In this document: piece by piece, positions 1 to 64,000 of the stretch
Layout: every line of letters begins with the position of its first letter
Position numbering within the stretch: the stretch's first letter is position 1
Source of the DNA: Marsupella aquatica
Taxonomy: Eukaryota > Plantae > Marchantiophyta
Reading direction: 5' to 3'
Length of the DNA: 64,000 nucleotides
NCBI GenBank assembly: GCA_973895155.1
Contig: OZ316891.1
Span: forward strand, 28,215,145 to 28,279,144
Notes under the pieces: model-generated
Databases searched by the model: none
What the model was told of the DNA's origin: nothing
Seen by the model: only the letters and a program-made list of their open reading frames with translations
Program-made: the position numbers and the translations under genes

Positions 1-962
1 ATCATATGCGGGACCAGCAAGCAAGTGGGGCAAAAGTGGCTCTAGTGATCATTAATCTCCAAATTACTTGAAACTGGAAATCTTGCCAAGTGAGTGCGCC
101 TGACTACAACTTTTCATGGACCTGGAAATCTTGCCAACTGGAAATCTTGCCAAGTGAGTGGGCCTGACTACAACTTTTCATGGACCTAAAGGACAGTGCT
201 CTACAGGGTTTCACTGTCCCTACAAGTTTTTGCACCTTTGTGTCCGATCTCGTACTGGTAGGTATAGGGGAAACGTCACCTTGTATCCCTACTTCTTCAA
301 GGAGCAAATAATCTGGCATAATTGGAGTAGTTCTCAAAACTGAAACCAAGGGATGGAAATCAAATTCCATGACTTCTAGAAAACAGATACACCTTTAAAG
401 CCACTGCAGTTCTCAAATTGAAGCGAAGGAAGGGCCGGGCGGGGGGGGGGGGAGGGGGTCAAATATACTGAAGGCCTTCTAATTTCTTGGCATTGGATGG
501 GGAGTCAAACAGCCAAAGGCTCTCTCTTCTATTCCCTGACAAAAGAGGCTCGACCTTCACAATCCATTCAGATCTTCATTCAGCCATTCATCTACACCAA
601 GACAAGTAACATACACAATACTAGAGCAAGCAAACAGGCTAGCTTGCTCACTCACCGCGGACAGCGCGTCGCAGAGCTCGTCGTCATCGTCACAATCCGT
701 GGTCGGGAGAGGCTCTCCAAAACGAGAACGCCGGTTGGATCTCTTGATCTTCGCACTGGACTGCTGGGACGACGCTACCACCACACCCACCGGTGCAGCG
801 GCAGCCGCTGCTGTCGACGACGATATCACCCCTACTGCTGCTGCTGCTGCTGTTGTTGTTCTTGCTGCTCGTCCAACTCCGCCGACCGATTTCACCGAGA
901 AGTATTTCGCCTGAGCCACCACCACGAACTGCGGCTCATAGCTGCTGCTGCTGCTGCTGGGC

Positions 963-1295
963 CTGCTTCTGTTGGCAATTAATGCAGGACTGTTTCCTTG
1001 CCTTCCCACCACAGCAGCGGCCATCGCTCCCGTCTCACCGAGCTGCGAGGCATTCCATGAATGGGTAGAGAGGAAGAAAGAAAGAATCGAGCAATGAGAG
1101 GCGACTCAGATCGCGACGCGATGTTGGCTGCTTCTGTTGGTAATTAATGCAGGACCATTCCATTGCCTTCCCACCACCGCAGCGGCCATCGCTCCCGTCT
1201 CATCGAGCTGCGAGGAATTCCATCATTCCATGAATTGGCAGAGAGGAAGAAAGTGTCGAGCTACCAGAGGCGATTGAGATCGCGACGAGATGTTC
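963..1295. repeat. Imperfect tandem duplication (~165-bp unit, 2 copies)
   Basis: gcttctgttgg(c/t)aattaatgcagga...ccttcccaccac.gcagcggccatcgctcccgtctca...agagaggaagaaag...agatcgcgacg occurs twice, at ~963 and ~1130. Confidence 0.75.
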
Positions 1296-3350
1296 ATTTT
1301 CGCGATGTGGGGAAGCAAAATGCTCGGGCTGTTTCCTATATGGCGACAGAATCGTGAAAGGAACGCCAAATTCTGGATTCTCTCGCTGATTTCGCGATCA
1401 CAATTTTTCATTATTCTATTGGTGCTTTCGTGATAACAATTTTTAATTTTTTTAAAATGAAAATCATCGAAACCCCACGAAAAGGGAAGAGTTTGTCATA
1501 ACATTTGAACACTAGATATATGAGTTTCAACACAAGTGAACTACTACACATACATGTCTCTCTGGTAAGCCATAACAATTTGTAACCTGGCCCGGGGACC
1601 AAAGAGGTATGGTCAGAACTATTGCAAATGCACTCTCTTTAATATTCTTGTATATTTTGGAGAATCATATGCAAAGAAAAAAATTTTGGAGGCATTTTCG
1701 GGCCCCAACCACAAAGCTGAACTGAAAAAGATGTTCAAATTGATGAAAGTAAAGTCTAGATGGACCTAGGGGTGTGCTTTGAGCGAAGCCCCCATAGATT
1801 TCCAAAGCTGGAATGGAGTGACTCAAAACATCAAAATCTGTTAGGATAGCATTTTTTTAATAATTTTGATTCATATGTGACCTAAAATTAGTTCGTGGAC
1901 CCCTGGCTACATTTTTTAGGCCTTGTTTGAGCTTGCGTTTTGAGAGGCTAATATGGTCCATACAAGGGTCCATAATGCTCTGCTAGCACACATTAAAACA
2001 CTTAAGATCTATGAGATATTTTCACTAATTTTAGAATATTAATTAATAAACCCAAGGCACAATTTTGTTTACGTTAGTTGATTTGGGCATTGGATGACAC
2101 TATATTTGACCACTAAATTGCCCTAGGTACTCAATTTGAGTTGAGAAGACTACTTTCTCCAGATCAATTGAGAAATCTACTTTCCGAGGTTAATAGTCTC
2201 ATGACCTTGACGCAACTATTCACCAAATGAAGAAGGGCAGCCCTTAATAAGCTTTCAAAAGAGAGAAGTATGATTAAGAAGAGAAGCTGGTAGTCATGTT
2301 GTGTTGGACAAATAGTTTAGCTAGATTTTAAAGCTTGTATTGTTTAGATTAGATTAGATTTTTCACGAAATCAATTGTGGACCCATTCAGCCATGCCTAA
2401 GCAGTTGACATTTTTTCAACTGTCACATGAAAACTTTGCTTTGTAGGCCAAAGTTGACACCATGGTTATCACAAGTAGTTGTCAAAATCAGGCTTTTTCG
2501 CTACATGCAACCAAATTCTCAAGCTACGAGAGTCAATAGTCAATCCGTGGCAAGTCCATTTGAAACCAAATCAATGTCTGATCAAATGAATTGAATAAAT
2601 TCACTGAGTTCAAGTTTTGACCATAGCTTGCAGTTTGCCTAAATTGCAAAAGGCTGGAAATCTTACTCCATATGCCAATTACCCTTTAACAAGGAAGTTA
2701 TCAAGTTAGTTATTAGTCATGTTTATTATTTGAAAAATACTTTTGAAATCTTTGAATTTAATTTTTAAAATTGGATACGTAACTAAAACAGTTACATAGT
2801 GACAGTTTTACCCGTCTTGCTTTTTGCATTTCTAAATTTTTACATTTCTTTTTATGGCATGGCGTCCCAAAATTTACACCCAAATTGACGCAAACACGAA
2901 TGAAAACTGTAAGTTGATTCATAAACTGATGAGTCTTGTTTGTTGCGGTTGGTTGTTGACGTGGCACACTCTAGTGCCAGGAATTTTGGAAGGGACCTCT
3001 CATGGGGTCAGTAAATAGGCTTCCATTAATATGAGTGGCGGCAAGTAGTGGCTCATGCAAACTACTCAGGGAGTCCTTCACAAAAATGAAAGGTCCTTTA
3101 TTAAAGTGGTAAGTTTGTGCTTGTGGCCAAGTTCTGAGGGCCTACTTCATAAAAGTGGAGCTCTCAAACTCCAAACCAGGAGACATGGTCCCAATGGCAA
3201 AGCAACCACATAAAGGGGGTGAAGGAAGGGGAAGAGCCCCCCAGAAGACCAAAGAGGTCAAACAAGTCAAGAAGCACCCCACAAAAGCAAAGGAACAAAG
3301 AGAAAAATAAGGAGCACACTAAGAAACTGAGAAGTCTAACACCCTAGTAG

Positions 3351-3726
3351 TGTCATGCCAAGGGACAGTGCCTCTTATGCACATCGGCATGTCCCTCGCC
3401 TGCCCGCTAGGTATGTAGTTAGGGCTCGTGTACTACCTGAGTTAGCGACATGTTCTTGTAGCAAGTCTGGGCCGTTCTTGAAGCAAATGTGCTTGTTAGT
3501 GTGACGCCAGGACTTTGCTTGCTTAGGGCATGTCTTTCTTTGTGGGTTTTCAGTTCTTCTTGAATCGTTGTTGACAGAGCTCAGACAGTGCTCGTCAGTT
3601 CCGTACACGGGATTCACACAGTGATTCGTTAGATGCTCCCGGCCGATCTTGGCATCCCGCTGGTTTTTGATTCGATTTCAGTACGATTGTTTCTCTTACG
3701 CCTTTTATTCAAGAAGAACTGCCGAG
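3351..3726 (+). other. Conserved structured 5' terminal region of the retroelement
   Basis: Nearly identical to 34270-34646, while the downstream leader diverges. A perfect 15-bp inverted repeat (3551-3565 / 3707-3721) encloses several small hairpins, and there is a terminal hairpin (a/g)agggacagtgcc...ggcatgtccctc. Confidence 0.7.
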
Positions 3727-5063
3727 ATAGTGGTGAGGGGAAGAAGATTGCTCGTGACGATTTCAACAATTTCTGGTGAAGCCATTGCAATTTCTTCGAC
3801 GGACATCAGAGTGATGAGTTAAAAGTTATGGGTTTATTGTGGTGTTATGTGTATACTTAAGTGTATACACATAACACTCCCTTGGGGGGCCCGGGTTTTT
3901 CGTTTCCGGCCACAATCTTCTTTGACCTGCTAATCCCGCTTCCGACTGTCACTGCCGATCTGCTGCCGCGGATTGCTTCCGGCTACTGCGCCCTCGCTTT
4001 GAATTAATGTGTTTGGTCCCTTTCCTCCCGTTTTCTTTCTTCCGGTCGACCGCCGCCTGGTTCCTCTCTTTCCCCCGTCGTTGCTCCTCGGCTGCTCGGC
4101 ACCCTGCATAGGGTCGCGCGCCACTTTTCTTGTTACGTCGAGTACAAAGCGACAGTCGAGAGGGAGGGGGCACATTAAGGAGGGGAGGGGAGTTAAGTCG
4201 ACTCCCTTCTCGGGAGTACATACGACTCCCTCCTTGGGAGTTTCTGCCAGAGGGCACGAAGCCCCAATTGCTTTTAGAGGGGAGGGGGAAGCGAAAGGAG
4301 GGCACGAAGCCCACTTCACCAACATTAAAGAAGGGGGAGGGGGGAGTTGAAGCAAAAGGAGGGCACGAGGCCCTATGAGTAATTAAGAGAGGGGGAGTAC
4401 ATTCGACTCCCTCCTCTCGGGAGTCACAGTCCTGCCAGGCACGAGCACAAGGGCACGAGGCCCTATGAAGCAATAAAGAGTGGGGAAGGAGGAGTACATT
4501 CGAACTCCCTCACACGGGAGCCCTTTTGCTAGGCGCGAGGCCCTATGCAGGGCTCGAGCTATTAACTCTTGGGGGTCCCATTTCTCTTTTTCCCTTCTCC
4601 TACCTTCATCGTTTTTCTTTCCATACGCACGCCGTTGCATTCTTCATCTTTTGGCCGGATTTTTCCTTTTGCCTCGCTGTGTTTGTTGTGTATAGGGTCG
4701 CGTGCCTATACACATTCGGGCTTCGGCCGGTCCGCCTTAAACCAGATGTGTATACACTTAGGGGCGGGCCCGTTTTGCACCATATTTCTTTCCCGGGGTC
4801 TGGTCGCTACATAGGGATGCGAGCACGGTTTGTGTATACACCTAGGGCTTGTGCATACACATAGGGGACCCCATTTTGCCGTTTTCTCTTGTTTTCTTCT
4901 GCTTCATTTATTTTGACCCTTTTAGGCAAGGCCGGTATACACATCGGGGCCAATTTCATTCTGTTTAACCCCGGCCTCCTTGCCTCACGCTGTTGCTCCA
5001 TTTGTGGGTTAATTTTCTAGCCTTGGGGCTGCCATTCCTTTTTCTTGTCAATTTCTTTCCTAT

Positions 5064-5079
5064 TGGCACCCCGAGTGAG
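5064..5079 (+). promoter_or_regulatory. Putative primer-binding site (tRNA-Arg-like)
   Basis: TGGCACCCCGAGTGAG begins 24 nt before the gag ATG; copy B has TGGCACCCCGGGTTAG (36175). Homology between the copies resumes exactly here. TGG is the complement of the tRNA CCA end. tRNA identity is from memory and unverified. Confidence 0.55.
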
Positions 5080-8000
5080 CATGCAGCATGTCAGCCGACG
5101 AGCCGGGAGGTAGCAGCTCACTGCCACCAACACCCCGGTACCACTTACGGAGTGATCCACGACCGTTGGTGCCAATTTCATTGGAGTCTCGGCAATTCCG
5201 ACGACGTCAGCAGACAACAGCACCAACACCCACACCACGCCATCCTTCTGCTACATTTGGCCATCGCTTCACCACTACTCCAAAGCCTGCTATCACTTCA
5301 TTGCCATTTACCCCTTCTGCATCAGTGGTTGTTCCTGCTTCACCGACATACAACATGGATGCCAGCCACTCATCTGGCCGCATTGAGTGCTTCAGCGGGC
5401 GGCCACACACTGTCTCTTTATGTGAGTTCAAATCCACTTTTTACACTGTCGTTTATGAATTGGAGTTGAAGTATGGCAGCAATTTCACAAATGCTTTTGC
5501 ATTTAAGCAGCTAGCCAGGTATGTGCACCATGAGGCTTTAGATGTGTATGAGCAGCACTCTCAATGGCTGCTTGCTGTCACACAGTTGCCTAACCCTACC
5601 TATGCCAGTGCAATTGCGGCAGCCTCACAATTGGCCTTACAGAATGCCATTGCAGCCCATGCTGCTGCTCCTGCCACTTCCCCTCCTACTCCAGTTCCTA
5701 CCACTACGCCAGTTACTCCCACTGTCTTGGCACAAGCTACATCAGGCATTTCTCCCACCATTGATTCTCCTGCCTTTGCTGATCCAGTGGCTGAGTTTTT
5801 CCAGGTTCTTGAATTGGAATTCCCAATCAAGAGTGCTGACAAAATCATGCAGTTGGCGACCTTTGTGAGGCAGCGCGATGAAACCTTGAAGATGATGTAT
5901 TGTCGGCTTCTCAAGCTGAAGGAGGACACCTAGAGCATCACTGACCTGGAAGCTGCTCATCGCTATCTTCGCGCATTGGAGGGCACACCAGCTCTCCATT
6001 CGCAAGTGTTGCAGCAAGTATTCTCAGAGTTTGGAGACAGCTACACCCTGCTCAATGTCTATGACACTGCTGAGAAACTTGAGTTGGCCCATGCACATTA
6101 TGAGGTGTACGTCCACCGCGATCCAGGTACCAGGCCGCTGCCCCTACACTGGCCACCCCTTCCCGTGTGCCACAGTATGGTTCCAAGACCAAGCCAGCCC
6201 ATGCTGCTTTCATGCTGCCATCTTGCAACTACTGTGGTAACCCCAATCACAAGGCTAATGAGTGTGATATTGTTGCTGAGGACCTGTCTTGTGATTTTTG
6301 CGGGAAAGTGGGTCACTTGGAGGCAGTTTGTTTTGCCAAATTCCCAGAGAGGAAACAACTACGACAGCAGGCCCCTCATCCTGCTCCTGCTTCCACTCCC
6401 CCACTAGCTAGGAGGGCTCCTATTGCATCCACTACTCCTCCTCCCAGTGGCAAAGCACCCGGTGCTAACAAATTGCCCAAGCAGCCACAGAAGCAACCAG
6501 CTCAGAAGGAGGCTCACAACGCACAGGCCACTCAACTCCAGTCTCTGACTCATGAGGTTGAGTCCTTACGTGCCCAACTTGCCAACATCAAAGGCAAGTC
6601 CACTGCCTCTGCTGGTCCTTCTCAACCGGCTGGTCACGTGCAGCCCATCCCGGGCCCAGGCACCGTTGACAGTTCAGCACCTCTATCCCGCTCTTTCTAT
6701 GGCTTGCCATTTGATGCTCATATGGGTGAGTGTGTGCTGTCCTCTGCTCCCCAGCCTGGCCTTACAGCAGAATTTTCAGATTCATTCTGCCCTTCCTATT
6801 TTGATTACCAGCAGGCCAATGCTGCCTCCCGTATTGCTCCCACACGCCGCATTGTACAGGCTGATGGTCTTGTTGCCGGTCCTATGACTAGAGCCAGGGG
6901 AGCTCGGGCTATCATGCCCCAATCTTTTCAGCCACTCACACTTGCTGAAGAGCGCACCTTGTTGGCGAGGGGGGAGGGAGCTGCAGCTACATCCATTCCA
7001 CCACCAGGTGCTGCTGACATTTCACAGGGAGTTGTTTCTCCTGAGCTGCTTGAGCATTTCACCTCCGGTATGGCACAAAGGATTCTTACAACTCCACTTT
7101 TCAGTTGCCATGATTTACAGCTGGATGCTAGAGCTGTCATCAGAGCGCTAGAGGGCTCACTGCATTCTTCATCAGCCCCTGTGACACCGGTTTTGGAGGT
7201 CCAATCTCATGTACATACTGGATCTTCTTCTTCTCCATTACATGCTTCCACTGGTTTGGCTATCCCAGTACCAATTTCTAGTGGTAGAGATGATAGTATT
7301 GCTGCAGATTGTGTGACCAGAGCTACACTGGATTCTGATCATGCTGCTCCATATTTCCTGACTATGCTGTTGAGTGGAAAGACCATGGACACTAACTCCC
7401 TTCACAAGGTACCTCATCATTTGCCAAAAGTGGTGCCTAGCGACAGGACTTCAGTTTCCACCACCATTGCCATTGTTGACAACAGGAATTCAGCGGTCAA
7501 GTTGGAGGGTCACACTCCTCAGGTGGTCATGCTGGACACAGGCGCTCAACCAGTGATATTGGGCATTCAGTTTGCCAAGAAGATGGGACTGCTGACTGAT
7601 CATTTACAACAATCCAGGTGGCACATTTGGACTGCTAGTGGCACTGTGGAGGATGTGCTGGGTGAGAGTTCTACTTTACTCACTCTCACTTTTAATGGAG
7701 GTACAGATCAGGAATTGCATTTCCCAGTCAGATGTTTGGTTACCAATGCCACTACGTATGATGTGCTCATTGGCCAGGAGGCTTTGTTCCCACCAGGTTT
7801 TACCATTGACAATTGGCATGAGCATGCATACTACAGAGTTGATTGGCATACGGATGGCTCACACTTGGGCTACATTCCACTTGATTTGCATGGTGCCCAT
7901 ACACCTATGGCTCACCACTGTGTGTTGCAAGCAGTGCACACAGCTACCTATGTCAACCACCCATTGCAGGATTGGATTGAGGAGGATGATGATGAGGTGG

Positions 8001-8196
8001 CTACTGCACATGCTGCTGCACGTATAGCAGCACTTTCCAGCAACGTGGATCATCAACCAGAGGTGGTACAACGGCTCCAAGCAGCCCATGGACCTTTGGT
8101 GGCTGCATTGCGCAAATTTGAGGATCTTGGGCAGCACAATGGCCAACCAATAGCCCCAATCTTGAGCGCACCAATTACATGGACTCCTGCTCCGGA

Positions 8197-8493
8197 CTCG
8201 GGGGTTTCACTTCCACAAAAATGGCATATCACGTGCGACGAAGGATAGGGTCATTTTATTGGTTGTAAGGGAAGACTTAAGAATTTTTGTAGAAGAACAA
8301 TAGGGTCTTTTAAATTCAATTTTGAGACTTATAAGAACATTAGGGCCTTTTTAGTCCATTTTTTGGAATATTCCAAGAATATTCCAACTTTATAGGGGTT
8401 AAAAAATAATAATTTTTTCTTACATTTTAGGGGGTCCGAGGCCTAAAAACGTCGCAGGTGATGGGTAGGTCCCCATATAGTGAGACCCCTGAG
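8197..8493. mobile_element. MITE (297 bp, 8-bp TSD, hAT-like) inserted at the PR/DNMT boundary
   Basis: TIR ctcgggggtttcact / agtgagacccctgag. TSD GCTCCGGA at 8189-8196 and 8494-8501. Absent from copy B (empty site ~39315). Confidence 0.9.
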
Positions 8494-8501
8494 GCTCCGG
8501 A

Positions 8502-9480
8502 TGGCCTTACATTGCTTGAGCTTTTTGGTGGCATTTCTGCAGGCCTGGAAGCTCTCCTACAGTCTGGCATGGTGGTGAAGTAGTACATCTATGTGGATAT
8601 TGATCCAGGTGCAAGGCAAGTGGCTGAATCCCGTCTGCTAGAATTTTCGGAGCGATTTCCTCAACAGTTTCCACACAGTGCATGGAAGTCTGCATTTTCT
8701 TTCTTTCCTCCAGATATCCAGCTTGTCCAACACCGGCACTTAACCCTTCTTGGCTCCCTTGATTTGATCATAGCTGGTTGGGAATGCCAAGGGTTTTTAG
8801 TTGCTGGTCACGGTGCTGGACTGCATGATTCTCATTCTGGCCTTTTCACAGCATTGGTTCAGATTCTCACCTGGGCTCAATCCCTTTATCCTACTGTTGG
8901 TTATATCATTGAGAATACTCCATCTCAGTTTGACCAGCGTCCACAGGTCAAAGAGGATTTCAGTGTGGTCCAGCACTACTTGGGACCACCCCTTCTCATT
9001 GATGCAGTGCACTGTGGTTCTTATGCACATCGTCTTCGTAACTTCTGGACTAACCTTGCTCCACCTTCCTTGTTGGAGTTAGCTCTTCACCACACATCCA
9101 GGGACACTAACCTCACAATGGACCAGATTTTGGATCCTGACAGTTCTTGCCAACTGGTTACACGGCAAGAGCCAGCACCTTGGTATCCAGCTAATACCAT
9201 TGGACAGCGCCATGCTACTTGGCCTACATTTGTGTCCTTTCCAGGTGCACATGCTTTTCAGGGTGATGGTCCTGGTCTGGTTTATCGACATTCTACCGGT
9301 ACATGGGATGAACCTAGTCCTGAGGAGAGAGAATGGGCTATGGGCTTCCAACCCGGTACTACAAGTCACACCAAAATCACCAGGCTGGCCAGGAATGCTT
9401 TACTTGGCAGGGTAATGGATCTTAATGCTCTCACTTGGCTTCTGGTCACTTGCATCCTTTTTCAGATGTACATTCATCCA
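8502..9480 (+). pseudogene. C5 cytosine DNA methyltransferase domain (DNMT3-like) within the polyprotein
   Basis: Motifs appear in order: I LLELFGGISAG, II YVDID, IV DLIIAGWECQGF (catalytic Cys kept, PC changed to EC), VI YIIENT, VIII AHRLRNFWTNL (DNMT3 has AHRARYFWGNL), IX EREWAMGFQPGTT, X RNALLGRVM. Confidence 0.9.
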
Positions 9481-12400
9481 GCATCAGGAGTTCCAGCCCT
9501 ACCCCCGGCCCTACCACTCCATGGTGCTGCTACATGGCATCTAGACCAGGTGCACTTACCTCTGTCCAACACTCACCACTTCAGTCCAAGTGTTGGGGGG
9601 GAGGCGGTCCCTTGTAATGTGGCTGACATTATTTCTGAGTTTCATGGTGTGGATCAGACCAGAGCAATAGATACAGCAGGCCTTGGAGAGGCCTCATCAC
9701 CTTATCAGCAGCATGCTAGCAGCTTGGATAGTGGAGAGGCTGGCACTTCTGGCTCTTCAAGCACGAGTACATCAGGTCCTATTCCTAGTGTTGCCAACTA
9801 CACATTCATCATGGGCAACCACCTGAGTAAAAGATAGAAGGACCAGCTGCTGAATTTGCTCCTCAAGCATGAGAATGTGTTTGCTTTCTCTATGAAGGAC
9901 TTGGGTAAGTGCAAGACTATGCAGTTCTCCATTGAGTTGGCTGATGAAACACCTATCTTTAGGCGGAGACACCGTTTGAGTAAGCATGAGTGGCAGCTGG
10001 TGGATGAGAGATGCCAAGAGCTCTATGAAGCTGGTCTTATTCAGCCCTCTACATCAGATTTTGCAGCAGCTACAGTGATGCCAGCAAAGAAGGATTCCAG
10101 TGGATTGTGGACAGAGAAGCGCATGTGTGGGGACTACAGGCCATTGAACCTGGTCACACCCCAGGACAGGTACCCCATGCCACGGCTAGAGGAGCTATTT
10201 GACAGCATTGGAGACTCAAACATCTTCACTCTTGTGGATCTAAGGCAAGGCTTTAACCAGATTTTGCTGCTTGCAAAGGACCGCAAGAAAACAGCTTTCC
10301 ATGGTAGTAACCAACTATGGGAGTGGTTGGTGATGCCATTTGGCTTGAAGAATGCGCCCATATTCTTTCAAAGAGTCATGGACCAGGTTCTTCAAGGTGC
10401 TGAGTTTCTGAAATGCTACATTGATGATGTGTTGGTCCACAACAAAGGATTTGACCAGCATCTACTTGACCTTGAGGAGCTATTCATGAGGCTTAAGAAG
10501 GTGAACCTAAAGATACACCCCAAGAAGTGTGAATTTGCTGTCAGATCAGTAGTATACCTTGGGCACCGCATTCTTCCAAATGGAACCATGGCTCACTGGG
10601 CCAAGGTGGTATCCATCTTGGAAATGCCCACTCCAACTGATGTTCACACTCTTAGGAGCTTTATTGGGTTGTGCAATTACTACCGGATCTACATCAAAGA
10701 TTTTAGTACCATTGCACATCCATTGTACTCTTTGTTGAAAAAGAATGTGACTTGGACATGGAGTACAGATGCTGAGGCAGCATTTGCCACTTTGAAGGAG
10801 AAGCTCTCAGAATACCCGGTGCTGAGAAGACCTGATTTCATCAAGGTCTTTGTGCTACACACAGATTGGAGTGCCCTTGGGATTGGTGCCATTCTGGGCC
10901 AGCATGATGAGGAAGGTAAAGAGTACGTCATTGCCTATGCATCCAGGAGCAACAATCAGGCAGAGAGTCATTATTCTTCTTATGAGGGTGAATGCCTTGC
11001 TGTTGTGTGGGCTGTCATACATTACAGGCCCTACCTCTATGGGACCAGGTTTACTCTCTACACCGACCACCAGCCCTTGAAGTGGTTGATGACTAACGAT
11101 AAGCTTACTGGCAAGCTTGCTTGTTGGGCACTCATCCTCCAGGAGTATGACTTTGAGGTAATTCATAGGCCTGGTTTGACACATCAGAATGCTGACACTA
11201 TGTCCCGTAGCCCTTTGATTACCTCTGATGATTCCTCAGATGCACGGCAAGATTTTGACCAGGTTTCCATCCTGCCTACATTTCATGCATCGACCTATCT
11301 TGCTTTGTTGCCATGCTATGTTGTTGACCAACCTGTGGTGGACATATGGGAGGACAGCGACACTCTGAGATTTCTGCAACATGGGGAGTACCCCACACAT
11401 GTTACTACTGCCCAGAGAGACCAAATTCAGCAAAGGTCCAAGCGCTACTTGTGGAAGGGAGATCATCTCGTGCGCTGCTTGCCAGACAAGGAAGTGGTGG
11501 TTCCACCCATTCATGAGAGGGTTGGCCTTATTCGTAAGGTACATTCTGAGCTTGGTCATTTTGGCGTTAAGAGGACTTACAGCCTCTTGGTCCCTCATTA
11601 TCATTGGAGAGGCATGCATGGCCAGGTTCGAGATGTTATTGCCCGGTGTGAGAAGTGTGATAGGGTAAGGACTTCTTTCACGTCTCGGCAACCCACACTT
11701 CACCCACTCCCTATTCAGGGCATGTTTTATCGTTGGTCATGTGATTTGGCTGGAGAATTACCCCTCACATCTCGGGGTAATCTCTACATCATGATCATGA
11801 TAGAGCATTTCTCCAAGTGGATAGAACTTGTGGCATTGCCGGATAAGACCTCCCGTAGCACCAGCCAGACATTCCTACAACAAGTTCTCAGCCGCTTTGG
11901 AGCTTGTGCAGAATGTCTCACTGACCAGGGCTCAGAGTTTAGAGGAGAGTTCCAGGAGCTGCTTGATCAGGCCCTCATTGATCATCGCCGGACATCACGA
12001 GATCACCCATAGGCAGATGGCTTGACAGAGCGCATGGTTCAGACATGCAAGAAGGGCCTCCGGAAGATCTGCCTCACCAAAAACAAGGAGGATTGGGACC
12101 TGGCCTTACCCTACATTGCCATGGGGTATAGGATGTCCAGACATGCATCACTGTCTAACTTTTCTCCCTATTTCTTGTTGTTTGGTCGTCACCCAGTTCC
12201 ACCTTCTGCTATTGCTGCTCACATGCTTCAGGTGGTGGACTTGGATTCAGCTGTGACTTGGTCTGATGTGATCTCTGAGAGGGCTGCCCTATTCAGGAGG
12301 GTTATGCCCATGGCCATGGAGAATTTGGCCATTGCACAGCACAGGGACACACTGCGTTATGCACACACACGAGGGGGCACTTTTCAGCCCAAGGTCAGGA

Positions 12401-12636
12401 AGTTTGATGTGGGAGATTTTGTGTACTTGCAGCGGCAAGCTAACGACACCCTGGACACCTCTACCAGTCGTACTATTCTCAGGGTTAAAGCTATTCGACC
12501 GTCTGGAGTGCTAGAGTTACAAGGGGCAGATGGGCGCACAATTGCTGACAATGCCAAGAATTGCGCCCCTTGTCATCTGCCTAACCTAGATCCCACCATT
12601 GTGACTTCTACTTGGATTCCACCTGTGGACTATCCT

Positions 12637-12773
12637 TGCAAGGTGTGTTTGCGAATTGATGATGCTGACCAAATGCTGCTGTGTGACCATTGCAATGGAG
12701 GGTACCATCTTTTCTGCCTTCGGCCTGAACTTATCCAGGTGCCAGAAGGGTTATGGTTTTGCCCTTCTTGTGC
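12637..12773 (+). other. PHD finger at the integrase C-terminus
   Basis: CKVC...MLLCDHCNGGYHLFCL...VPEGLWFCPSC matches the C4HC3 pattern with the conserved W. Confidence 0.92.
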
Positions 12774-12821
12774 TCCACGTGCTACCTGAATTTTCTTCAG
12801 CCCTCCTTTTGGCTGTGGTCT

Positions 12822-12830
12822 GGGGGGGGA
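12822..12830 (+). promoter_or_regulatory. Putative polypurine tract
   Basis: G8A lies about 32 nt after the polyprotein stop and is conserved in copy B (62084-62092). It is followed by TACAG and only 175 bp of unique sequence, not a TG-starting LTR. Confidence 0.65.
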
Positions 12831-15800
12831 TACAGAGGTTTACACCTCCACTACGTACATACCACTTCATTTGCTTTTTCTTGGCACTTGTGAATGTGAT
12901 TGGACTTTTTCTATGCATGTTGGTTGCTAGCAGCTTGCACATATGCCTTGCCGGTGACTTGTATGTTTTCGATACACTATGGCTACGATACTATATGTCA
13001 CGAAAGTAGGCATAAATAAAAAAGCCTAGTAAAGCTTTGGAGTTAACTGCATGGGAGTGGCACAAAGTGGAATCTACTTAGAGCCCCTAAAACCAGCTCC
13101 CTCTGCCTTACTAAAGAGGGTGAAAGTATGGGCCCTCTGTAATGCAACTGACACCCTCTATCTAAAGAAGGTGGTGAGCCCTATGTCTAAAGAAGGCGAT
13201 GAGGTGAGCCCTATGTCTAAAGAAGGCGATGAGGACAGATACAGGTGGAAAGGTCTCGGCTCAATTAAAAAACTGCTCAAATAGCAAAGGTTATCCCATA
13301 CTAGCATGCTCTTACCAATAAAGGCAAGTCCATACACACTTGTCCATAAGTGCATGTGTACATTAATCCACGCTTTGCACTTACAAAGTTTTCTATAGGG
13401 AGAGTCAGACACTTCCCTTATTACGCTTTTACTGTCAGTGTTTCTCCGTCGCCACAACTTGACTTTATATTGTGGACTTCAGTCTGTCAAGAATCGAGAG
13501 TTAGCTGGTGCTCGAGTCTGCTATTCTCATCAGTGTTTAGATCCTAGATTCTTATACTTAGCTCATCAGAATGTCATACTCGCCAATAAAGCTTTTGAGA
13601 ATTTACCTGACAAATATGAATGGGCAACTTCTTCCTTTCAGCCTGGCTTGAATCCCTTCGTGGTAGTTTGAGTTTGGGATCAATCAGCATTCCTGGCAAA
13701 TATTTTGTCCGGTACACATGCCTGGGCCGAACAAGCACAAACACCTGTCTAAGTTAGTCGTGTCTGGGTGAGCTGACTTACACTTAGTCACTTACAACAC
13801 CTGTTGTTAACATGAAGTACTGTAGATCCTCTAGGTCGCTTCCATAGAGATAAATAAAACCAAGGTACACAAATTTGTCTCGGTAGTGGGTCTATTTGAT
13901 CAATTTGTCACTGTCTCCTTTTCCCTGCAATGTAAATCGATCTGGTCTTTCTTTGAAGAAAGACTGAGGAATTATTCGAGACTTCTTAGCAAGGTTACTA
14001 AATTCTTGCATCTGAAGCTGAAAGATAGAACTACTATGGAACTGAACTACCCCATTTCATTTATATGATCTTGATCTCATTCACATAAGCTCGAGGAGAC
14101 GGGGGTACGTCATTCTCTGTGACGCGCGATAAGAAATGAAAGTGCATTTTGCTGGATTATTTGCAAGCTGGCAGAAAATAGTGCACGACTGTGCTTGATG
14201 ACATTCGTGATTATCAATCCGCCGTTTCCTTGGTTTAGCAGCAGCTGATGCTAGAACTGTATTCGGGACACTCAGGCATGTTCATAGGTTGTTGGTTTTC
14301 TTCAAAATAATCGCAACCTTTGGATTGAGATTTGGCACTTATGGAGTGCGCACCTAAAGAGAGACAACTGTATCGTTACTCACACTTTGTCAATGCTTGA
14401 GACTCTCAAACGTCTCTCACCACTGAAATACCAAGATTCAATTCTTTCGATTGAAATAAAGCATAAAGAACATGATCAAGAACATGTACACAATTTTATC
14501 TGAACCAAACTTGTCGTCTACTTCACCTTTTCTTAATCACAGGCATTTCAAAACTCAAAAAGCAACGACAGCTCTGCCACAACGACAGCTCTGCCACAAC
14601 GACAGATGAAGGTGGTTCAGCTGAATACTCACAGATAGAACAGTCGCACTCTTGATCTTGGTAGAGAATTTCGAAATGAAATGCGACCATGATACGTACA
14701 GAATACCTTGTGAAGTATTTGTTCACTTAGTAATGGCTATCCAGAGTAGCGACTTGATTTTCGCCCTCCGCGCGAGACGAACTAGAGAACAACCTCATAA
14801 ACCAGTCCTAGATGTAAAGAACTTTTCCCGCATATGATTGTCACAATGAAATTCGCTAGAGAGAAGGACTTTGTGAATGTTTCAAACAGGGCCAAAGTCG
14901 CAGTTGGACGTCGTTCGGAGCATGGAGAATCCATTGCAACAGTGTCAATTGCCCACAGACTGTGCTCCAATCTAGCTAGAAGCATAGATAGTTGCATTTG
15001 GTCCCGCATGTCATCAAGAGTTGGCTCGCATGAGAGAATCCATTGTGGCAATCAAGGGCGAGAAAGCTTCTCTATACCATATTTATTCCTCGACCGCGCC
15101 CTCCTTGGCAGATCACTGAGCAGACGCTGAGTGTAATGTTAGGTAGAAAAATGTGGACAATCGCTAGATGATGAGGAAGACGAATCCGAAATGAATTAAA
15201 CCTCATGAGGCAAGAAATCGTTACTACACGTGCAACCATTGCCTCCACATGCATAGTTATGCTCCACAATCCATAAGTCGATCTCCTTGCACGAAATGCG
15301 CGTGAAGATTTCTAATCATGAGCAATGTCGACATCATTCTGATCACTTTTTGATGCGAGGATCGAGGAGTGGCCATGCCATGCAGATGTGCTGTTTCTGG
15401 AGGCACAATAATTAAACGTGTGCTCTTTGTTAATTAAGACAGTTCAAAATTCTATCAGTCCGTCCAATTCACTCAGTCGCCTCAGAAATGCGCACTGCAG
15501 GACCATCATGCAATCATTCGCTACTAGGCAAGAGAGCCCGCAAGAGAGTGCTCGGTCGAGGCTAGAGGGCAGGTGAGCAAATCAGATCAAGACAACAACA
15601 TGCTTTGCTTCGATTTGCTAGTGACTAGACAAAGCTCAAACCACTGTGTAGGGAGATTGGAAGTGTTGGTCTTTACTCCTTCGTCCGGAAAACAATTGCT
15701 CATGCAGGCCATGTGGCAAGCACGGATCGTCATGCTGCCCCTCGAGACAGTGAGAAAGGGAGTAATGTGCTCACGGACTCAGATTGTGTCAACACTGTGA

Positions 15801-16087
15801 TCGAGGCCATGTCAACATCTTGTCGACATGCCCGCTGCCAACCGGCTTGCTCGGTCAGAACGAACCTGTCTATTATCTATACCCGAGAGAATTGCCAACT
15901 ATGGATGTGGCTCAGCCCCTTTTTTCAATGATATCTGAAAGGAATCAAGTGTGCACTTGAACCTTGATTACACCTGAAAGGAATCAATTGTGCCACTTGG
16001 AGTTGATTCCACCATGTACTTTGCCCCTCAACCATACAATTGGGGTGCCTCAATTAATCTAATTGCACATCAAAATATGACAATGTA

Positions 16088-16477
16088 GGGTGGACGACGT
16101 CACTCCATGGGTTACCCTACGCCTAATAAAGGGGAGAAACAAGGAAAAGACCAGGAAGACCAAAGACCCCAAAGTCCAAGAGTCCCAACTAGAGTAAAGA
16201 GAGAGGAGTTGGTAAAGAATGGCCGTCTGGTCAAGTGAGCTTTGGTTTGACACCTTACTCTAGGATTACATCCCATTACCCCCTCTTGGGGATGGGTTAC
16301 CCTACACCTAATAAAAGGGGATAACCAAGGAAAAGACCAGGAAAACCAAGGAGCCAAAACCCCAATAGTCCCAACGCGAGTAGAGGAGCCAAAAGCTAAA
16401 GAGTCCCAACTACAGTAGAGTAAAGAGAGGAGAGTTGGTAAAATTTAGAATGGCAGTCTGGTCAAGTGAGTTTGGTA
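16088..16477. repeat. Imperfect tandem duplication (~200 bp)
   Basis: gggttaccctac.cctaataaa...aaggaaaagaccagga...gagttggtaaa...tctggtcaagtgag occurs at ~16088 and ~16294. Confidence 0.7.
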
Positions 16478-17261
16478 CCACAGCACAGTACTGTGGCGAC
16501 GTGATACTAGGAGTACACATTACCGTGCCAAAATGCTGTACAGCACTGCACTTGTGTACGAGTGTGTACAACGCTCATGTACGAGTGTGTCCCTTCGTCT
16601 GACTCGAAATCCTGGAGAATTTGAGTCTCAAGAGTCGAGAAGGATGAATAAAAACCTCCGCTAGCAAATAGAGCAGACACACCCATTCCTCAGATTAAGT
16701 TTTCGCAAAGAGATGACTCGCAGAGAGCCAGATCTCTAGCTGAATTTTGATTTCAGCGCTGCACTTCGGTCACCAGTTGAAGGACGAAGCTGGCTGGTTG
16801 GCTCGGGACCTGGCCGTTGGAAATTTCGTCATTTGAAGTTCCTGTGGCTCATTTCGGGGTCAGGAGCTTTCGATTGAACAGGTAATTCGATTTTGTGCTA
16901 GGGACGATTCATTGGATGTGATTTGTCGGGTTTTTGAGTTCTCCGAGTTCGACCACACCAACTCAATGAGATTTTCAATAGCTAGTGCCTGACATCGTTT
17001 GATTGATGGAGGAAGTTGTCTGGCAAGCTCTTACTGTGGATTATTTTTGTGCATTGTTTTGATCTCGCAGACACCAGAGGCAGTGGCCAAATCCAGCTGA
17101 GTTAGCGCATTATCCTCGTCGGTCTTCAGGAGATTTTATATACACTGAGATACCAGTGCAGGTCTCCAATTGCAGCAAACTGTTTCAACCGAGCGCTTGC
17201 GGTTGATCCACTTTCGAGGTCTTGCTTGCTCTGGAGACACTCGATCTCGATCTAGCTCGCT

Positions 17262-18833
17262 ATGAATTCTTTGGTTAGACCTTCCTCTTCGCCTGGTGGA
17301 CAGCTGGGGCAACACTTAATCGATGGGAGCAATGTTCTGGGAATGAGAAACGCGCTGACCCACAGCCCATTGTCATTGAACGTCGCGGACGAGAATGTCT
17401 CAAGATACACTGGAAGCGAATTGAAGGCAGCGCAGGCAATACTCGAGCAGCCTAGCAGAGCTTTAAGCGTTAATACTCAAATGCCAGGGGACAAAAGCAG
17501 TACTGATTTTGGTAAGTGATTCTCACTGGTATTCACGCTCAGTTTCAAGGTAGTTATTAGCTCCGTCCTGCACAAAGTAAGCTACAGGTCGTCGCTAGGT
17601 TGTCATACCATGTTCCGATGGGTATCTCTTCTAAGACAGTGTCCAATTTCATATTATTGTTCACACATCGAGGTACAGTAGTCAATCAAAGGATGGTCGT
17701 TTTCTCCGTCTGGAACGAGTGGAATGATTAGCAAGAATGCACTCGAGTCAATTGTAATTTATAGTTGTTTTGAAACTTGGTAGAGAGTTTCAATTTCTAG
17801 CCTGGGGAATTAAAATAAAGGCTGTCCACCATTACAGGTAGCAAACTAATATTGAGCAGCACCCATCTAGCCGGCAGTTTGGTACTATGTACATTCAACA
17901 CTTCGTTGATTCTTTCAATCGCCTCCTGGATTTTGGTGTCTTCCAAGATTTTCAGATAGCTGGCTAACGCCTTTGCAAACGACGATGAATGTAATTAGAA
18001 AGTTGATTCTCATGATGGGCATTTAGCTATGGGTTGAACAATCTTACGGGCTGATTGAATTGACCAAGAAGACGTTATATGTGACGTATGATGGTGTAGG
18101 ATCATGCACTCTAGGGGCAGGAACGAGTAGAGAGGACGGAGTAGCAGAATTCAAAGGCCCTGCTGTCCATGGATTAGTGCGTTTCTCTCAAGTAAACCAC
18201 CAAGAAGCGAGAATTGAGGCAGAATTTGATGGTTTGACTCCTGGAAGGCTGCTTTGCTGCTCTGTGAACGAGTACGGCGACCTGCGGGAGGGAGCTGCAA
18301 GCACGGGCAACACTTATTGTCCCCTTTCGATCGGATCACTTGCCCGGGAGCCGGTATTTAATTCCTTCTCTTAGTATTGAAAGACACAATGGAATTCAAA
18401 CAATTATCTCTCCATGATACGCAACTGTATGAATCAGCTCTTACTCTAACGATTGCCCTCCTGTGTTAATTTGGCAAAATTCTCTTAGAGACTCAATATT
18501 TGACAATCCGTTACCATACGACCGTGAGAGGAATATATTTACGAAGGGTGCTGAATTTGTTCGTAGGTTGGTGAGGCGGCACCCGGCATTCTCGGAACTA
18601 TTACTGCAGACAGCGTGGGGCACGCTACATTCGTGGGGACAAGCTCGCGCCTTGCAGTTTGGGATGTCATTGGGCGGTCTGTCGTACTCTATCAGATTTC
18701 AGGCGAAGAACAGAAATCGCGTCCGACAGATGCCATTGCCGCTTCCGTGATTGCCAGGAGCTCAGTCCGCGGAACTGGTGCTCTTAACAGGCTTTGTGCA
18801 TGCGATGGAACAGTCGTCTGGCAATCTAGATAG
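17262..18833 (+). CDS. Copper chaperone for SOD (CCS)-like protein lacking the N-terminal HMA domain; exons 17262-17511, 18100-18353, 18567-18833
   Basis: VAEFKGP..GLVRFSQV...ARIEAEFDGLTPG..VNEYGDL..GAASTG and VIGRSVVLY...VIARS...LCACDGTVVW match plant CCS domains II and III (CxC). The GT-AG introns preserve the frame. Confidence 0.85.
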
Positions 18834-19898
18834 TCTTGTCAACTGATTAAAATGATATGTGGCTCTTACTTGCAGTAAAGAAACTCTAGGTAGAAAATTT
18901 CGCTAGAAGTTGTAGAAGCTCCTTAATTCATGCACTGGCCTTGGGTGTATTAATTTCAAAACAGCTCTGGTAGATCGTTGGTTAATTATTGATCCGATGC
19001 TACAGTAGTTTCCGAAGCAATTCGAATTCATGAAGCGAATCACAGTGTTAGATCAAGGGTGGAACTTTTACACTAGAGTCTGCTGGCTCCAACCCAGAAT
19101 ATTGATCCACAAAGACGGCTTCATTCACACTTTCCTAATGCACACTATCAATTCTCCATACCGGTAGAGATACATTGGAACAGGACTAGATTTATTAGTA
19201 GGTTTTCGACTGGGAATAAATTACTCGCTGTTCGTTGAACCTGGGATTCGTTTGAACTCAATTGTTGCGTATCATTTTTGAGTCCCAAAATTCATCCAAG
19301 CACAGTAGTGTACGAACTGTAATCCTTTTGTTATCTCTGAGTTGGGATCTGCTAGTTCCTCCACAAAGCTTAATATCTGTATGGCTGTGGAAAAGAACTA
19401 GATGAGCTTTATCCCTGCTGATTACCTGATAACAATGGTCCTCGCCACAAGCATTATTTTGTTGATGGTAGAATTCACAATTCACAGGAAAGCTTAACCT
19501 CTTTGCAGGTGAGAGGAACAGGCAAACCAAAGGCATCCATCTAGTCTTGACTTTGCCTCAATTCCACTCACTTCGGTATTGAATGCATGAGATCGACCTG
19601 AGTGCACGAGATGGACCTGACTGCTCTACCTTGTACTACCAAACTGGCTTATATGTAAAACAATGCACAAGTCACCCCAAAGATCTTGTATGACTTCTCA
19701 ACATGCCATCTCCCTCACTTATGAGTTGGAATAACCTTTTTCCAAGAGATGCATTACAGTTCATGTCATCTCAGCAACTTCCAGCTTTCAGATTCCACCT
19801 TGATTTTCAGCACGCCTTCAACAAGGTGTGATACACAAGTCACTCGCTGCGGTAATCCCGTTGGTAGACAGGGGACTTCCAAGAAAGGCAGAGGTCAG

Positions 19899-22800
19899 TC
19901 AATCGGAGATCTTATGCTGTTGTTGTTGCAAGCCTGATTGGTATACTTGCAGCTCTTCACGAAAGGTTTCGTTGTCAATACACAGATGGTTTATTGCAGT
20001 CCAGCAAAGCTGACAGAGATTTCATGCTTGGTCAGGAGCAAATTCAGGGACAACACTCGTAGTGACCTTTAGCAACAACAGTGCAGACTCGAGCCAGCTG
20101 AATTGAACACTTCTGTAACGGATGGCTATAATATTTAACATCACGTTTTTGCGTGGAGAACATTGTGAGATACATCAAGTTTCTATCTCAAATCAAATCC
20201 TAAAGAGACTTTCATTAACTCATACAATGTGATACCGGTCACTACCTCAATCTCCATGCTTTGCTCGCTTGATTGCTTTTGAATCTTCTCCAATGATTGC
20301 TGCATGTTGTTCAGATAAAGATGTCATTAGTTAAGTCGATGCCATCACAGAGCAGTAGATTCGACCCTGAGCTGAATTCGAACCAAAGAATTAGATGACC
20401 TCTTCTCGAGTTGTCACCCTGCTACAACTTGAGTCACTTGTTAAGGAAGGACGCCCAGATGGTTCCCTAGCTTAAAAAGGTTCCTGACCTTTCCCACGAC
20501 CGCTCAGCCACGAGGGGTTAAATTCCTTGTTTTTTTGTAACGAGAGGAGCTTTGGCATATATATATAATAAAACACCTGAACGAAAACTACGTAACCACC
20601 AGAGTACCCTCGTTACAAAATAAAACACCGAAAGTATTTTAGTGAAGTGCTGGATTATCTCAGATAAGTCCTCTGTTTAGATGTGGACGTAATCCTTGCC
20701 ATAACCGCTTGCAATTAAGGGGGGAAAAAAAGATAAGAATCGCCATACTCGAGGACTGAACTTTGACAGTGGTATGTGAATCATTCGAGTCATCTACCCT
20801 TTTTTAAGTCTAGGTGCTATTCAGATCTGTCGTGAACCTTGTTATGAACCTTCTCTCTTTACCAACATGCAACCCTCGCCCTCTTCCTCCCTCCCGCCCT
20901 GAACATTAACGAATACCCACCCAGTAAGACAATTGAAGAGGCCAAGAATGAGGGATGAGGACTAAGAACTTGTTGATTACTCACACCCATTTGCTGGCTG
21001 TCGCTTTGCAAAGTACAGAGCTGGTCCTGGATATGCTGCATGCTCCTTGACAATGCCTCACAGGCCTGCATACACTGCTCAGCAACAATAGGTCGTCTCG
21101 ATTCTCCAAGATTTTTCTCCGAAGCAGTGCTGCTGATGTCCCTGCTGGCGTTCAGGCTTCCAGTGCGAATATTACTGCTTGAGCAGCTCACCTTACTCAC
21201 CTTCCTCTCTTTCTTAAGTAAATGATAATTTCCTTCCATGAAGTAGGGCGATAGGGCCTCCTGTCGTTGTCGCCTAAGTGACTTTATGGCAAGATCCGTT
21301 CTGCGAGGGTAATTCCTTGTCAGGACCACATGCAGCATCAAAAATGTACAGAAATACTCAATGTTACAAGTCATTGTCGATACAAACAATTGACGAGCAC
21401 AACGATATTTCCTTACGAGTGACAAACACTACACTACAAATGTTGGACGAACTCTTAAATGTTTGTAATAATTGTGAGAATCGACAGTTCTGATCGAAGA
21501 GATGCCAAGGTCATGCCCTCCGCAACACTCAAAGCATTTCTTCAATGAAACCCAATCCCATGACAATATTTTGGGTAAAGATTCCGTTGAGGCTGTATGC
21601 ATGTCGCCACAAGCAGGAATAACTGCAGGCTGAGAACCGGTTTCAATAAGGTAATGAAACTCAAATCAAAGCCTCATTCTAGTGCCTCACTTATCCAGGC
21701 GTTGGTTGATGGAAGCAGCATGACGCCTGAATTGCTTTTGCACCATTGCAGCCACTTTCTTTCCTGCTGGCCGCTGGACCCACAATCTGCCTCTAGCAAG
21801 AAAACCCTGCACATGAGTTATGTGCAAATAATGGTTGTAACATTTGAGACTGCGAGTACTCGTCATTGCTAAGCGACCCATTTCAGGACTATTGGACTCT
21901 GTCGGCGATCGAGCTTGCAGGCCTTTTCGATATTCAAGGAGATGAATTAGTATTCAAGCCAAGAACTGAACGAAGCATGGGACCTTTCCTGTAACTCTCT
22001 TTCAAACGGCTAGAACGTTTTACTCATCAGCACAATTAAGCTTCTTGTTCTGAGCAGAGGGAGTTTTATTGAGGTGCATACTACTTTAGCATGGTGGTTT
22101 TTATTCAGGAACTTGTGTGTGGATCGGGTTCACCGTCATCTTTCTCACTACCATCTCCATGTCATTTTACTAAGTGACTTTCATGTTCAGCATACAGTTC
22201 AGAGACACATGTGTGTCCAGGAGCCCTTACTTTCATCTTGGTCTGTTTTGATCTATCTCGCTTTGCTAAGCGACGCTCCAAGCCAATGATGTTCCTCATC
22301 ATCTCCTCCAGAATGTTTGCACTTGCTGCAGAACCATCGGTGGCATTCGGATGTGCTGGTTGGGGTGCTGGATCTTCTTTGTCTTGTGGGTGCTCTTGTA
22401 AATTTCTCATAGAATTCGGCTCAGGAGTATGTGAGATATTAGCCTTTGTCTTAGTCACCACCCTCTCAACTCTCCTTTCACCAGGCCATCGATCATCTAT
22501 GATTCCTGTCAGCTTTTCCATCTGAGCCCTGAATTCCATTCTCGAAATCGATTTATTGATATGCGTGATGCCGTCAGGAATCTGTGATCCTCCAAGGGTT
22601 CCAGAGCTCTGATCTGCATTACTCAGCAGCTGCTCGCTAGACATATCTTGTACCATATCTGGCTCTGGCCACTGCTGACTCTTCTTTGAGATGGGTTCCG
22701 TTATCTCCTTCTTTGCAGTAATTGTAAACCTCTTGGACATGGAATAATTATCCAGATTTCGCAAGATTTCATCCAGGTTTCGTATTTTCTGGGAAATACA

Positions 22801-23307
22801 AGCAGATGCGGCAGGCCGCGCGGAGGCATTCTGATGATGATTCTTGTTGTGTTTTAGATCAAGCGTGGTAGTACTGCCTAACCCACATCTCTGCAAAATT
22901 CCCTGCAAGGTGGAGGAGCCTGATGTGGGCGGAGAAGGGAGAGCCGGAGGAGAACAGTCTGTTCCTCCTATGGCGCCAGGGCTACAGTAAGCAATCTTAT
23001 TAGGAGAGAAGTACGGAGCAGTGGACGATCGAATCCTCTCATGTGCAGTAGCAGCGCCCCATGTTGCGGCAGCAGTGCTCGCGGAGAAAAGCTCAGACGT
23101 GAGGTCAATACCGACACCTGCTTTGGATGAGTTGAAATGGGGGAATGGGAACTTTGGGAAGGCATTGGAGGCCGATGATGCTGATCCTCCTTGGGAGAAG
23201 TCATGCAATTTCTCTAAAGAAAACAAGGGATCTGTGTTCATTTGAAGGAGGGTAGGTGAGGGGAATGAGGACGCAGATGCATAGGGTGCACTAGGTTGCA
23301 AATCCAT
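19899..23307 (-). CDS. Multi-exon host gene of unknown function (Ser/Pro-rich N-terminus, coiled-coil C-terminus)
   Basis: 381-aa ORF at 22162-23307, plus downstream coding-like segments (~21690-21795, ~20990-21310, ~20245-20305, ~19899-20010) with heptad-like Q/E/L content and plausible splice sites. The exon model is approximate. Confidence 0.55.
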
Positions 23308-25374
23308 GGTGGTTGCCTGCTGAATTGCAGTATCAGAACAGATCCTCTTCCCTGATATCTCCTCTCAAGAGCAAACTCAATATACAGGGATTCTGTTACG
23401 TTTCCCTGTCGACCGAAAGAAGGTTCATAAACTACATAACAAGTTGAGAGAGGTAGATTGGACCAGTTTGAAATTGGATTTCACTTCAAAGAGACAACTA
23501 ATTTGAATTGACTGAATTTTGACCCCTGGGGCAGAGTGAAGTACAGTGGAGGCAAGTAGCCACATGGGAACTCTAACCGTCGGAAAAGACAAGGAGAACC
23601 ATTCCTAGAAGCAACAACTACACTCCTCCGTTGAACGTTGAGGGCAGACAAATGAGATAGACAATTCGAGCATTTCCAGTGTCCAGCTTTCAGAGCTCCC
23701 CAAGATTCACTTCTGGGTTTCATTAACAGCGTTGTGTTGAGAGAAATCAATCACTCTGCCCGTCTTGAGTTGCGCCTTGCCAATCGATCTTGCCTTAAAA
23801 ACACTCGCTCTTGCCTTCGTAAACGCCTGGCTCGCCAAGCCCTCCAGACGAAAGAGCCAACTAGCGCAGCGAGACCCACAGCTACCCAAAGGCGAACACT
23901 CCCAATCACCAGAAGTGCTTCAAGCTTTTTCCTGACCTTTGATATTCTTGAAGGTGGTGCTCGCTTCAATTGCCAAAACATCGAAAATTTGCATTAGAGT
24001 TTGGGAGTTTCTTCCGTCCTCGACCAGATGCTCGAATTTTCCAGCCGTCAGCTATCTAACTCTCCTCAAAATCCAACCAGTGTATTGTGTTTTACCTCGG
24101 ATTTCTTCACCTAGCGGGCTACGTGGCAGAAGAGACTACACAATACTGAGAATTGCATCAACAATGCATTGCAAACACCCGTCCGCCGAACCAGAGGCCT
24201 CCAGAAAAACCGAGGAGTTCACAAGGAGTTGCTGTGCATTGAATTTTCAAATCGCTTTGTAGGATAACGAGGAGAATTGGCACCCAAAACTCTGAGAGAT
24301 TTACAGAAAAACGAAGGCGTGACGCTTCTAAGGCACATGAAATATTTGCTAGGATGCGACCGGGGCAATAATGCATGGGGAATGGCTGACAATGTCTCAA
24401 ACTACAAGAGACAGAAGAAAAATGACAAGAAGAATGATTCAGCAACAGAGAAACTTGGCTTATACGTCAGCAACGGACGGTAAGGAAGGTAGGTCATGGA
24501 TCCATTAGCATAGGGAACTAATCTGAACCAGAAGTGGGAGATATCAGAGCCCACACAATCTAAGATCCATATTGGCTGCAGTAATGCAAATCCTCGAGTA
24601 TTCAAGTCGAGTGACCAAACCTAACCTGCAATTTAGTCAAGAGTGCAACATCCCTTCAGAGATTTCAGCAGAAACTAGACAATTCCTGAAACAACATTGC
24701 AGGGAAAAGTCGGCATGGAGCAATTTGCCGATGACAAGTGACACAAGTGCTCAGTCATGCAAGCACTAGGAGCAATGGAATGCCAACAGGAAACAAATCG
24801 ACAACGCCAAAGATGAGGGAATAAGTGCATCAACTCAAAAATGATCCGCAATCTCGGAACAGAAAGAGAAGCAAAATCAAACCATATTGAAACAAAGATC
24901 ATGCAATTATGACAGAGAGCTGAAGAACATCTCATGTCAATGAGCAATATGAAAGGTGAAACAAATTCAGGGCAAATGCAGCAATGTCAGAAAACAGTGC
25001 TAGTCGGAACTCAATCTAGACTTCTCTGTTGATTAACAAAAAAGGTGCACGAATGCCCCTCTCAGAAAGCTCATTTGCAATTCAGAAAGAAACCTTGATG
25101 CAGAGGGCTACTAAGGCCATCAATTGAATGGCATTTCACTGCCTTCCCGTCCTTCATTCGTGAACTCATCATCCCTGAATTGCAGGAGGAGTGCTCAACT
25201 GACAGTATACGGAGCACGAGTGACTGAGAACAAACCGTTGTTGAACTACGTACCCTACATAGGAACTGTGTAAACCTCAACACGGTAGCAGGCGACTATG
25301 GTAAACTATAGGATCCCAGTGATTGGTTTCCGTGCAGTCCCCTCCCCCTTCCCTCTCCATTAAACTACAACTTA

Positions 25375-25724
25375 GGGCCACTTTAGAAGACGGGCGTGGC
25401 AATTTAGTCCCTCTTTTTTCAGGATCAAATCAATCACGGCCGTTGTTTCAGCCTGCCCGGTCACTCCTTGCTTTAGAAGACTGGCGCGGCAAGTTGAGCT
25501 GCGGGAACGACTGAACCTGCATTCTGGTATGGATCAGCTCGGGCTAGCCGGCTCGGGACTCTCATCCGGGCGCTAGACTATCAGACCTCCAGAGGTGCAA
25601 AAATGGGCAGGCCGCTTTCTCCTACAATTCCTGCCTTGGATTCTACCGTACACAAAAAGTTGGGCTCTGTTACAGCCCTGGTAGAAAGTACTCAAATTGC
25701 CGCGCCCGTCTTGTAAAGTGGCCC
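25375..25724. mobile_element. PIF/Harbinger (Tourist-like) MITE, 350 bp
   Basis: About 31-bp TIR GGGCCACTTTA(g/c)AAGACGGGCG(t/c)GGCAATTT at both ends, with a TTA TSD on both sides. Confidence 0.88.
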
Positions 25725-25949
25725 TTAGAACCAATTGAAGTAAAGAGGGGAACCAGTTTATTTCTAAAGGCCATACAAAGTGCAATAGAGCAAAAATCAA
25801 AAGAGGTCCATGGAGGAGGGAGAACCAATGTGTTTTGTAGCCAGTACATTCCCATTTTCCTGCTCATAGCAATGAGAATGAATGTTGTCCTCTTTCCTCA
25901 TCACATTAGAAGAACCAGCAATACTACTCTTTCTGTGAAGGTAGATAGA

Positions 25950-27030
25950 GGTGAAGACAAAAAAGACATTGCAATAAAGGAGAATATTTGCTAATATCCA
26001 CTGTCACCAATATCTTGCCCCTAATCCCTATTTTCTGCTTGCCCTTCCACTTTAAGTTATGCCCCCAGAGTAAGTCAGGGTCTCAAGGCTTCACTCTAGA
26101 TAATAGGCCCTAGAAGAATTTGTATAGCAATTATATAGTTGCAGATGTTAGCAAGTGAGAGTCTAATAGGTTGTGAATGAAGGTTTACGGGTTATCACTG
26201 TCCATAGAGGTCTAATTAGGGTTCACTCTCTCAGTCCGGACATATTTTCCAATTTCTGAAAATGATTATCTTGTGTCTTTTGGGTCCATAGAGGATGTAC
26301 GTTTCATTAGCTCCAGAAACCCTTTACAATTTGTTTTCTTTGTATGTCTATACAAGGTTGTGAGGCATTACCCTAGGGTGAATCTACCCCTATACTAGCT
26401 TGGCCTAGAGGCTCTCAAATTTGAATGTGAAATATGATAAGGTGCCAATGGTAGACAGTGAGAAGATGAAACTTTTGTAATGTAAAAATGAAATTAATTG
26501 TTCAAAAAAGCATTTGGACTCTGGAACTCATCCTCACATGGGCTGTAACCCCTTCAGGCTCAGTGTCCTTTGGGATTCCATCCCATTATTCTTTTGGAGG
26601 GATGGGCTTTTACATCCAATTGTGTATCTTTTCCAAATTTTCTGTCTTGCTTTCTGTGCTATGCAGGTAGTTTTCCCAGGAAGGTATGTATAGGGTAATG
26701 ATGGATTGGTCTAGGGTTACTGGTATGTAACCCTGTGACCAGAAAGTGAAGAAATGCTGACCAGTGGCAGTCAGGAAAATTTTCTGAGCTTTGTGGGAAC
26801 GGGCTTCAGACAGTAACCCCAGCCCAAACAGTCATTAACATATGTAATACCTATCCCGAAAAAGATTACCAGACAAGATTTTTTGGGCACAGGGTTATGA
26901 AAATGGTGGCACCTGGTAGAAAAGGTAACACACCGGTAACCTTTCTTCTTGGCAGGAATTAAGTGGTACCTGATCTCTGTGCAGTAATTTCCACAAGAAA
27001 GAAGGTCTGTAACTAACATCAATGGTGTTA
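25950..27030 (-). mobile_element. Possible highly decayed LINE (L1-like) RT remnant
   Basis: Only faint resemblance to L1 RT motifs in broken minus-strand frames; no intact ORF. Confidence 0.25.
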
Positions 27031-27044
27031 AACAATCTTTCTAA

Positions 27045-27812
27045 AGCACAATAGTTTTCCCAAGAAAGCTCTAACTGATCTCTCTAACTGTGCAGTAGGC
27101 TTTCTCAGACACTAGCTGGGCCATCGATGGTGGTAAACGATCCCTCTAAACCATACAATAGTTTTCCCAAGCAGGAACAGGGGCCAACTGTACTGTTGAC
27201 GGTGGTCCCAATCTCTCTAAACTGTAGAGTAGTTTTCCAAAGAATGGGCTCTAACTGCGCTGTTGACGGTGGTCCCGACCTCTCTAAACCATAGAGTAAT
27301 TGTCTCAAAGGAAGAATTATCTCGAATTGCACTGTCGACGGTGGTCCCAATCTCTCCAAACCATTGAGTATTTATTCCAAAGACGAACACAATCTAACTG
27401 CACCATTGCCGTTGGGACGTGGAAGAACTATCTCTAAAGGCACCGTTGACGGTGGTCCCGATCTCTCTAAACCATAGAGTAGTTTTCCCGAGAGCAAACA
27501 GGCTCTAACTGCACCATCAACAGTGGTCCCGATCTCTCTAAACCATAGAGTAGTTTTCCCGAGAAAGAACGGGCTCTAACTGCACCGTCGTCCACGGTGG
27601 TTCCGATCTCTCTAAACCATAGGGTAGTTTTCCCAAGCAAGAACGGAATCCAACTGCGCCGTAGACGGTGGTTCCGATCTCTATAAACCATAGAGTAGTT
27701 TTCCCAAGAAAGAACGGGATCTAACTGCGCCGTAGACGGTGACACCGATCTCTCTAAAGCGTGCAGTAGTTTTGACAAGGGAGAAGAGGCACTAACTGCG
27801 CCGTCGACGGTG
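27045..27812. repeat. Tandem minisatellite, ~71-bp unit, ~10-11 copies, just upstream of the membrane-protein gene
   Basis: Unit gatctctctaaaccatagagtagttttcccaagaaagaacgggctctaactgcaccgtcgacggtggtccc; starts at ~27461, 27532, 27606, 27677 and 27748. Confidence 0.9.
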
Positions 27813-28067
27813 ATACTGAAATCGTGCGTCGGACGCGAACTCCCGAAACTCGCGTCGGCCGTCTCTTTTGCTCTCTCTCTGTCATTTTTCGTTCCTCCTT
27901 TTCTTCGATTCCCACTCGAGAAAAAACAGAGCTCGAAGTCTCAAACCTTCGCATCAGCGTTTCTTCGAGACAAACGCAGAGGGATCGTTAATTACGAGAA
28001 GAGGAAAAGCTTCGCGTCGACGAATTGAAGGTGGAGGTAGAGGTGACGGAGCAGGAGCAGGAAAAGT

Positions 28068-31000
28068 ATGGCGAAATCGAAGCGGAGCAATCCCGGGGCC
28101 GCACTGCTTGTGGCGCTGGTGGTGATGGCGTGCAGCAGTCTAGTGGCAGTGACTCGGGCCGCGTCTAACAATAATGATGAAATTCCAGCAATCACCGGTA
28201 CGTTTTCTTTTTGGTTTTGCTCTCCCTCTGGTGACTGACGATGTTGTTTTGAGTCGAGGAAAGAATCCCTTGTTTTGCACATTCGAGTGAGTGAGTGCCA
28301 GAGATCCGACGAGGAGAACAGTTGACGGTTGCAATTGCCCTAATTCCAACTACTCCAGCAGTTGTGCAGATCTCTCTCTCTCTCTCGCTCTGTCGCTCTC
28401 TCTCTCTCACAAGCTCGAGGTTTACGGTTTATTTTTAACAAACTAACCAAACTCAGGCAATTCAGCACGGGAAGTTGTTATGCTCACGCGACTTCATGCT
28501 TTCCGATGTGGATTAGTGAAGTGATTGTCAAAAGGGGGCGTGCGGTGGGTCTGGTCTTGCGTTGAATCTGACAGTAGCTTCGTTGTTTCTACAAAGTTAG
28601 CTCTCTTCATAGGTTCTAACGACGTCCGTTTGTTTCGGTAGGAACAGTCACTAGCTAAAATTGCTGTACGTTTGAATCATTTCATGTCCATGTGTCGCAT
28701 CAAACAACTGTAGGTTAATACCGTGAGTTTCGCAGCTGTAGCAGAGCACCATAGTCGATATGATTTCTTTGACAGGCCTTACGAATGGTGAACTTTCTTC
28801 TTCTAACAATGTATGAAAATATGTGCTAGAAAAAAAATACGAGTCTAAGCTGATACCGCTACAATGTTGTCCCTTTTGGTCACTGATTCGTAAAACAACA
28901 GTTCCTGCATTCTGAAATCACTTATCGTTCAAATGTTTTTGCCACGGAAGTCTGCTCAAATGTAGGAACTACTTACGGCAATTCCGGGTCTCCCAAAATT
29001 TTATTTGGCTGGGACTGTCGTAGAAGCGATTTGTTGCCCCATGGAAAGTTAAGGTAATTTTAATTTTCATATTGATGACAGAATTTAACGAGATGAGCTG
29101 AGTTCAGCAGCAATGGTGGACCAAGTTTAGAGTGACGTGACTTTGGAGTTCAGGACGCGTCGCAACCGACGTTTATGCTCTTAGTTACTAATATCGCCTT
29201 CGGTTGTATTTGAACAGATTGGTCTTCCATTGACAGACTGGAGCAAGCCTTGAAAGCTGCAACATTCCTTCCCCTCTCGTCTCAGAAGCTGATCCTCGAG
29301 ACGATTGGTGAGGCGCTGGTTGCTGTCGGGGAGGGCCCTCATTGCAACGTCTTTGGAGGTCCTGCTGCTTGTCTTCCAATACCAGAATCTTCAGACTATG
29401 CACGTTTGTGTCATGCTTACAACCAGAAGGTGGATTGTGCTTTTGAGATGGAGGCTCTACAAGGAATTCACCAAGACCCAGACTCTATGATGCGAGACAG
29501 ACTGACAAAAGATAATGGTGAATAGTTTAACTCTTACAGTCCATTCTTGGCCTTTTGTTTGAGTTTTGACAGTCAGGGTGTGAGGTTAGATGAATCAGTG
29601 ACGCAATCTTGAAGTTTGAGCTCTTTCTCAAATTGACATGCCACAATATGATTTCCTCTGGTTATTTCCTCTCACTGACGATTGAAATTGTTTTTGATTG
29701 CTGCATTGTGTGCAACAGGAAGCCCTCCCTGCCCAAAGTGTTACGCTGCTCTTCATAAGTTTTGGTGTGCCCAGACAGTACCAGCCTGTGGTACATTTGA
29801 CAAAGTTGTAGACGAAATCTTGGTATGAAATTTTCCCTTGTAGTAATTTTGAATGTTGGATACAGTGGTAGTCGTTGTCGGTTTCGGTGCGTCAAGGATA
29901 GACGTTTCGTGTTCTTGTTCCATCACGTTCAGTTGCCATTTGGTCGACGTGTACTTATGTTGGCTAGTCTGTCCACTCGTATATAATGTTACTGCTTTCT
30001 GGTCTTTCCTTTAGAGGAAGACGTGACTGCGATGGGGTTATCAATGTGGATTTTGATTAGCTGTTCACCAAGATTAATAACCCCTATGTTACTCGTGCGT
30101 CATACTGAAGGATCTCTGCTGCCTTTTCTGCAGCCTATGATATCTGCGGTGGCTTTGAAGAAGGCGACACCAAGTTCTGCGTTGCAAGAAGCAATTCCGA
30201 GGATGCTACAAACTGCTAGTCTCGGGCTCCCATGCAGGAAAATGTGTAATGCAATAAGTGATACATGTGGTTGCGGTGAGGCTGCTACATTTGGGGAGGT
30301 AATTAACTACTATAACCGTTCAACAGTTTTGGAGAGGTGCAGTAATATAATATATTCCACTGTGGATTACTAACTAGGAATCATCGAACTCATTTCTTTC
30401 AAGTGCATTTTGCCTTTATTTGTAGCAGCCATGTATGTCAGAAACTCGGTTTGGCTGAGTCTCGGTTGTTTCTAGCGCATCCCATTCTGTTGACAGGATT
30501 TAACATGGAACTTCTACTCGATTAACAGGTGATGACGAGTATCCAGAAGCAAACTTCAGAGGGCTATGGCACAAACATGTCATCGTCCACTGCACAAGAA
30601 GTGTTTCAGAAAGTTTGGAATGTCCCAGTTTGCGATCTCTTTTCAGAGGAGACAGTGCCAGGGTTTACTGGTGTCTGCGATGTGGGCACTGAGGAACCAA
30701 ACTGTGAGTGGTGCAGCCGAAAGAATCATCCCACAAATATACATGAGCAGATTGTGGCTCAAATTGCCCAAACAGTATCAGGCATAATGCAGGTACGTAG
30801 CACAGCTTATGGAACGGTTTTGGTTTACTTTTAAGATAGAAATTTTTAGGCTTATTAGGCATGTCTATTAACGATTGTTGGTGATTTACCAACAAATTTC
30901 ATGGAACTGGTCGGGAAGGCCTTCGACCTTAGCAGTAACCGTCATAGGGACCTTGCAAGGATGCTATTACATGTTGAACTCGAGGGATCAACTGGTAGCC

Positions 31001-31399
31001 AGGCTAATGATCATGGATCGCGACATTAGGTTGTTTCCTACGCAGTTTTTTAACTTTTGGCTGCAGAATTTGTCCGCATCAAAATTCATGGTTTCAAACC
31101 ACCTCATCCCGCTTCTGAACACCAGGTTGTGCTCTTGTCAGGGTGGTTTGCAGACAATTCTGAGCGAGGCAGGCGGCGCAAAGCATAAAGGGTCTGTGGG
31201 AACGTGGAATTGGAGACTTGATGAACCTGCACCAGAGAAGCGCAAAGCAGGGCACACGGGAGTAACAGTGGTTCTTGTATTCTTGTTGGCAGCGGCGCTT
31301 GTGGCGTTTGTCGTAGCTGCACGGATCCATCACAATCGGCAAAATCCATCACAGTATGTTGATCTCAACAGCATGGGCTATACTCCCCCAATATTGTAG
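28068..31399 (+). CDS. Cys-rich single-pass (type I) membrane protein, multi-exon
   Basis: Signal peptide MAKSKRSNPGAALLVALVVMACSSLVAVTRA. Cys-rich exons at ~29237-29517, ~30016-30298 and ~30529-30792. The last exon (~31142-31399) has TM VTVVLVFLLAAALVAFVVAA and tail QYVDLNSMGYTPPIL. Confidence 0.75.
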
Positions 31400-32099
31400 A
31401 TGTACACAAGGATCAAATTATAGAGCAGACAAGACGATTTGCCTTCTCTCCATCTTCGGGATCCTCTGTGCTATTATCAAGTCTAGTAAAAGACCCGGTA
31501 GTATATTGGACTGTAGCATAATAGGTGATTGATACATTCTGAACGAACTCTACATGGGTAGTGACCCTCAAGGCAAGTGGCCAAAAGTCCTTCATTAGTT
31601 CACATCCTGGAGGTGTGTAAAATAGCTTTCCTTGGCGTATTCCCTTTATATAATAGGTGAATAATTGTATATTGAACTATTCATTTATCTGTCGACTAGC
31701 AACTGTATCTGGTAACTCGGCTACCTGGGACTGTCACCTGTCTAAGCTGTTTTTTTGTTCTGTAAACCTTCATGGATCAGGCTTCTTCATGAAGCATCTT
31801 GTTGTTACCTGATGAAAGATCTAACTGTGAACTCTGGGAGATGATGCCACTCGAGACATTTTATTGATAAAGTTCGTTGGTGGTCAGGCTAGGTTGCAAT
31901 CTCGAACTTTTGTTACATGGACCAGCAAGCGGTACATGGACTGGTACTTGGTGATTATCATGTCGTAGTGCTATACAATTTTATCCTCGTTGTCTGGCTT
32001 CTAAATACTCATCAGCAAGTTATTTGTTTTCTTCATCAGTAAAGTTCTTGGCTTGACTTTACACGCGGTTGAGGAGTTACTGCTGAGCCCAATTCCGCC

Positions 32100-33560
32100 A
32101 CTTAAATACGATGTTCTTACTTGAAGCTTACTAGTGGTCAAAAACCCTTGGGCTCAATGGACAGGTAAACATTTCAAAGAGGTATTTGTCGTCAATGAGG
32201 GGTTATCAATGACGTCTTAAACCAGCACTGGCATCAGAAAAGGGAGAAGTGTCTAAAACCTCTACCTTTTGACGTTCCTGTGATAACCTCTATGGCATTA
32301 GTTTCAGTACAAGCGACTACATGGAGCTGCTATCGTAGGAGGAAGAGGAGAGAGGAAGAAACACTTAGTTTCCTTCTTCCCATCTACGGGGAGGACGACT
32401 TTATAACGAGGTTCTGAGAGCTTCAGTTTATGAATTCAAGACGAGCATGTTCTGCTATCTCAGGCACGGGAATTGATATTCGACTCGAGTTAACATGCCT
32501 ACACGTTGTTCAACATCTCATGAATTGACATTAGGATTAGTAACATGCCCAGATACATTGGGTAAGATGACCTTATGGACAGACATTATAGTCGAGTACC
32601 GTACCCGTCATATACACCGAGGTCCAAGTCTCAGTATTACGAGACAGAATGAAGTCACATGCCTTTAAAACTGATGTCTAAGTTTCATCAATCGACATTA
32701 GAAACGAAGAGCACGCACAGAGACGTTCTGTAAGATGATAAGCTCGCGAATCTACTTTCGACTCGAAGAAAATCCTTTAAAACATCTTCCTGCCTCTTGA
32801 CTCACAAAGAGAAGATCATCGGCTCGTCTCGTCTGACCCATCTGGGCGTCTCCATTGCAGCTGTGGAAAACAATCTGTGGAAGGCATTCAGCTTAAAGTG
32901 CACAGAAACGATCAAACATCAGGCCACCATAATAAATAACTGACAACGCCACTCTCGGCATAGTTAACACTGACTGGGATCGAGAGACTTGCGCTGAGTT
33001 TCGGATCCCTGGATTTCTGGATCCAAAAGGAAATGCTGAGAGCTAGATTGGGAATGAACCAAAGGTAGAATTCGTACAGCCTTTGCACAAAGAAGCCAGC
33101 CCATCTACTGTAGCTTCAAAAGTGGCAACCTCCTTTACAGACCCAGACTTGATACGGGGACAATTATTTGCTTCATGCATTCGTTCATGTAATGTGAACG
33201 ATGCCATCTCATCCAATGCTCTTGCCGAGTATTGGTATTTTAGCACCACATGTGGACTGTGGTGGCGTTGACTTTCTTTCCTCGAGTTTCACCGAGAGAC
33301 ACAGACTAAACCAAAAGCCTGAGTAAGTCAATTTTCTTTGATTCGGTTATCATCGCTTCATAAAGATTCGTTTCAAGTGGGAAAGCAAACGTGACATAGA
33401 ATTGGAGCCACATCGTTTCTGGAGAAAAACTCACCAAAATGTATAATTCAGGGAAAAACAAAGTGAAAGGAAAGGAAAAGAGTTCCAAAGTGGACAAACA
33501 CCTAACCAGAAAAAGAAAAGCAAGTGTAAACCTAAAAAAGTCGAATAAAAAGATAAAAGT
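32100..33560 (+). mobile_element. Decayed LINE (L1-like) 3' fragment
   Basis: Degenerate GIRqG..LsP.LF-like motif at ~32230 and an A-rich 3' end; no ORF. Confidence 0.35.
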
Positions 33561-36500
33561 GTCAAACACTACATGAGTGCAAACTCAATGACTAGTGTCT
33601 ACATTGGAATATGTGACAAAAGCTAATGGGTTTCTGGAGGGTTGCTTGATTCAACATCCAACCTTAAAAAATTGACCGGACGAGCACCTTACATGTGAAG
33701 TTTCGCTTTATCTTTCAAGCATGGGCCGCTTTGGAAGTGGTGGGAGCCCAATCAGGCAGGCGCCCCCACCCATGATCTACGAAAGGTACCCAATCGGACA
33801 GATCTCATGCAATTGCTCTCCACTATTTCTACCAATATTTTCATCCCAGATCCATTCTATCAGCACGACAAGCAATCACGCAGGAGATAGCTTTTTGCCA
33901 ATCAATCTCCTCGTCCACTCAATCAAAGGGGCACATAGGACAGCTCTCAGTTGAGGTCATTCCTCATCCGCCATAACTGATGCCAAAGCCGTAGGACTGC
34001 GAGCGAGCTGGAGGCTCATCCCCTGGTCTTTTTCGTTGGAAAGGGATGGTTGAAAGGAGGCAGGGCAGGCCCACCCAATTTACGCTCGTGCTGTACTGCA
34101 TTTTCTGATCCCAATTAACCATGGCCTCTAAAGAAGTCCACGAGGTTCGTTTTTTGCAATAACTTGTGGGCTGGAAAGCTTTACCAGATGGAGGACCGGC
34201 CATAGCCAAAGGACTTTGTACTTTTCTGCTACTTTTTAGAAAAGCAAGGTGCTAGCTCCAAAGGTTGAATGTCATGCCGAGGGACAGTGCCTCTTATGCA
34301 CATCGGCATGTCCCTCGCATGTCCGCTAGGTATGTAGTTAGGGCTAGTGTACTACTTGAGTTAGCGACATGTTCTTATAGCAAATGTCAGGCGTTCTTGA
34401 AGCAAACGTGCTTGTTGGTGTGACGCCAGGACTTTGTTTACTTAGGACATGTCTTTGTTTGTGGGTTTTTCAGTTCTTCTTGAATCGCTGTTGACAGAGC
34501 TTAGACAGTGCTCGTCGGTTCCGTACACGGGATTCACACAGTGATTCGTTAGATGCTCCCGGCCGATCTTGGCATCCTGCCGGTTTTCGATTTGATTTCA
34601 GTACAATTGTTTCTCTTACGCCTTTTATTCAAGAAGAACTGCCGAGTGAAGGGAAGAAAATCAAAAACGTTGTGCTTCTCAGCTGCTCATGCCGGTCTAG
34701 ACAATTTCCGTCGAAGCCGGTGCAATTTCTTTGCAGAAAAATCAAGCGATGGGGTTAGAGTTAGATTTTTCCTTGTATACACATCACTTATGTGTATACA
34801 CTTAAACTCTCGGACTGGCGGAGTACACCCAGGAGGAGACGAGGGGAGAGCTTCCGGGAGGTTTTGCATGTTGCCCAGGTTTTTCTTTTCCGGCCGCAAC
34901 CTGCTTCACGACCTACTGCCATGACCTTCGTCGGCGACTTGCTGCCGACTGCACACGGCGCTGTGCTCTTGCTGGAGTTTTTAACGACCCTTTGAAGCCC
35001 CTTTTTCGTTGGTTTTATGGCCATTTCCCGGCCACGGCTGCCATCCTGCATCGGCTGCCGCGCGACAACCTCCAGACTGCCTCGGCCACCGCGCGCCTGC
35101 TTCTCGACTACATAGGGCCGCGCACCCGTTTTCGTTTCGCCTTTTTTGCCATTTTTTGCCTTCGTCGCCTCGCCACTCCTTTCGCTTTGGTGTGCAGGCT
35201 GTGCATAGGGCATCGTGCCCCTTGCCTCGCCCATTTCCTTCCTTCTTTTTCCCTACCGTTATCAGCAATTAAAGCAGCTGGATGGGGGGGAAGCGAGCGC
35301 AAGGAGAGGGCACAAGGCCCTATGGAGAATAAAGAGGGGGAGGGGGAGTAATCATTCGACTCCCTCTTTTGGGAGTCCCCCCCCTGCAAGGCACAAAGCC
35401 CATCCAACAGCATTAAGGAAGGAGGGGGAAGCGAAAGGAGGGCACCAAGCCCTAGGTAGCATTAAGTGGGGAGGAGGTGATTTTTGGCAGTAATGGAGGA
35501 GCCCTGCCAGAAGCAAAGCGAGGGAGAGGGCATGAGGCCCAACAGGAATCATTGAGGGGAGAGGGAGCTTGTAGCCTCTCTTTGGGAGTTCATAAAGGGG
35601 GGCACGAAGCCCTATGGAGGGTTCAGGAGCCATTAAGAGGGGCTCATTTCTTTCTGTTCGCCCTTGCCTTAATTTTGCCTCGGTTTTTCTTTGGCACTTA
35701 CCCTACCTCGCCTCACCCTTTCTTTGTCTTTCGGGCTGGATTCTTTCCTTTCGCCTTGTTGCGCCTCGCCTTGCTCGACAGCATAGGGCCGCGCACCATT
35801 TTTATTGTTGTGTATAGGTCGCTTGCCTATACACATTCGGCCGGTTGGCCTTAAACCCAATGTGTATACACTTAGGGGCGGGCCCGTTTTTCTCGTATTT
35901 CTTTTCCCTCGACGTGCCTCCCTTGCTTTCCATTCCGAACGGCTGCACTTTCCGGGTCCACAATGGGGCCCGATGTGTATAGATTTTAGGGGCCCTCCTT
36001 TACGCCCTCCTCATATGCATACCGCTGCGGGTCCTGTGTCTACACATCAAACAGTCAATTTGGCATATAATAGGCAAATGTGAAGGGGGCTGAATTTGCA
36101 CTTTTAAGGGTCATTTTTTTTCCGATGGTTTTCTTTGTAACGGTTTTTATGTGTGTTCACACCTTTTGTACATTTGGCACCCCGGGTTAGCATGCAGCAT
36201 GTCAGTAGACGAGCCAGGAGGTAGCAGCACATCGCCACCGACACCCAGGTATCATTTATGGAGTGATCCACGACCGTTGGTGCCAATTTCATTGGAATCT
36301 CGGCAATTTCGACGACGTCAACAGACAGCAGCAGCACCCATACCACGCCATCCTTCTGCTACATTTGGTGGTCGCTTCACCACTACCCCGAAGCCTACTA
36401 TCACTTCATTGCCACTTACCCCTTCTGCATCAGTGGTTGTTCCTGCTTCACCGACATACAACATGGATGCCAGCCACTCATCTGGCCGCATTGAGCGCTT

Positions 36501-39500
36501 CAGCGGGCGGCCAGGCACTGTTTCTTTGCGTGAGTTCAAATCCACTTTCTACACTGTCGTATACAAATTGGAGTTGAAGTATGGCAGCAATTTCACAAAT
36601 GCTTTTGCATTTAAGCAGCTAGCCAGGTATGTGCACCATGAGGCTTTGGATGTGTATGAGTAGCATTCTCAATGGCTGCTTGCTGTCACACGGTTGCCTA
36701 ACCCTACCTATGCCAGTGCAATTGCGGCAGCCTCACAATTGGCCTTACAGAATACCATTGCAGCCCATGCTACTGCTCCTACCACTTCCCCTCCTACTCC
36801 AGTTCCTACCACTGCGCCAGTTACTCCCACTGTCTTGGCACAGGCTACATCAGGCATTTCTCCCACCATTGATTCTCCTACCTTTGCTGATCCAGTGGCT
36901 GAGTTTTCCAGGTTCTTGAATTGGAATTCCCAATCAAGAGTGCTGACAAAATCATGCAGTTGGCCACCTTTGTGAGGCAGCGTGATGAAACCTTGAAGAT
37001 GATGTATCGCCGGCTTCTCAAGCTGAAGGAGGACACCCAGAGCATCACTGACCTGGAAGCTGCTCATCGCTATCTTTGCGCATTGGAGGGCACACCAGCT
37101 CTCCATTCGCAAGTGTTGCAGCAAGTATTCTCTGAGTTTGGAGACAGCTACACCCAGTCTGCTCAATGTCTATGACACTGTTGAGAAACTTGAGTTGGCC
37201 CATGCACATTATGAGGCCAGTATTGCGCATCCACCGCGATCCAGGTACCAGGCTGCTGCCCCTACACTGGCCACCCCTTCCCGTGTGCCACAGTATGGTT
37301 CCAAGACCAAGTCAGCCCATGCTGTTTTCATGTTGCCATCTTGCAACTACTGTGGTAACCTCAATCACAAGGCTAATGAATGTGATATTGTTGCTAAGGA
37401 CCTGTCTTGTGATTTTTGCGGGAAAGTGGGCCACTTGGAGGCACTTTGTTTTGCCAAATTCCCAGAGAGGAAGCAGCTACAACAACAGGCCACTCATCCT
37501 GCTCCTGTTTCCACTCCCCCACCAGCTAGGAGGGCTCCTACTGCATTAGTTGCTCCTCCTTCCAGTGGCAAAGCACCCAGTGCCAACAAATTGCCCAAGT
37601 AGCAACAGAAGCAACCAGCTCAGAAGGAGGCTCACAATGCACAGGCAACTCAACTCCAGTCTCTGACTCATGAGGTTGAGTCCCTACGTGCCCAACTTGC
37701 CAACATCAAAGGCAAGTCACTTGCCTCTGCTGGTCCTTCTCAACCGGCTGGTCACGTGCAACCCATCCTGGGCCCAAGCATCACTGACAGTTCAACATCT
37801 CTACCCCGCTCTTTCTATGGCTTGCCATTTGATGCTCATATGGGTGAGTGTGTGCTGTCCTCTGCTACACAGCATGGCCTTATAGCAGAATTTTCAGATT
37901 CATTCTGCCCTTCCTATTTTGCTTACTAGCAGGCTAGTGCAGCCTCTCGTATTGCTTCCACACGCCGCATTGTACAGGCTGATGGTCTTGCTGCCGGTCC
38001 TATGACTAGAGCCAGGGGAGCTTGGGCTGTCTTGCCCCAATCTTTTTAGCCACTCACACTTGCTGAAGAGCGCACCTTGTTGGCGAGGGGGAGCGAGCTA
38101 CAGCTACATCCATTCCACCACCAAGTGTTGCTGACATTTCACAGGGAGTTGTTTCTCCTGAGCTGCTTGAGCATTTCACATCCGGTATGGCACAAAGGAT
38201 TCTTACAACTCCACTTTTCAGTTGCCATGATTTACAACTGGATGCTATCTGAGCTGTCATTGGAGCGCTAGAGGGCTCACTGCATTCTTCATCAGCCCTT
38301 GTGACATCGGTTTTGGAGGTCCAATCTCATGTACATACTGGACCTTCTTCTTCTCCATTACATATTTCCACTGGTTTGGCTATCCCAGTACCAATTTCCA
38401 GTGGTAGAGATGACAATATTGCTGCAGATTGTGTGACCAGAGCTACACTTGATTCTGGTCATGCTGCCCCATCTTTCCTGACTATGCTGTTGAATGGAAA
38501 GACCGTGGACACTAACTCCCTTCACAAAGTACCTCATCATTTGCCAAAAGTGGTGCCTAGCAACAGGACTTCAGTTTCCACCACCATTGCCATTGTTGAC
38601 AACAGGAATTCAGCGGTCAAGTTGGAGGGTCACACTCCTCAGGTGGTCATGCTAGACACAGGTGCTCAACCAATGATATTGGGCATTCAGTTTGCCAAGA
38701 AGATGGGATTACTGACTGATCATTTACAGCAATCCAAGTGGCACATTCGGACTGCTAGTGGCATTGTGGAGGATGTGCTGGGTGAGAGTTCTACTTTACT
38801 CACTCTCACATTTAATGGAGGTACAGATCAGGATCTGCATTTCCCAGTCACATGTTTGGTTACCAATGTCACTACGTATGATGTGCTCATTGGCCAGGAG
38901 GCTTTGTTCCCACCAGGTTTTACCATTGACAATTGGCATGAGCATGCATACTACAGAGTTGATTGGCATTGGCATACGGATGGCTCACACTTGGGCTACA
39001 TTCCACTTGATTTTCATGGTGCTCATACACCTATGGCTCACCACTGTGTTTTGAAAGCAGTGCACACAGCTACCTATGTCAACCACCCATTGCAGGATTG
39101 GATTGAGGAGGATGATGATGAGGTGGCTACTGCACATGCTGTTGCACGTATAGCAACACTTTCCATCAACGTGGATCATCAACCAGAGGTGGTACAACGG
39201 CTCCAAGCAGCCCATGGACCTTTGGTGGTTGCATTGCGCAAATTTGAGGACCTTGGGCAGCACAATGGACAACCAATAGCCCCAATCTTGAGCGCACCAG
39301 TTACATGGACTCCTCCTCCGGATGGCCTTACATTGCTTGAGCTTTTTGGTGGCATTCTACAGGCCTGGAAGCTCTCCTACAGTCTGGCATGGTGGTGAAG
39401 CAGTACATCTACGTGGACATTGATCCAGGTGCAAGGCAAGTGGCTGAATCCCGTCTGCTGGAATTTTCAGAGCGATTTCCCCAGCAGTTTCCACACAGTG

Positions 39501-40339
39501 CATGGAAGTCTGCATTTTCTTTCTTCCCTCCAGATATCCAGCTTGTCCAGCACCGGCACTTAACCTTCTTGGCTCCCTTGATTTGATCATAGATCACTCT
39601 ATTCATTAAAACTGGAATTTCTAGAGTCCAAAAGTTGATGCTCAAAAGTATTATTTTGCTACCCAAAATTTCACAAAATTTGCCCCAAAAGTATATATTT
39701 GGTAGGCCAAATGTACACTTTTTGTGGTCTAAAATTACACTTCTTGTACCTAAATTATTAAATAACTAAATAGTAATTTATAATTAATTAATATTCATAT
39801 AATAGAAAGTTATATTATTATACTATATAGTATCATTATTATTATATAGTCTAAAAAAGCATATCAATGAATAGAATATAACAATCTATATACAATATAT
39901 TAAATTAAAATTATTGGAAATACATGAATGACTATATCAGTTTAGTCAATGGTCTCTACCCTAAGTAACACTAGTAAATATGGTAGTTTGACTGTCAAGG
40001 GTAGCAAGTGATGAATGGTCATTTGTCCTTATTAATTAAGGGTAGAGATTGCAACCACCCTAATCTCCTATCTATGTAAGAACTTATATTTATCATACTT
40101 AGATGGTCAAGATAGTCTAGACCCAAATGGAGGGTTTATCTTTGACTAAATATTACACTCATGACTCTCTTAGTTGGTAGAAATCATTTGAGCAAGCAAG
40201 TCCAGACCTTGAAAAATCAAATTTCATACCTCGGTTGCACACCACCTACGACACTATATTCCAGAACTTATAGGATAGGTACAACAATTATCATAATAAC
40301 TTGGCTCCACAAAAGACCTAAAGCAAAACCCCTTTGAAT

Positions 40340-41615
40340 CTTTTGGACTCCAGATGATCAATAGCCTCCAAGTGCTAATAGTTTTCAGGACTCTAAAATC
40401 AGAGTAAGGACAAGAGGCTCGAGATGATCTAGAGCCTCCATGTACTTCAATTTTTTGCACTCTAAAACCAAAGTCAAGACAAGAAGCTCGAGATGAGCTA
40501 GAGCCTCCAAGCGCTTTCAATTTTTAGCACTCTAAAACCAAAGTTAGGACAAGAGGCTTGAGATGATCAAGAGCCTTCAGGCGCTTCAATTTCCACAGTC
40601 TAAAACCAAAGTCAAGACAAGCTAAGAGTCTCGAGACTATCTAGAGCCTCCGAGCACTTGAAGTTTTTGGACTCTAAAACAGAAGTCAAGACAAGAGACT
40701 CGAGATGATCTAGAGCCTTAGACTGTTTCAATTTTTTGCACTCTAAAACCGAAGTCAAGACAAGAGGCTTAAGATGATCTTGAGTCTCCAAGCAGTTTTC
40801 AACATTGTAAAACAAAACTAAGGACAAAAGGCTCAAGATGATCTAGAGCCTCCGAGCGCTTCAACTTTTTGCACTCTAAAACCAAAGTCAGGACAAGAGG
40901 CTCGAGATGATCTAGAGCCTCCAAGAAGTTTTCTACACTGTGAACCAAACTAAGGGCAAGAGGCTCGAGATGATCTGAGCCTCCAAGAAGTTTTCTACAC
41001 TGTAAACAAAACTAAGGACAAGAGGCTCAAGATGATCTAGAGCCTCCAAGAAATTTTCTACATTGTAAAACCAAACTAAGGACAAGAGGCTCAAGATGAT
41101 CTAGAGAGCCTCCTGGAAGCACTTCAATTTTGTGCACTCTAAAACCAAAGTCAAGACAAGAGGCTCGAGATGATCTAGAGCCTCCGAGTGCTTGAAGTTT
41201 TTGGACTCTAAAACCAAAGTCAAGACAATAGGCTGGAGATGATCTAGAGCCTCCGAGCACTTTAATTTTCTGCACTCTAAAATAAAAGGCAGAACAAGAG
41301 GCTGAAGGTGATCTAGAGCCTCCAAGTGCTTCAATTTTCTACATTATAAAAGCAAAGTCAAGACAAGAGGCTTGAGATGATCTAGAGTCTTCAAGCACTT
41401 CAATTTTCTACCCTATGAATTGAAACCAAAGTCAAGACAAGAGGCTTGAGATGATCTAGAGCCTCCAAGCACTTCAATTTTTGCACTCTGAAACCAAAAT
41501 CAAGACATGCAAGAGGCTCGAGATAATCTAGAGCCTCCAAGTGCTTCAATATTCTACACTATAAAACCAAAGTCAAGACAAGAAGCTCAAGATGATCTAG
41601 AGTCTCCTAGTGCTC
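40340..41615. repeat. Tandem array, ~69-bp unit (~18-19 copies) with a palindromic core
   Basis: Unit ctctaaaaccaaagtcaagacaaGAGGCTCGAGATGATCTAGAGCCTCcaagcacttcaattttttgca. Confidence 0.92.
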
Positions 41616-42459
41616 CGAGTGGACATCGCAACAAGCAATTGATGGATGACATGTGGTCGATCATGAGTGGTGACAACTGATTCGACTCCGATCTTGACCC
41701 TATAGTCTAGCACTAAAACCATGTGGCTACCATATTGATCTCGAGGCTAGCCCACAGATCTCGACCCAAGCTAAAACTAAGATCTTGAGGCTAGCACATA
41801 GATCTCGACCCAAGCTAAAACTAAGATCTAGAGGCTACAACCAAGATCTCAAAGCAAGAGCAAGAAGTGAGGAGCTCTTGCAAGAAAGAGGAAAGATAAA
41901 AAGGCAAATGAGGAATTCAAATCTCCTCAACGCACTATATGTCATGTCCAAAGGCAGCACTAGGTAGATACAAGTATGAGAGAGGCATAAGTGTGTCAGG
42001 TATGATAAAGCATTTAATGCAACCCGTATGCCCTTGGTGTGCAGTTAAAGCAATCCGTACACAAATCCATACGCAGATTGTTGGGCCCTCTCGTGAGTCA
42101 GTCGGTGGCATATAATCCTTTGTTCCCAGTTGCGAGGATCATTTTACTAGTTTCATTTTTGTTGTCATGTTGTTCTCTGTTCCTCTTGCTCTTCCTCTCG
42201 CTCTCCCTCTCTCCAAGTCTCTTGAGCTCCTCCTTGCTAATATTTCTATTGGTCTGAGCTTTGGTTAAGGATAGATCAGGCCAGGTTTGGGGGCAGAAAA
42301 CCCTAAACCCATAACCCTACCAATTTCTGTAGCAATTATCTAGTTTACCTCTAGCTAGATAATCTAGAGCCAAGAGTTTATTGTAGCTTTGGCAAGGGTT
42401 TGTTTAGGGTGAGGGATGCATTCGTAGTGATCTTTGTGGTAGTTAGAGTCCCCATTTCA

Positions 42460-43150
42460 CTTCGAGATCATCTAGAGCCAACAATTGTGTAAGCTTTGGA
42501 TACATATTTCTTGATAGTGAAGCATCTTCACAACGGTTTCCTTGGAAGCTTAGGGACCTTTATTTTGCCTCGAGATCATCTAGAGCCAACAATTGTGTAA
42601 GCTTTAAATACATTTTTTTGATAGTGAAGCATCTTCACAACGGTTTTCTTTGAAGTTAGAGGCCCATGTGTTACAGGCTCGAGATCATCTAGAGCCAACA
42701 ATTGTGTAAGCTTTGAATACATATTTCTTGATAGTGAAACATCTTTACATTGGTTTCCTTGGAAGTTTAGGGGCCTTCATTTTGCCTTGCGTGAGATCAT
42801 CTAGAGCCAACAATTGTGTAAGCTTTGGATACGTATTTCTTGATAGTGAAACATCTTCAGAGCAGTTTCCTTGGAAATTTAGGGGCCTTGATTTTACCTC
42901 GAGATCATCTAGAGCCAACAATTGTGTAAGCTTTGGATACATATTTCTTGATAGTGAAGCATCTTCACAACCGTTTCCTTGGAAGCTTAGAGGCCTTTAT
43001 TTTACCTCGAGATCATCTAGAGCCAACAATTGTGTAAGCTTTGGATATATATTTCTTGATAGTGAAGCATCTTTAGAGCACTTTCCGTGGAAATTTAGGG
43101 GCCTTGATTTTACCTCAAGATCATCTAGAGCCAACAATTGTATAAGCTTT
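42460..43150. repeat. Tandem array, ~109-bp unit (~6.5 copies)
   Basis: ctcgagatcatctagagccaacaattgtgtaagctttg... recurs about every 109 bp. The core reappears at ~56632, after the inner element. Confidence 0.9.
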
Positions 43151-43728
43151 TCATTGGGGTCTCTTGATGATTTTTGAGAAATTGCTATATAATGATTTTT
43201 TGAGGCAATTACAAGTCTCAATTTTCCTTCAAGATCAACTATAGCTAACAACTTATTTTACATTTGTGTAAGGATCACAGTATTCATTAAAACTGGAAAT
43301 TTAAAAGTCCAGATTGTGATCCTCAAATTTACATTCGTGTCTCTAAAAAGTCCATTAATTTTGCTCCAAATAAACAATTTTTCAAGACTAAATATACACT
43401 CTTTTTGGTTTAAAATTACACTTTTGCACTCCAAATTTGATTTTAATCAATTAATCATAATACAGAAAATATTAATATTAATTGTATTTGAAATTAAATA
43501 GATAAGTGACAAACATGTATCATTTGGTCAAAAACTCATGATTAAATTCAAAGTGAGATTAATCATCTCATTTATCATAACATAAATTCAAGGTTGGCTA
43601 GCCATAATGTCGATCCTACTCCAATGGTCAAGCTAGTGTAAAGTCCAAAGTAGTTCTATGACCTGTGAAATAGAAAAATGATTGCATGACTCCAATCTTG
43701 TGTCCTACAATGTACAGAAACATAATGA

Positions 43729-45845
43729 TTAATCATCTAAAGTTTCAAATTCTATGCCTCCATGAATATGTCTACATGACTGATTTGAACAAGTGAGTCG
43801 CTCTCCATTTGGGTCATATAGTCTGTCACGAGTGCAAGTGTCTTTGGGATAACGGTTTTTAAACTTAGAGGTGAGATCCCTAGTCTTTAGAACTTCCCAG
43901 ACAAATCGGCGAGGATTTTCTCTGAAGGGACCTGCATAAGACTCGCCCAAACAGTTGTTGACCACATCTTTCATATCATCTTCGGTCAGGTTCTCAAATG
44001 TAGGGTAGCATTGTACCATATCCCTCACTTCCCAACATATCTCATCTCTAGTGACATCCAAGATGGTATACTCAATCTTGGAACGCCAAATCTTACTTCC
44101 CCACTTATGGGAAAGTAAAGCATAGATTGCAGCATTACTTTCACGGTCATCATTTATATTAACAAATGACCAAAGTGGATTGTTGACAAATATATATTGT
44201 CGGATGTCATAAGCCTTCCACAATTTTCTAAGGAATGGCCAAAGTATCTCTGGTAGAAAAGTGTCACTCTCGGCAATGTGTGAGAAGGGAGTTGGGAACA
44301 AACCACTATACTGTGGATTTGCAAAAGCCTTCACTAGAGAGTCATCAATAAGTAGAGTGTTTGTATCATCATACTTGTCTCCAAAACGACTCCACACCCC
44401 TGGGCCCTCACTCTTACTATATTAAGTGAACCCCCCTGAGAACAAACACCCCCCTGTACCCCTTCTTAATATTTTTGTTCACAAAAAAAATCCCATTGTT
44501 AATGTAAAAATATTAACTTTTCCTATTAAATTTTATCCTTTTGTAAATTATAATAGAGTTTTTCAAGGAATTGAAAACACCCTTGAATTTTTAGAATTAC
44601 AAATATCATATTGAAATAGATAAAACTTTATCTTTCATAGGGGACTTGTATGTTATGCTCGATCTTCAAGGTACATATTTTATATATAGATAAATAAAAT
44701 TAGTACGAGAGAAAATTATAGTTCTTCCTATAGTTTACACATAGCCATGCACTCTTGTCTTAGTGTTCGCAAAAGTGCCTCTAAACTTCTAGTTTCATAA
44801 GTACTATATATGTATAATCCAGGAATAATACTCCAAAGTCTGAACCAACTATAACAAACATTGTTGAGCGCCTGAGACCCCTCCCTCAACACACAAACGC
44901 ATCTGGCCTCATACCTGGTTGTTTGATTCAAGGGAATTCAAAAGTAATCTTGTCCTTCCATGTGGGATTGATCCATGGATCCCCATCAATCCTAGTTTCC
45001 CAACCAAGTTAGGCCCAAAGATTCTAGCCCAACATTTACTCAACTCCCCAGTTAACTCCTAAACATGCGGGTAAACATGTCTACCCAAACCCATTTGTTC
45101 CACCATAAGGGGACCAACGAAACCAAACTTGCCTTAAGACAATAAATAATTAAATGTTTGATTTACTATATGGACACGTGTGCAAATAAAGTGATGACAT
45201 GTGTGCCAACCATATAGTGACGCGTGTACTTGGCATTTTGGGTACCCTTGCATAAGATTTATGTCACATGTATTGATAAGAGTCTTATTACTAATATTGT
45301 GGCGAATGTATATAGAGGGATGTTGCCTACTTTAAAAACTATTATAAAAATTAGTTTGCATTACATTAAAAATACCCTTGCGTTGTTCGCACGTCCTCCC
45401 TGTATTAGTAACACTAAGGGCCCAGGGCTCCACACCACACGCAAATCCTTCAACATAATATTTGCTTTCCCATCTGCTACGTTCGGTCTTTTTATGCCAG
45501 TATCAAAAGCATCTTCTTGTGTGAAAACAAATTTAAATTGCCTCCGCTCCTCTTCTTTGAAAATCAAATTCATCATTTCATTAGTTCTTGGCCTCCCCGC
45601 ACAAGTCCACAATGCGACATCAAAACCTTTGAAAGCCACCTCCAAAAATTGGTGCAACCCTGGCCTTTCCACGTACATGAAATTGAATCCACCCCGTCTC
45701 CCCCAATGCACACCCCGCACAGTTGTTGTAGATCTTAACGGTCCCGAGCTTTTTGTTTTGATGCAATCCCAACAAATTTTGTTCAGGTCCAAAATCAAGA
45801 GTTTTCTTCTTATATCAGAGTGCAATTTAGGAGTGAAATCTGCAA
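43729..45845 (-). pseudogene. FCP1/NIF-like HAD phosphatase domain, split by a MITE
   Basis: KLLILDLN...YVERPGLHQFLEVAFKGFDVALWT...FVFTQE...MLKDLRVVWS | RFGDKYDDTNTLLIDDSLVKAFANP; the two parts are contiguous after removing 44398-45427 and one TSD. Confidence 0.8.
44398..45427. mobile_element. Non-autonomous TIR element (1,030 bp, 8-bp TSD, hAT-like)
   Basis: 11-bp TIR CCCTGGGCCCT. TSD CTCCACAC at 44390-44397 and 45428-45435. Confidence 0.88.
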
Positions 45846-46153
45846 AGATCCAAATGAATCAAAATTATATCTAAAAAGATATAAAAGAAGAACTTAGGGT
45901 CGAACCTGGATCGACCCGACCTAATGGGGAAAACAAACATATCATTTTTGAATGTCAAAGCATTTTGATATATCAATGTAGAACTACCTTGCTCAAATGC
46001 TTTGTCTTGGACCAGGGTACCGCTTGCTGAAGGTAGACCAATAATATCCTTCGATGGAAGAGATGCTATGACAAAACTTTGGTCTGTCCATATATGATTT
46101 CCAAACATAATATTTTAGATTATTGTGAAAAATAGAAGAACGAAACCATAATA

Positions 46154-49100
46154 TTAACCTCCACTACTAAATGACCCATATTCATCTATCATTTTATCAC
46201 CTAGATCACTTTGGATATCAGAATTGACGCCAACAGGAAGCTGCTCCACCAACGTTGGCGACGCAAACACTGGACTCAATCTCAATTTGTCTATTATGTA
46301 ATCAGGTTTGACCATTAACTTAGGCGCATCCTCCAACGTTTCTTTCAATCCAACTTTAGGTTCATTTCTCCAAATGAAATGAGTTGCATGACGGACTGTC
46401 TTCATATATCCTGTTCTACCTATCTCAGATCCAGACTTTTGAGACAAGCGTAATATTATGGGGCTTCCGCTTGACATCCTTGTGAAGACCAATTTATTCC
46501 CTGACGAACAAAATTGAGGAGACTCGGAACAAGTTGAAGCACCTGCCTCTTCAGCTTCAACATTTGTTGTCTCTCCAAGTGGAAGGTTGTCTTCGATCGC
46601 TTGTGCAATACCAACTTGTATGTCCATGGTGGGTGTAGTGGCCCCAATATTCTGCCAACCTGCATCCAATGTGCACGATACCTGTGGTCTCTCGGGATGC
46701 AATTTTGATACTTCAGGGTTGAGAGGATTTGCTGGAGGGTCGCCCTCAGGGCAACCCGACATCACTATGTCGAGTTGAGGTAGCCCTTCAACACCGTAGG
46801 TAGTAATGCCAACCATTTCTGTTGCTCGAGCATCCCAATTTCTGCCAAAATCCTCCTCTACCATAGGACTTGAACCTCCATCATCATGCTGCAACTCACC
46901 ATCCTCAAGGTCAACTCGCTGAGGGCCCGGTTGGGGGTTGTCCATAGGCCCGCAAAGAACACTTAGATGAGCTCTACTAGGACCATGTACTCCCATCCGC
47001 TCTTTCATAAGGGAGGGAATCCTGTTGCACAAAACCCTTGCATATGCTTGGGTGAAATGGTGTTCTTGCAAAGTGTCTGAATAGACAAAACAATCTCGGT
47101 ATGCCAACAAGGCCACCTTCAAAACCTGCCCTCCTGAAAAAAATCGAGGACAGTTTCCCCCTCACCGGAAAAACACAATAATATTTTTGAGCATGTGTCG
47201 GGGCTTGGCATGCGGATTGACAAATCCTCCTTGACTTCCGACCATCTCAAACATTGGAGCTTGCCGCAATAAATCTGCCATATCAAATGCGAGAGACTGC
47301 TCCTCTGTCTCATTCTCTTTTCCCTTGTTTTTCTCTTGCTTGTCAGCCTTCACTTCAATATTGAAATCACAGTCAACATCGGGGTGAAAACTAAATTTTG
47401 AATTGAACTCTGGCTTAAACAATTGATTCCAATCAAAATTGTCTTCACCTGTAATTCCAGCAAAAATGACCTGCTCAATAGCTCCTGTAAAAATTAAGCC
47501 CTACGGATTTGGGCGATCTTCCCGATCATAACTCCCGTATTCAACATGGATGGCCAAACGCTTTTCATGTCCTAATTTCCTTAGTGCACTTAAGATGTTG
47601 GCTGGAAGTGGCCCTGGTTGAGTAGTCATGACAACTACAATGGTTGTATTCCTTGGCAACTCCACAATATATTGGAGCAATACAAAAATTTCCGAATCTG
47701 TCCATTCATGTTGTCGTGCCCTACTAAAATCAACAATTGCAAGTGGACACATTGGCGTCGCCTCTTCCAATAACTCTGGCGTGGTTGTCTTCATTAGATT
47801 CTCACTGAAGAACGTCAAGAAAGGCTCTGTTCGTGTGCGCCCAACTCCACCAAATTGTTTGCAGTACAACCCGTCTAATCTCACCATTAGACTTTGAGGG
47901 AAAGCCTCCTTCACAATGTTCTTGCTTAATAAACTGCTAAGGTAGACCTCCCCAGCTGCTCTTCGCAATTTTGTCAACTCAAGTTGAGATCCCAAGGCCG
48001 GCATTATGTTGACCACCGAAGCCCACGATGTCCCCCCGGGAAACTTCTCCTTGTGCTTCTCAACAAAGTACTCAACAATGACTTGCTTCAATTTAGTCAT
48101 TACCTTGATGGTATGAGCCATATCTGGCATTGACACCAGATCCATCTTGTTGGAGGCATCTTTCTTGAGAAGTGCTTTCTTCTCATAAACCGCGGTCAAT
48201 ATATCAATGATATCCTTAGAACTGATCTCCCCTTCAAAACATCTAAAAAGAGTTGGCGTGACCAACTTTAGTGGCCGCGGCCCACCATACTCTCCTGCCC
48301 CGCCAGGGAGCTTCCCTGCCAACCAATCCCAACAAATAGTTTGCCATAAATGGAAAAGCTTATCCTCAGCAAAGAGCAACCAAAAAATGGCTTTCAGGCT
48401 TGACTTTCCCATTGTTATCTTTGCGAGGGCAAACCAATCCTGCATTTACATTCATCCACCAAAAAACATGTTAGATGTTTAAACTTAGAAACTTCAACTT
48501 CTCTGCCTCGCCCCTAGAGCAAGGCGAAGAAAATGACAAAGCCTTATGAAAATGGTTGGGGCAATCATTGTATTCATAGTTCAATTTCGTTTGGGTCACT
48601 CCAAGAGCGAGGCAAAATTAAACTACAGTTCCAACTAATGAAAATGTTTACCTGGTATTTCTGGTTGTCTGTACTTTGGTTTGTTCCAATTCCTGGACGC
48701 GGTGGTTTCCCACATTCATCAAATTGCCTTCTTGCATGAACAACTATCTCTAGAAAACAAGACTTAAACTGCATGGTCTGGTTTACTGCATTTGAAAGGC
48801 TCGAGTGCTCGACCAAAATTGCCCTTGGAGTGAGGTCTGATAAGATCCTCGCTTTCCGATATTGGAGTTTGCTAGCAAGATCAGTTAGCTTGGCATCCTT
48901 GTCTGCCCACCCTTAAATCCATTGTGCAGCCTTTGCGGAATGTTGCCCACTGATTGCAAGAAATTGTATCTCTTGCTTCTTAACACCAAACAAAAACTAC
49001 TTCCGATCGCGTGCGGTATTGTCAAAATGTAACAACTGCTTAGTGCGCTCTAGAAATGGAATCAAATTTGCAACATGTGGTTCCTAGCCAGGGTTTTTCA

Positions 49101-50786
49101 TCATTGATTTTGCTATCTCTAAGGCATGAGCCTGGTTGAACATCCGATACACAAAAACTACAATAGGCGGAAGAATACTTTTAACCGGGATTTCAAAAAC
49201 CTCCCTGATTCCAAAAGTGTAGTATTGCTCGATGTTCCGCAAAGCTTTCTGCCCCTCCAATACATCTCGTTCCTCTGGTGCATCTGTTGGGCATGTATCA
49301 TCCTCCGGGTCCAAGGCCAACCTTGCTTTTGACGCTGACACGGGCTTTGATTTTCCAATCTTGGCCTTCTTCTTGGGCTTCTTGTCGGAGTCCTTATCTT
49401 TCTTCTTCAACGCTGCCTTTTTTCCTCTAGTACTTCCTTCACTCCTTGGCTCTCTTTGTTTTCTCTTCTTCTGTGTTTCAGCCGGCGTCATTTCTTTGGC
49501 CTTCATCTTCATCTTCCCCTTACCTCGATGCTTTTCTTCCTTCTTCTTTTGAGTTGAAATCCACTTCATGCAAGCATCTTCGTCAAACTCATCAGAGAAA
49601 ATAAAACTCTTATCAATTGCTTGCTCATATGAAAAGCGTGCTGTTTCAATCATCCTCTGGACAACCCATGTTAGGAAGATCTATAAGGTCCGGATGATCA
49701 TGCATGTACCGCTTCACAGAGAGGAATCCAAAGACAACATCAACCCCACTCAATTTGAATCTTCCATGCCTCTCAAGAACATCCTCTGTAGTGAACCCAT
49801 CTGGAAGAAATCCCATTGAACAAATACTAGCCTCCGAGCGTGCTATCCACTCCAAGTTGATAATTGACGAGTACATCTTGATTGGCAAGTAAAGTCTCAT
49901 CCACTGAGATCTTTCTCTGGATTCAATAATGATTGTAACATTGCGGTTATCACTACAATTTACAAGGACCACAGGGCCCAACGCAACTATCTTCTTGTCG
50001 TTCATTGTCTCAGCAGTGATTGCCTTGATACAAATCATTGACAAGTCATTCTCCATGATCCCTACTTCAAGTGCCCACAAAAATCCTGCCTTATCTTGTC
50101 CAGGGAAAATAAAGTCCTTGACATCCTCGGCCATAATATTTAACTCTGGGGATCCAAGTTGTTCTCTTGGCAAAACAAATTGAAACGACAAACATTAAAG
50201 CAAGAGATCTTCTGTGTCGCCTCGCCCCTAGAGCGAGCTGGAGACAAGGTCTGCATCAACAAACATGTGGGTTGGGTCGCTCCTGGAGCGACCCTAGGAA
50301 AACTTAAATCAAGGTCCAACCAACAACAAATTTGGGTCGCTCCTGGAGCGACCCTAGGAAAACTTAAATCAAGGTCCAACCAACAACAAATTTGGGTCGC
50401 TCCTGGAGCGACTCTAGGAAAACTTAAATCAAGGTCCAACCAACAATAAAGTTGGGTCGCTCCAGGAGCGACCCTAGGAAAACTTAAATCAAGGTCCAAC
50501 CAATAACAAAGTTGGGTCGCTCTTGGAGCGACCCACGACAAATCTTAGGCAAGATAGGGTCGCTCTAAGAGCGACCCTTCAAAGACTAACTTGCATCAAT
50601 TTTTGAATCATACTTACGTGGAACTGTGATATGAAATCCCTTTGAGGCGGCCAAAGCGGATTCCACCGACATCTTTAGTAAAGTGTCTTGAGAATCATAC
50701 TCAAAGATTTTACTAGAATCAAAGTTCAGGGACTACCCAGAACTAGAAGTGCTAGTAGAATCATCAGAACTAGAGGAAGTGGCCAT
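46154..50786 (-). pseudogene. Accessory gene: unknown N-terminal domain, Lys-rich linker, ParB-like domain and beta-class N4/N6 DNA methyltransferase-like region
   Basis: ATG at 50786 with a GTAAGT donor at 50617. ParB-like VFEIPVKSI...FLAISGQHSAKAA...EHSSLSN at ~48780-49210 (read through stops). After correcting two frameshifts, 47075-47220 gives NPHAKPRHMLKNIIxCFSGEGETVLDFFSGGQVLKVALLAYRDCFVYSD, matching amino-MTase motifs X and I. Confidence 0.62.
50274..50577. repeat. 60-bp tandem repeat (5 copies plus a partial) with a perfect 21-bp palindrome
   Basis: GGGTCGCTCC-T-GGAGCGACCC followed by taggaaaacttaaatcaaggtccaaccaacaacaaattt. Confidence 0.92.
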
Positions 50787-51869
50787 TGAAAAATGCCTCA
50801 CAAACATTTAGATGACACATGGCAGCCTAGTATACGAGAACGCCTATAGCTAGACCACACCACGGAGCGAGGCTACAGAGCGAGGAAAAAAATCTACTAT
50901 GAGCAAGGAAAAATCAACAGAGCGAGGCAAGAAAATCTACTATGAGCGAGGCAAGAAGGAGGAGGGAAACCAGGGCAGCCGGGCAAGAAGACAATGAAGG
51001 AGGAGATGGATGCAAGAAGACAATGAGGCAAACGAGGTAATGTCTTTGCCTTTTGCCTTCCTATACCCTCACTGCCATGGTCGATCCTACCTGCGACCCC
51101 CAGCCACGGCCGATCGTACCTTCAACGCCCAGCCATGGCCGATCGTACGCGACCTTACGCAACCCAGCCACTTGCTCCCTTCCACGCGCCTGTGAACTCG
51201 CAACCCTCATAATGACCTAGCTGTACGGGTATCCATAGATTTTGAAAAATGATGCACGGTCGTACGGGTGTCCACAGAATGCCGATCAGAGTAATCAGAC
51301 TTTCAGCCGCTCGATGTTGTGAACCCCTTCAAGACAAACTTGGCTAAAGTTTGCTCACAAATGGTATAAAGCTCTACAGTTCCAATCATTTCTCTCTTTT
51401 GTATGGCGCGTGCGTTTCTGGTCATTGCTCACTCTCGGTCTCGCCCTTCGGCCCTTGTCTATCTTGCTTCTGTTCGGTGACTGATTCGACTGACTTGGAC
51501 ATTTATGGTTACAAGAGTTCGTGCAAGGAAAGTCCTGTTTCAAGTACATTGCATTAGTTTTGGTGTCCTTGGTTGGCGACACGTCTTCTACAGTCCTTAA
51601 GAGAGGTATTACTTCATCTACCATTCTCTTAATTTCTTCTCTATGATATCCACCAAATATTTGGCCCTAGCTTTATCTTAATATATGGACCAAACTAAGC
51701 CCTAGATAATGTAGGGTTCCTAACGACACACTCGTCTACCCACACGTCTACACACTTCAATGGTCTAATTCAGCTTAATCATTCCCATTATTTATTCATT
51801 TCCATATTTTCTCTTTTCCTTCACAATTCTTGCTTCTCCAGGAGTGTGCTCGTCTTTTCTTGCTCTCCC

Positions 51870-52195
51870 CTTGCCTCGCTCCAAGAGCGTCATGCCCTTG
51901 CCTCGCTCCAAGAGCGTCATACACTTACCTTTCATCAGGAGCATCCTGCCCTTTCTTTTCTCCAAGGGCATCCGCTCTCCATTGCCTCGCCCCTAGAGCG
52001 ACCCTCCTTCACCTTGCCCCTAGAGCGTCTCTCCATCGCCTCCCCCCTAGAGTGACCCTCATTCACCACGCCCCTAGAGCGTCCCTCCATTGCCTCACCT
52101 CTAGAGCGGCCCTCCATCGCCTCACCCCTAGAGCGACCCTCCATCGCCTCGCCCCTAGAGCGTCGCAACCTTGCCTCGCTCCAAGAGCGTCCCTG
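51870..52195. repeat. Short tandem repeats (~27-29 bp) with core CTCGCCCCTAGAGCG
   Basis: About 11 degenerate copies upstream of the transposase ATG. Confidence 0.85.
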
Positions 52196-52371
52196 ACCTT
52201 AGAATCCTGTTGTGTAAAGCCAATACACATAAACTCCCAAATATTTTTTTCCTTTAAATAGAATTCAAATGTTTAGATCTAAAATTGTAATATCTAGAGT
52301 AGTGCTTATCAGTATGCACATCAGCTGAACAATTTTTAAATGTTTTTGGATGCAGAGATCCTTTCGCTACC

Positions 52372-55300
52372 ATGAGTAAATTTATGCGAGGGGATGAAGT
52401 TTCATTGATAATTGATGGTTTTGAAGTGGCAATTAGGACCATCCAAAAGGTTGATCCCAAAGACACTATACACAATATTTGTCTTGGGAAAAATCAAATT
52501 GGGGTCCTTATCGAGAGGTGTCTTGAAACATCTTGTCCACTACCATTTCCATCCAAAACATCATCGAGCCTAGGTGATGCAGTTGACTCGTGTGTGATCT
52601 GGGATTCTTCCTTGGCATATTTGAGGTCTTCAACATTGCCGAAAAGAACCGCTATGGATGGTGTTCCTACTCCAGTGGACGGGGATGAAGGATGTTATGA
52701 AATGGACGTTGGTGGTAAGGAGGCAACCTTGCTGAAGGAGAGGAGGTTGAGATGTTCATTTTAGATGAACTTGTATCAAAAGAAGTTGTCTTCAATACCA
52801 ATCCAATGGACACTTGTCATAGTGAACGACTCGGTGTTGGCCGTGTCAGTATACAAATATCAGAGGTTGTTCAGGGAAATAGAAAACTACCGTATCCGCA
52901 TCCTGGAGCTGACACAGTGCAAGAGGCAATGCAGACTTGGGTAATGTGGGATGTTGCTGATGTTTCAAGAAAAGGCTCTATTCGAGGTTCTGGCGTGTTT
53001 GTTGGTGCAAACCCGGGTGCAAACCTGTTTAAGGATCTTCCATTGAAAGATTTTACAATGCGTTCCAACTGGATGGCAGAGGAAGTTGACTTGTATGATG
53101 TTTCTCATTGTCGTAAGGTTGTGACAGGGGTTATCACAGTTCCTTTTGAAGCAGGTGCTGTTGATGATGAACTTCTTGGTCCAGAGCATGTGGGTGTAGC
53201 TGTTGTGAATATCAACGATCCCGCATTATTCCCAAATATCCGTGCTGGTACTCCAGGTTTGGTGAGGTGGGAAATCAAATCTTTGTTGTTGATTTCATCT
53301 CAAATGTTTCTTGGGGATATCCTTGAGAAAGGTTCACATGTGTGGATAGAATCGGGTCGAAATGAGAGCGACCTGGATTTGGATGGTGATGGGAAACCTC
53401 CAAAAAGACCATATAATTTCATTAGAAGGACCAAAGTGGATCTGGAGGAGAAAAAAAAACATTTGCAATCAAGGGCGCTTTTGAAAATCACCGAGGAGTC
53501 CATTGATTCCATCCAAAGAGAAGGTTGTTGCAGGTTAAAGTGTTGCTTGAACATGCCAAGAGAGGACTTGGAGGCAATGAGGAGGGAATTCCATGGAATG
53601 TCAAGTGACAACAAAACAAGTCATATCTTCAATCTTTTTGGGTGTAGAGAAGACCAAGTCAAGAGAAAAGGATATTTTGTTCTAAAGGGACGTGTGGTTT
53701 GTAAGGATGCGTTCATAAAAATGCATGGGTTTAGTACGGCAAAGTATTATGATTACAAAAATCAGTACGAAGCTGGGTGCACAATTGGTTTTCATGGAAA
53801 TCAAGGGCAACATAAGACACGATCAAGCACCTTGCATGCTCGTGCATTGTTGGAGTCCATTTTAATCCAAAATGGAGAACCAATGCCACATCTTCCCTAT
53901 GGTGGGTCCAACAGCACCGATACTGTCGACGGGACTATCGAATATCGACTCCCATCATGTTTCACTAAGAAGGAGATTTTTGGTATTTGCAAAGATGGAA
54001 TTGGACGGCTACGCTAAGGTTACTGAAGTTACCATGTACAACATCTGGAAAAATTCTTTTGATAATTTTGACTTTCACAATGGCAGTGCATTTGCCAAGT
54101 GCACATTTTGCACTGAGTTCAAAGATCAATTGATGCGGGAGAAGAGAAAAAAAGAGCGTGCAGAGATTGAAGAGAAAAGAGCACGACATCTTCGTGAACA
54201 AATGTCAAGGAGATATGTTTACTATGCTCATAGGGTTCTTGCAAAGAAGGATCCTCAACACTTTAGTTTGACTGGCCTTTGGCCTGGACATGCAGACTTC
54301 ACTATGACATCTTTGGCCAAATGCCTTCGAGATTTGGAGGATTACACTGGAGACAAAATGGGAGACATGCTTGAAGCTTTCAATTGGAACGCAACTAGGC
54401 CAATATTTCAGTCTCTTTTGGACTTTGAAGCATTTCAAGCGGGTTACTTGGAACCCAAAAATGTTTCAATTCTCAAGTTTCAAGGCCTTGATGACGGTCA
54501 GGAGAGCCAAAAAACCAGCACAACAGATGCTGGTTCTAGAGTTGATCCTGAGACTACGAGCTCTTTCAAGCCCTTACCAAGGCACCTAACAAGCCCTTAC
54601 CAAGGCACCTAACACTGCAGATGGACAATTCAGGAAAAGATAATAAAAATCAATATGTGATGGCATTTTGCAGCGAGCTTGTTAGCAGGGGGTGTTTGAA
54701 ACTGTGCAAATGTCATTCCTCATGGTTGGCCACACCCATGAGGATGTGGATGCACTATTTTCTCAAGTATCCAAACAGGTCAGGTACAAAGAGGTTGCTA
54801 CCCTCCTTGCGTTGATGGCTGAGGTTTGGGAGTGTGAAAGCATCCATCCCGTACCACGATTGATTCAGGAGGTTGCATCTTACAAGCAGTATTTGAAGGC
54901 TTTCCAAGTGAAAGAGATTGAAGGTCACTCAAAACCAGTGGCATTTCTATTCTCCATGAGGGATAATGTGCCAGTGTATCAATATAAAGCACATGTCAAA
55001 CAACCTTGGCCTCCAGCAACAGGGAGGTCAATTTGGAGAACTGATCTCATCACAAACACGCTCATTTTACCGGAGGGCCAACCATTTGCAAAACCTATAT
55101 CGGGGGAGGTACAAAAGAAAGCCGAGGAAATCATCCCATTCCTTAATCGTTACATTGATTTCTTGAGGAAAAGTTGCAAGGATGAGACCTCTGCAGCATA
55201 CCGCGAGAGATTTCCTTTGGTGAAATATTGGGAGAGGCTTGTTATGGCACTCTCTGAGGCACTTACAATAGAAGGGGAGGGAGAAAGACAGTTGTCATTG

Positions 55301-55978
55301 ACAACTGATTTCTGGCCAAAGACTAACCATGGCACAGGTTACAAGGTGATTTTGGGGACCTCTCAACCTTCAAGTGAACCTACTCAAAATTCAGAGATGA
55401 TGGACCTTCAAAATGAGTACATGGAAGAGATGGAAGGTCAAGCTGCACCCTTCGTTGGTGCATGAGAAGAGCGAGAACTTGCACGTTGGATTCCCCTACG
55501 AGATATTCAAGAGGGTCACTTTGTGTTTTTACGTCCAGAGGATGAATGAGAGCAAAAAAATGGCAAAGGGCGTTTCTGGTTAGTTTGAGCTTTGGGTGGT
55601 GTGGATCCAAACCATGAGGTTTCTTCACTAGATTTGCAATTTAGTGAAGGGTCTTCTTCAAGGTTTTCTAAGAGCATTCACCTAAGTAGCATTCCTAAGC
55701 GGTATGCTCCTATGTTCCAAGTGCAATGGTGGAAGCCTAAACATGGTAAGCATGATGCAAAGGATGATGTTCGATACGAACGTTGCTTTCAGACCACTAA
55801 GACTTGGGAGCTAGATCTTGGGTTTAACACTATCACTCAAAGTTGGCAGTTTGCAAATTCTGCAATGTATGGGTTTAAGTCAGGTGCCAAAGAACAAAAT
55901 ATTATGGATAGAGGTTTGGCAATTCCCAAGAATGTTTTGAAAACTCTCAAAACTTACATGGAAGGTATTGATGAGTAG
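52372..55978 (+). pseudogene. Sola-like DDD transposase, defective
   Basis: GCCRLKCC, VVCKDAFIKMHGFS, FAKCTFC, LQMDNSGKDNKN and FLMVGHTHEDVDALFS motifs resemble Sola1-type transposases. There are three repeated N-terminal modules ending in V(I/M/R)W, several frameshifts, and a tandem duplication at 54567-54612. Confidence 0.8.
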
Positions 55979-57114
55979 AGTGATAGAGTGGTCACAAGTG
56001 TCCACTATGTAATGACTTGTAGTTAGGAGGGTCAAGTTAATTTCCATGCATTTGTCTAAAGTAAGTGAGAGAACAAGGCTTGCAATCAAATACTCTATGA
56101 TCTCTCTTAGTTATTGAATGGACTTTTTGATAATTATTGTTATTTTTGTCTTAGTACATATATTTCTAGAAAATGATGGCAGTTCTAAGTTACTTGGATG
56201 TCATCCTAGTTTGAATATAAGATATTTAACTTGTCTAGCATTTCATTGTTGCTTAGATAATGATCCTATCCAAGCTAGATGTTTTGAGTATAGATGCTAT
56301 CCAAGCTAATGTGTTATTACACACGTTCTATCTATTTTCAACCAAATGAACACTTTTTATCACCCAAATGTTTTTTAATATTATCCAAATTAATATTTTC
56401 TTTGCCCAAATGTCTATTTTTTTGCCCCAAACTTATAATTCATGATGCTTAAATTTTCATTTTTCATCCTTCAAATTTACAATTCTTATGCCTAAAAGTG
56501 TGTTTTTAAATGCCCAAATTTCCAAATCTTCTTTATAATTGCACTTTTAATGAATATAGTGATAAGGGTTTAGTGATAGTTGAGAATCTTTAGAATGATT
56601 TCCTTGGTTATTGAGGATCACTATTTTACCTGAAGATCATCTAGAGCCAACAACTGTTGTCTCTTTGGGTAGGTACTTTTGTGAGGAAAAGAGGTTTGTT
56701 GGTCATTGATGGAGAGTTAAGGTTGCCTCTAGGATGGTGCAGTTTTGGAGTTTAGGTTGCCTTGGGGATGGTGCAATTTTGGCCAGCAATAGTGACAGTT
56801 ATATTATTTTAAAAACTAGCACAATGTGGAGCTCCAAATATTTGGTTTAGCTGCTGCACCCACTACTATTGACATTGATGGCCAACACTACATGAGGAGT
56901 ATATGGAAACTAGCAAAATTTGGAGCGCCAAATTTGGTGCATAGCTTCAAGTGAGAGGTCACCCATCCCATTGTTATTCTTTCTCCCACATGTTTAACTA
57001 GATAGTTCTCATGTGAAGCATTGTACATGCATTTCTTTCCACATTTGATGTGTAGAAAATGACTGCATAGGGGTTTTATGCACTTCTGAATTCATCTAGA
57101 GTCTTAGTTTAAAC

Positions 57115-57280
57115 TTGTTCTTGATGGATTCTTGAGTAATTTGATATTGGATTCTTGTGTGGCCTATTATGAAGGCTCTAGTAAAATTGTTCTTGATGGA
57201 TTCTTGAGTAATTTGATATTGGATTCTTGTGTGACCTATTATGAAGGCTCCAGTAAAATCATTCTTGATGGATTCTTGTG
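57115..57280. repeat. 72-bp tandem repeat (~2.3 copies)
   Basis: ttgttcttgatggattcttgagtaatttgatattggattcttgtgt..cctattatgaaggctc.agtaaaa repeated. Confidence 0.85.
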
Positions 57281-58390
57281 TAGAATTGCTTTTAGTGTGG
57301 AGAGTTCCAAGCAACTAGAATAACATGAATTTAGAACCCTATTAATGATCAAAGCATAAGATTAGGGTAGAGATCATATCCAAGCTTATATCTTAATTAT
57401 TAGACTAGATGAATGTTTTATTTATTATCCAACACATTTTATATTTCTATCACCCAAATGTTTTTCTTTAGAATCCAAATTAATATTTATTTTCCCCAAG
57501 GTAAATCTTGATTCCCCAAATGTACATTAAATGGTGCCCAAATGTACAACTTTCACTACCCAAATGTACAATTCTTGTGCCCCAAAATATGTATTTTAGT
57601 GCCCAAATGTCCAAAGATCAAAGAATTTTCTAGTTTTAATGAATAGAGTGATATAGCTGGTTGGGAATGCCAAGGGTTTTCATTTGCTGGTCACGGTGCT
57701 GGACTGCATGATTCTCGTTTTGGCCTTTTCACAGCATTGGTTCAGATTCTCACTTGGGCTCAATCCCTTTATCCTGCTGTTGGCAGCTATATCATTGAGA
57801 ATACTCCATCTCAGTTTGACCAACATCCACAGGTCAAAGAGGATTTCAGTGTGGTCCAACATTACTTGGGACCACCCCTTCTCATTGATGCAGTGCACTG
57901 TGGTTCTTATGCACATCGTCTTCGTAACTTTTGGACTAACCTTGCACCACCTTCCTTGTTGGAGTTAGCTCTTCACCACACATCCAGAGACACTAATCTC
58001 ACAGTGGACCAGATTTTGGATCCTGACAGTTCTTGCCAACCAGTTACAGGGCAAGAGCCAGCACCTTGGTATCCAGCCAATACCATTGGACGTACAGCCC
58101 CGTGCTGCTTGGCCTACATTTGTGTCCTTTCCAGGTGCACATGCTTTTTAGGGTGATGGTCCTGACCTGGTTTACTGACATTCTACCGGTACATGGGATG
58201 AACCTAGTCCTGAGGAGAGAGAACGGGCTATGGGCTTCCAACCCGGTACTACATGCCACACCAAAATCACCAAGCTGGCCATGAATGCTTTACTTGGCAG
58301 GGTAATGGATCTTAATGCTCTCACTTGGCTTCTGGTCACTTGCATCCTTTTTCAGATGTACATTCATCCAGCATCAGGAGTTCCAGCCCT

Positions 58391-59068
58391 CTGGCCGTGG
58401 CATGGGGTACTTGTCCTGGGTGTGACCAGGTTCAGTGGCCTGTAGTCCCCACACATGCGCTTCTCTGTCCACAATCCACTGGAATCCTTCTTTGCTGGCA
58501 TCACTGTAGCTGCTGCAAAATCTGATGTAGATGGCTGAATAAGACCAGCTTCATATAACTCTTGGCACCTCTCATCCACCAGCTGCCACTCATGCTTACT
58601 CAAACGATGTCTCCGCCTGAAGATAGGTGTTTCATCAACCAACTCAATGGAGAACTGCATGGTCTTGCACTTACCCAAGTCCTTCATAGAGAAAGCAAAC
58701 ATGTTCTCATGCTTGAGGAGCAAATTCAGCAGCTGGTCCTTTTGTCTTTTACTCAGGTGGTTGCCCATGATGAATGTGTAGTTGGCAACACTAGGAATAG
58801 GACCTGATGTACTCGTGCTTGAAGAGCCAGAAGTGCTAGCCTCTCCACTGTCCAAGCTGCTAGCATGCTGCTGATAAGGTGATGAGGCCTCTCCAAGGCC
58901 TGTTGTATCTATTGCTCTGGTCTGATCCACACCATGAAACTCAGAAATAATATCAGCCATGTTACAAGGGACCTCCTCCCCCCCCAACACTTGGACTGAA
59001 GCGGTGAGTGTTGAATAGAGGTAAGTGCACTTGGTTTGGATGCCATGTAGCAGCACCATGGAGTGGTA
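58391..59068 (-). other. Internal inversion (~680 bp) of the DNMT-RT linker and RT N-terminus in copy B
   Basis: The segment is the reverse complement of copy A ~9512-10191, with colinear flanks on both sides. Confidence 0.93.
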
Positions 59069-61473
59069 CTATTTGACAGCATTGGAGACTCAGACATCTT
59101 CACTCTTGTGGATCTAAGGCAAGGCTTTAACCAGATTTTGCTGCTTGCAAAGGACCGCAAGAAAATAGCTTTCCATGGTAGTAACCAACTATGGGAGTGG
59201 TTGGTGATGCCATTTGGCTTGAAGAATGCGCCCATATTCTTTCAAAGAGTCATGGACCAGGTTCTTCAAGGTGCTAAGTTTCTGAAATGCTACATTGATG
59301 ATGTGTTGGTCCACAGCAAAGGATTTGACCAGCATCTACTTGACCTCGAGGAGCTATTCATGAGACTTAAGAAGGTGAACCTAAAGATACACCCCAAGAA
59401 GTGTGAATTTGCTGTCAGATCAGTAGTATACCTTGGGCACCGCATTCTTCCAAATGGAACCATGGCTCACTGGGCCAAGGTGGTATCCATCTTGGAAATG
59501 CCCACTCCTACCGATGTTCACACTTTGAGGAGTTTTATTGGGTTGTGCAATTACTACCGGATCTACATCAAAGATTTCAGCACCATTGCACTGTACCCAT
59601 TGTATGCTTTGTTGAAAAAGAATGTGACTTGGACATGGAGTATAGATGCTGAGGCAGCATTTGCCACTTTGAAGGAGAAGCTCTCAGAATACCCGGTGCT
59701 GAGAAGACCTGATTTCAGCAAGGTCTTTGTGCTACACACAGATTGGAGTGCCCTTGGGACCCGCCTTGGGATTGGTGCCATTCTGGGCCAGCATGATGAG
59801 GAAGGTAAAGAGTACGTCATTGCCTATGCATCCAAGAGCAACAATTAGGCAGAGAGTCATTATTCTTCGGATGAGGGTGATTCATGCCTTGCTATTGTGT
59901 GGGCTGTCATACATTATAGGCCCTACCTCTATGGGACCAGGTTTGTCCTCTACACCGACCACCCAGCCCTTGAAGTGGTTGATGACCAAGTAAGCTTACT
60001 GGCAAGCTTGCTTGTTGGGCACTCATACTCCAGGAGTATGATTTTGAGGTAATTCATAGGCCTGGTGTGACACATCAAAATGCTGACACTACATCCCGCA
60101 GCCCTTTGATTGCCTCTAATGATTCCTCAGATGCACGGCAGGATTTTGACCAGGTTTCCATCCTGCCTACATTTCATGCATCTACCTATCTTGCTTTGCT
60201 GCCATGCTATGTTGTTGACCAACCTGTGGTGGACATATGGGAGGACAGCGACACTCTGAGATTTCTGCAGGATGGGGAGTACCCCACCCATGTTACTGCT
60301 GCCCAGAGAGATCGAATTCAGCAAAGGTCCAAGCGCTACTTGTGGAAGGGAGATCATCTTGTGCGCTGCTTGCCAGACAGGGAAGTGGTGGTTCCACCCA
60401 TTCATGAGAGGGTTGGCCTTATCCGTAAGGTACATTCTGAGCTTGGTCATTTTGGTGTTAAGAGGACTTATAGCCTCTTGGTCCCCCATTATCATTGGCG
60501 AGGCATGCATGGCCAGGTTCGAGATGTTATTGCCCGGTGTGAGCAGTGTGATAGGGTAAGGACTTCTTTTACATCTCGGCAACCCACACTTCATCCACTC
60601 CCTATTCTGGGCATGTTTTATCGTTGGTCATGTGATTTGGCTGAAGAATTACCCCTCACATCTTGGGGTAATCTCTACATCATGATCATGATAGAGCATT
60701 TCTCCAAGTGGATAGAACTTGTGGCATTGCCAGATAAGACCTCCCGTAGCACCAGCCAGGCATTCCTGCAACAAGTTCTTAGCCGATTTGGAGCTTGTGC
60801 AGAATGTCTCACTGACCAGGGCTCAGAGTTTAGAGGAGAGTTCCAGGAGCTGCTTGATCAGGCCCTCATTGATCATCGTCGGACATCACGAGATCACCCA
60901 CAGGCAGATGGCTTGGCAGAGCGCATGGTTTAGACATGCAAGAAGGGCCTCCGGAAGATCTGCCTCACCAAAAACAAGGAGGATTGGGACCTGGCCTTAC
61001 CCTACATTGCCATGGGGTATAGGATGTCCAGACATGCATCATTGTCTAACTTTTCTCCCTACTTCTTGTTGTTTGGTCGTCACCCAGTTCCACCTTCTGC
61101 TATTGCTGCTCACATGCTTCAGGTGGTGGACTTGGATTCAGCTGTGACTTGGTCTGATGTGATCTCTGAAAGGGCTGCCCTATTCAGGAGGGTTATGCCC
61201 ATGGCCATGGAGAATTTGGCCATTGCACAGCACAGGGACACACTGCGTTATGCACACACACGAGGGGGCACTTTTCAGCCCAAGGTCAGGAAGTTTGATG
61301 TGGGAGATTTTGTGTACTTGCAGCGGCAAGCTAACGACACCCTGGACACCTCTACCAGTCGTACTATTCTCAGGGTTAAAGCTATTTGACCGTTTGGAGT
61401 GCTAGAGTTACAAGGGGCAGATGGGCGCATAATTGTTGACAATGCCAAGAACTGTGCCCCTTGTCATCTGCCT

Positions 61474-61840
61474 TGTTGAGCATAGACGACGATCGCAACG
61501 GCAAGCCCATGAACCATCCAACGCACAATAGTTGACACAAGAGATATGTGGTTCACCTCCTTGAGGCTACGTCCACGGGAACACACAAGAGAGCTTTACT
61601 GAACTCTAAGCCCGTCGGCTATACCGAGTCTCCACAGTGTAAGCTCTCCCTATCTCTCAAGTGGCTCCATAACAATGAGCCTTGGTTCTACCTCTCCAAG
61701 CACACGTGCCTCTTATGATATAGTGTGCAACTTAGTTGTACCTAATCACGTAGTTGTACCTAACCACGTAGTTGTACCAACCCACGTTGTTGTACCAACC
61801 ACGTCATACCTAACCTAGACGTAAGAGTAAATACCCAACA
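61474..61840. mobile_element. Solo LTR (367 bp) of an unrelated canonical LTR retrotransposon
   Basis: TGTTG...CAACA termini, 5-bp TSD TGCCT (61469-61473 / 61841-61845), internal ~18-bp repeats; absent from copy A. Confidence 0.9.
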
Positions 61841-62271
61841 TGCCTAACCTGGATCCCACCATTGTGACTTCTACTTTGATTCCACCTGTGGACTACCCTT
61901 GCAAAGTGTGTTTGCAAATTGATGATGCTGACTAGATGCTGCTGTGTGACAATTGCAATGGAGGGTACATCTTTTCTGCCTTCGGCCTGAACTTACCCAG
62001 GTGCCAGAAGGGTTATGGTTTTGCCCTTCCTGTGCTCCACGTGCTACCTGAATTTTCTTCAGACCTCCTTTTGGCTGTGGTCTGGGGGGGGATACAGAGG
62101 TTTACACCTCCACTACGTACATACCACTTCATTTGCTTTTTCTTGGCACTTGTGAATGTGATTGGACTTTTTCTATGCATGTTGGTTGCTAGCAGCTTGA
62201 ACAAATGCCTTGCCGGTGACTTGTATGTTTTTGATACACTATGGCTACGATACTATATGTCACGACATGAA

Positions 62272-63400
62272 GGACCTAACCAGCCAAGCCAGGCCCCCAA
62301 GGCCCACTCAATCTAAGAATCAGATCAGAACAGCCAAAGCCACTTGAAGCGAAAAGAGGCAGGTTTAGGTGGGAACATCCAACTTCTATCTTCCCCTTAA
62401 CAGAGCGCCATGGCCTTGTGTTTGAGAATTTGTTGGGTCCGGTCAAGTGACACCTTGATTGTCCCTCCTGTATTTGACAACAGTGCCCAGACTCTGTTTT
62501 TTTTTGGAAAGGGGGGGGGGGGAGATGGTAGATATGAATGCCCAAAGTGTAGTTGTGGAATGACTAATTACCCAAAATGTGATTTGTAGAATAACTAGAC
62601 TTGGATGACCAGAATCTAGTGTGGAGAATGACCACACGTGAATCACCCGAAAGATGGTTGCCAATAAACCACCAGGGCCATATATAAGGGGAAGTGTCCC
62701 AAACTTCCCCCTTTTCCACATTCCACTCGCTCCCCTCCTCTAGAATGCTGTCTCCTCATGATTTCAGGGGCAAAAGTACTATTAATGGTGAAACCTGGTG
62801 GATTCAAGTTTGATTATGAACACTGGCCAATTTAAATTACAATTGCACCTGTAAGAGCTACCAGTTACTTGTAGCTCTCATTATGAAATGCACTGGTTCA
62901 GTTTTCACTAGGATCCAATGGACTTGGGCTCCACCTTTTGTGGAGAGCATTCCATCTTTTATAGTGAGTACACTGTTCACCACAAGACAGGAATGAGCAG
63001 TACTTCGCAACAAGGCAAAGCATGGGTCTTTTATATGGGCAGGAGTAAACTGGAATGAATGGTGTAACAATGACTATGACATCCTTAGCCATTCGGCATT
63101 GATGTGGCAATACACAGAAACCAAGTGAGTCATGGGATCTAGGGCAGCTTATTTTTAAAAGGTTTTTACTTTTTCACCAAAGTGGTGAATGTCCAGTGGG
63201 TGAAGAAGAAGATGCTCAAAATATTCCTTATCTGAGTATTTTCCTGACCGTCAGATCTCCCTCGATTTAAGTATGACCTCTAGATTCTGGCTATTGGGAC
63301 CTATGATTAGGTGGGACACTGGCTAATGAGACAGCAAAATGGCAGCAAAATGGCGAAAGCTTTTTCGGGAGGTGGCATTTGGCAAATGTTTTGCAACTAA
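62272..63400 (-). mobile_element. Decayed LINE-like sequence that copy B inserted into (continues at ~33700-34265)
   Basis: Weak L1-like motifs in broken minus-strand frames, e.g. WHQLWRMRN near 33960-33990. Confidence 0.3.
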
Positions 63401-64000
63401 AGAAGTGCTGATCTAGGGTACAACTGGGAATTCATTGAAATTCATGAACTTAAAGCATGGCATGCTGGCTGGCGATGGATGGCACTATGAGTACTTGGAT
63501 TGTGATCAAACTTGGGTTGCACGCACCACCACAACTGGCCAAATGTGACCACTCTTTTGCTTGTGTATGGCCTGTGGGACATCCTCATTTTCCATCTACC
63601 TGTCGTCCACCTACCATCTGCAGTCAACATAGATATAGTACTTGTACAAATAAAAAAAAACCTTGACTGAATCTTTGCAACAGTATAGAACCGGGCCCCA
63701 CTCACGGGTCTCTGACATTTTGTATGTGTTTTGACAATAGAAAGCAAGCCTAGTACATCATCTAATATTTAGTGAAGTATTTCACACAATGCAGATTAGA
63801 ATAGTAAACAATTGCTGCATTATAGCATAGGTTCACTAATATCTTAGTAGAAATTACATGTTTTAAATGTTCTTATGACCAGGGCATTGTCTGAAAGTTC
63901 CTGCTCTGAATGGTCTCTTGGGGTGGGTTCAATGTGTATAGCGCATTGGTCCATGTGGTAGTTGTAGGAATTATTTAAAACATTCCTATAGCAATTCACA

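Follow-up and report, generated by a model that had tools for sequence, protein, structure and literature searches.

One-repeat Gypsy-Dnmt3 retroelements in the liverwort Marsupella aquatica and a likely integrase site inside their long terminal repeat

The analysis of a 64,000-nucleotide stretch of Marsupella aquatica contig OZ316891.1 (hereafter the window) outlined two element copies that we interpret, with a probability of about 0.7, as one-repeat members of a green-plant Gypsy-Dnmt3 lineage in which the integrase likely cuts a palindrome inside the long terminal repeat (LTR), and not the cDNA ends. In this lineage a polypurine tract (PPT) adjoins a 3' segment (B) and a predicted self-priming primer-binding site (PBS) adjoins a 5' segment (A), an arrangement in which reverse transcription would produce an LTR of the order B-NN-A that encloses the integrase site (att). 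This preserves the core idea of an earlier sequence-only reading of the same DNA, namely that, once the two ends are joined, a continuous LTR lies between PPT and PBS and contains the integrase site. The LTR-equivalent amounts to ~536 bp (176 bp of B, 2 bp and 358 bp of A), and not to 1.9 kb, because the PBS is placed at 3709-3720 and not at 5064. The features of the window are as follows.

3351-13005 (+): copy 1, delimited from sequence; TSD GTAG at 3347-3350 (left) and 13006-13009 (right)
3351-3708 (+): segment A, starting with the left att half TGTCATG; presumed distal U3, R and U5 of a permuted LTR
3552-3563 (+): predicted transcript start and 12-nt self-primer AGTTCTTCTTGA, complementary at 12/12 positions to 3709-3720 in both copies
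3709-3720 (+): predicted self-priming PBS TCAAGAAGAACT, adjoining the end of A; 15-bp perfect inverted match in self-BLAST
3721-5087 (+): 5' untranslated region, poorly conserved between copies; includes TGGCACCCCG at 5064-5073
5088-6407 (+): Gag-like region, interrupted by a stop at 5931 and shifted in frame near 6105; CCHC knuckle in the next frame at ~6221-6268
7496-7786 (+): aspartic protease (PF13975, E=3.5e-6)
8197-8493 (no strand): MITE, a secondary insertion in copy 1, with 8-bp TSD GCTCCGGA
8503-9480 (+): Dnmt3-like C5 cytosine methyltransferase domain (PF00145, weak); stop at 8581
10111-11148 (+): reverse transcriptase (YIDD) and RNase H (PF00078, PF17917, PF17919; translation with X at stops)
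11506-12560 (+): DDE integrase, with H2C2 zinc finger, D-D35-E core (stop at 12010) and C-terminal part (PF17921, PF00665, translation)
12637-12771 (+): C-terminal PHD finger (PF00628, E=1.5e-11); the ORF ends at 12789
12822-12829 (+): polypurine tract G8, adjoining B; GGTCTGGGGGGGGATACA in both copies and in relatives
12830-13005 (+): segment B, presumed proximal U3; its 3' end is the right att half CACGACA
34270-62267 (+): copy 2, with the A-coding-B layout of copy 1; TSD TGAA

Two decayed copies and their coding region

In the window sequence, the boundaries of copy 1 read GTAG/TGTCATG...TGTCACGAAA/GTAG and those of copy 2 read TGAA/TGTCATG...TGTCACGACA/TGAA, in agreement with the TGTCATG...CACGACA ends and the 4-bp target site duplications (TSDs) reported earlier for both copies; one base of the terminal CACGACA is altered in copy 1. 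Assuming equal base use, both exact TSDs would arise together by chance about once in 65,000. The coding blocks of the two copies present 94-96% identity in BLAST searches within the window, segment A is 93% identical between them and has a like-placed counterpart in relatives, and segment B spans 176 bp in both, with 98% identity. Self-BLAST of copy 1 returned no terminal direct repeat, an imperfect terminal inverted repeat (TIR) of only 7 bp and, as the longest internal direct repeat, 72 bp within the 5' untranslated region; neither copy has an LTR pair, as had been claimed. The 1.7-kb 5' and 175-bp 3' segments described as unique are so within these two copies, but other members repeat the first 358 and the last 176 bp.

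Copy 2 is broken up by an 18-kb insertion, a solo LTR and a 680-bp inversion. The single ORF attributed to the element does not hold for copy 1, which is interrupted by four in-frame TAG stops, the frameshift near 6105 and the 297-bp MITE, the latter missing in copy 2 and skipped by host contigs. The domain order Gag-PR-Dnmt3-RT-RH-IN-PHD is hence broken in the window copy, and an intact single ORF is suggested by the relative P0008, with 2358 aa and the same order. The Gag-like region has the Retrotrans_gag cluster as its top ESM Atlas match (score 0.91, family on 49% of members), which constitutes a lead, and a weak HMM match to zf-CCHC; profile searches with the Dnmt3-like domain returned DNMT3A as the best PDB match (E=2e-7). 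HMM searches on the six ORF pieces of the element identified rve and H2C2 domains and no tyrosine recombinase, nor did they match any chromodomain, a PHD finger being present instead.

The PR-RT-RH-IN order with a DDE integrase, the TG...CA ends and the 4-bp TSDs are those of Ty3/Gypsy elements, whose TSDs span 4-6 bp; the two flanking direct LTRs of that group are missing, and PBS and PPT adjoin a permuted LTR only. All BLAST and HMM matches were of Gypsy type, and a quick tree with only animal Gypsy-type outgroups united the RT-RH region, with 99% SH-aLRT support, with the DNMT-bearing Pol protein KFL_009030040 of Klebsormidium nitens and with Closterium and Haematococcus proteins. A Dnmt3-like domain in a Gypsy Pol, together with a DIRS-like A-coding-B-A-B order, has been described in KnitGypsy-Dnmt3 of K. 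nitens (de Mendoza et al. 2018, PMC5890265). The sequence-only reading does not mention the PHD finger or the Dnmt3-like domain, both of which link the element to KnitGypsy-Dnmt3. Besides this RT clade and the Dnmt3-like domain in the Pol ORF, the A-coding-B-A-B layout itself is found in close relatives and is indicated by both junctions in host DNA runs. The window copies differ from KnitGypsy-Dnmt3 in their A-coding-B layout, and the lineage is here in land plants, its named relatives coming from Sphagnum and from the liverwort Calypogeia fissa. In the portion of PMC5890265 drawn on here, the termini, TSD, primer site, att, mechanism and one-repeat form of KnitGypsy-Dnmt3 are not given, and the literature searched contained no published mechanism for an A-coding-B-A-B Gypsy layout.

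Repeat layout and junctions in relatives and host DNA

The relatives analysed are Sphagnum-type elements at 80 JGI loci, with 32 distinct 3' ends, on short-read metagenome contigs in which collapse and chimeras are possible. Extra repeat pieces were present at 18 of the 32 3' ends, typically as A-coding-B-A-B: B-NN-A was found in 17 (16 continuing to B or part of B, and one inverted), and one further end had B joined flush to an internal site. A single B was present at 14/32. The PPT lies flush with B, with at least 5 G within the last 6 nt before it, in all 31 B1 starts, so that the G-tract noted in both copies is also kept in relatives. Conventional two-LTR copies, a prospect raised by the sequence-only reading, were not encountered, B preceding none of the relatives' 30 5' ends; A-B-A-coding-B copies were likewise absent (0/30). 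Among the 14 loci with both ends, 4-bp TSDs recur exactly in 9 and with one mismatch in 2, and are missing in 3.

The two junctions of the extra repeat behave differently. The att spacer between B and A measures 2 nt in 17/17 cases and reads GC (8), AC (6), GT (2) or AT (1), a restricted set indicating that it is templated and does not derive from the flanks. The A/B joint is exact in 8/18, deviates by -3 to +1 in 6 and in the other 4 marks one end of a large deletion or inversion; it differs from the spacer in length constancy (Fisher p=0.004 with small offsets only, 0.0003 with all). Off-length joints, seen in 10/18, are what newly joined cDNA ends should produce, and the -2 form is scattered in the tree. 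Furthermore, A1 and A2 of the same element are nearest neighbours in 11/14, and B1-B2 distances amount to 0.092 within an element versus 0.122-0.124 between elements, with no B1 or B2 clades, a closeness as for LTRs remade each cycle; B1 and B2 are their own nearest neighbours in only 8/30. The relatives are old, differing by 2.6-13% from the column majority, and their junction offsets could partly be later AT-repeat slippage.

These data bear on two other routes to the same layout. In a splint mechanism of DIRS/PAT type, A1-coding-B1-A2-B2 would be copied from an RNA extending into B2, the B1-A2 splint would close the circle and the A/B joint would be inherited. The repeat order equals that of split-repeat DIRS elements, as pointed out by de Mendoza et al. 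(PMC5890265, Fig. 4c legend), and such a mechanism would also homogenise A1/A2 and B1/B2 and accommodate the eight exact joints. An inherited joint should, however, be as constant as the att spacer, which is off in 0/17 cases against 10/18 for the joint, and the conserved self-priming site that directly follows A1, fixing the cDNA end at the A/B joint in two lineages, would be left unexplained; we thus consider this route quite improbable. Alternatively, reverse transcriptase could jump from the right cDNA end to the start of B, generating a rolling LTR multimer; integrase would then cut a linear molecule at two different att sites, and host end-joining would play no part. This would give A-coding-B-A-B and A-coding-B and no A-B-A-coding-B, matching the 0/30, and the -2 joints use a shared AT. 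Against it, the large one-sided losses and the inversion with breakpoint at the joint (L013, L040, L048 and L058) resemble resected breaks, and no B-A-B-A-B multimer was seen among the 17 B-A ends, making the jump unlikely.

Host DNA runs contain both junctions in the window's own family. The end-to-start joint 13003->3351 is present in 4/4 runs; the sequence-only reading had proposed a flush GACA/TGTC joint, of which the joint itself stands but with two extra bases (CA-NN-TG), the letters in one run being CAAC, that is, the CA end, AC and the TG start. Joints from the end of A to the start of B (3706/3708/3709->12830) were also identified, the 3708 form in 4/4 runs, and loose contig ends past 3708 continue in B sequence in 2/4. 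A B-A-B arrangement in this family is thus suggested by two separate host-run junctions, and not by one whole copy. In addition, 9, 14 (plus 5 at 3350) and 8 contigs in three of the four runs have loose ends before 3351 that agree at only 0.42-0.52, so that the 5' terminus recurs with unrelated flanks, beyond the two window copies.

Single-B copies are scattered in the tree among B-A-B copies and do not exceed them in age (p=0.37). L023 (B-A-B) and L042 (single B) occupy one insertion site, suggesting recombination or a collapsed assembly, and single-B copies may be of mixed origin. Both window copies are likely non-replicating one-LTR derivatives, since they are devoid of 3' R sequence and att template and would be unable to replicate alone.

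Predicted self-priming and the proposed cycle

The 12/12 complementarity between the predicted RNA start and the site adjoining A was reached by none of 1324 control 12-mers. At the relatives' 30 5' ends the pair averages 10.7/12, compared to 7.6 for controls, and the matching 12-mer lies 31-33 nt downstream of TATAAA in 27/30; window-type A lacks a clear TATA box where one would be expected. Between the window lineage and that of the relatives the pair shows two two-sided (compensatory) changes and no one-sided change, which amounts to two events between only two lineages. In both lineages the end of A coincides exactly with the cDNA end that a primer of 12 nt would produce. Self-priming of Tf1 type is predicted from these complementarities. 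The tRNA-like PBS proposed earlier, TGGCACCCCG at 5064, is indeed present in both copies, but it is missing from all 18 relatives with an alignable Gag start and was rejected in favour of 3709-3720.

This absence also weighs on the cycle put forward in the sequence-only reading, a repeat-less autonomous element primed by tRNA at 5064, with circular cDNA opened at flush GACA/TGTC, or an element intermediate between Gypsy and Ginger. The lack of a repeat in both window copies and at the relatives' single-B ends agrees with it, as do termini forming a short imperfect inverted repeat with 4-bp TSDs. Yet a repeat-less copy cannot supply the templated 2-nt spacer, and single-B copies form no lineage; we regard this cycle as very improbable.

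For the preferred reading, in which integrase cuts inside the LTR, we infer a transcript start, priming, cleavage chemistry and order of steps as follows. A complete copy, A1-coding-PPT-B1-NN-A2-B2, would be transcribed from a start inside A1, and the first 12 nt of the RNA would fold back onto the site just after A1, priming the minus strand as in Tf1. The plus strand would be primed by the PPT at the start of B, and ordinary strand transfers would yield a linear cDNA with two LTRs of B-NN-A form, whose physical ends, ATAC... and ...AT, would not be att sites. The putative att is the 16-bp near-palindrome CACGACA-GC-TGTCATG in U3, where nicks after each CA would leave 2-nt 5' overhangs; joining of both halves to the target would generate the 4-bp TSD. 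The two blunt cDNA ends would be end-joined into the A2/B2 joint, either in a 2-LTR circle or by repair of the break just after strand transfer, alternatives that these data do not separate. From a simple, free 2-LTR circle whose two att sites are equivalent, A-B-A-coding-B copies would be expected; as none was seen, an extra asymmetry must be assumed: only the 5' LTR att seems to be used, perhaps because this LTR, made from plus-strand strong-stop DNA, is double-stranded first. A-coding-B copies would be dead ends, stemming from an integrated one-LTR intermediate or from later B1 x B2 recombination.

Known systems and significance

Ginger DNA transposons have TGT...ACA termini, 4-bp TSDs, long TIRs and a Gypsy-like integrase without RT. 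The window element shares the termini and TSDs, but it alone has RT and RNase H, and its TIR is just 7 bp; Ginger identity was consequently rejected, and no tested evidence favours a Gypsy-Ginger intermediate. IS3/IS911 elements, which lack RT, integrate from abutted ends with a short spacer. Their spacer comes from flanking DNA, in contrast to that of the window lineage, which in all 17 cases is either GC or derivable from GC by deamination.

Split-direct-repeat DIRS elements of PAT/Ngaro type also present the A-coding-B-A-B layout (PMC5890265, PMC8557442). They share split direct repeats with the relatives, but integrate by tyrosine recombinase, whereas the window element encodes a DDE integrase, possesses both PPT and PBS and is flanked by 4-bp TSDs; DIRS identity was rejected on the rve and H2C2 matches and the missing recombinase match. 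Troyka (Kojima 2025, PMC12440569), previously invoked as an LTR-lacking precedent, resembles the element in its RT-RH-DDE integrase and unusual termini. It is described, however, as animal-only, with ordinary 100-400-bp LTRs at both ends, CG...CG termini and 3-bp TSDs, and is hence no precedent; the TG...CA-type ends and 4-bp TSDs observed here also exclude identity with it.

In Tf1/Sushi-group elements and Tcn1 chromoviruses the PBS is complementary to the RNA's own 5' end and flush with the end of U5 (PMC4600332, PMC6317226). Self-priming, predicted here from complementarity, is common to them and the window element; they differ in having two ordinary terminal LTRs and mostly a chromodomain, as opposed to a PHD finger, a DNMT domain and an internal att. 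The proposed cycle also recalls the 2-LTR circle model of Panganiban and Temin (1984), with the LTR-LTR joint as att, which predicted a 4-base extension where 2 were found, linear DNA being the true retroviral precursor (PMC11054761). It likewise recalls the internal cleavage of the palindromic LTR-LTR junction by tetrameric HIV-1 integrase in vitro (PMC1905944): integrase would act on an internal two-fold symmetric att, and LTRs would be end-joined. Unlike in retroviruses, att would be a separate U3 site centred on 2 nt, and the integrated copy would retain an LTR-LTR joint that is itself no att.

Once the 2-LTR circle model had failed, integration of linear cDNA through its processed ends became the settled rule for retroviruses (PMC11054761); this lineage, equipped with a plain DDE integrase, appears to break that rule routinely. 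The proposed cycle makes exact predictions on the RNA start, the cDNA ends, the cut in the 16-bp palindrome and an A/B joint remade each time. If true, it would explain the DIRS-like layout noted in 2018 for KnitGypsy-Dnmt3 without a mechanism, and split repeats would have arisen twice, with two unrelated recombinases. More tentatively, and at somewhat below even odds, a Gypsy clade extending across green plants, from chlorophytes to bryophytes, may have relocated its integrase site to U3, with the end-joined 2-LTR circle, which leads nowhere in retroviruses, as obligatory precursor of all replication-competent insertions, and with a life cycle that depends on host end-joining and sheds LTR-less copies. 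Surveys based on LTR pairs with TG...CA ends, such as REXdb (PMC6317226, LTR-FINDER), would miss or mis-trim all copies of this lineage, and an abundant Dnmt3- and PHD-bearing clade is therefore probably under-annotated in bryophyte and algal genomes.

The two window copies and their relatives

The element occurs twice in the window, in copies whose coding blocks share 94-96% identity. Copy 1 is bounded by the target site duplication (TSD) GTAG and copy 2 by TGAA, and both begin with TGTCATG and end with TGTCACGA(C/A)A. Self-comparison did not find a terminal direct repeat in either of them. A 297-bp MITE interrupts copy 1; in copy 2, an insertion of 18 kb is accompanied by a solo LTR and an inversion.

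Features in and around the two copies
3351-13005: copy 1
8197-8493: MITE in copy 1, 297 bp, with a 14-bp imperfect TIR and 8-bp TSD
22162-23364, minus strand: open frame of 400 codons between the two copies, with no Pfam match
27138-27812: array of ~71-bp units, outside both copies
34270-62267: copy 2
39593-57652: large insertion in copy 2, 18,060 bp, with 21-bp terminal inverted repeats (ATCACTCTATTCATTAAAACT), the 4-bp TSD ATAG, subterminal arrays (unit lengths 69 and 108 bp) and a DUF7869 ORF (54686-55462)
43274-43305 / 56532-56563: nested, related inverted-repeat pair inside the 18,060-bp insertion
58388-59068: inversion within copy 2, 680 bp, covering the DNMT-RT linker
61474-61840: solo LTR in copy 2, 367 bp, TGTTG...CAACA, with the 5-bp TSD TGCCT

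The 18,060-bp insertion, several long ORFs of which returned no Pfam match, looks like a large DNA transposon with no evident superfamily. The MITE, which we take to be hAT-like, is very frequent in the host sequencing runs (57-81 contigs with unrelated flanks).

Pfam searches outlined a domain order of protease, weak C5 methyltransferase, RT, RNase H, H2C2, core integrase and PHD finger. The methyltransferase profile had DNMT3A as its best match (E=2e-7). In the ESM Atlas, the N-terminal part of the element resembled clusters of Gag proteins (score 0.91), which provides a lead. The frame contains four internal stops and one frameshift, indicating that both window copies are dead; a 2358-aa relative presents the same domain order in one ORF. 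No ribozyme was found with Rfam, which returned only two sub-threshold matches. Within the Dnmt3-like domain (8503-9480), motif-like WECQG, ENT and HRLRNxWTN strings are kept across bryophyte-type relatives. In the 5' UTR (3750-5060 and 34665-36170), the two copies can hardly be aligned, although they are 93-96% alike outside it. This block contains several GTGTATACAC palindromes as well as short purine-rich repeats, and its fast turnover or swapping is visible in relatives too.

Among the matches listed, the same domain set was detected in Klebsormidium nitens, Closterium, Haematococcus and other contigs, and also in Sphagnum and in a liverwort, Calypogeia fissa, where the IN-PHD match was 87%. 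A quick RT-RH tree of 54 rows, built without lineage references, included 50 of the 120 listed matches (all the non-animal ones and 9 animal ones). A single clade (99% SH-aLRT) united all 41 non-animal proteins with the window copy and three loci of the Sphagnum ("peat") type, leaving the 9 animal Gypsy-type proteins outside. No relative was found in IMG/VR, by either RT-IN or DNMT, or in GTDB genomes. Six exact IMG/VR matches to the junction pattern, showing no RT, IN, A or B similarity, were treated as chance.

Repeat layout and predicted start of reverse transcription

Contigs from host DNA runs mapped on copy 1 revealed a joint between the end and the start of the element in all four runs, reading CAAC in one of them (the terminal CA, two extra bases and then the initial TG). 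Further joints led to 12830 from 3706, 3708 or 3709; the one from 3708 was present in 4/4 runs. These joints set the limits of two segments, A and B. In a second contig mapping, many unrelated flanks preceded 3351 and B sequence followed 3708. The family of the window element hence carries repeats and is not repeat-less.

Segments and predicted sites in copy 1
3351-3708: A, the first 358 bp
3552-3563: predicted self-primer, within A
3709-3720: predicted PBS, directly after A
12830-13005: B, the last 176 bp

Among the joints listed for run X3, contig depth suggested about one B-NN-A junction (NN being a 2-nt spacer) per ten coding copies. In the second mapping, depth fell 3.5-4-fold past the end of A. 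Summed contig depth does not equal copy number, and the abundance of single-B copies and of solo A-B units that such depths would imply was not used as evidence.

Relatives were sampled as 80 metagenome loci found with the DNMT profile, the best 80 of 432 confirmed, and all counts of relatives' ends, sites and joints below refer to these unless another sample is named. Complete relatives share the termini of the window copies and have the structure TSD-A1-coding-PPT-B1-NN-A2-B2-TSD. After removal of duplicates (L008, L018, L025, the plus strand of L033, L045, L047, L057, L074, and L056 or L073) and of L071, which has a cut B, 17 of 32 3' ends presented B-NN-A, 14 a single B, as in the window copies, and one a B flush to mid-integrase. 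The 30 5' ends exclude L015, whose 5' part is inverted. In the 14 loci with both ends, the TSD was an exact 4-mer in nine, had one mismatch in two and was absent in three.

In both window copies, the 12 nt directly after A (3709-3720) are the exact complement of 3552-3563, a pairing unequalled by any of 1324 control 12-mers, and folding of the predicted RNA forms the stem with a pairing probability near 1. Across the 30 5' ends of relatives, the match averages 10.7/12, versus 7.6 in controls, and in 27/30 the partner 12-mer begins 31-33 nt past TATAAA, where the transcript start would be expected. Primer and PBS differ between the window type (AGTTCTTCTTGA/TCAAGAAGAACT) and the peat type (AGTTTTTCTAGA/TCTAGAAAAACT) at two positions, each changed on both sides, an apparent covariation that rests on two lineages; no variant of either site was present among the variants listed for host-run contigs. 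The available text of PMC4600332 and PMC6317226 describes the same arrangement for Tf1-type self-priming.

The end of A coincides, in both lineages, with the cDNA end expected from a 12-nt primer. The sequence-only reading had proposed a G-tract as PPT together with a tRNA-type PBS at 5064 (TGGCACCCCG). The G-tract is conserved, adjoining B in 31/31 cases. The PBS motif was absent from all 18 relatives (0/18) and was dismissed on conservation alone. In LTR reverse transcription, the positions of primer site and PPT fix the limits of the LTR. By these rules, the predicted PBS and PPT positions define the LTR as B-NN-A, ~536 bp long in this element, and would place the termini of integrated copies inside U3.

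Junctions and integrated forms

The end of B, the spacer and the start of A form a near-palindrome, att, the proposed integrase site. If the ends of a linear cDNA of structure [B-NN-A]-coding-[B-NN-A] were joined and its 5' LTR were opened at att, A-coding-B-NN-A-B would result, and a one-LTR intermediate opened at its own att would yield A-coding-B. End-joining could precede strand transfer or follow directly upon it, either order being compatible with the data.

The att spacer was 2 nt long in 17/17 cases and only GC, AC, GT or AT; GC makes GACAGCTGTC a perfect palindrome, and the other three are what deamination of GC would give. The A2-to-B2 junction (A|B joint; n=18) was exact in eight cases, off by -3 to +1 in six and, in four, one of the breakpoints of an inversion or a large deletion, and A|B joints of the host family showed the same spread of -2, 0 and +1. 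The two sites differ in variability (Fisher p=0.004 and 0.0003): judged from sequence, the att spacer behaves as if templated and the A|B joint as if remade, a contrast that supports end-joining and internal opening at att. As a rival explanation, RT could produce the A|B joint by jumping between templates. In L040 (8767-16459), one breakpoint of an internal inversion falls exactly at the end of A2, and the first 15 bases of B2 are missing.

A1 and A2 of one element were nearest neighbours in 11/14 cases. The B copies formed no B1 or B2 clade (distance 0.092 within, 0.122-0.124 between), and B1 and B2 of one element were each other's nearest in only 8/30.

If a free circle carried two equal att sites, A-B-A-coding-B copies would be expected, but B preceded the 5' end in 0/30 relatives, so that neither this form nor conventional two-LTR copies were seen. 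We infer that the integrase commits to whichever att becomes double-stranded first. In retroviruses, the integration precursor is linear DNA and not a 2-LTR circle (PMC11054761), but in vitro the HIV-1 integrase is able to cut inside a palindromic junction (PMC1905944), providing a precedent for the chemistry of internal cleavage.

One-repeat copies and significance of the family

Two assemblies share one insertion site (TSD CCAA), occupied by B-A-B in L023 (5181-14850) and by a single B in L042 (536-9666), a difference suggestive of recombination or of collapse during assembly. The B of L042 shows a mosaic pattern relative to B1 and B2 of L023 that is not diagnostic of recombination, and a chimeric assembly is possible because the 5' UTRs are 73-84% alike but the flanks 97%. 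Single-B copies are scattered through the tree of relatives and did not differ in age from B-A-B copies (16 vs 14 loci; p=0.37 and 0.47). Both one-LTR integration and recombination probably operate. The relatives are old short-read contigs, and the model rests on DNA sequence. One-repeat copies of the window type would be unable to replicate alone, since they lack the 3' R and the att/upstream-promoter template.

The sequence-only reading had invoked Troyka as an LTR-lacking precedent, but Troyka elements carry normal LTRs, end in CG...CG and are flanked by 3-bp TSDs (PMC12440569). Searches for integrase-bearing Gypsy elements without LTRs and with a TIR found no paper, and those for split or permuted LTRs only unrelated ones. 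On Gypsy-Dnmt3, only two sources were found: bioRxiv 10.64898/2026.05.21.726589, which names the group in passing, and de Mendoza et al. (2018; PMC5890265), which describes KnitGypsy-Dnmt3, with repeats ordered as in DIRS (Fig. 4c legend). The A-coding-B-A-B layout is thus already published for one alga, without a mechanism in the text available. No account of an internal att, a self-primer, a remade A|B joint or a one-repeat form was found in the literature covered, to which subscription journals and Repbase do not belong.

The available text of the 2018 paper reports the Gypsy-borne domain from Klebsormidium only, and land-plant Gypsy elements with a Dnmt3-like domain may therefore be unreported. 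The feature is real and probably represents a mechanistic variant of Gypsy LTR retrotransposons, of which the window shows a truncated, LTR-less product.

Follow-up and report, generated by a model that had tools for sequence, protein, structure and literature searches.

A DNMT3-type methyltransferase domain and a putatively permuted LTR in a bryophyte Ty3/Gypsy retrotransposon family

Two inactivated copies of one retrotransposon

The window analyzed here, 64,000 nucleotides of contig OZ316891.1 from Marsupella aquatica, holds two copies of one retrotransposon family, copy A (3351–13005) and copy B (34270–62267), which are about 95% identical and both lie on the forward strand. Copy A is preceded by the 4-bp target site duplication (TSD) GTAG (3347–3350, repeated at 13006–13009) and opens with a 358-bp segment, Repeat A (3351–3708), which starts with an att-like TGTCATG and is 93% identical to 34270–34628 in copy B. 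Repeat A contains a putative RNA 5′ end and self-primer (3551–3565; the start site is presumed), complementary to a putative self-priming primer-binding site (PBS) directly at the end of A (3707–3721). A long 5′ leader with short repeats follows (3722–5350), which is poorly conserved between the copies and has low contig depth. The coding region begins with gag, zinc knuckles, and a linker (5352–7495; homologous to the related proteins P0123 and P0145, zf-CCHC E 0.007), and an aspartic protease (PR) with an LDTGA motif (7496–7810; PF13975, E 3.5e-6). The DNA methyltransferase (DNMT) domain (8500–9450) is followed by a reverse transcriptase (RT) with a YIDD motif and an RNase H (RH), both of Ty3/Gypsy type (9901–11199; PF00078 and PF17917, with Ty3 as the best solved relative), an integrase (INT) with H2C2 and DDE core (11500–12399; PF17921 and PF00665), and a C-terminal PHD finger at the end of the ORF (12610–12789; PF00628, E 1.5e-11). 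A G8 polypurine tract (PPT; 12822–12829) stands immediately 5′ of the 176-bp Repeat B (12830–13005), which is 98% identical to 62092–62265 and ends in CACGAAA in copy A and CACGACA in copy B.

The gag-PR-RT-RH-INT order and the Ty3-like RT identify the element, as judged from its sequence, as a Ty3/Gypsy retrotransposon, in which the DNMT domain sits between protease and RT (gag-PR-DNMT-RT-RH-INT-PHD). Both copies in the window are dead, and neither preserves the PR-DNMT fusion in frame. The PR-DNMT linker of copy A is interrupted by a 297-bp MITE (8197–8493; 8-bp TSD), which puts PR and DNMT into different frames; in the same copy, in-frame stops lie at 5931 in gag, which also has a frame break near 6100, at 8581 in the DNMT domain, at 9835 upstream of RT, and at 12010 in the integrase. 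Copy B, an A-coding-B element (TSD TGAA) broken by insertions and an inversion, retains the 5′ part of its DNMT domain (39321–39592) in the PR frame as far as motif I, and its 3′ part, from AGWECQ to motif X, resumes at 57653–58340 after an 18-kb transposon inserted just before AGWECQ; three frameshifts and two stops further disrupt this domain. The initial annotation, which placed the methyltransferase within the polyprotein frame of both copies, thus holds for copy B as far as motif I and fails for the rest of that domain and for copy A. An intact fusion is present in natural relatives, where P0145 (Calypogeia fissa, 77% identical) and P0140 encode gag-PR-DNMT-RT as one ORF, and contigs of the window's own family bridge the MITE site (8189 to 8495), giving empty-site joints.

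Several other elements accompany the two copies. The MITE, which we take to be hAT-like, has the deepest contig coverage of the stretch, indicating a very high copy number, and 25–61 loose-end contigs per run terminate at 8197. The DNA transposon in the copy B DNMT domain (39593–57652) has TIRs of about 25 bp and a 4-bp TSD (ATAG); nested inside it is a second element with related TIRs (43274–56563). ORFs at 52719–55465 resemble a transposase (DUF7869, E 4e-23), and large unassigned ORFs are located on the minus strand at 43729–50194. Further downstream in copy B, a 681-bp inversion (58388–59068) covers the DNMT-RT linker and the start of RT, and a 367-bp TG...CA solo LTR of an unrelated element (61474–61840; 5-bp TSD TGCCT) precedes the PHD finger. 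Tandem arrays with units of about 69, 108, 70, and 60 bp occupy 40348–41614, 42454–43168, 27140–27819, and 50262–50577, respectively. Open frames at 22162–23364 (minus), 557–1105 (minus), and 30872–31399 (plus), which might be host exons, have no Pfam match.

The methyltransferase domain

In copy A, the segment 8500–9450 encodes a complete DNMT3-type C5-cytosine methyltransferase domain, with the in-frame stop at 8581. As initially annotated, the motifs follow each other in order, and in copy A they share a single frame: motif I (ELFGGISAG, 8518), II (YVDID, 8590), IV (AGWECQ, 8773), VI (IENT, 8908), VIII (HRLRNFW, 9028), IX (ERE..MGF, 9325), and X (RNALLGRVM, 9391). Taken alone, this sequence matches the Pfam profile PF00145 weakly, with an E-value of 6.6e-4 and a score of 19.6 bits where the cut-off is 22, and the atlas clusters carry generic PF00145 only. 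A profile built from 17 family members matches DNMT3A at E 2.3e-21 (79 bits), compared with E 1e-11 to 1e-8 (38–47 bits) for DRM and E 1e-7 (33 bits) for HhaI. The AlphaFold model of the domain (pLDDT 91.7) adopts the DNMT3A/B fold; in Foldseek it retrieves DNMT3A at E 2e-16 and TM 0.74, and the matches listed are all DNMT3 (DNMT3A/B). Thus, the domain possesses the motif I, motif IV cysteine, motif VI Glu-Asn, motif VIII arginine, and motifs IX and X of C5-methyltransferases in order, together with their fold. It is a genuine DNMT3-like domain, as the initial annotation had proposed. The mammalian DNMT3A/B catalytic domain is its best match by sequence profile and fold, DNMT3 is the closest among solved methyltransferases, and the motif order is unpermuted, unlike that of DRM2. 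The two differ in that the element domain is only about 20% identical, carries GWECQ in place of GSPCN, has an insertion after motif II, and lacks PWWP and ADD.

The window domain has no Pro-Cys dipeptide in motif IV, with Glu-Cys in its place. The description of AGWECQ as unusual is apt for C5-methyltransferases in general and does not apply within the family, where Glu precedes the catalytic cysteine in 176 of 277 domains and Pro does so in 88. GWECQ, the commonest motif IV of the family, is on this comparison a family trait rather than a sign of decay. The prevalence of Glu at this position, together with the sub-threshold Pfam score of the single sequence, would also suit a catalytically weak or dead DNA- and SAM-binding module with a structural role. 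A point in the same direction comes from KnitGypsy-Dnmt3 of Klebsormidium nitens, a Gypsy element described as carrying a Dnmt3-type domain in its Pol ORF (de Mendoza et al, 2018; PMC5890265), whose enzyme produced no methylation in yeast; its authors call the result inconclusive, and human DNMT3B was likewise inactive in the same assay (PMC5890265). We regard such an inactive module as quite improbable, given that the cysteine, the motif VI Glu-Asn, the motif VIII Arg-x-Arg, and the motif I glycine are near-invariant among domains only 35–40% identical, and that Pro- and Glu-type versions are intermixed across the family. The catalytic cysteine is kept in 275 of 277 domains (the other two have gaps), the motif VI glutamate in 274, and the two motif VIII arginines in 269 and 268.

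Selection on the domain points the same way as in the other enzymes of the element. Between copies A and B, the DNMT dN/dS is 0.24 (17 nonsynonymous and 21 synonymous changes; Fisher p 2e-5), obtained from a nucleotide-level count that replaces an earlier value of 0.44 inflated by frameshifted stretches; the corresponding values are 0.23 for RT, 0.29 for PR, 0.11 for INT, and 0.41–0.71 for the linkers. Against Sphagnum-type loci the ratio is about 0.1, with dS near saturation. These ratios indicate that the domain is under purifying selection at a level like that of RT. For KnitGypsy-Dnmt3, a Ka/Ks below 0.2 has been reported (PMC5890265).

Range of the family and position of the domain

The family is abundant, with thousands of divergent contigs per run, and its named relatives come from four Sphagnum species, Calypogeia, Closterium, and five chlorophyte genera; no named Klebsormidium sequence is among the family matches. 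In FastTree phylogenies, the window domain is sister to that of Calypogeia fissa (support 0.99 and 0.98) within a bryophyte clade (1.0), which bears out the land-plant setting suspected at the outset and makes a liverwort host probable from the element alone. The DNMT domain lies between RH and INT in 209 proteins and after PR or before RT in 37. All of the latter except P0157 form one group that includes Closterium, with support of 0.97 under midpoint rooting and 0.76 with a phage root, which is itself a long branch. The chlorophyte relatives, from Haematococcus, Chromochloris, Hariotina, Monoraphidium, and Cymbomonas (P0188, P0242, P0159, P0241, P0249–P0251, and P0157), have the domain mostly between RH and INT-PHD where its neighbors are visible. 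P0157 carries it before RT despite falling inside the RH-DNMT-INT group, and its position appears to be an independent move. The simplest reading of this distribution would be that green plants acquired the domain once, early on, and that it later changed its place in the polyprotein.

Viral contigs (L041–L053) encode DNMT3-like C5-methyltransferases that score 76–79 bits against the family profile (63 for L052), as high as human DNMT3A; these matches are phage C5-methyltransferases only, with GSPCQ, GPPCQ, or GWPCQ. That phage enzymes score like DNMT3A bears on the origin of the domain. A bacterial MAG record (L063) contains an algal-type RT-RH-DNMT-INT-PHD retrotransposon, probably as a binning contaminant; this locus and L037, also of chlorophyte type, are cut off before the element termini.

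Split repeats and a possible route through circular cDNA

Neither copy A nor copy B has a direct repeat between its 5′ and 3′ ends, so that the direct LTRs expected of Ty3/Gypsy are missing. Both copies are of the form A-coding-B, start with TGTCATG, and are flanked by exact 4-bp TSDs (GTAG and TGAA). Their termini are TGT...ACA in copy B, with one terminal mismatch in copy A, in keeping with the TG...CA ends and 4–5-bp TSDs of LTR elements. The term LTR-less, used in the initial annotation, is therefore literally correct for these two copies; it does not describe the family, whose split repeats, A-coding-B-A-B, we interpret as an LTR in permuted form. In contigs from the family of the window copies, B is joined to A (13003 to 3351) and A to B (3703–3709 to 12830–12834). 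Both junction types are present in three of four runs (X1, X2, and X3) and are not among the joints listed for X5 (15 of 202). The 40 related loci represent 27 distinct insertions after duplicates were merged, and B is visible in 17 of them: eleven go on as B-nn-A-B and six end after B, the remaining ten being cut off or disrupted there. Four elements are visible at both ends as A-coding-B-A-B with 4-bp TSDs (three exact, one with a single mismatch), and one locus (L013) is a solo A-B with a 4-bp TSD.

At all 13 distinct B|A junctions, a 2-nt spacer (GT, GC, AT, GA, TT, or TC) separates near-palindromic ends; five further pattern matches were set aside as flanks or chance. Both window copies have a perfect 15-nt complement (3551–3565 with 3707–3721 in copy A), which 0 of 1,000 shuffles reach. 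The self-primer complement is significant at seven of ten 5′ ends tested (it failed at L021, L033, and L039), and Sphagnum-type elements have a different, equally complementary pair about 30 nt downstream of a TATA-like box. A G-run precedes B1 and not B2 in the relatives. The element thus has a putative PBS, of the self-priming type, after its 5′ repeat and a PPT before its 3′ repeat. We rejected a tRNA-type PBS, TGGCACCCC, at 5064, the point from which copies A and B are homologous again, after a pattern search placed it before gag in 0 of 40 loci. The A|B joins coincide with the primer boundary, with lengths that vary by a few bases between elements and among the contigs of one family. Within four elements, the identity of A1 to A2 matches that of B1 to B2 (84/85, 87/87, 82/80, and 81/85%), which fits repeats made identical at insertion.

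Because A ends where U5 would end, at the primer site, and B starts where U3 would start, at the PPT, it is very probable that the true LTR is B-nn-A: the RNA would start in A and self-prime right after A, and the plus strand would start from the G-run before B, yielding a linear B-A-coding-B-A without terminal att sites. Repeat A would then comprise the distal U3 together with R/U5, Repeat B would be the proximal U3, and the A|B join would be a U5|U3 circle junction; the few-base variation of this join at the primer boundary is what end-joining is expected to leave. Self-priming Ty3/Gypsy elements such as Tf1, Sushi, and Tcn1 are described as sharing a PBS directly after the 5′ repeat that is complementary to the presumed RNA 5′ end (PMC4600332; PMC6317226). 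Those elements carry chromodomains and are bounded on either side by ordinary LTRs, in contrast to the split LTR, PHD finger, and DNMT domain found here; the main text of the REXdb survey contains neither "PHD" nor "methyltransferase" (PMC6317226).

The repeat layout is the same as in split-direct-repeat DIRS elements and in KnitGypsy-Dnmt3, and a DIRS-like replication is conceivable, in which the RNA would extend from A1 into B2, pairing of the split repeats would close a circle, the integrase would stand in for the tyrosine recombinase, and A|B would be inherited rather than formed anew. Such a route would account for the sole occurrence of A-coding-B-A-B, the reciprocal form being absent from all ten 5′ ends that are visible. 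We nevertheless hold it unlikely, since the primer site lies exactly at the end of A1 and the PPT exactly before B1, with neither at A2|B2, and since the A|B join differs in length between elements and among the contigs of a single family. Moreover, a Pfam scan of the element ORFs found no tyrosine recombinase; a DDE integrase and 4-bp TSDs are present instead, which speaks against membership in DIRS. SymbioDIRS-Dnmt3, a split-direct-repeat DIRS element, shares A-coding-B-A-B, a Dnmt3 in the Pol ORF, and a presumed circular intermediate with the window family (PMC5890265); its type uses a tyrosine recombinase, in contrast to the DDE integrase, protease, and 4-bp TSDs of the present elements.

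As for integration of the permuted LTR, DDE enzymes that open abutted ends in circular DNA are known from the copy-out-paste-in transposition of IS3 and IS911. We consider it probable that host end-joining or recombination converts the linear product into 2-LTR or 1-LTR circles, and that the integrase cuts the internal CA-nn-TG to give A-coding-B-A-B or A-coding-B. The att-like TG and CA ends would lie back to back inside the LTR, and, with the 2-nt spacer between them, one staggered cut would release two ends with 2-nt 5′ overhangs, resembling processed retroviral ends as described in PMC11054761. The same source recounts the circle-junction model of Panganiban and Temin (1984), in which a DDE enzyme likewise opens abutted ends in circular DNA; there the cut was placed at the U5|U3 junction, whereas the cut proposed here would fall within U3 and leave the U5|U3 join intact, to be passed on as A|B. 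According to that account, the model was abandoned for retroviruses in favor of linear DNA (PMC11054761), which counts against the present proposal. A 2-LTR circle opened at the junction would insert as A-coding-B-A-B, whose RNA is terminally redundant and could transpose again. Such a circle has two equal B|A junctions, and the reciprocal A-B-A-coding-B would therefore also be expected; its absence from the ten visible 5′ ends, against four complete A-coding-B-A-B elements, likewise counts against the model. One locus (L039, 705–731) has about 25 nt of B tail and a 2-nt spacer before A without a matching TSD and corresponds to neither predicted form.

The A-coding-B form of the window copies would be a dead end with three conceivable origins: opening of a 1-LTR circle, cutting at two junctions, or B x B recombination after insertion. 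A serious alternative to 1-LTR circles, to which we give somewhat less than an even chance, is that both copies integrated as A-coding-B-A-B and their A-B part was later deleted through B1 x B2 recombination, or that they derive from a linear cDNA cleaved at its two internal junctions; this alternative is compatible with the rest of the circle model. Recombination between B1 and B2 retains the TSD, and a solo A-B is known (L013), though recombination between A1 and A2 would give the same product. Against this alternative, a B of about 175 bp offers little length for frequent ectopic recombination, and yet the element stops after B at six of the 17 loci and in both window copies.

In line with the initial annotation, the methyltransferase would be released by the protease, packaged with RT, and directed to cDNA. 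Its position in the polyprotein would bring it into the particle with RT and INT, where a circle awaiting host end-joining would be an obvious substrate. We see an even chance that the enzyme, matured together with RT and INT, methylates the new cDNA in cis and that a long-lived nuclear circle arrives pre-methylated. The att junction contains CpGs, and the early strong-stop duplex would be split between the LTRs, so that the two junctions might be methylated on opposite strands; speculatively, this could let the integrase cut only the junction that gives a viable A-coding-B-A-B. The CpG observed/expected ratio of the coding region in the window is 0.27, against 0.61–0.66 in the flanks. Sphagnum-type copies show 0.29–0.33 and two algal-type copies 0.59–0.66, and in a single comparison (L020) the element has 0.32 against 0.50 in another retroelement. 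Host methylation alone can also produce such depletion.

Instead of free cDNA, the substrate of the DNMT domain might be the insertion site or the new copy, where it would work together with the integrase and PHD finger to silence the element or select targets. Most relatives in which its neighbors are visible have the domain between RH and INT-PHD (209 versus 37 proteins), and the best PDB relatives of the PHD finger are WSTF, CHD4, EHD3, KDM5, ATXR5, and BAZ2. Judged against their consensus, the finger lacks the cage tryptophan of H3K4me3 readers and is presumably similar to those that bind an H3 tail free of modification, a property shared by the ADD domain of DNMT3; it would thus steer integration or methylation to chromatin without H3K4me3. 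This role seems unlikely overall, as RT-RH separates the domain from INT in the streptophyte group and the flanking linkers there are weakly constrained, and we retain cDNA as the substrate in the proposed model.

Taken together, the end anatomy suggests an LTR element that primes its own reverse transcription and inserts from circles opened at an internal junction. The window contains two dead copies of a high-copy Ty3/Gypsy family with a DNMT3-type domain, and we slightly favor the reading that the LTR of this family is cut mid-way during integration from circular cDNA. The broader proposal, a green-plant-wide Ty3/Gypsy lineage in which the integrase att sites have moved to mid-LTR, integration from cDNA circles is obligate, and the element's own DNMT3 marks the cDNA, falls just short of an even chance.

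The window family is akin in kind to KnitGypsy-Dnmt3, likened here by the published description of the Klebsormidium element rather than by its sequence: both have a Dnmt3 in the Gypsy Pol ORF and DIRS-like A-coding-B-A-B repeats (PMC5890265). The present family differs in its occurrence in land plants (Calypogeia, Sphagnum, and the host of the window), Closterium, and chlorophytes (with another domain order), and in its very high copy number. For the present family we have located the PPT, the self-primer site, and the internal att junction, whereas the portions consulted of the KnitGypsy-Dnmt3 account give no mechanism for the repeats (PMC5890265). According to a 2019 paper, land plants such as tracheophytes lack transposons that encode methylases (PMC6338049), and, as far as their consulted text goes, two works of 2025–2026 cite only the 2018 streptophyte Gypsy-DNMT3 (PMC12344493; bioRxiv 10.64898/2026.05.21.726589). 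Our search, which mostly lay outside subscription papers and Repbase reports, found no literature on bryophyte, land-plant, or chlorophyte Gypsy-DNMT3 elements or on permuted-LTR circle integration.

Retrotransposon-borne DNMT3, so far described from one alga and dinoflagellates, is thereby extended to land plants and chlorophytes, and an abundant bryophyte family makes the role of the captured enzyme testable in plants. The end anatomy is a more surprising result than the methyltransferase, which belongs to a known kind. It would account for the puzzling presence of DIRS-like repeats in a Gypsy element, and it predicts integration from circles, against the linear-DNA rule for LTR elements. 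Such elements would escape LTR-finding pipelines, and bryophyte repeat annotation may consequently miss a major family.
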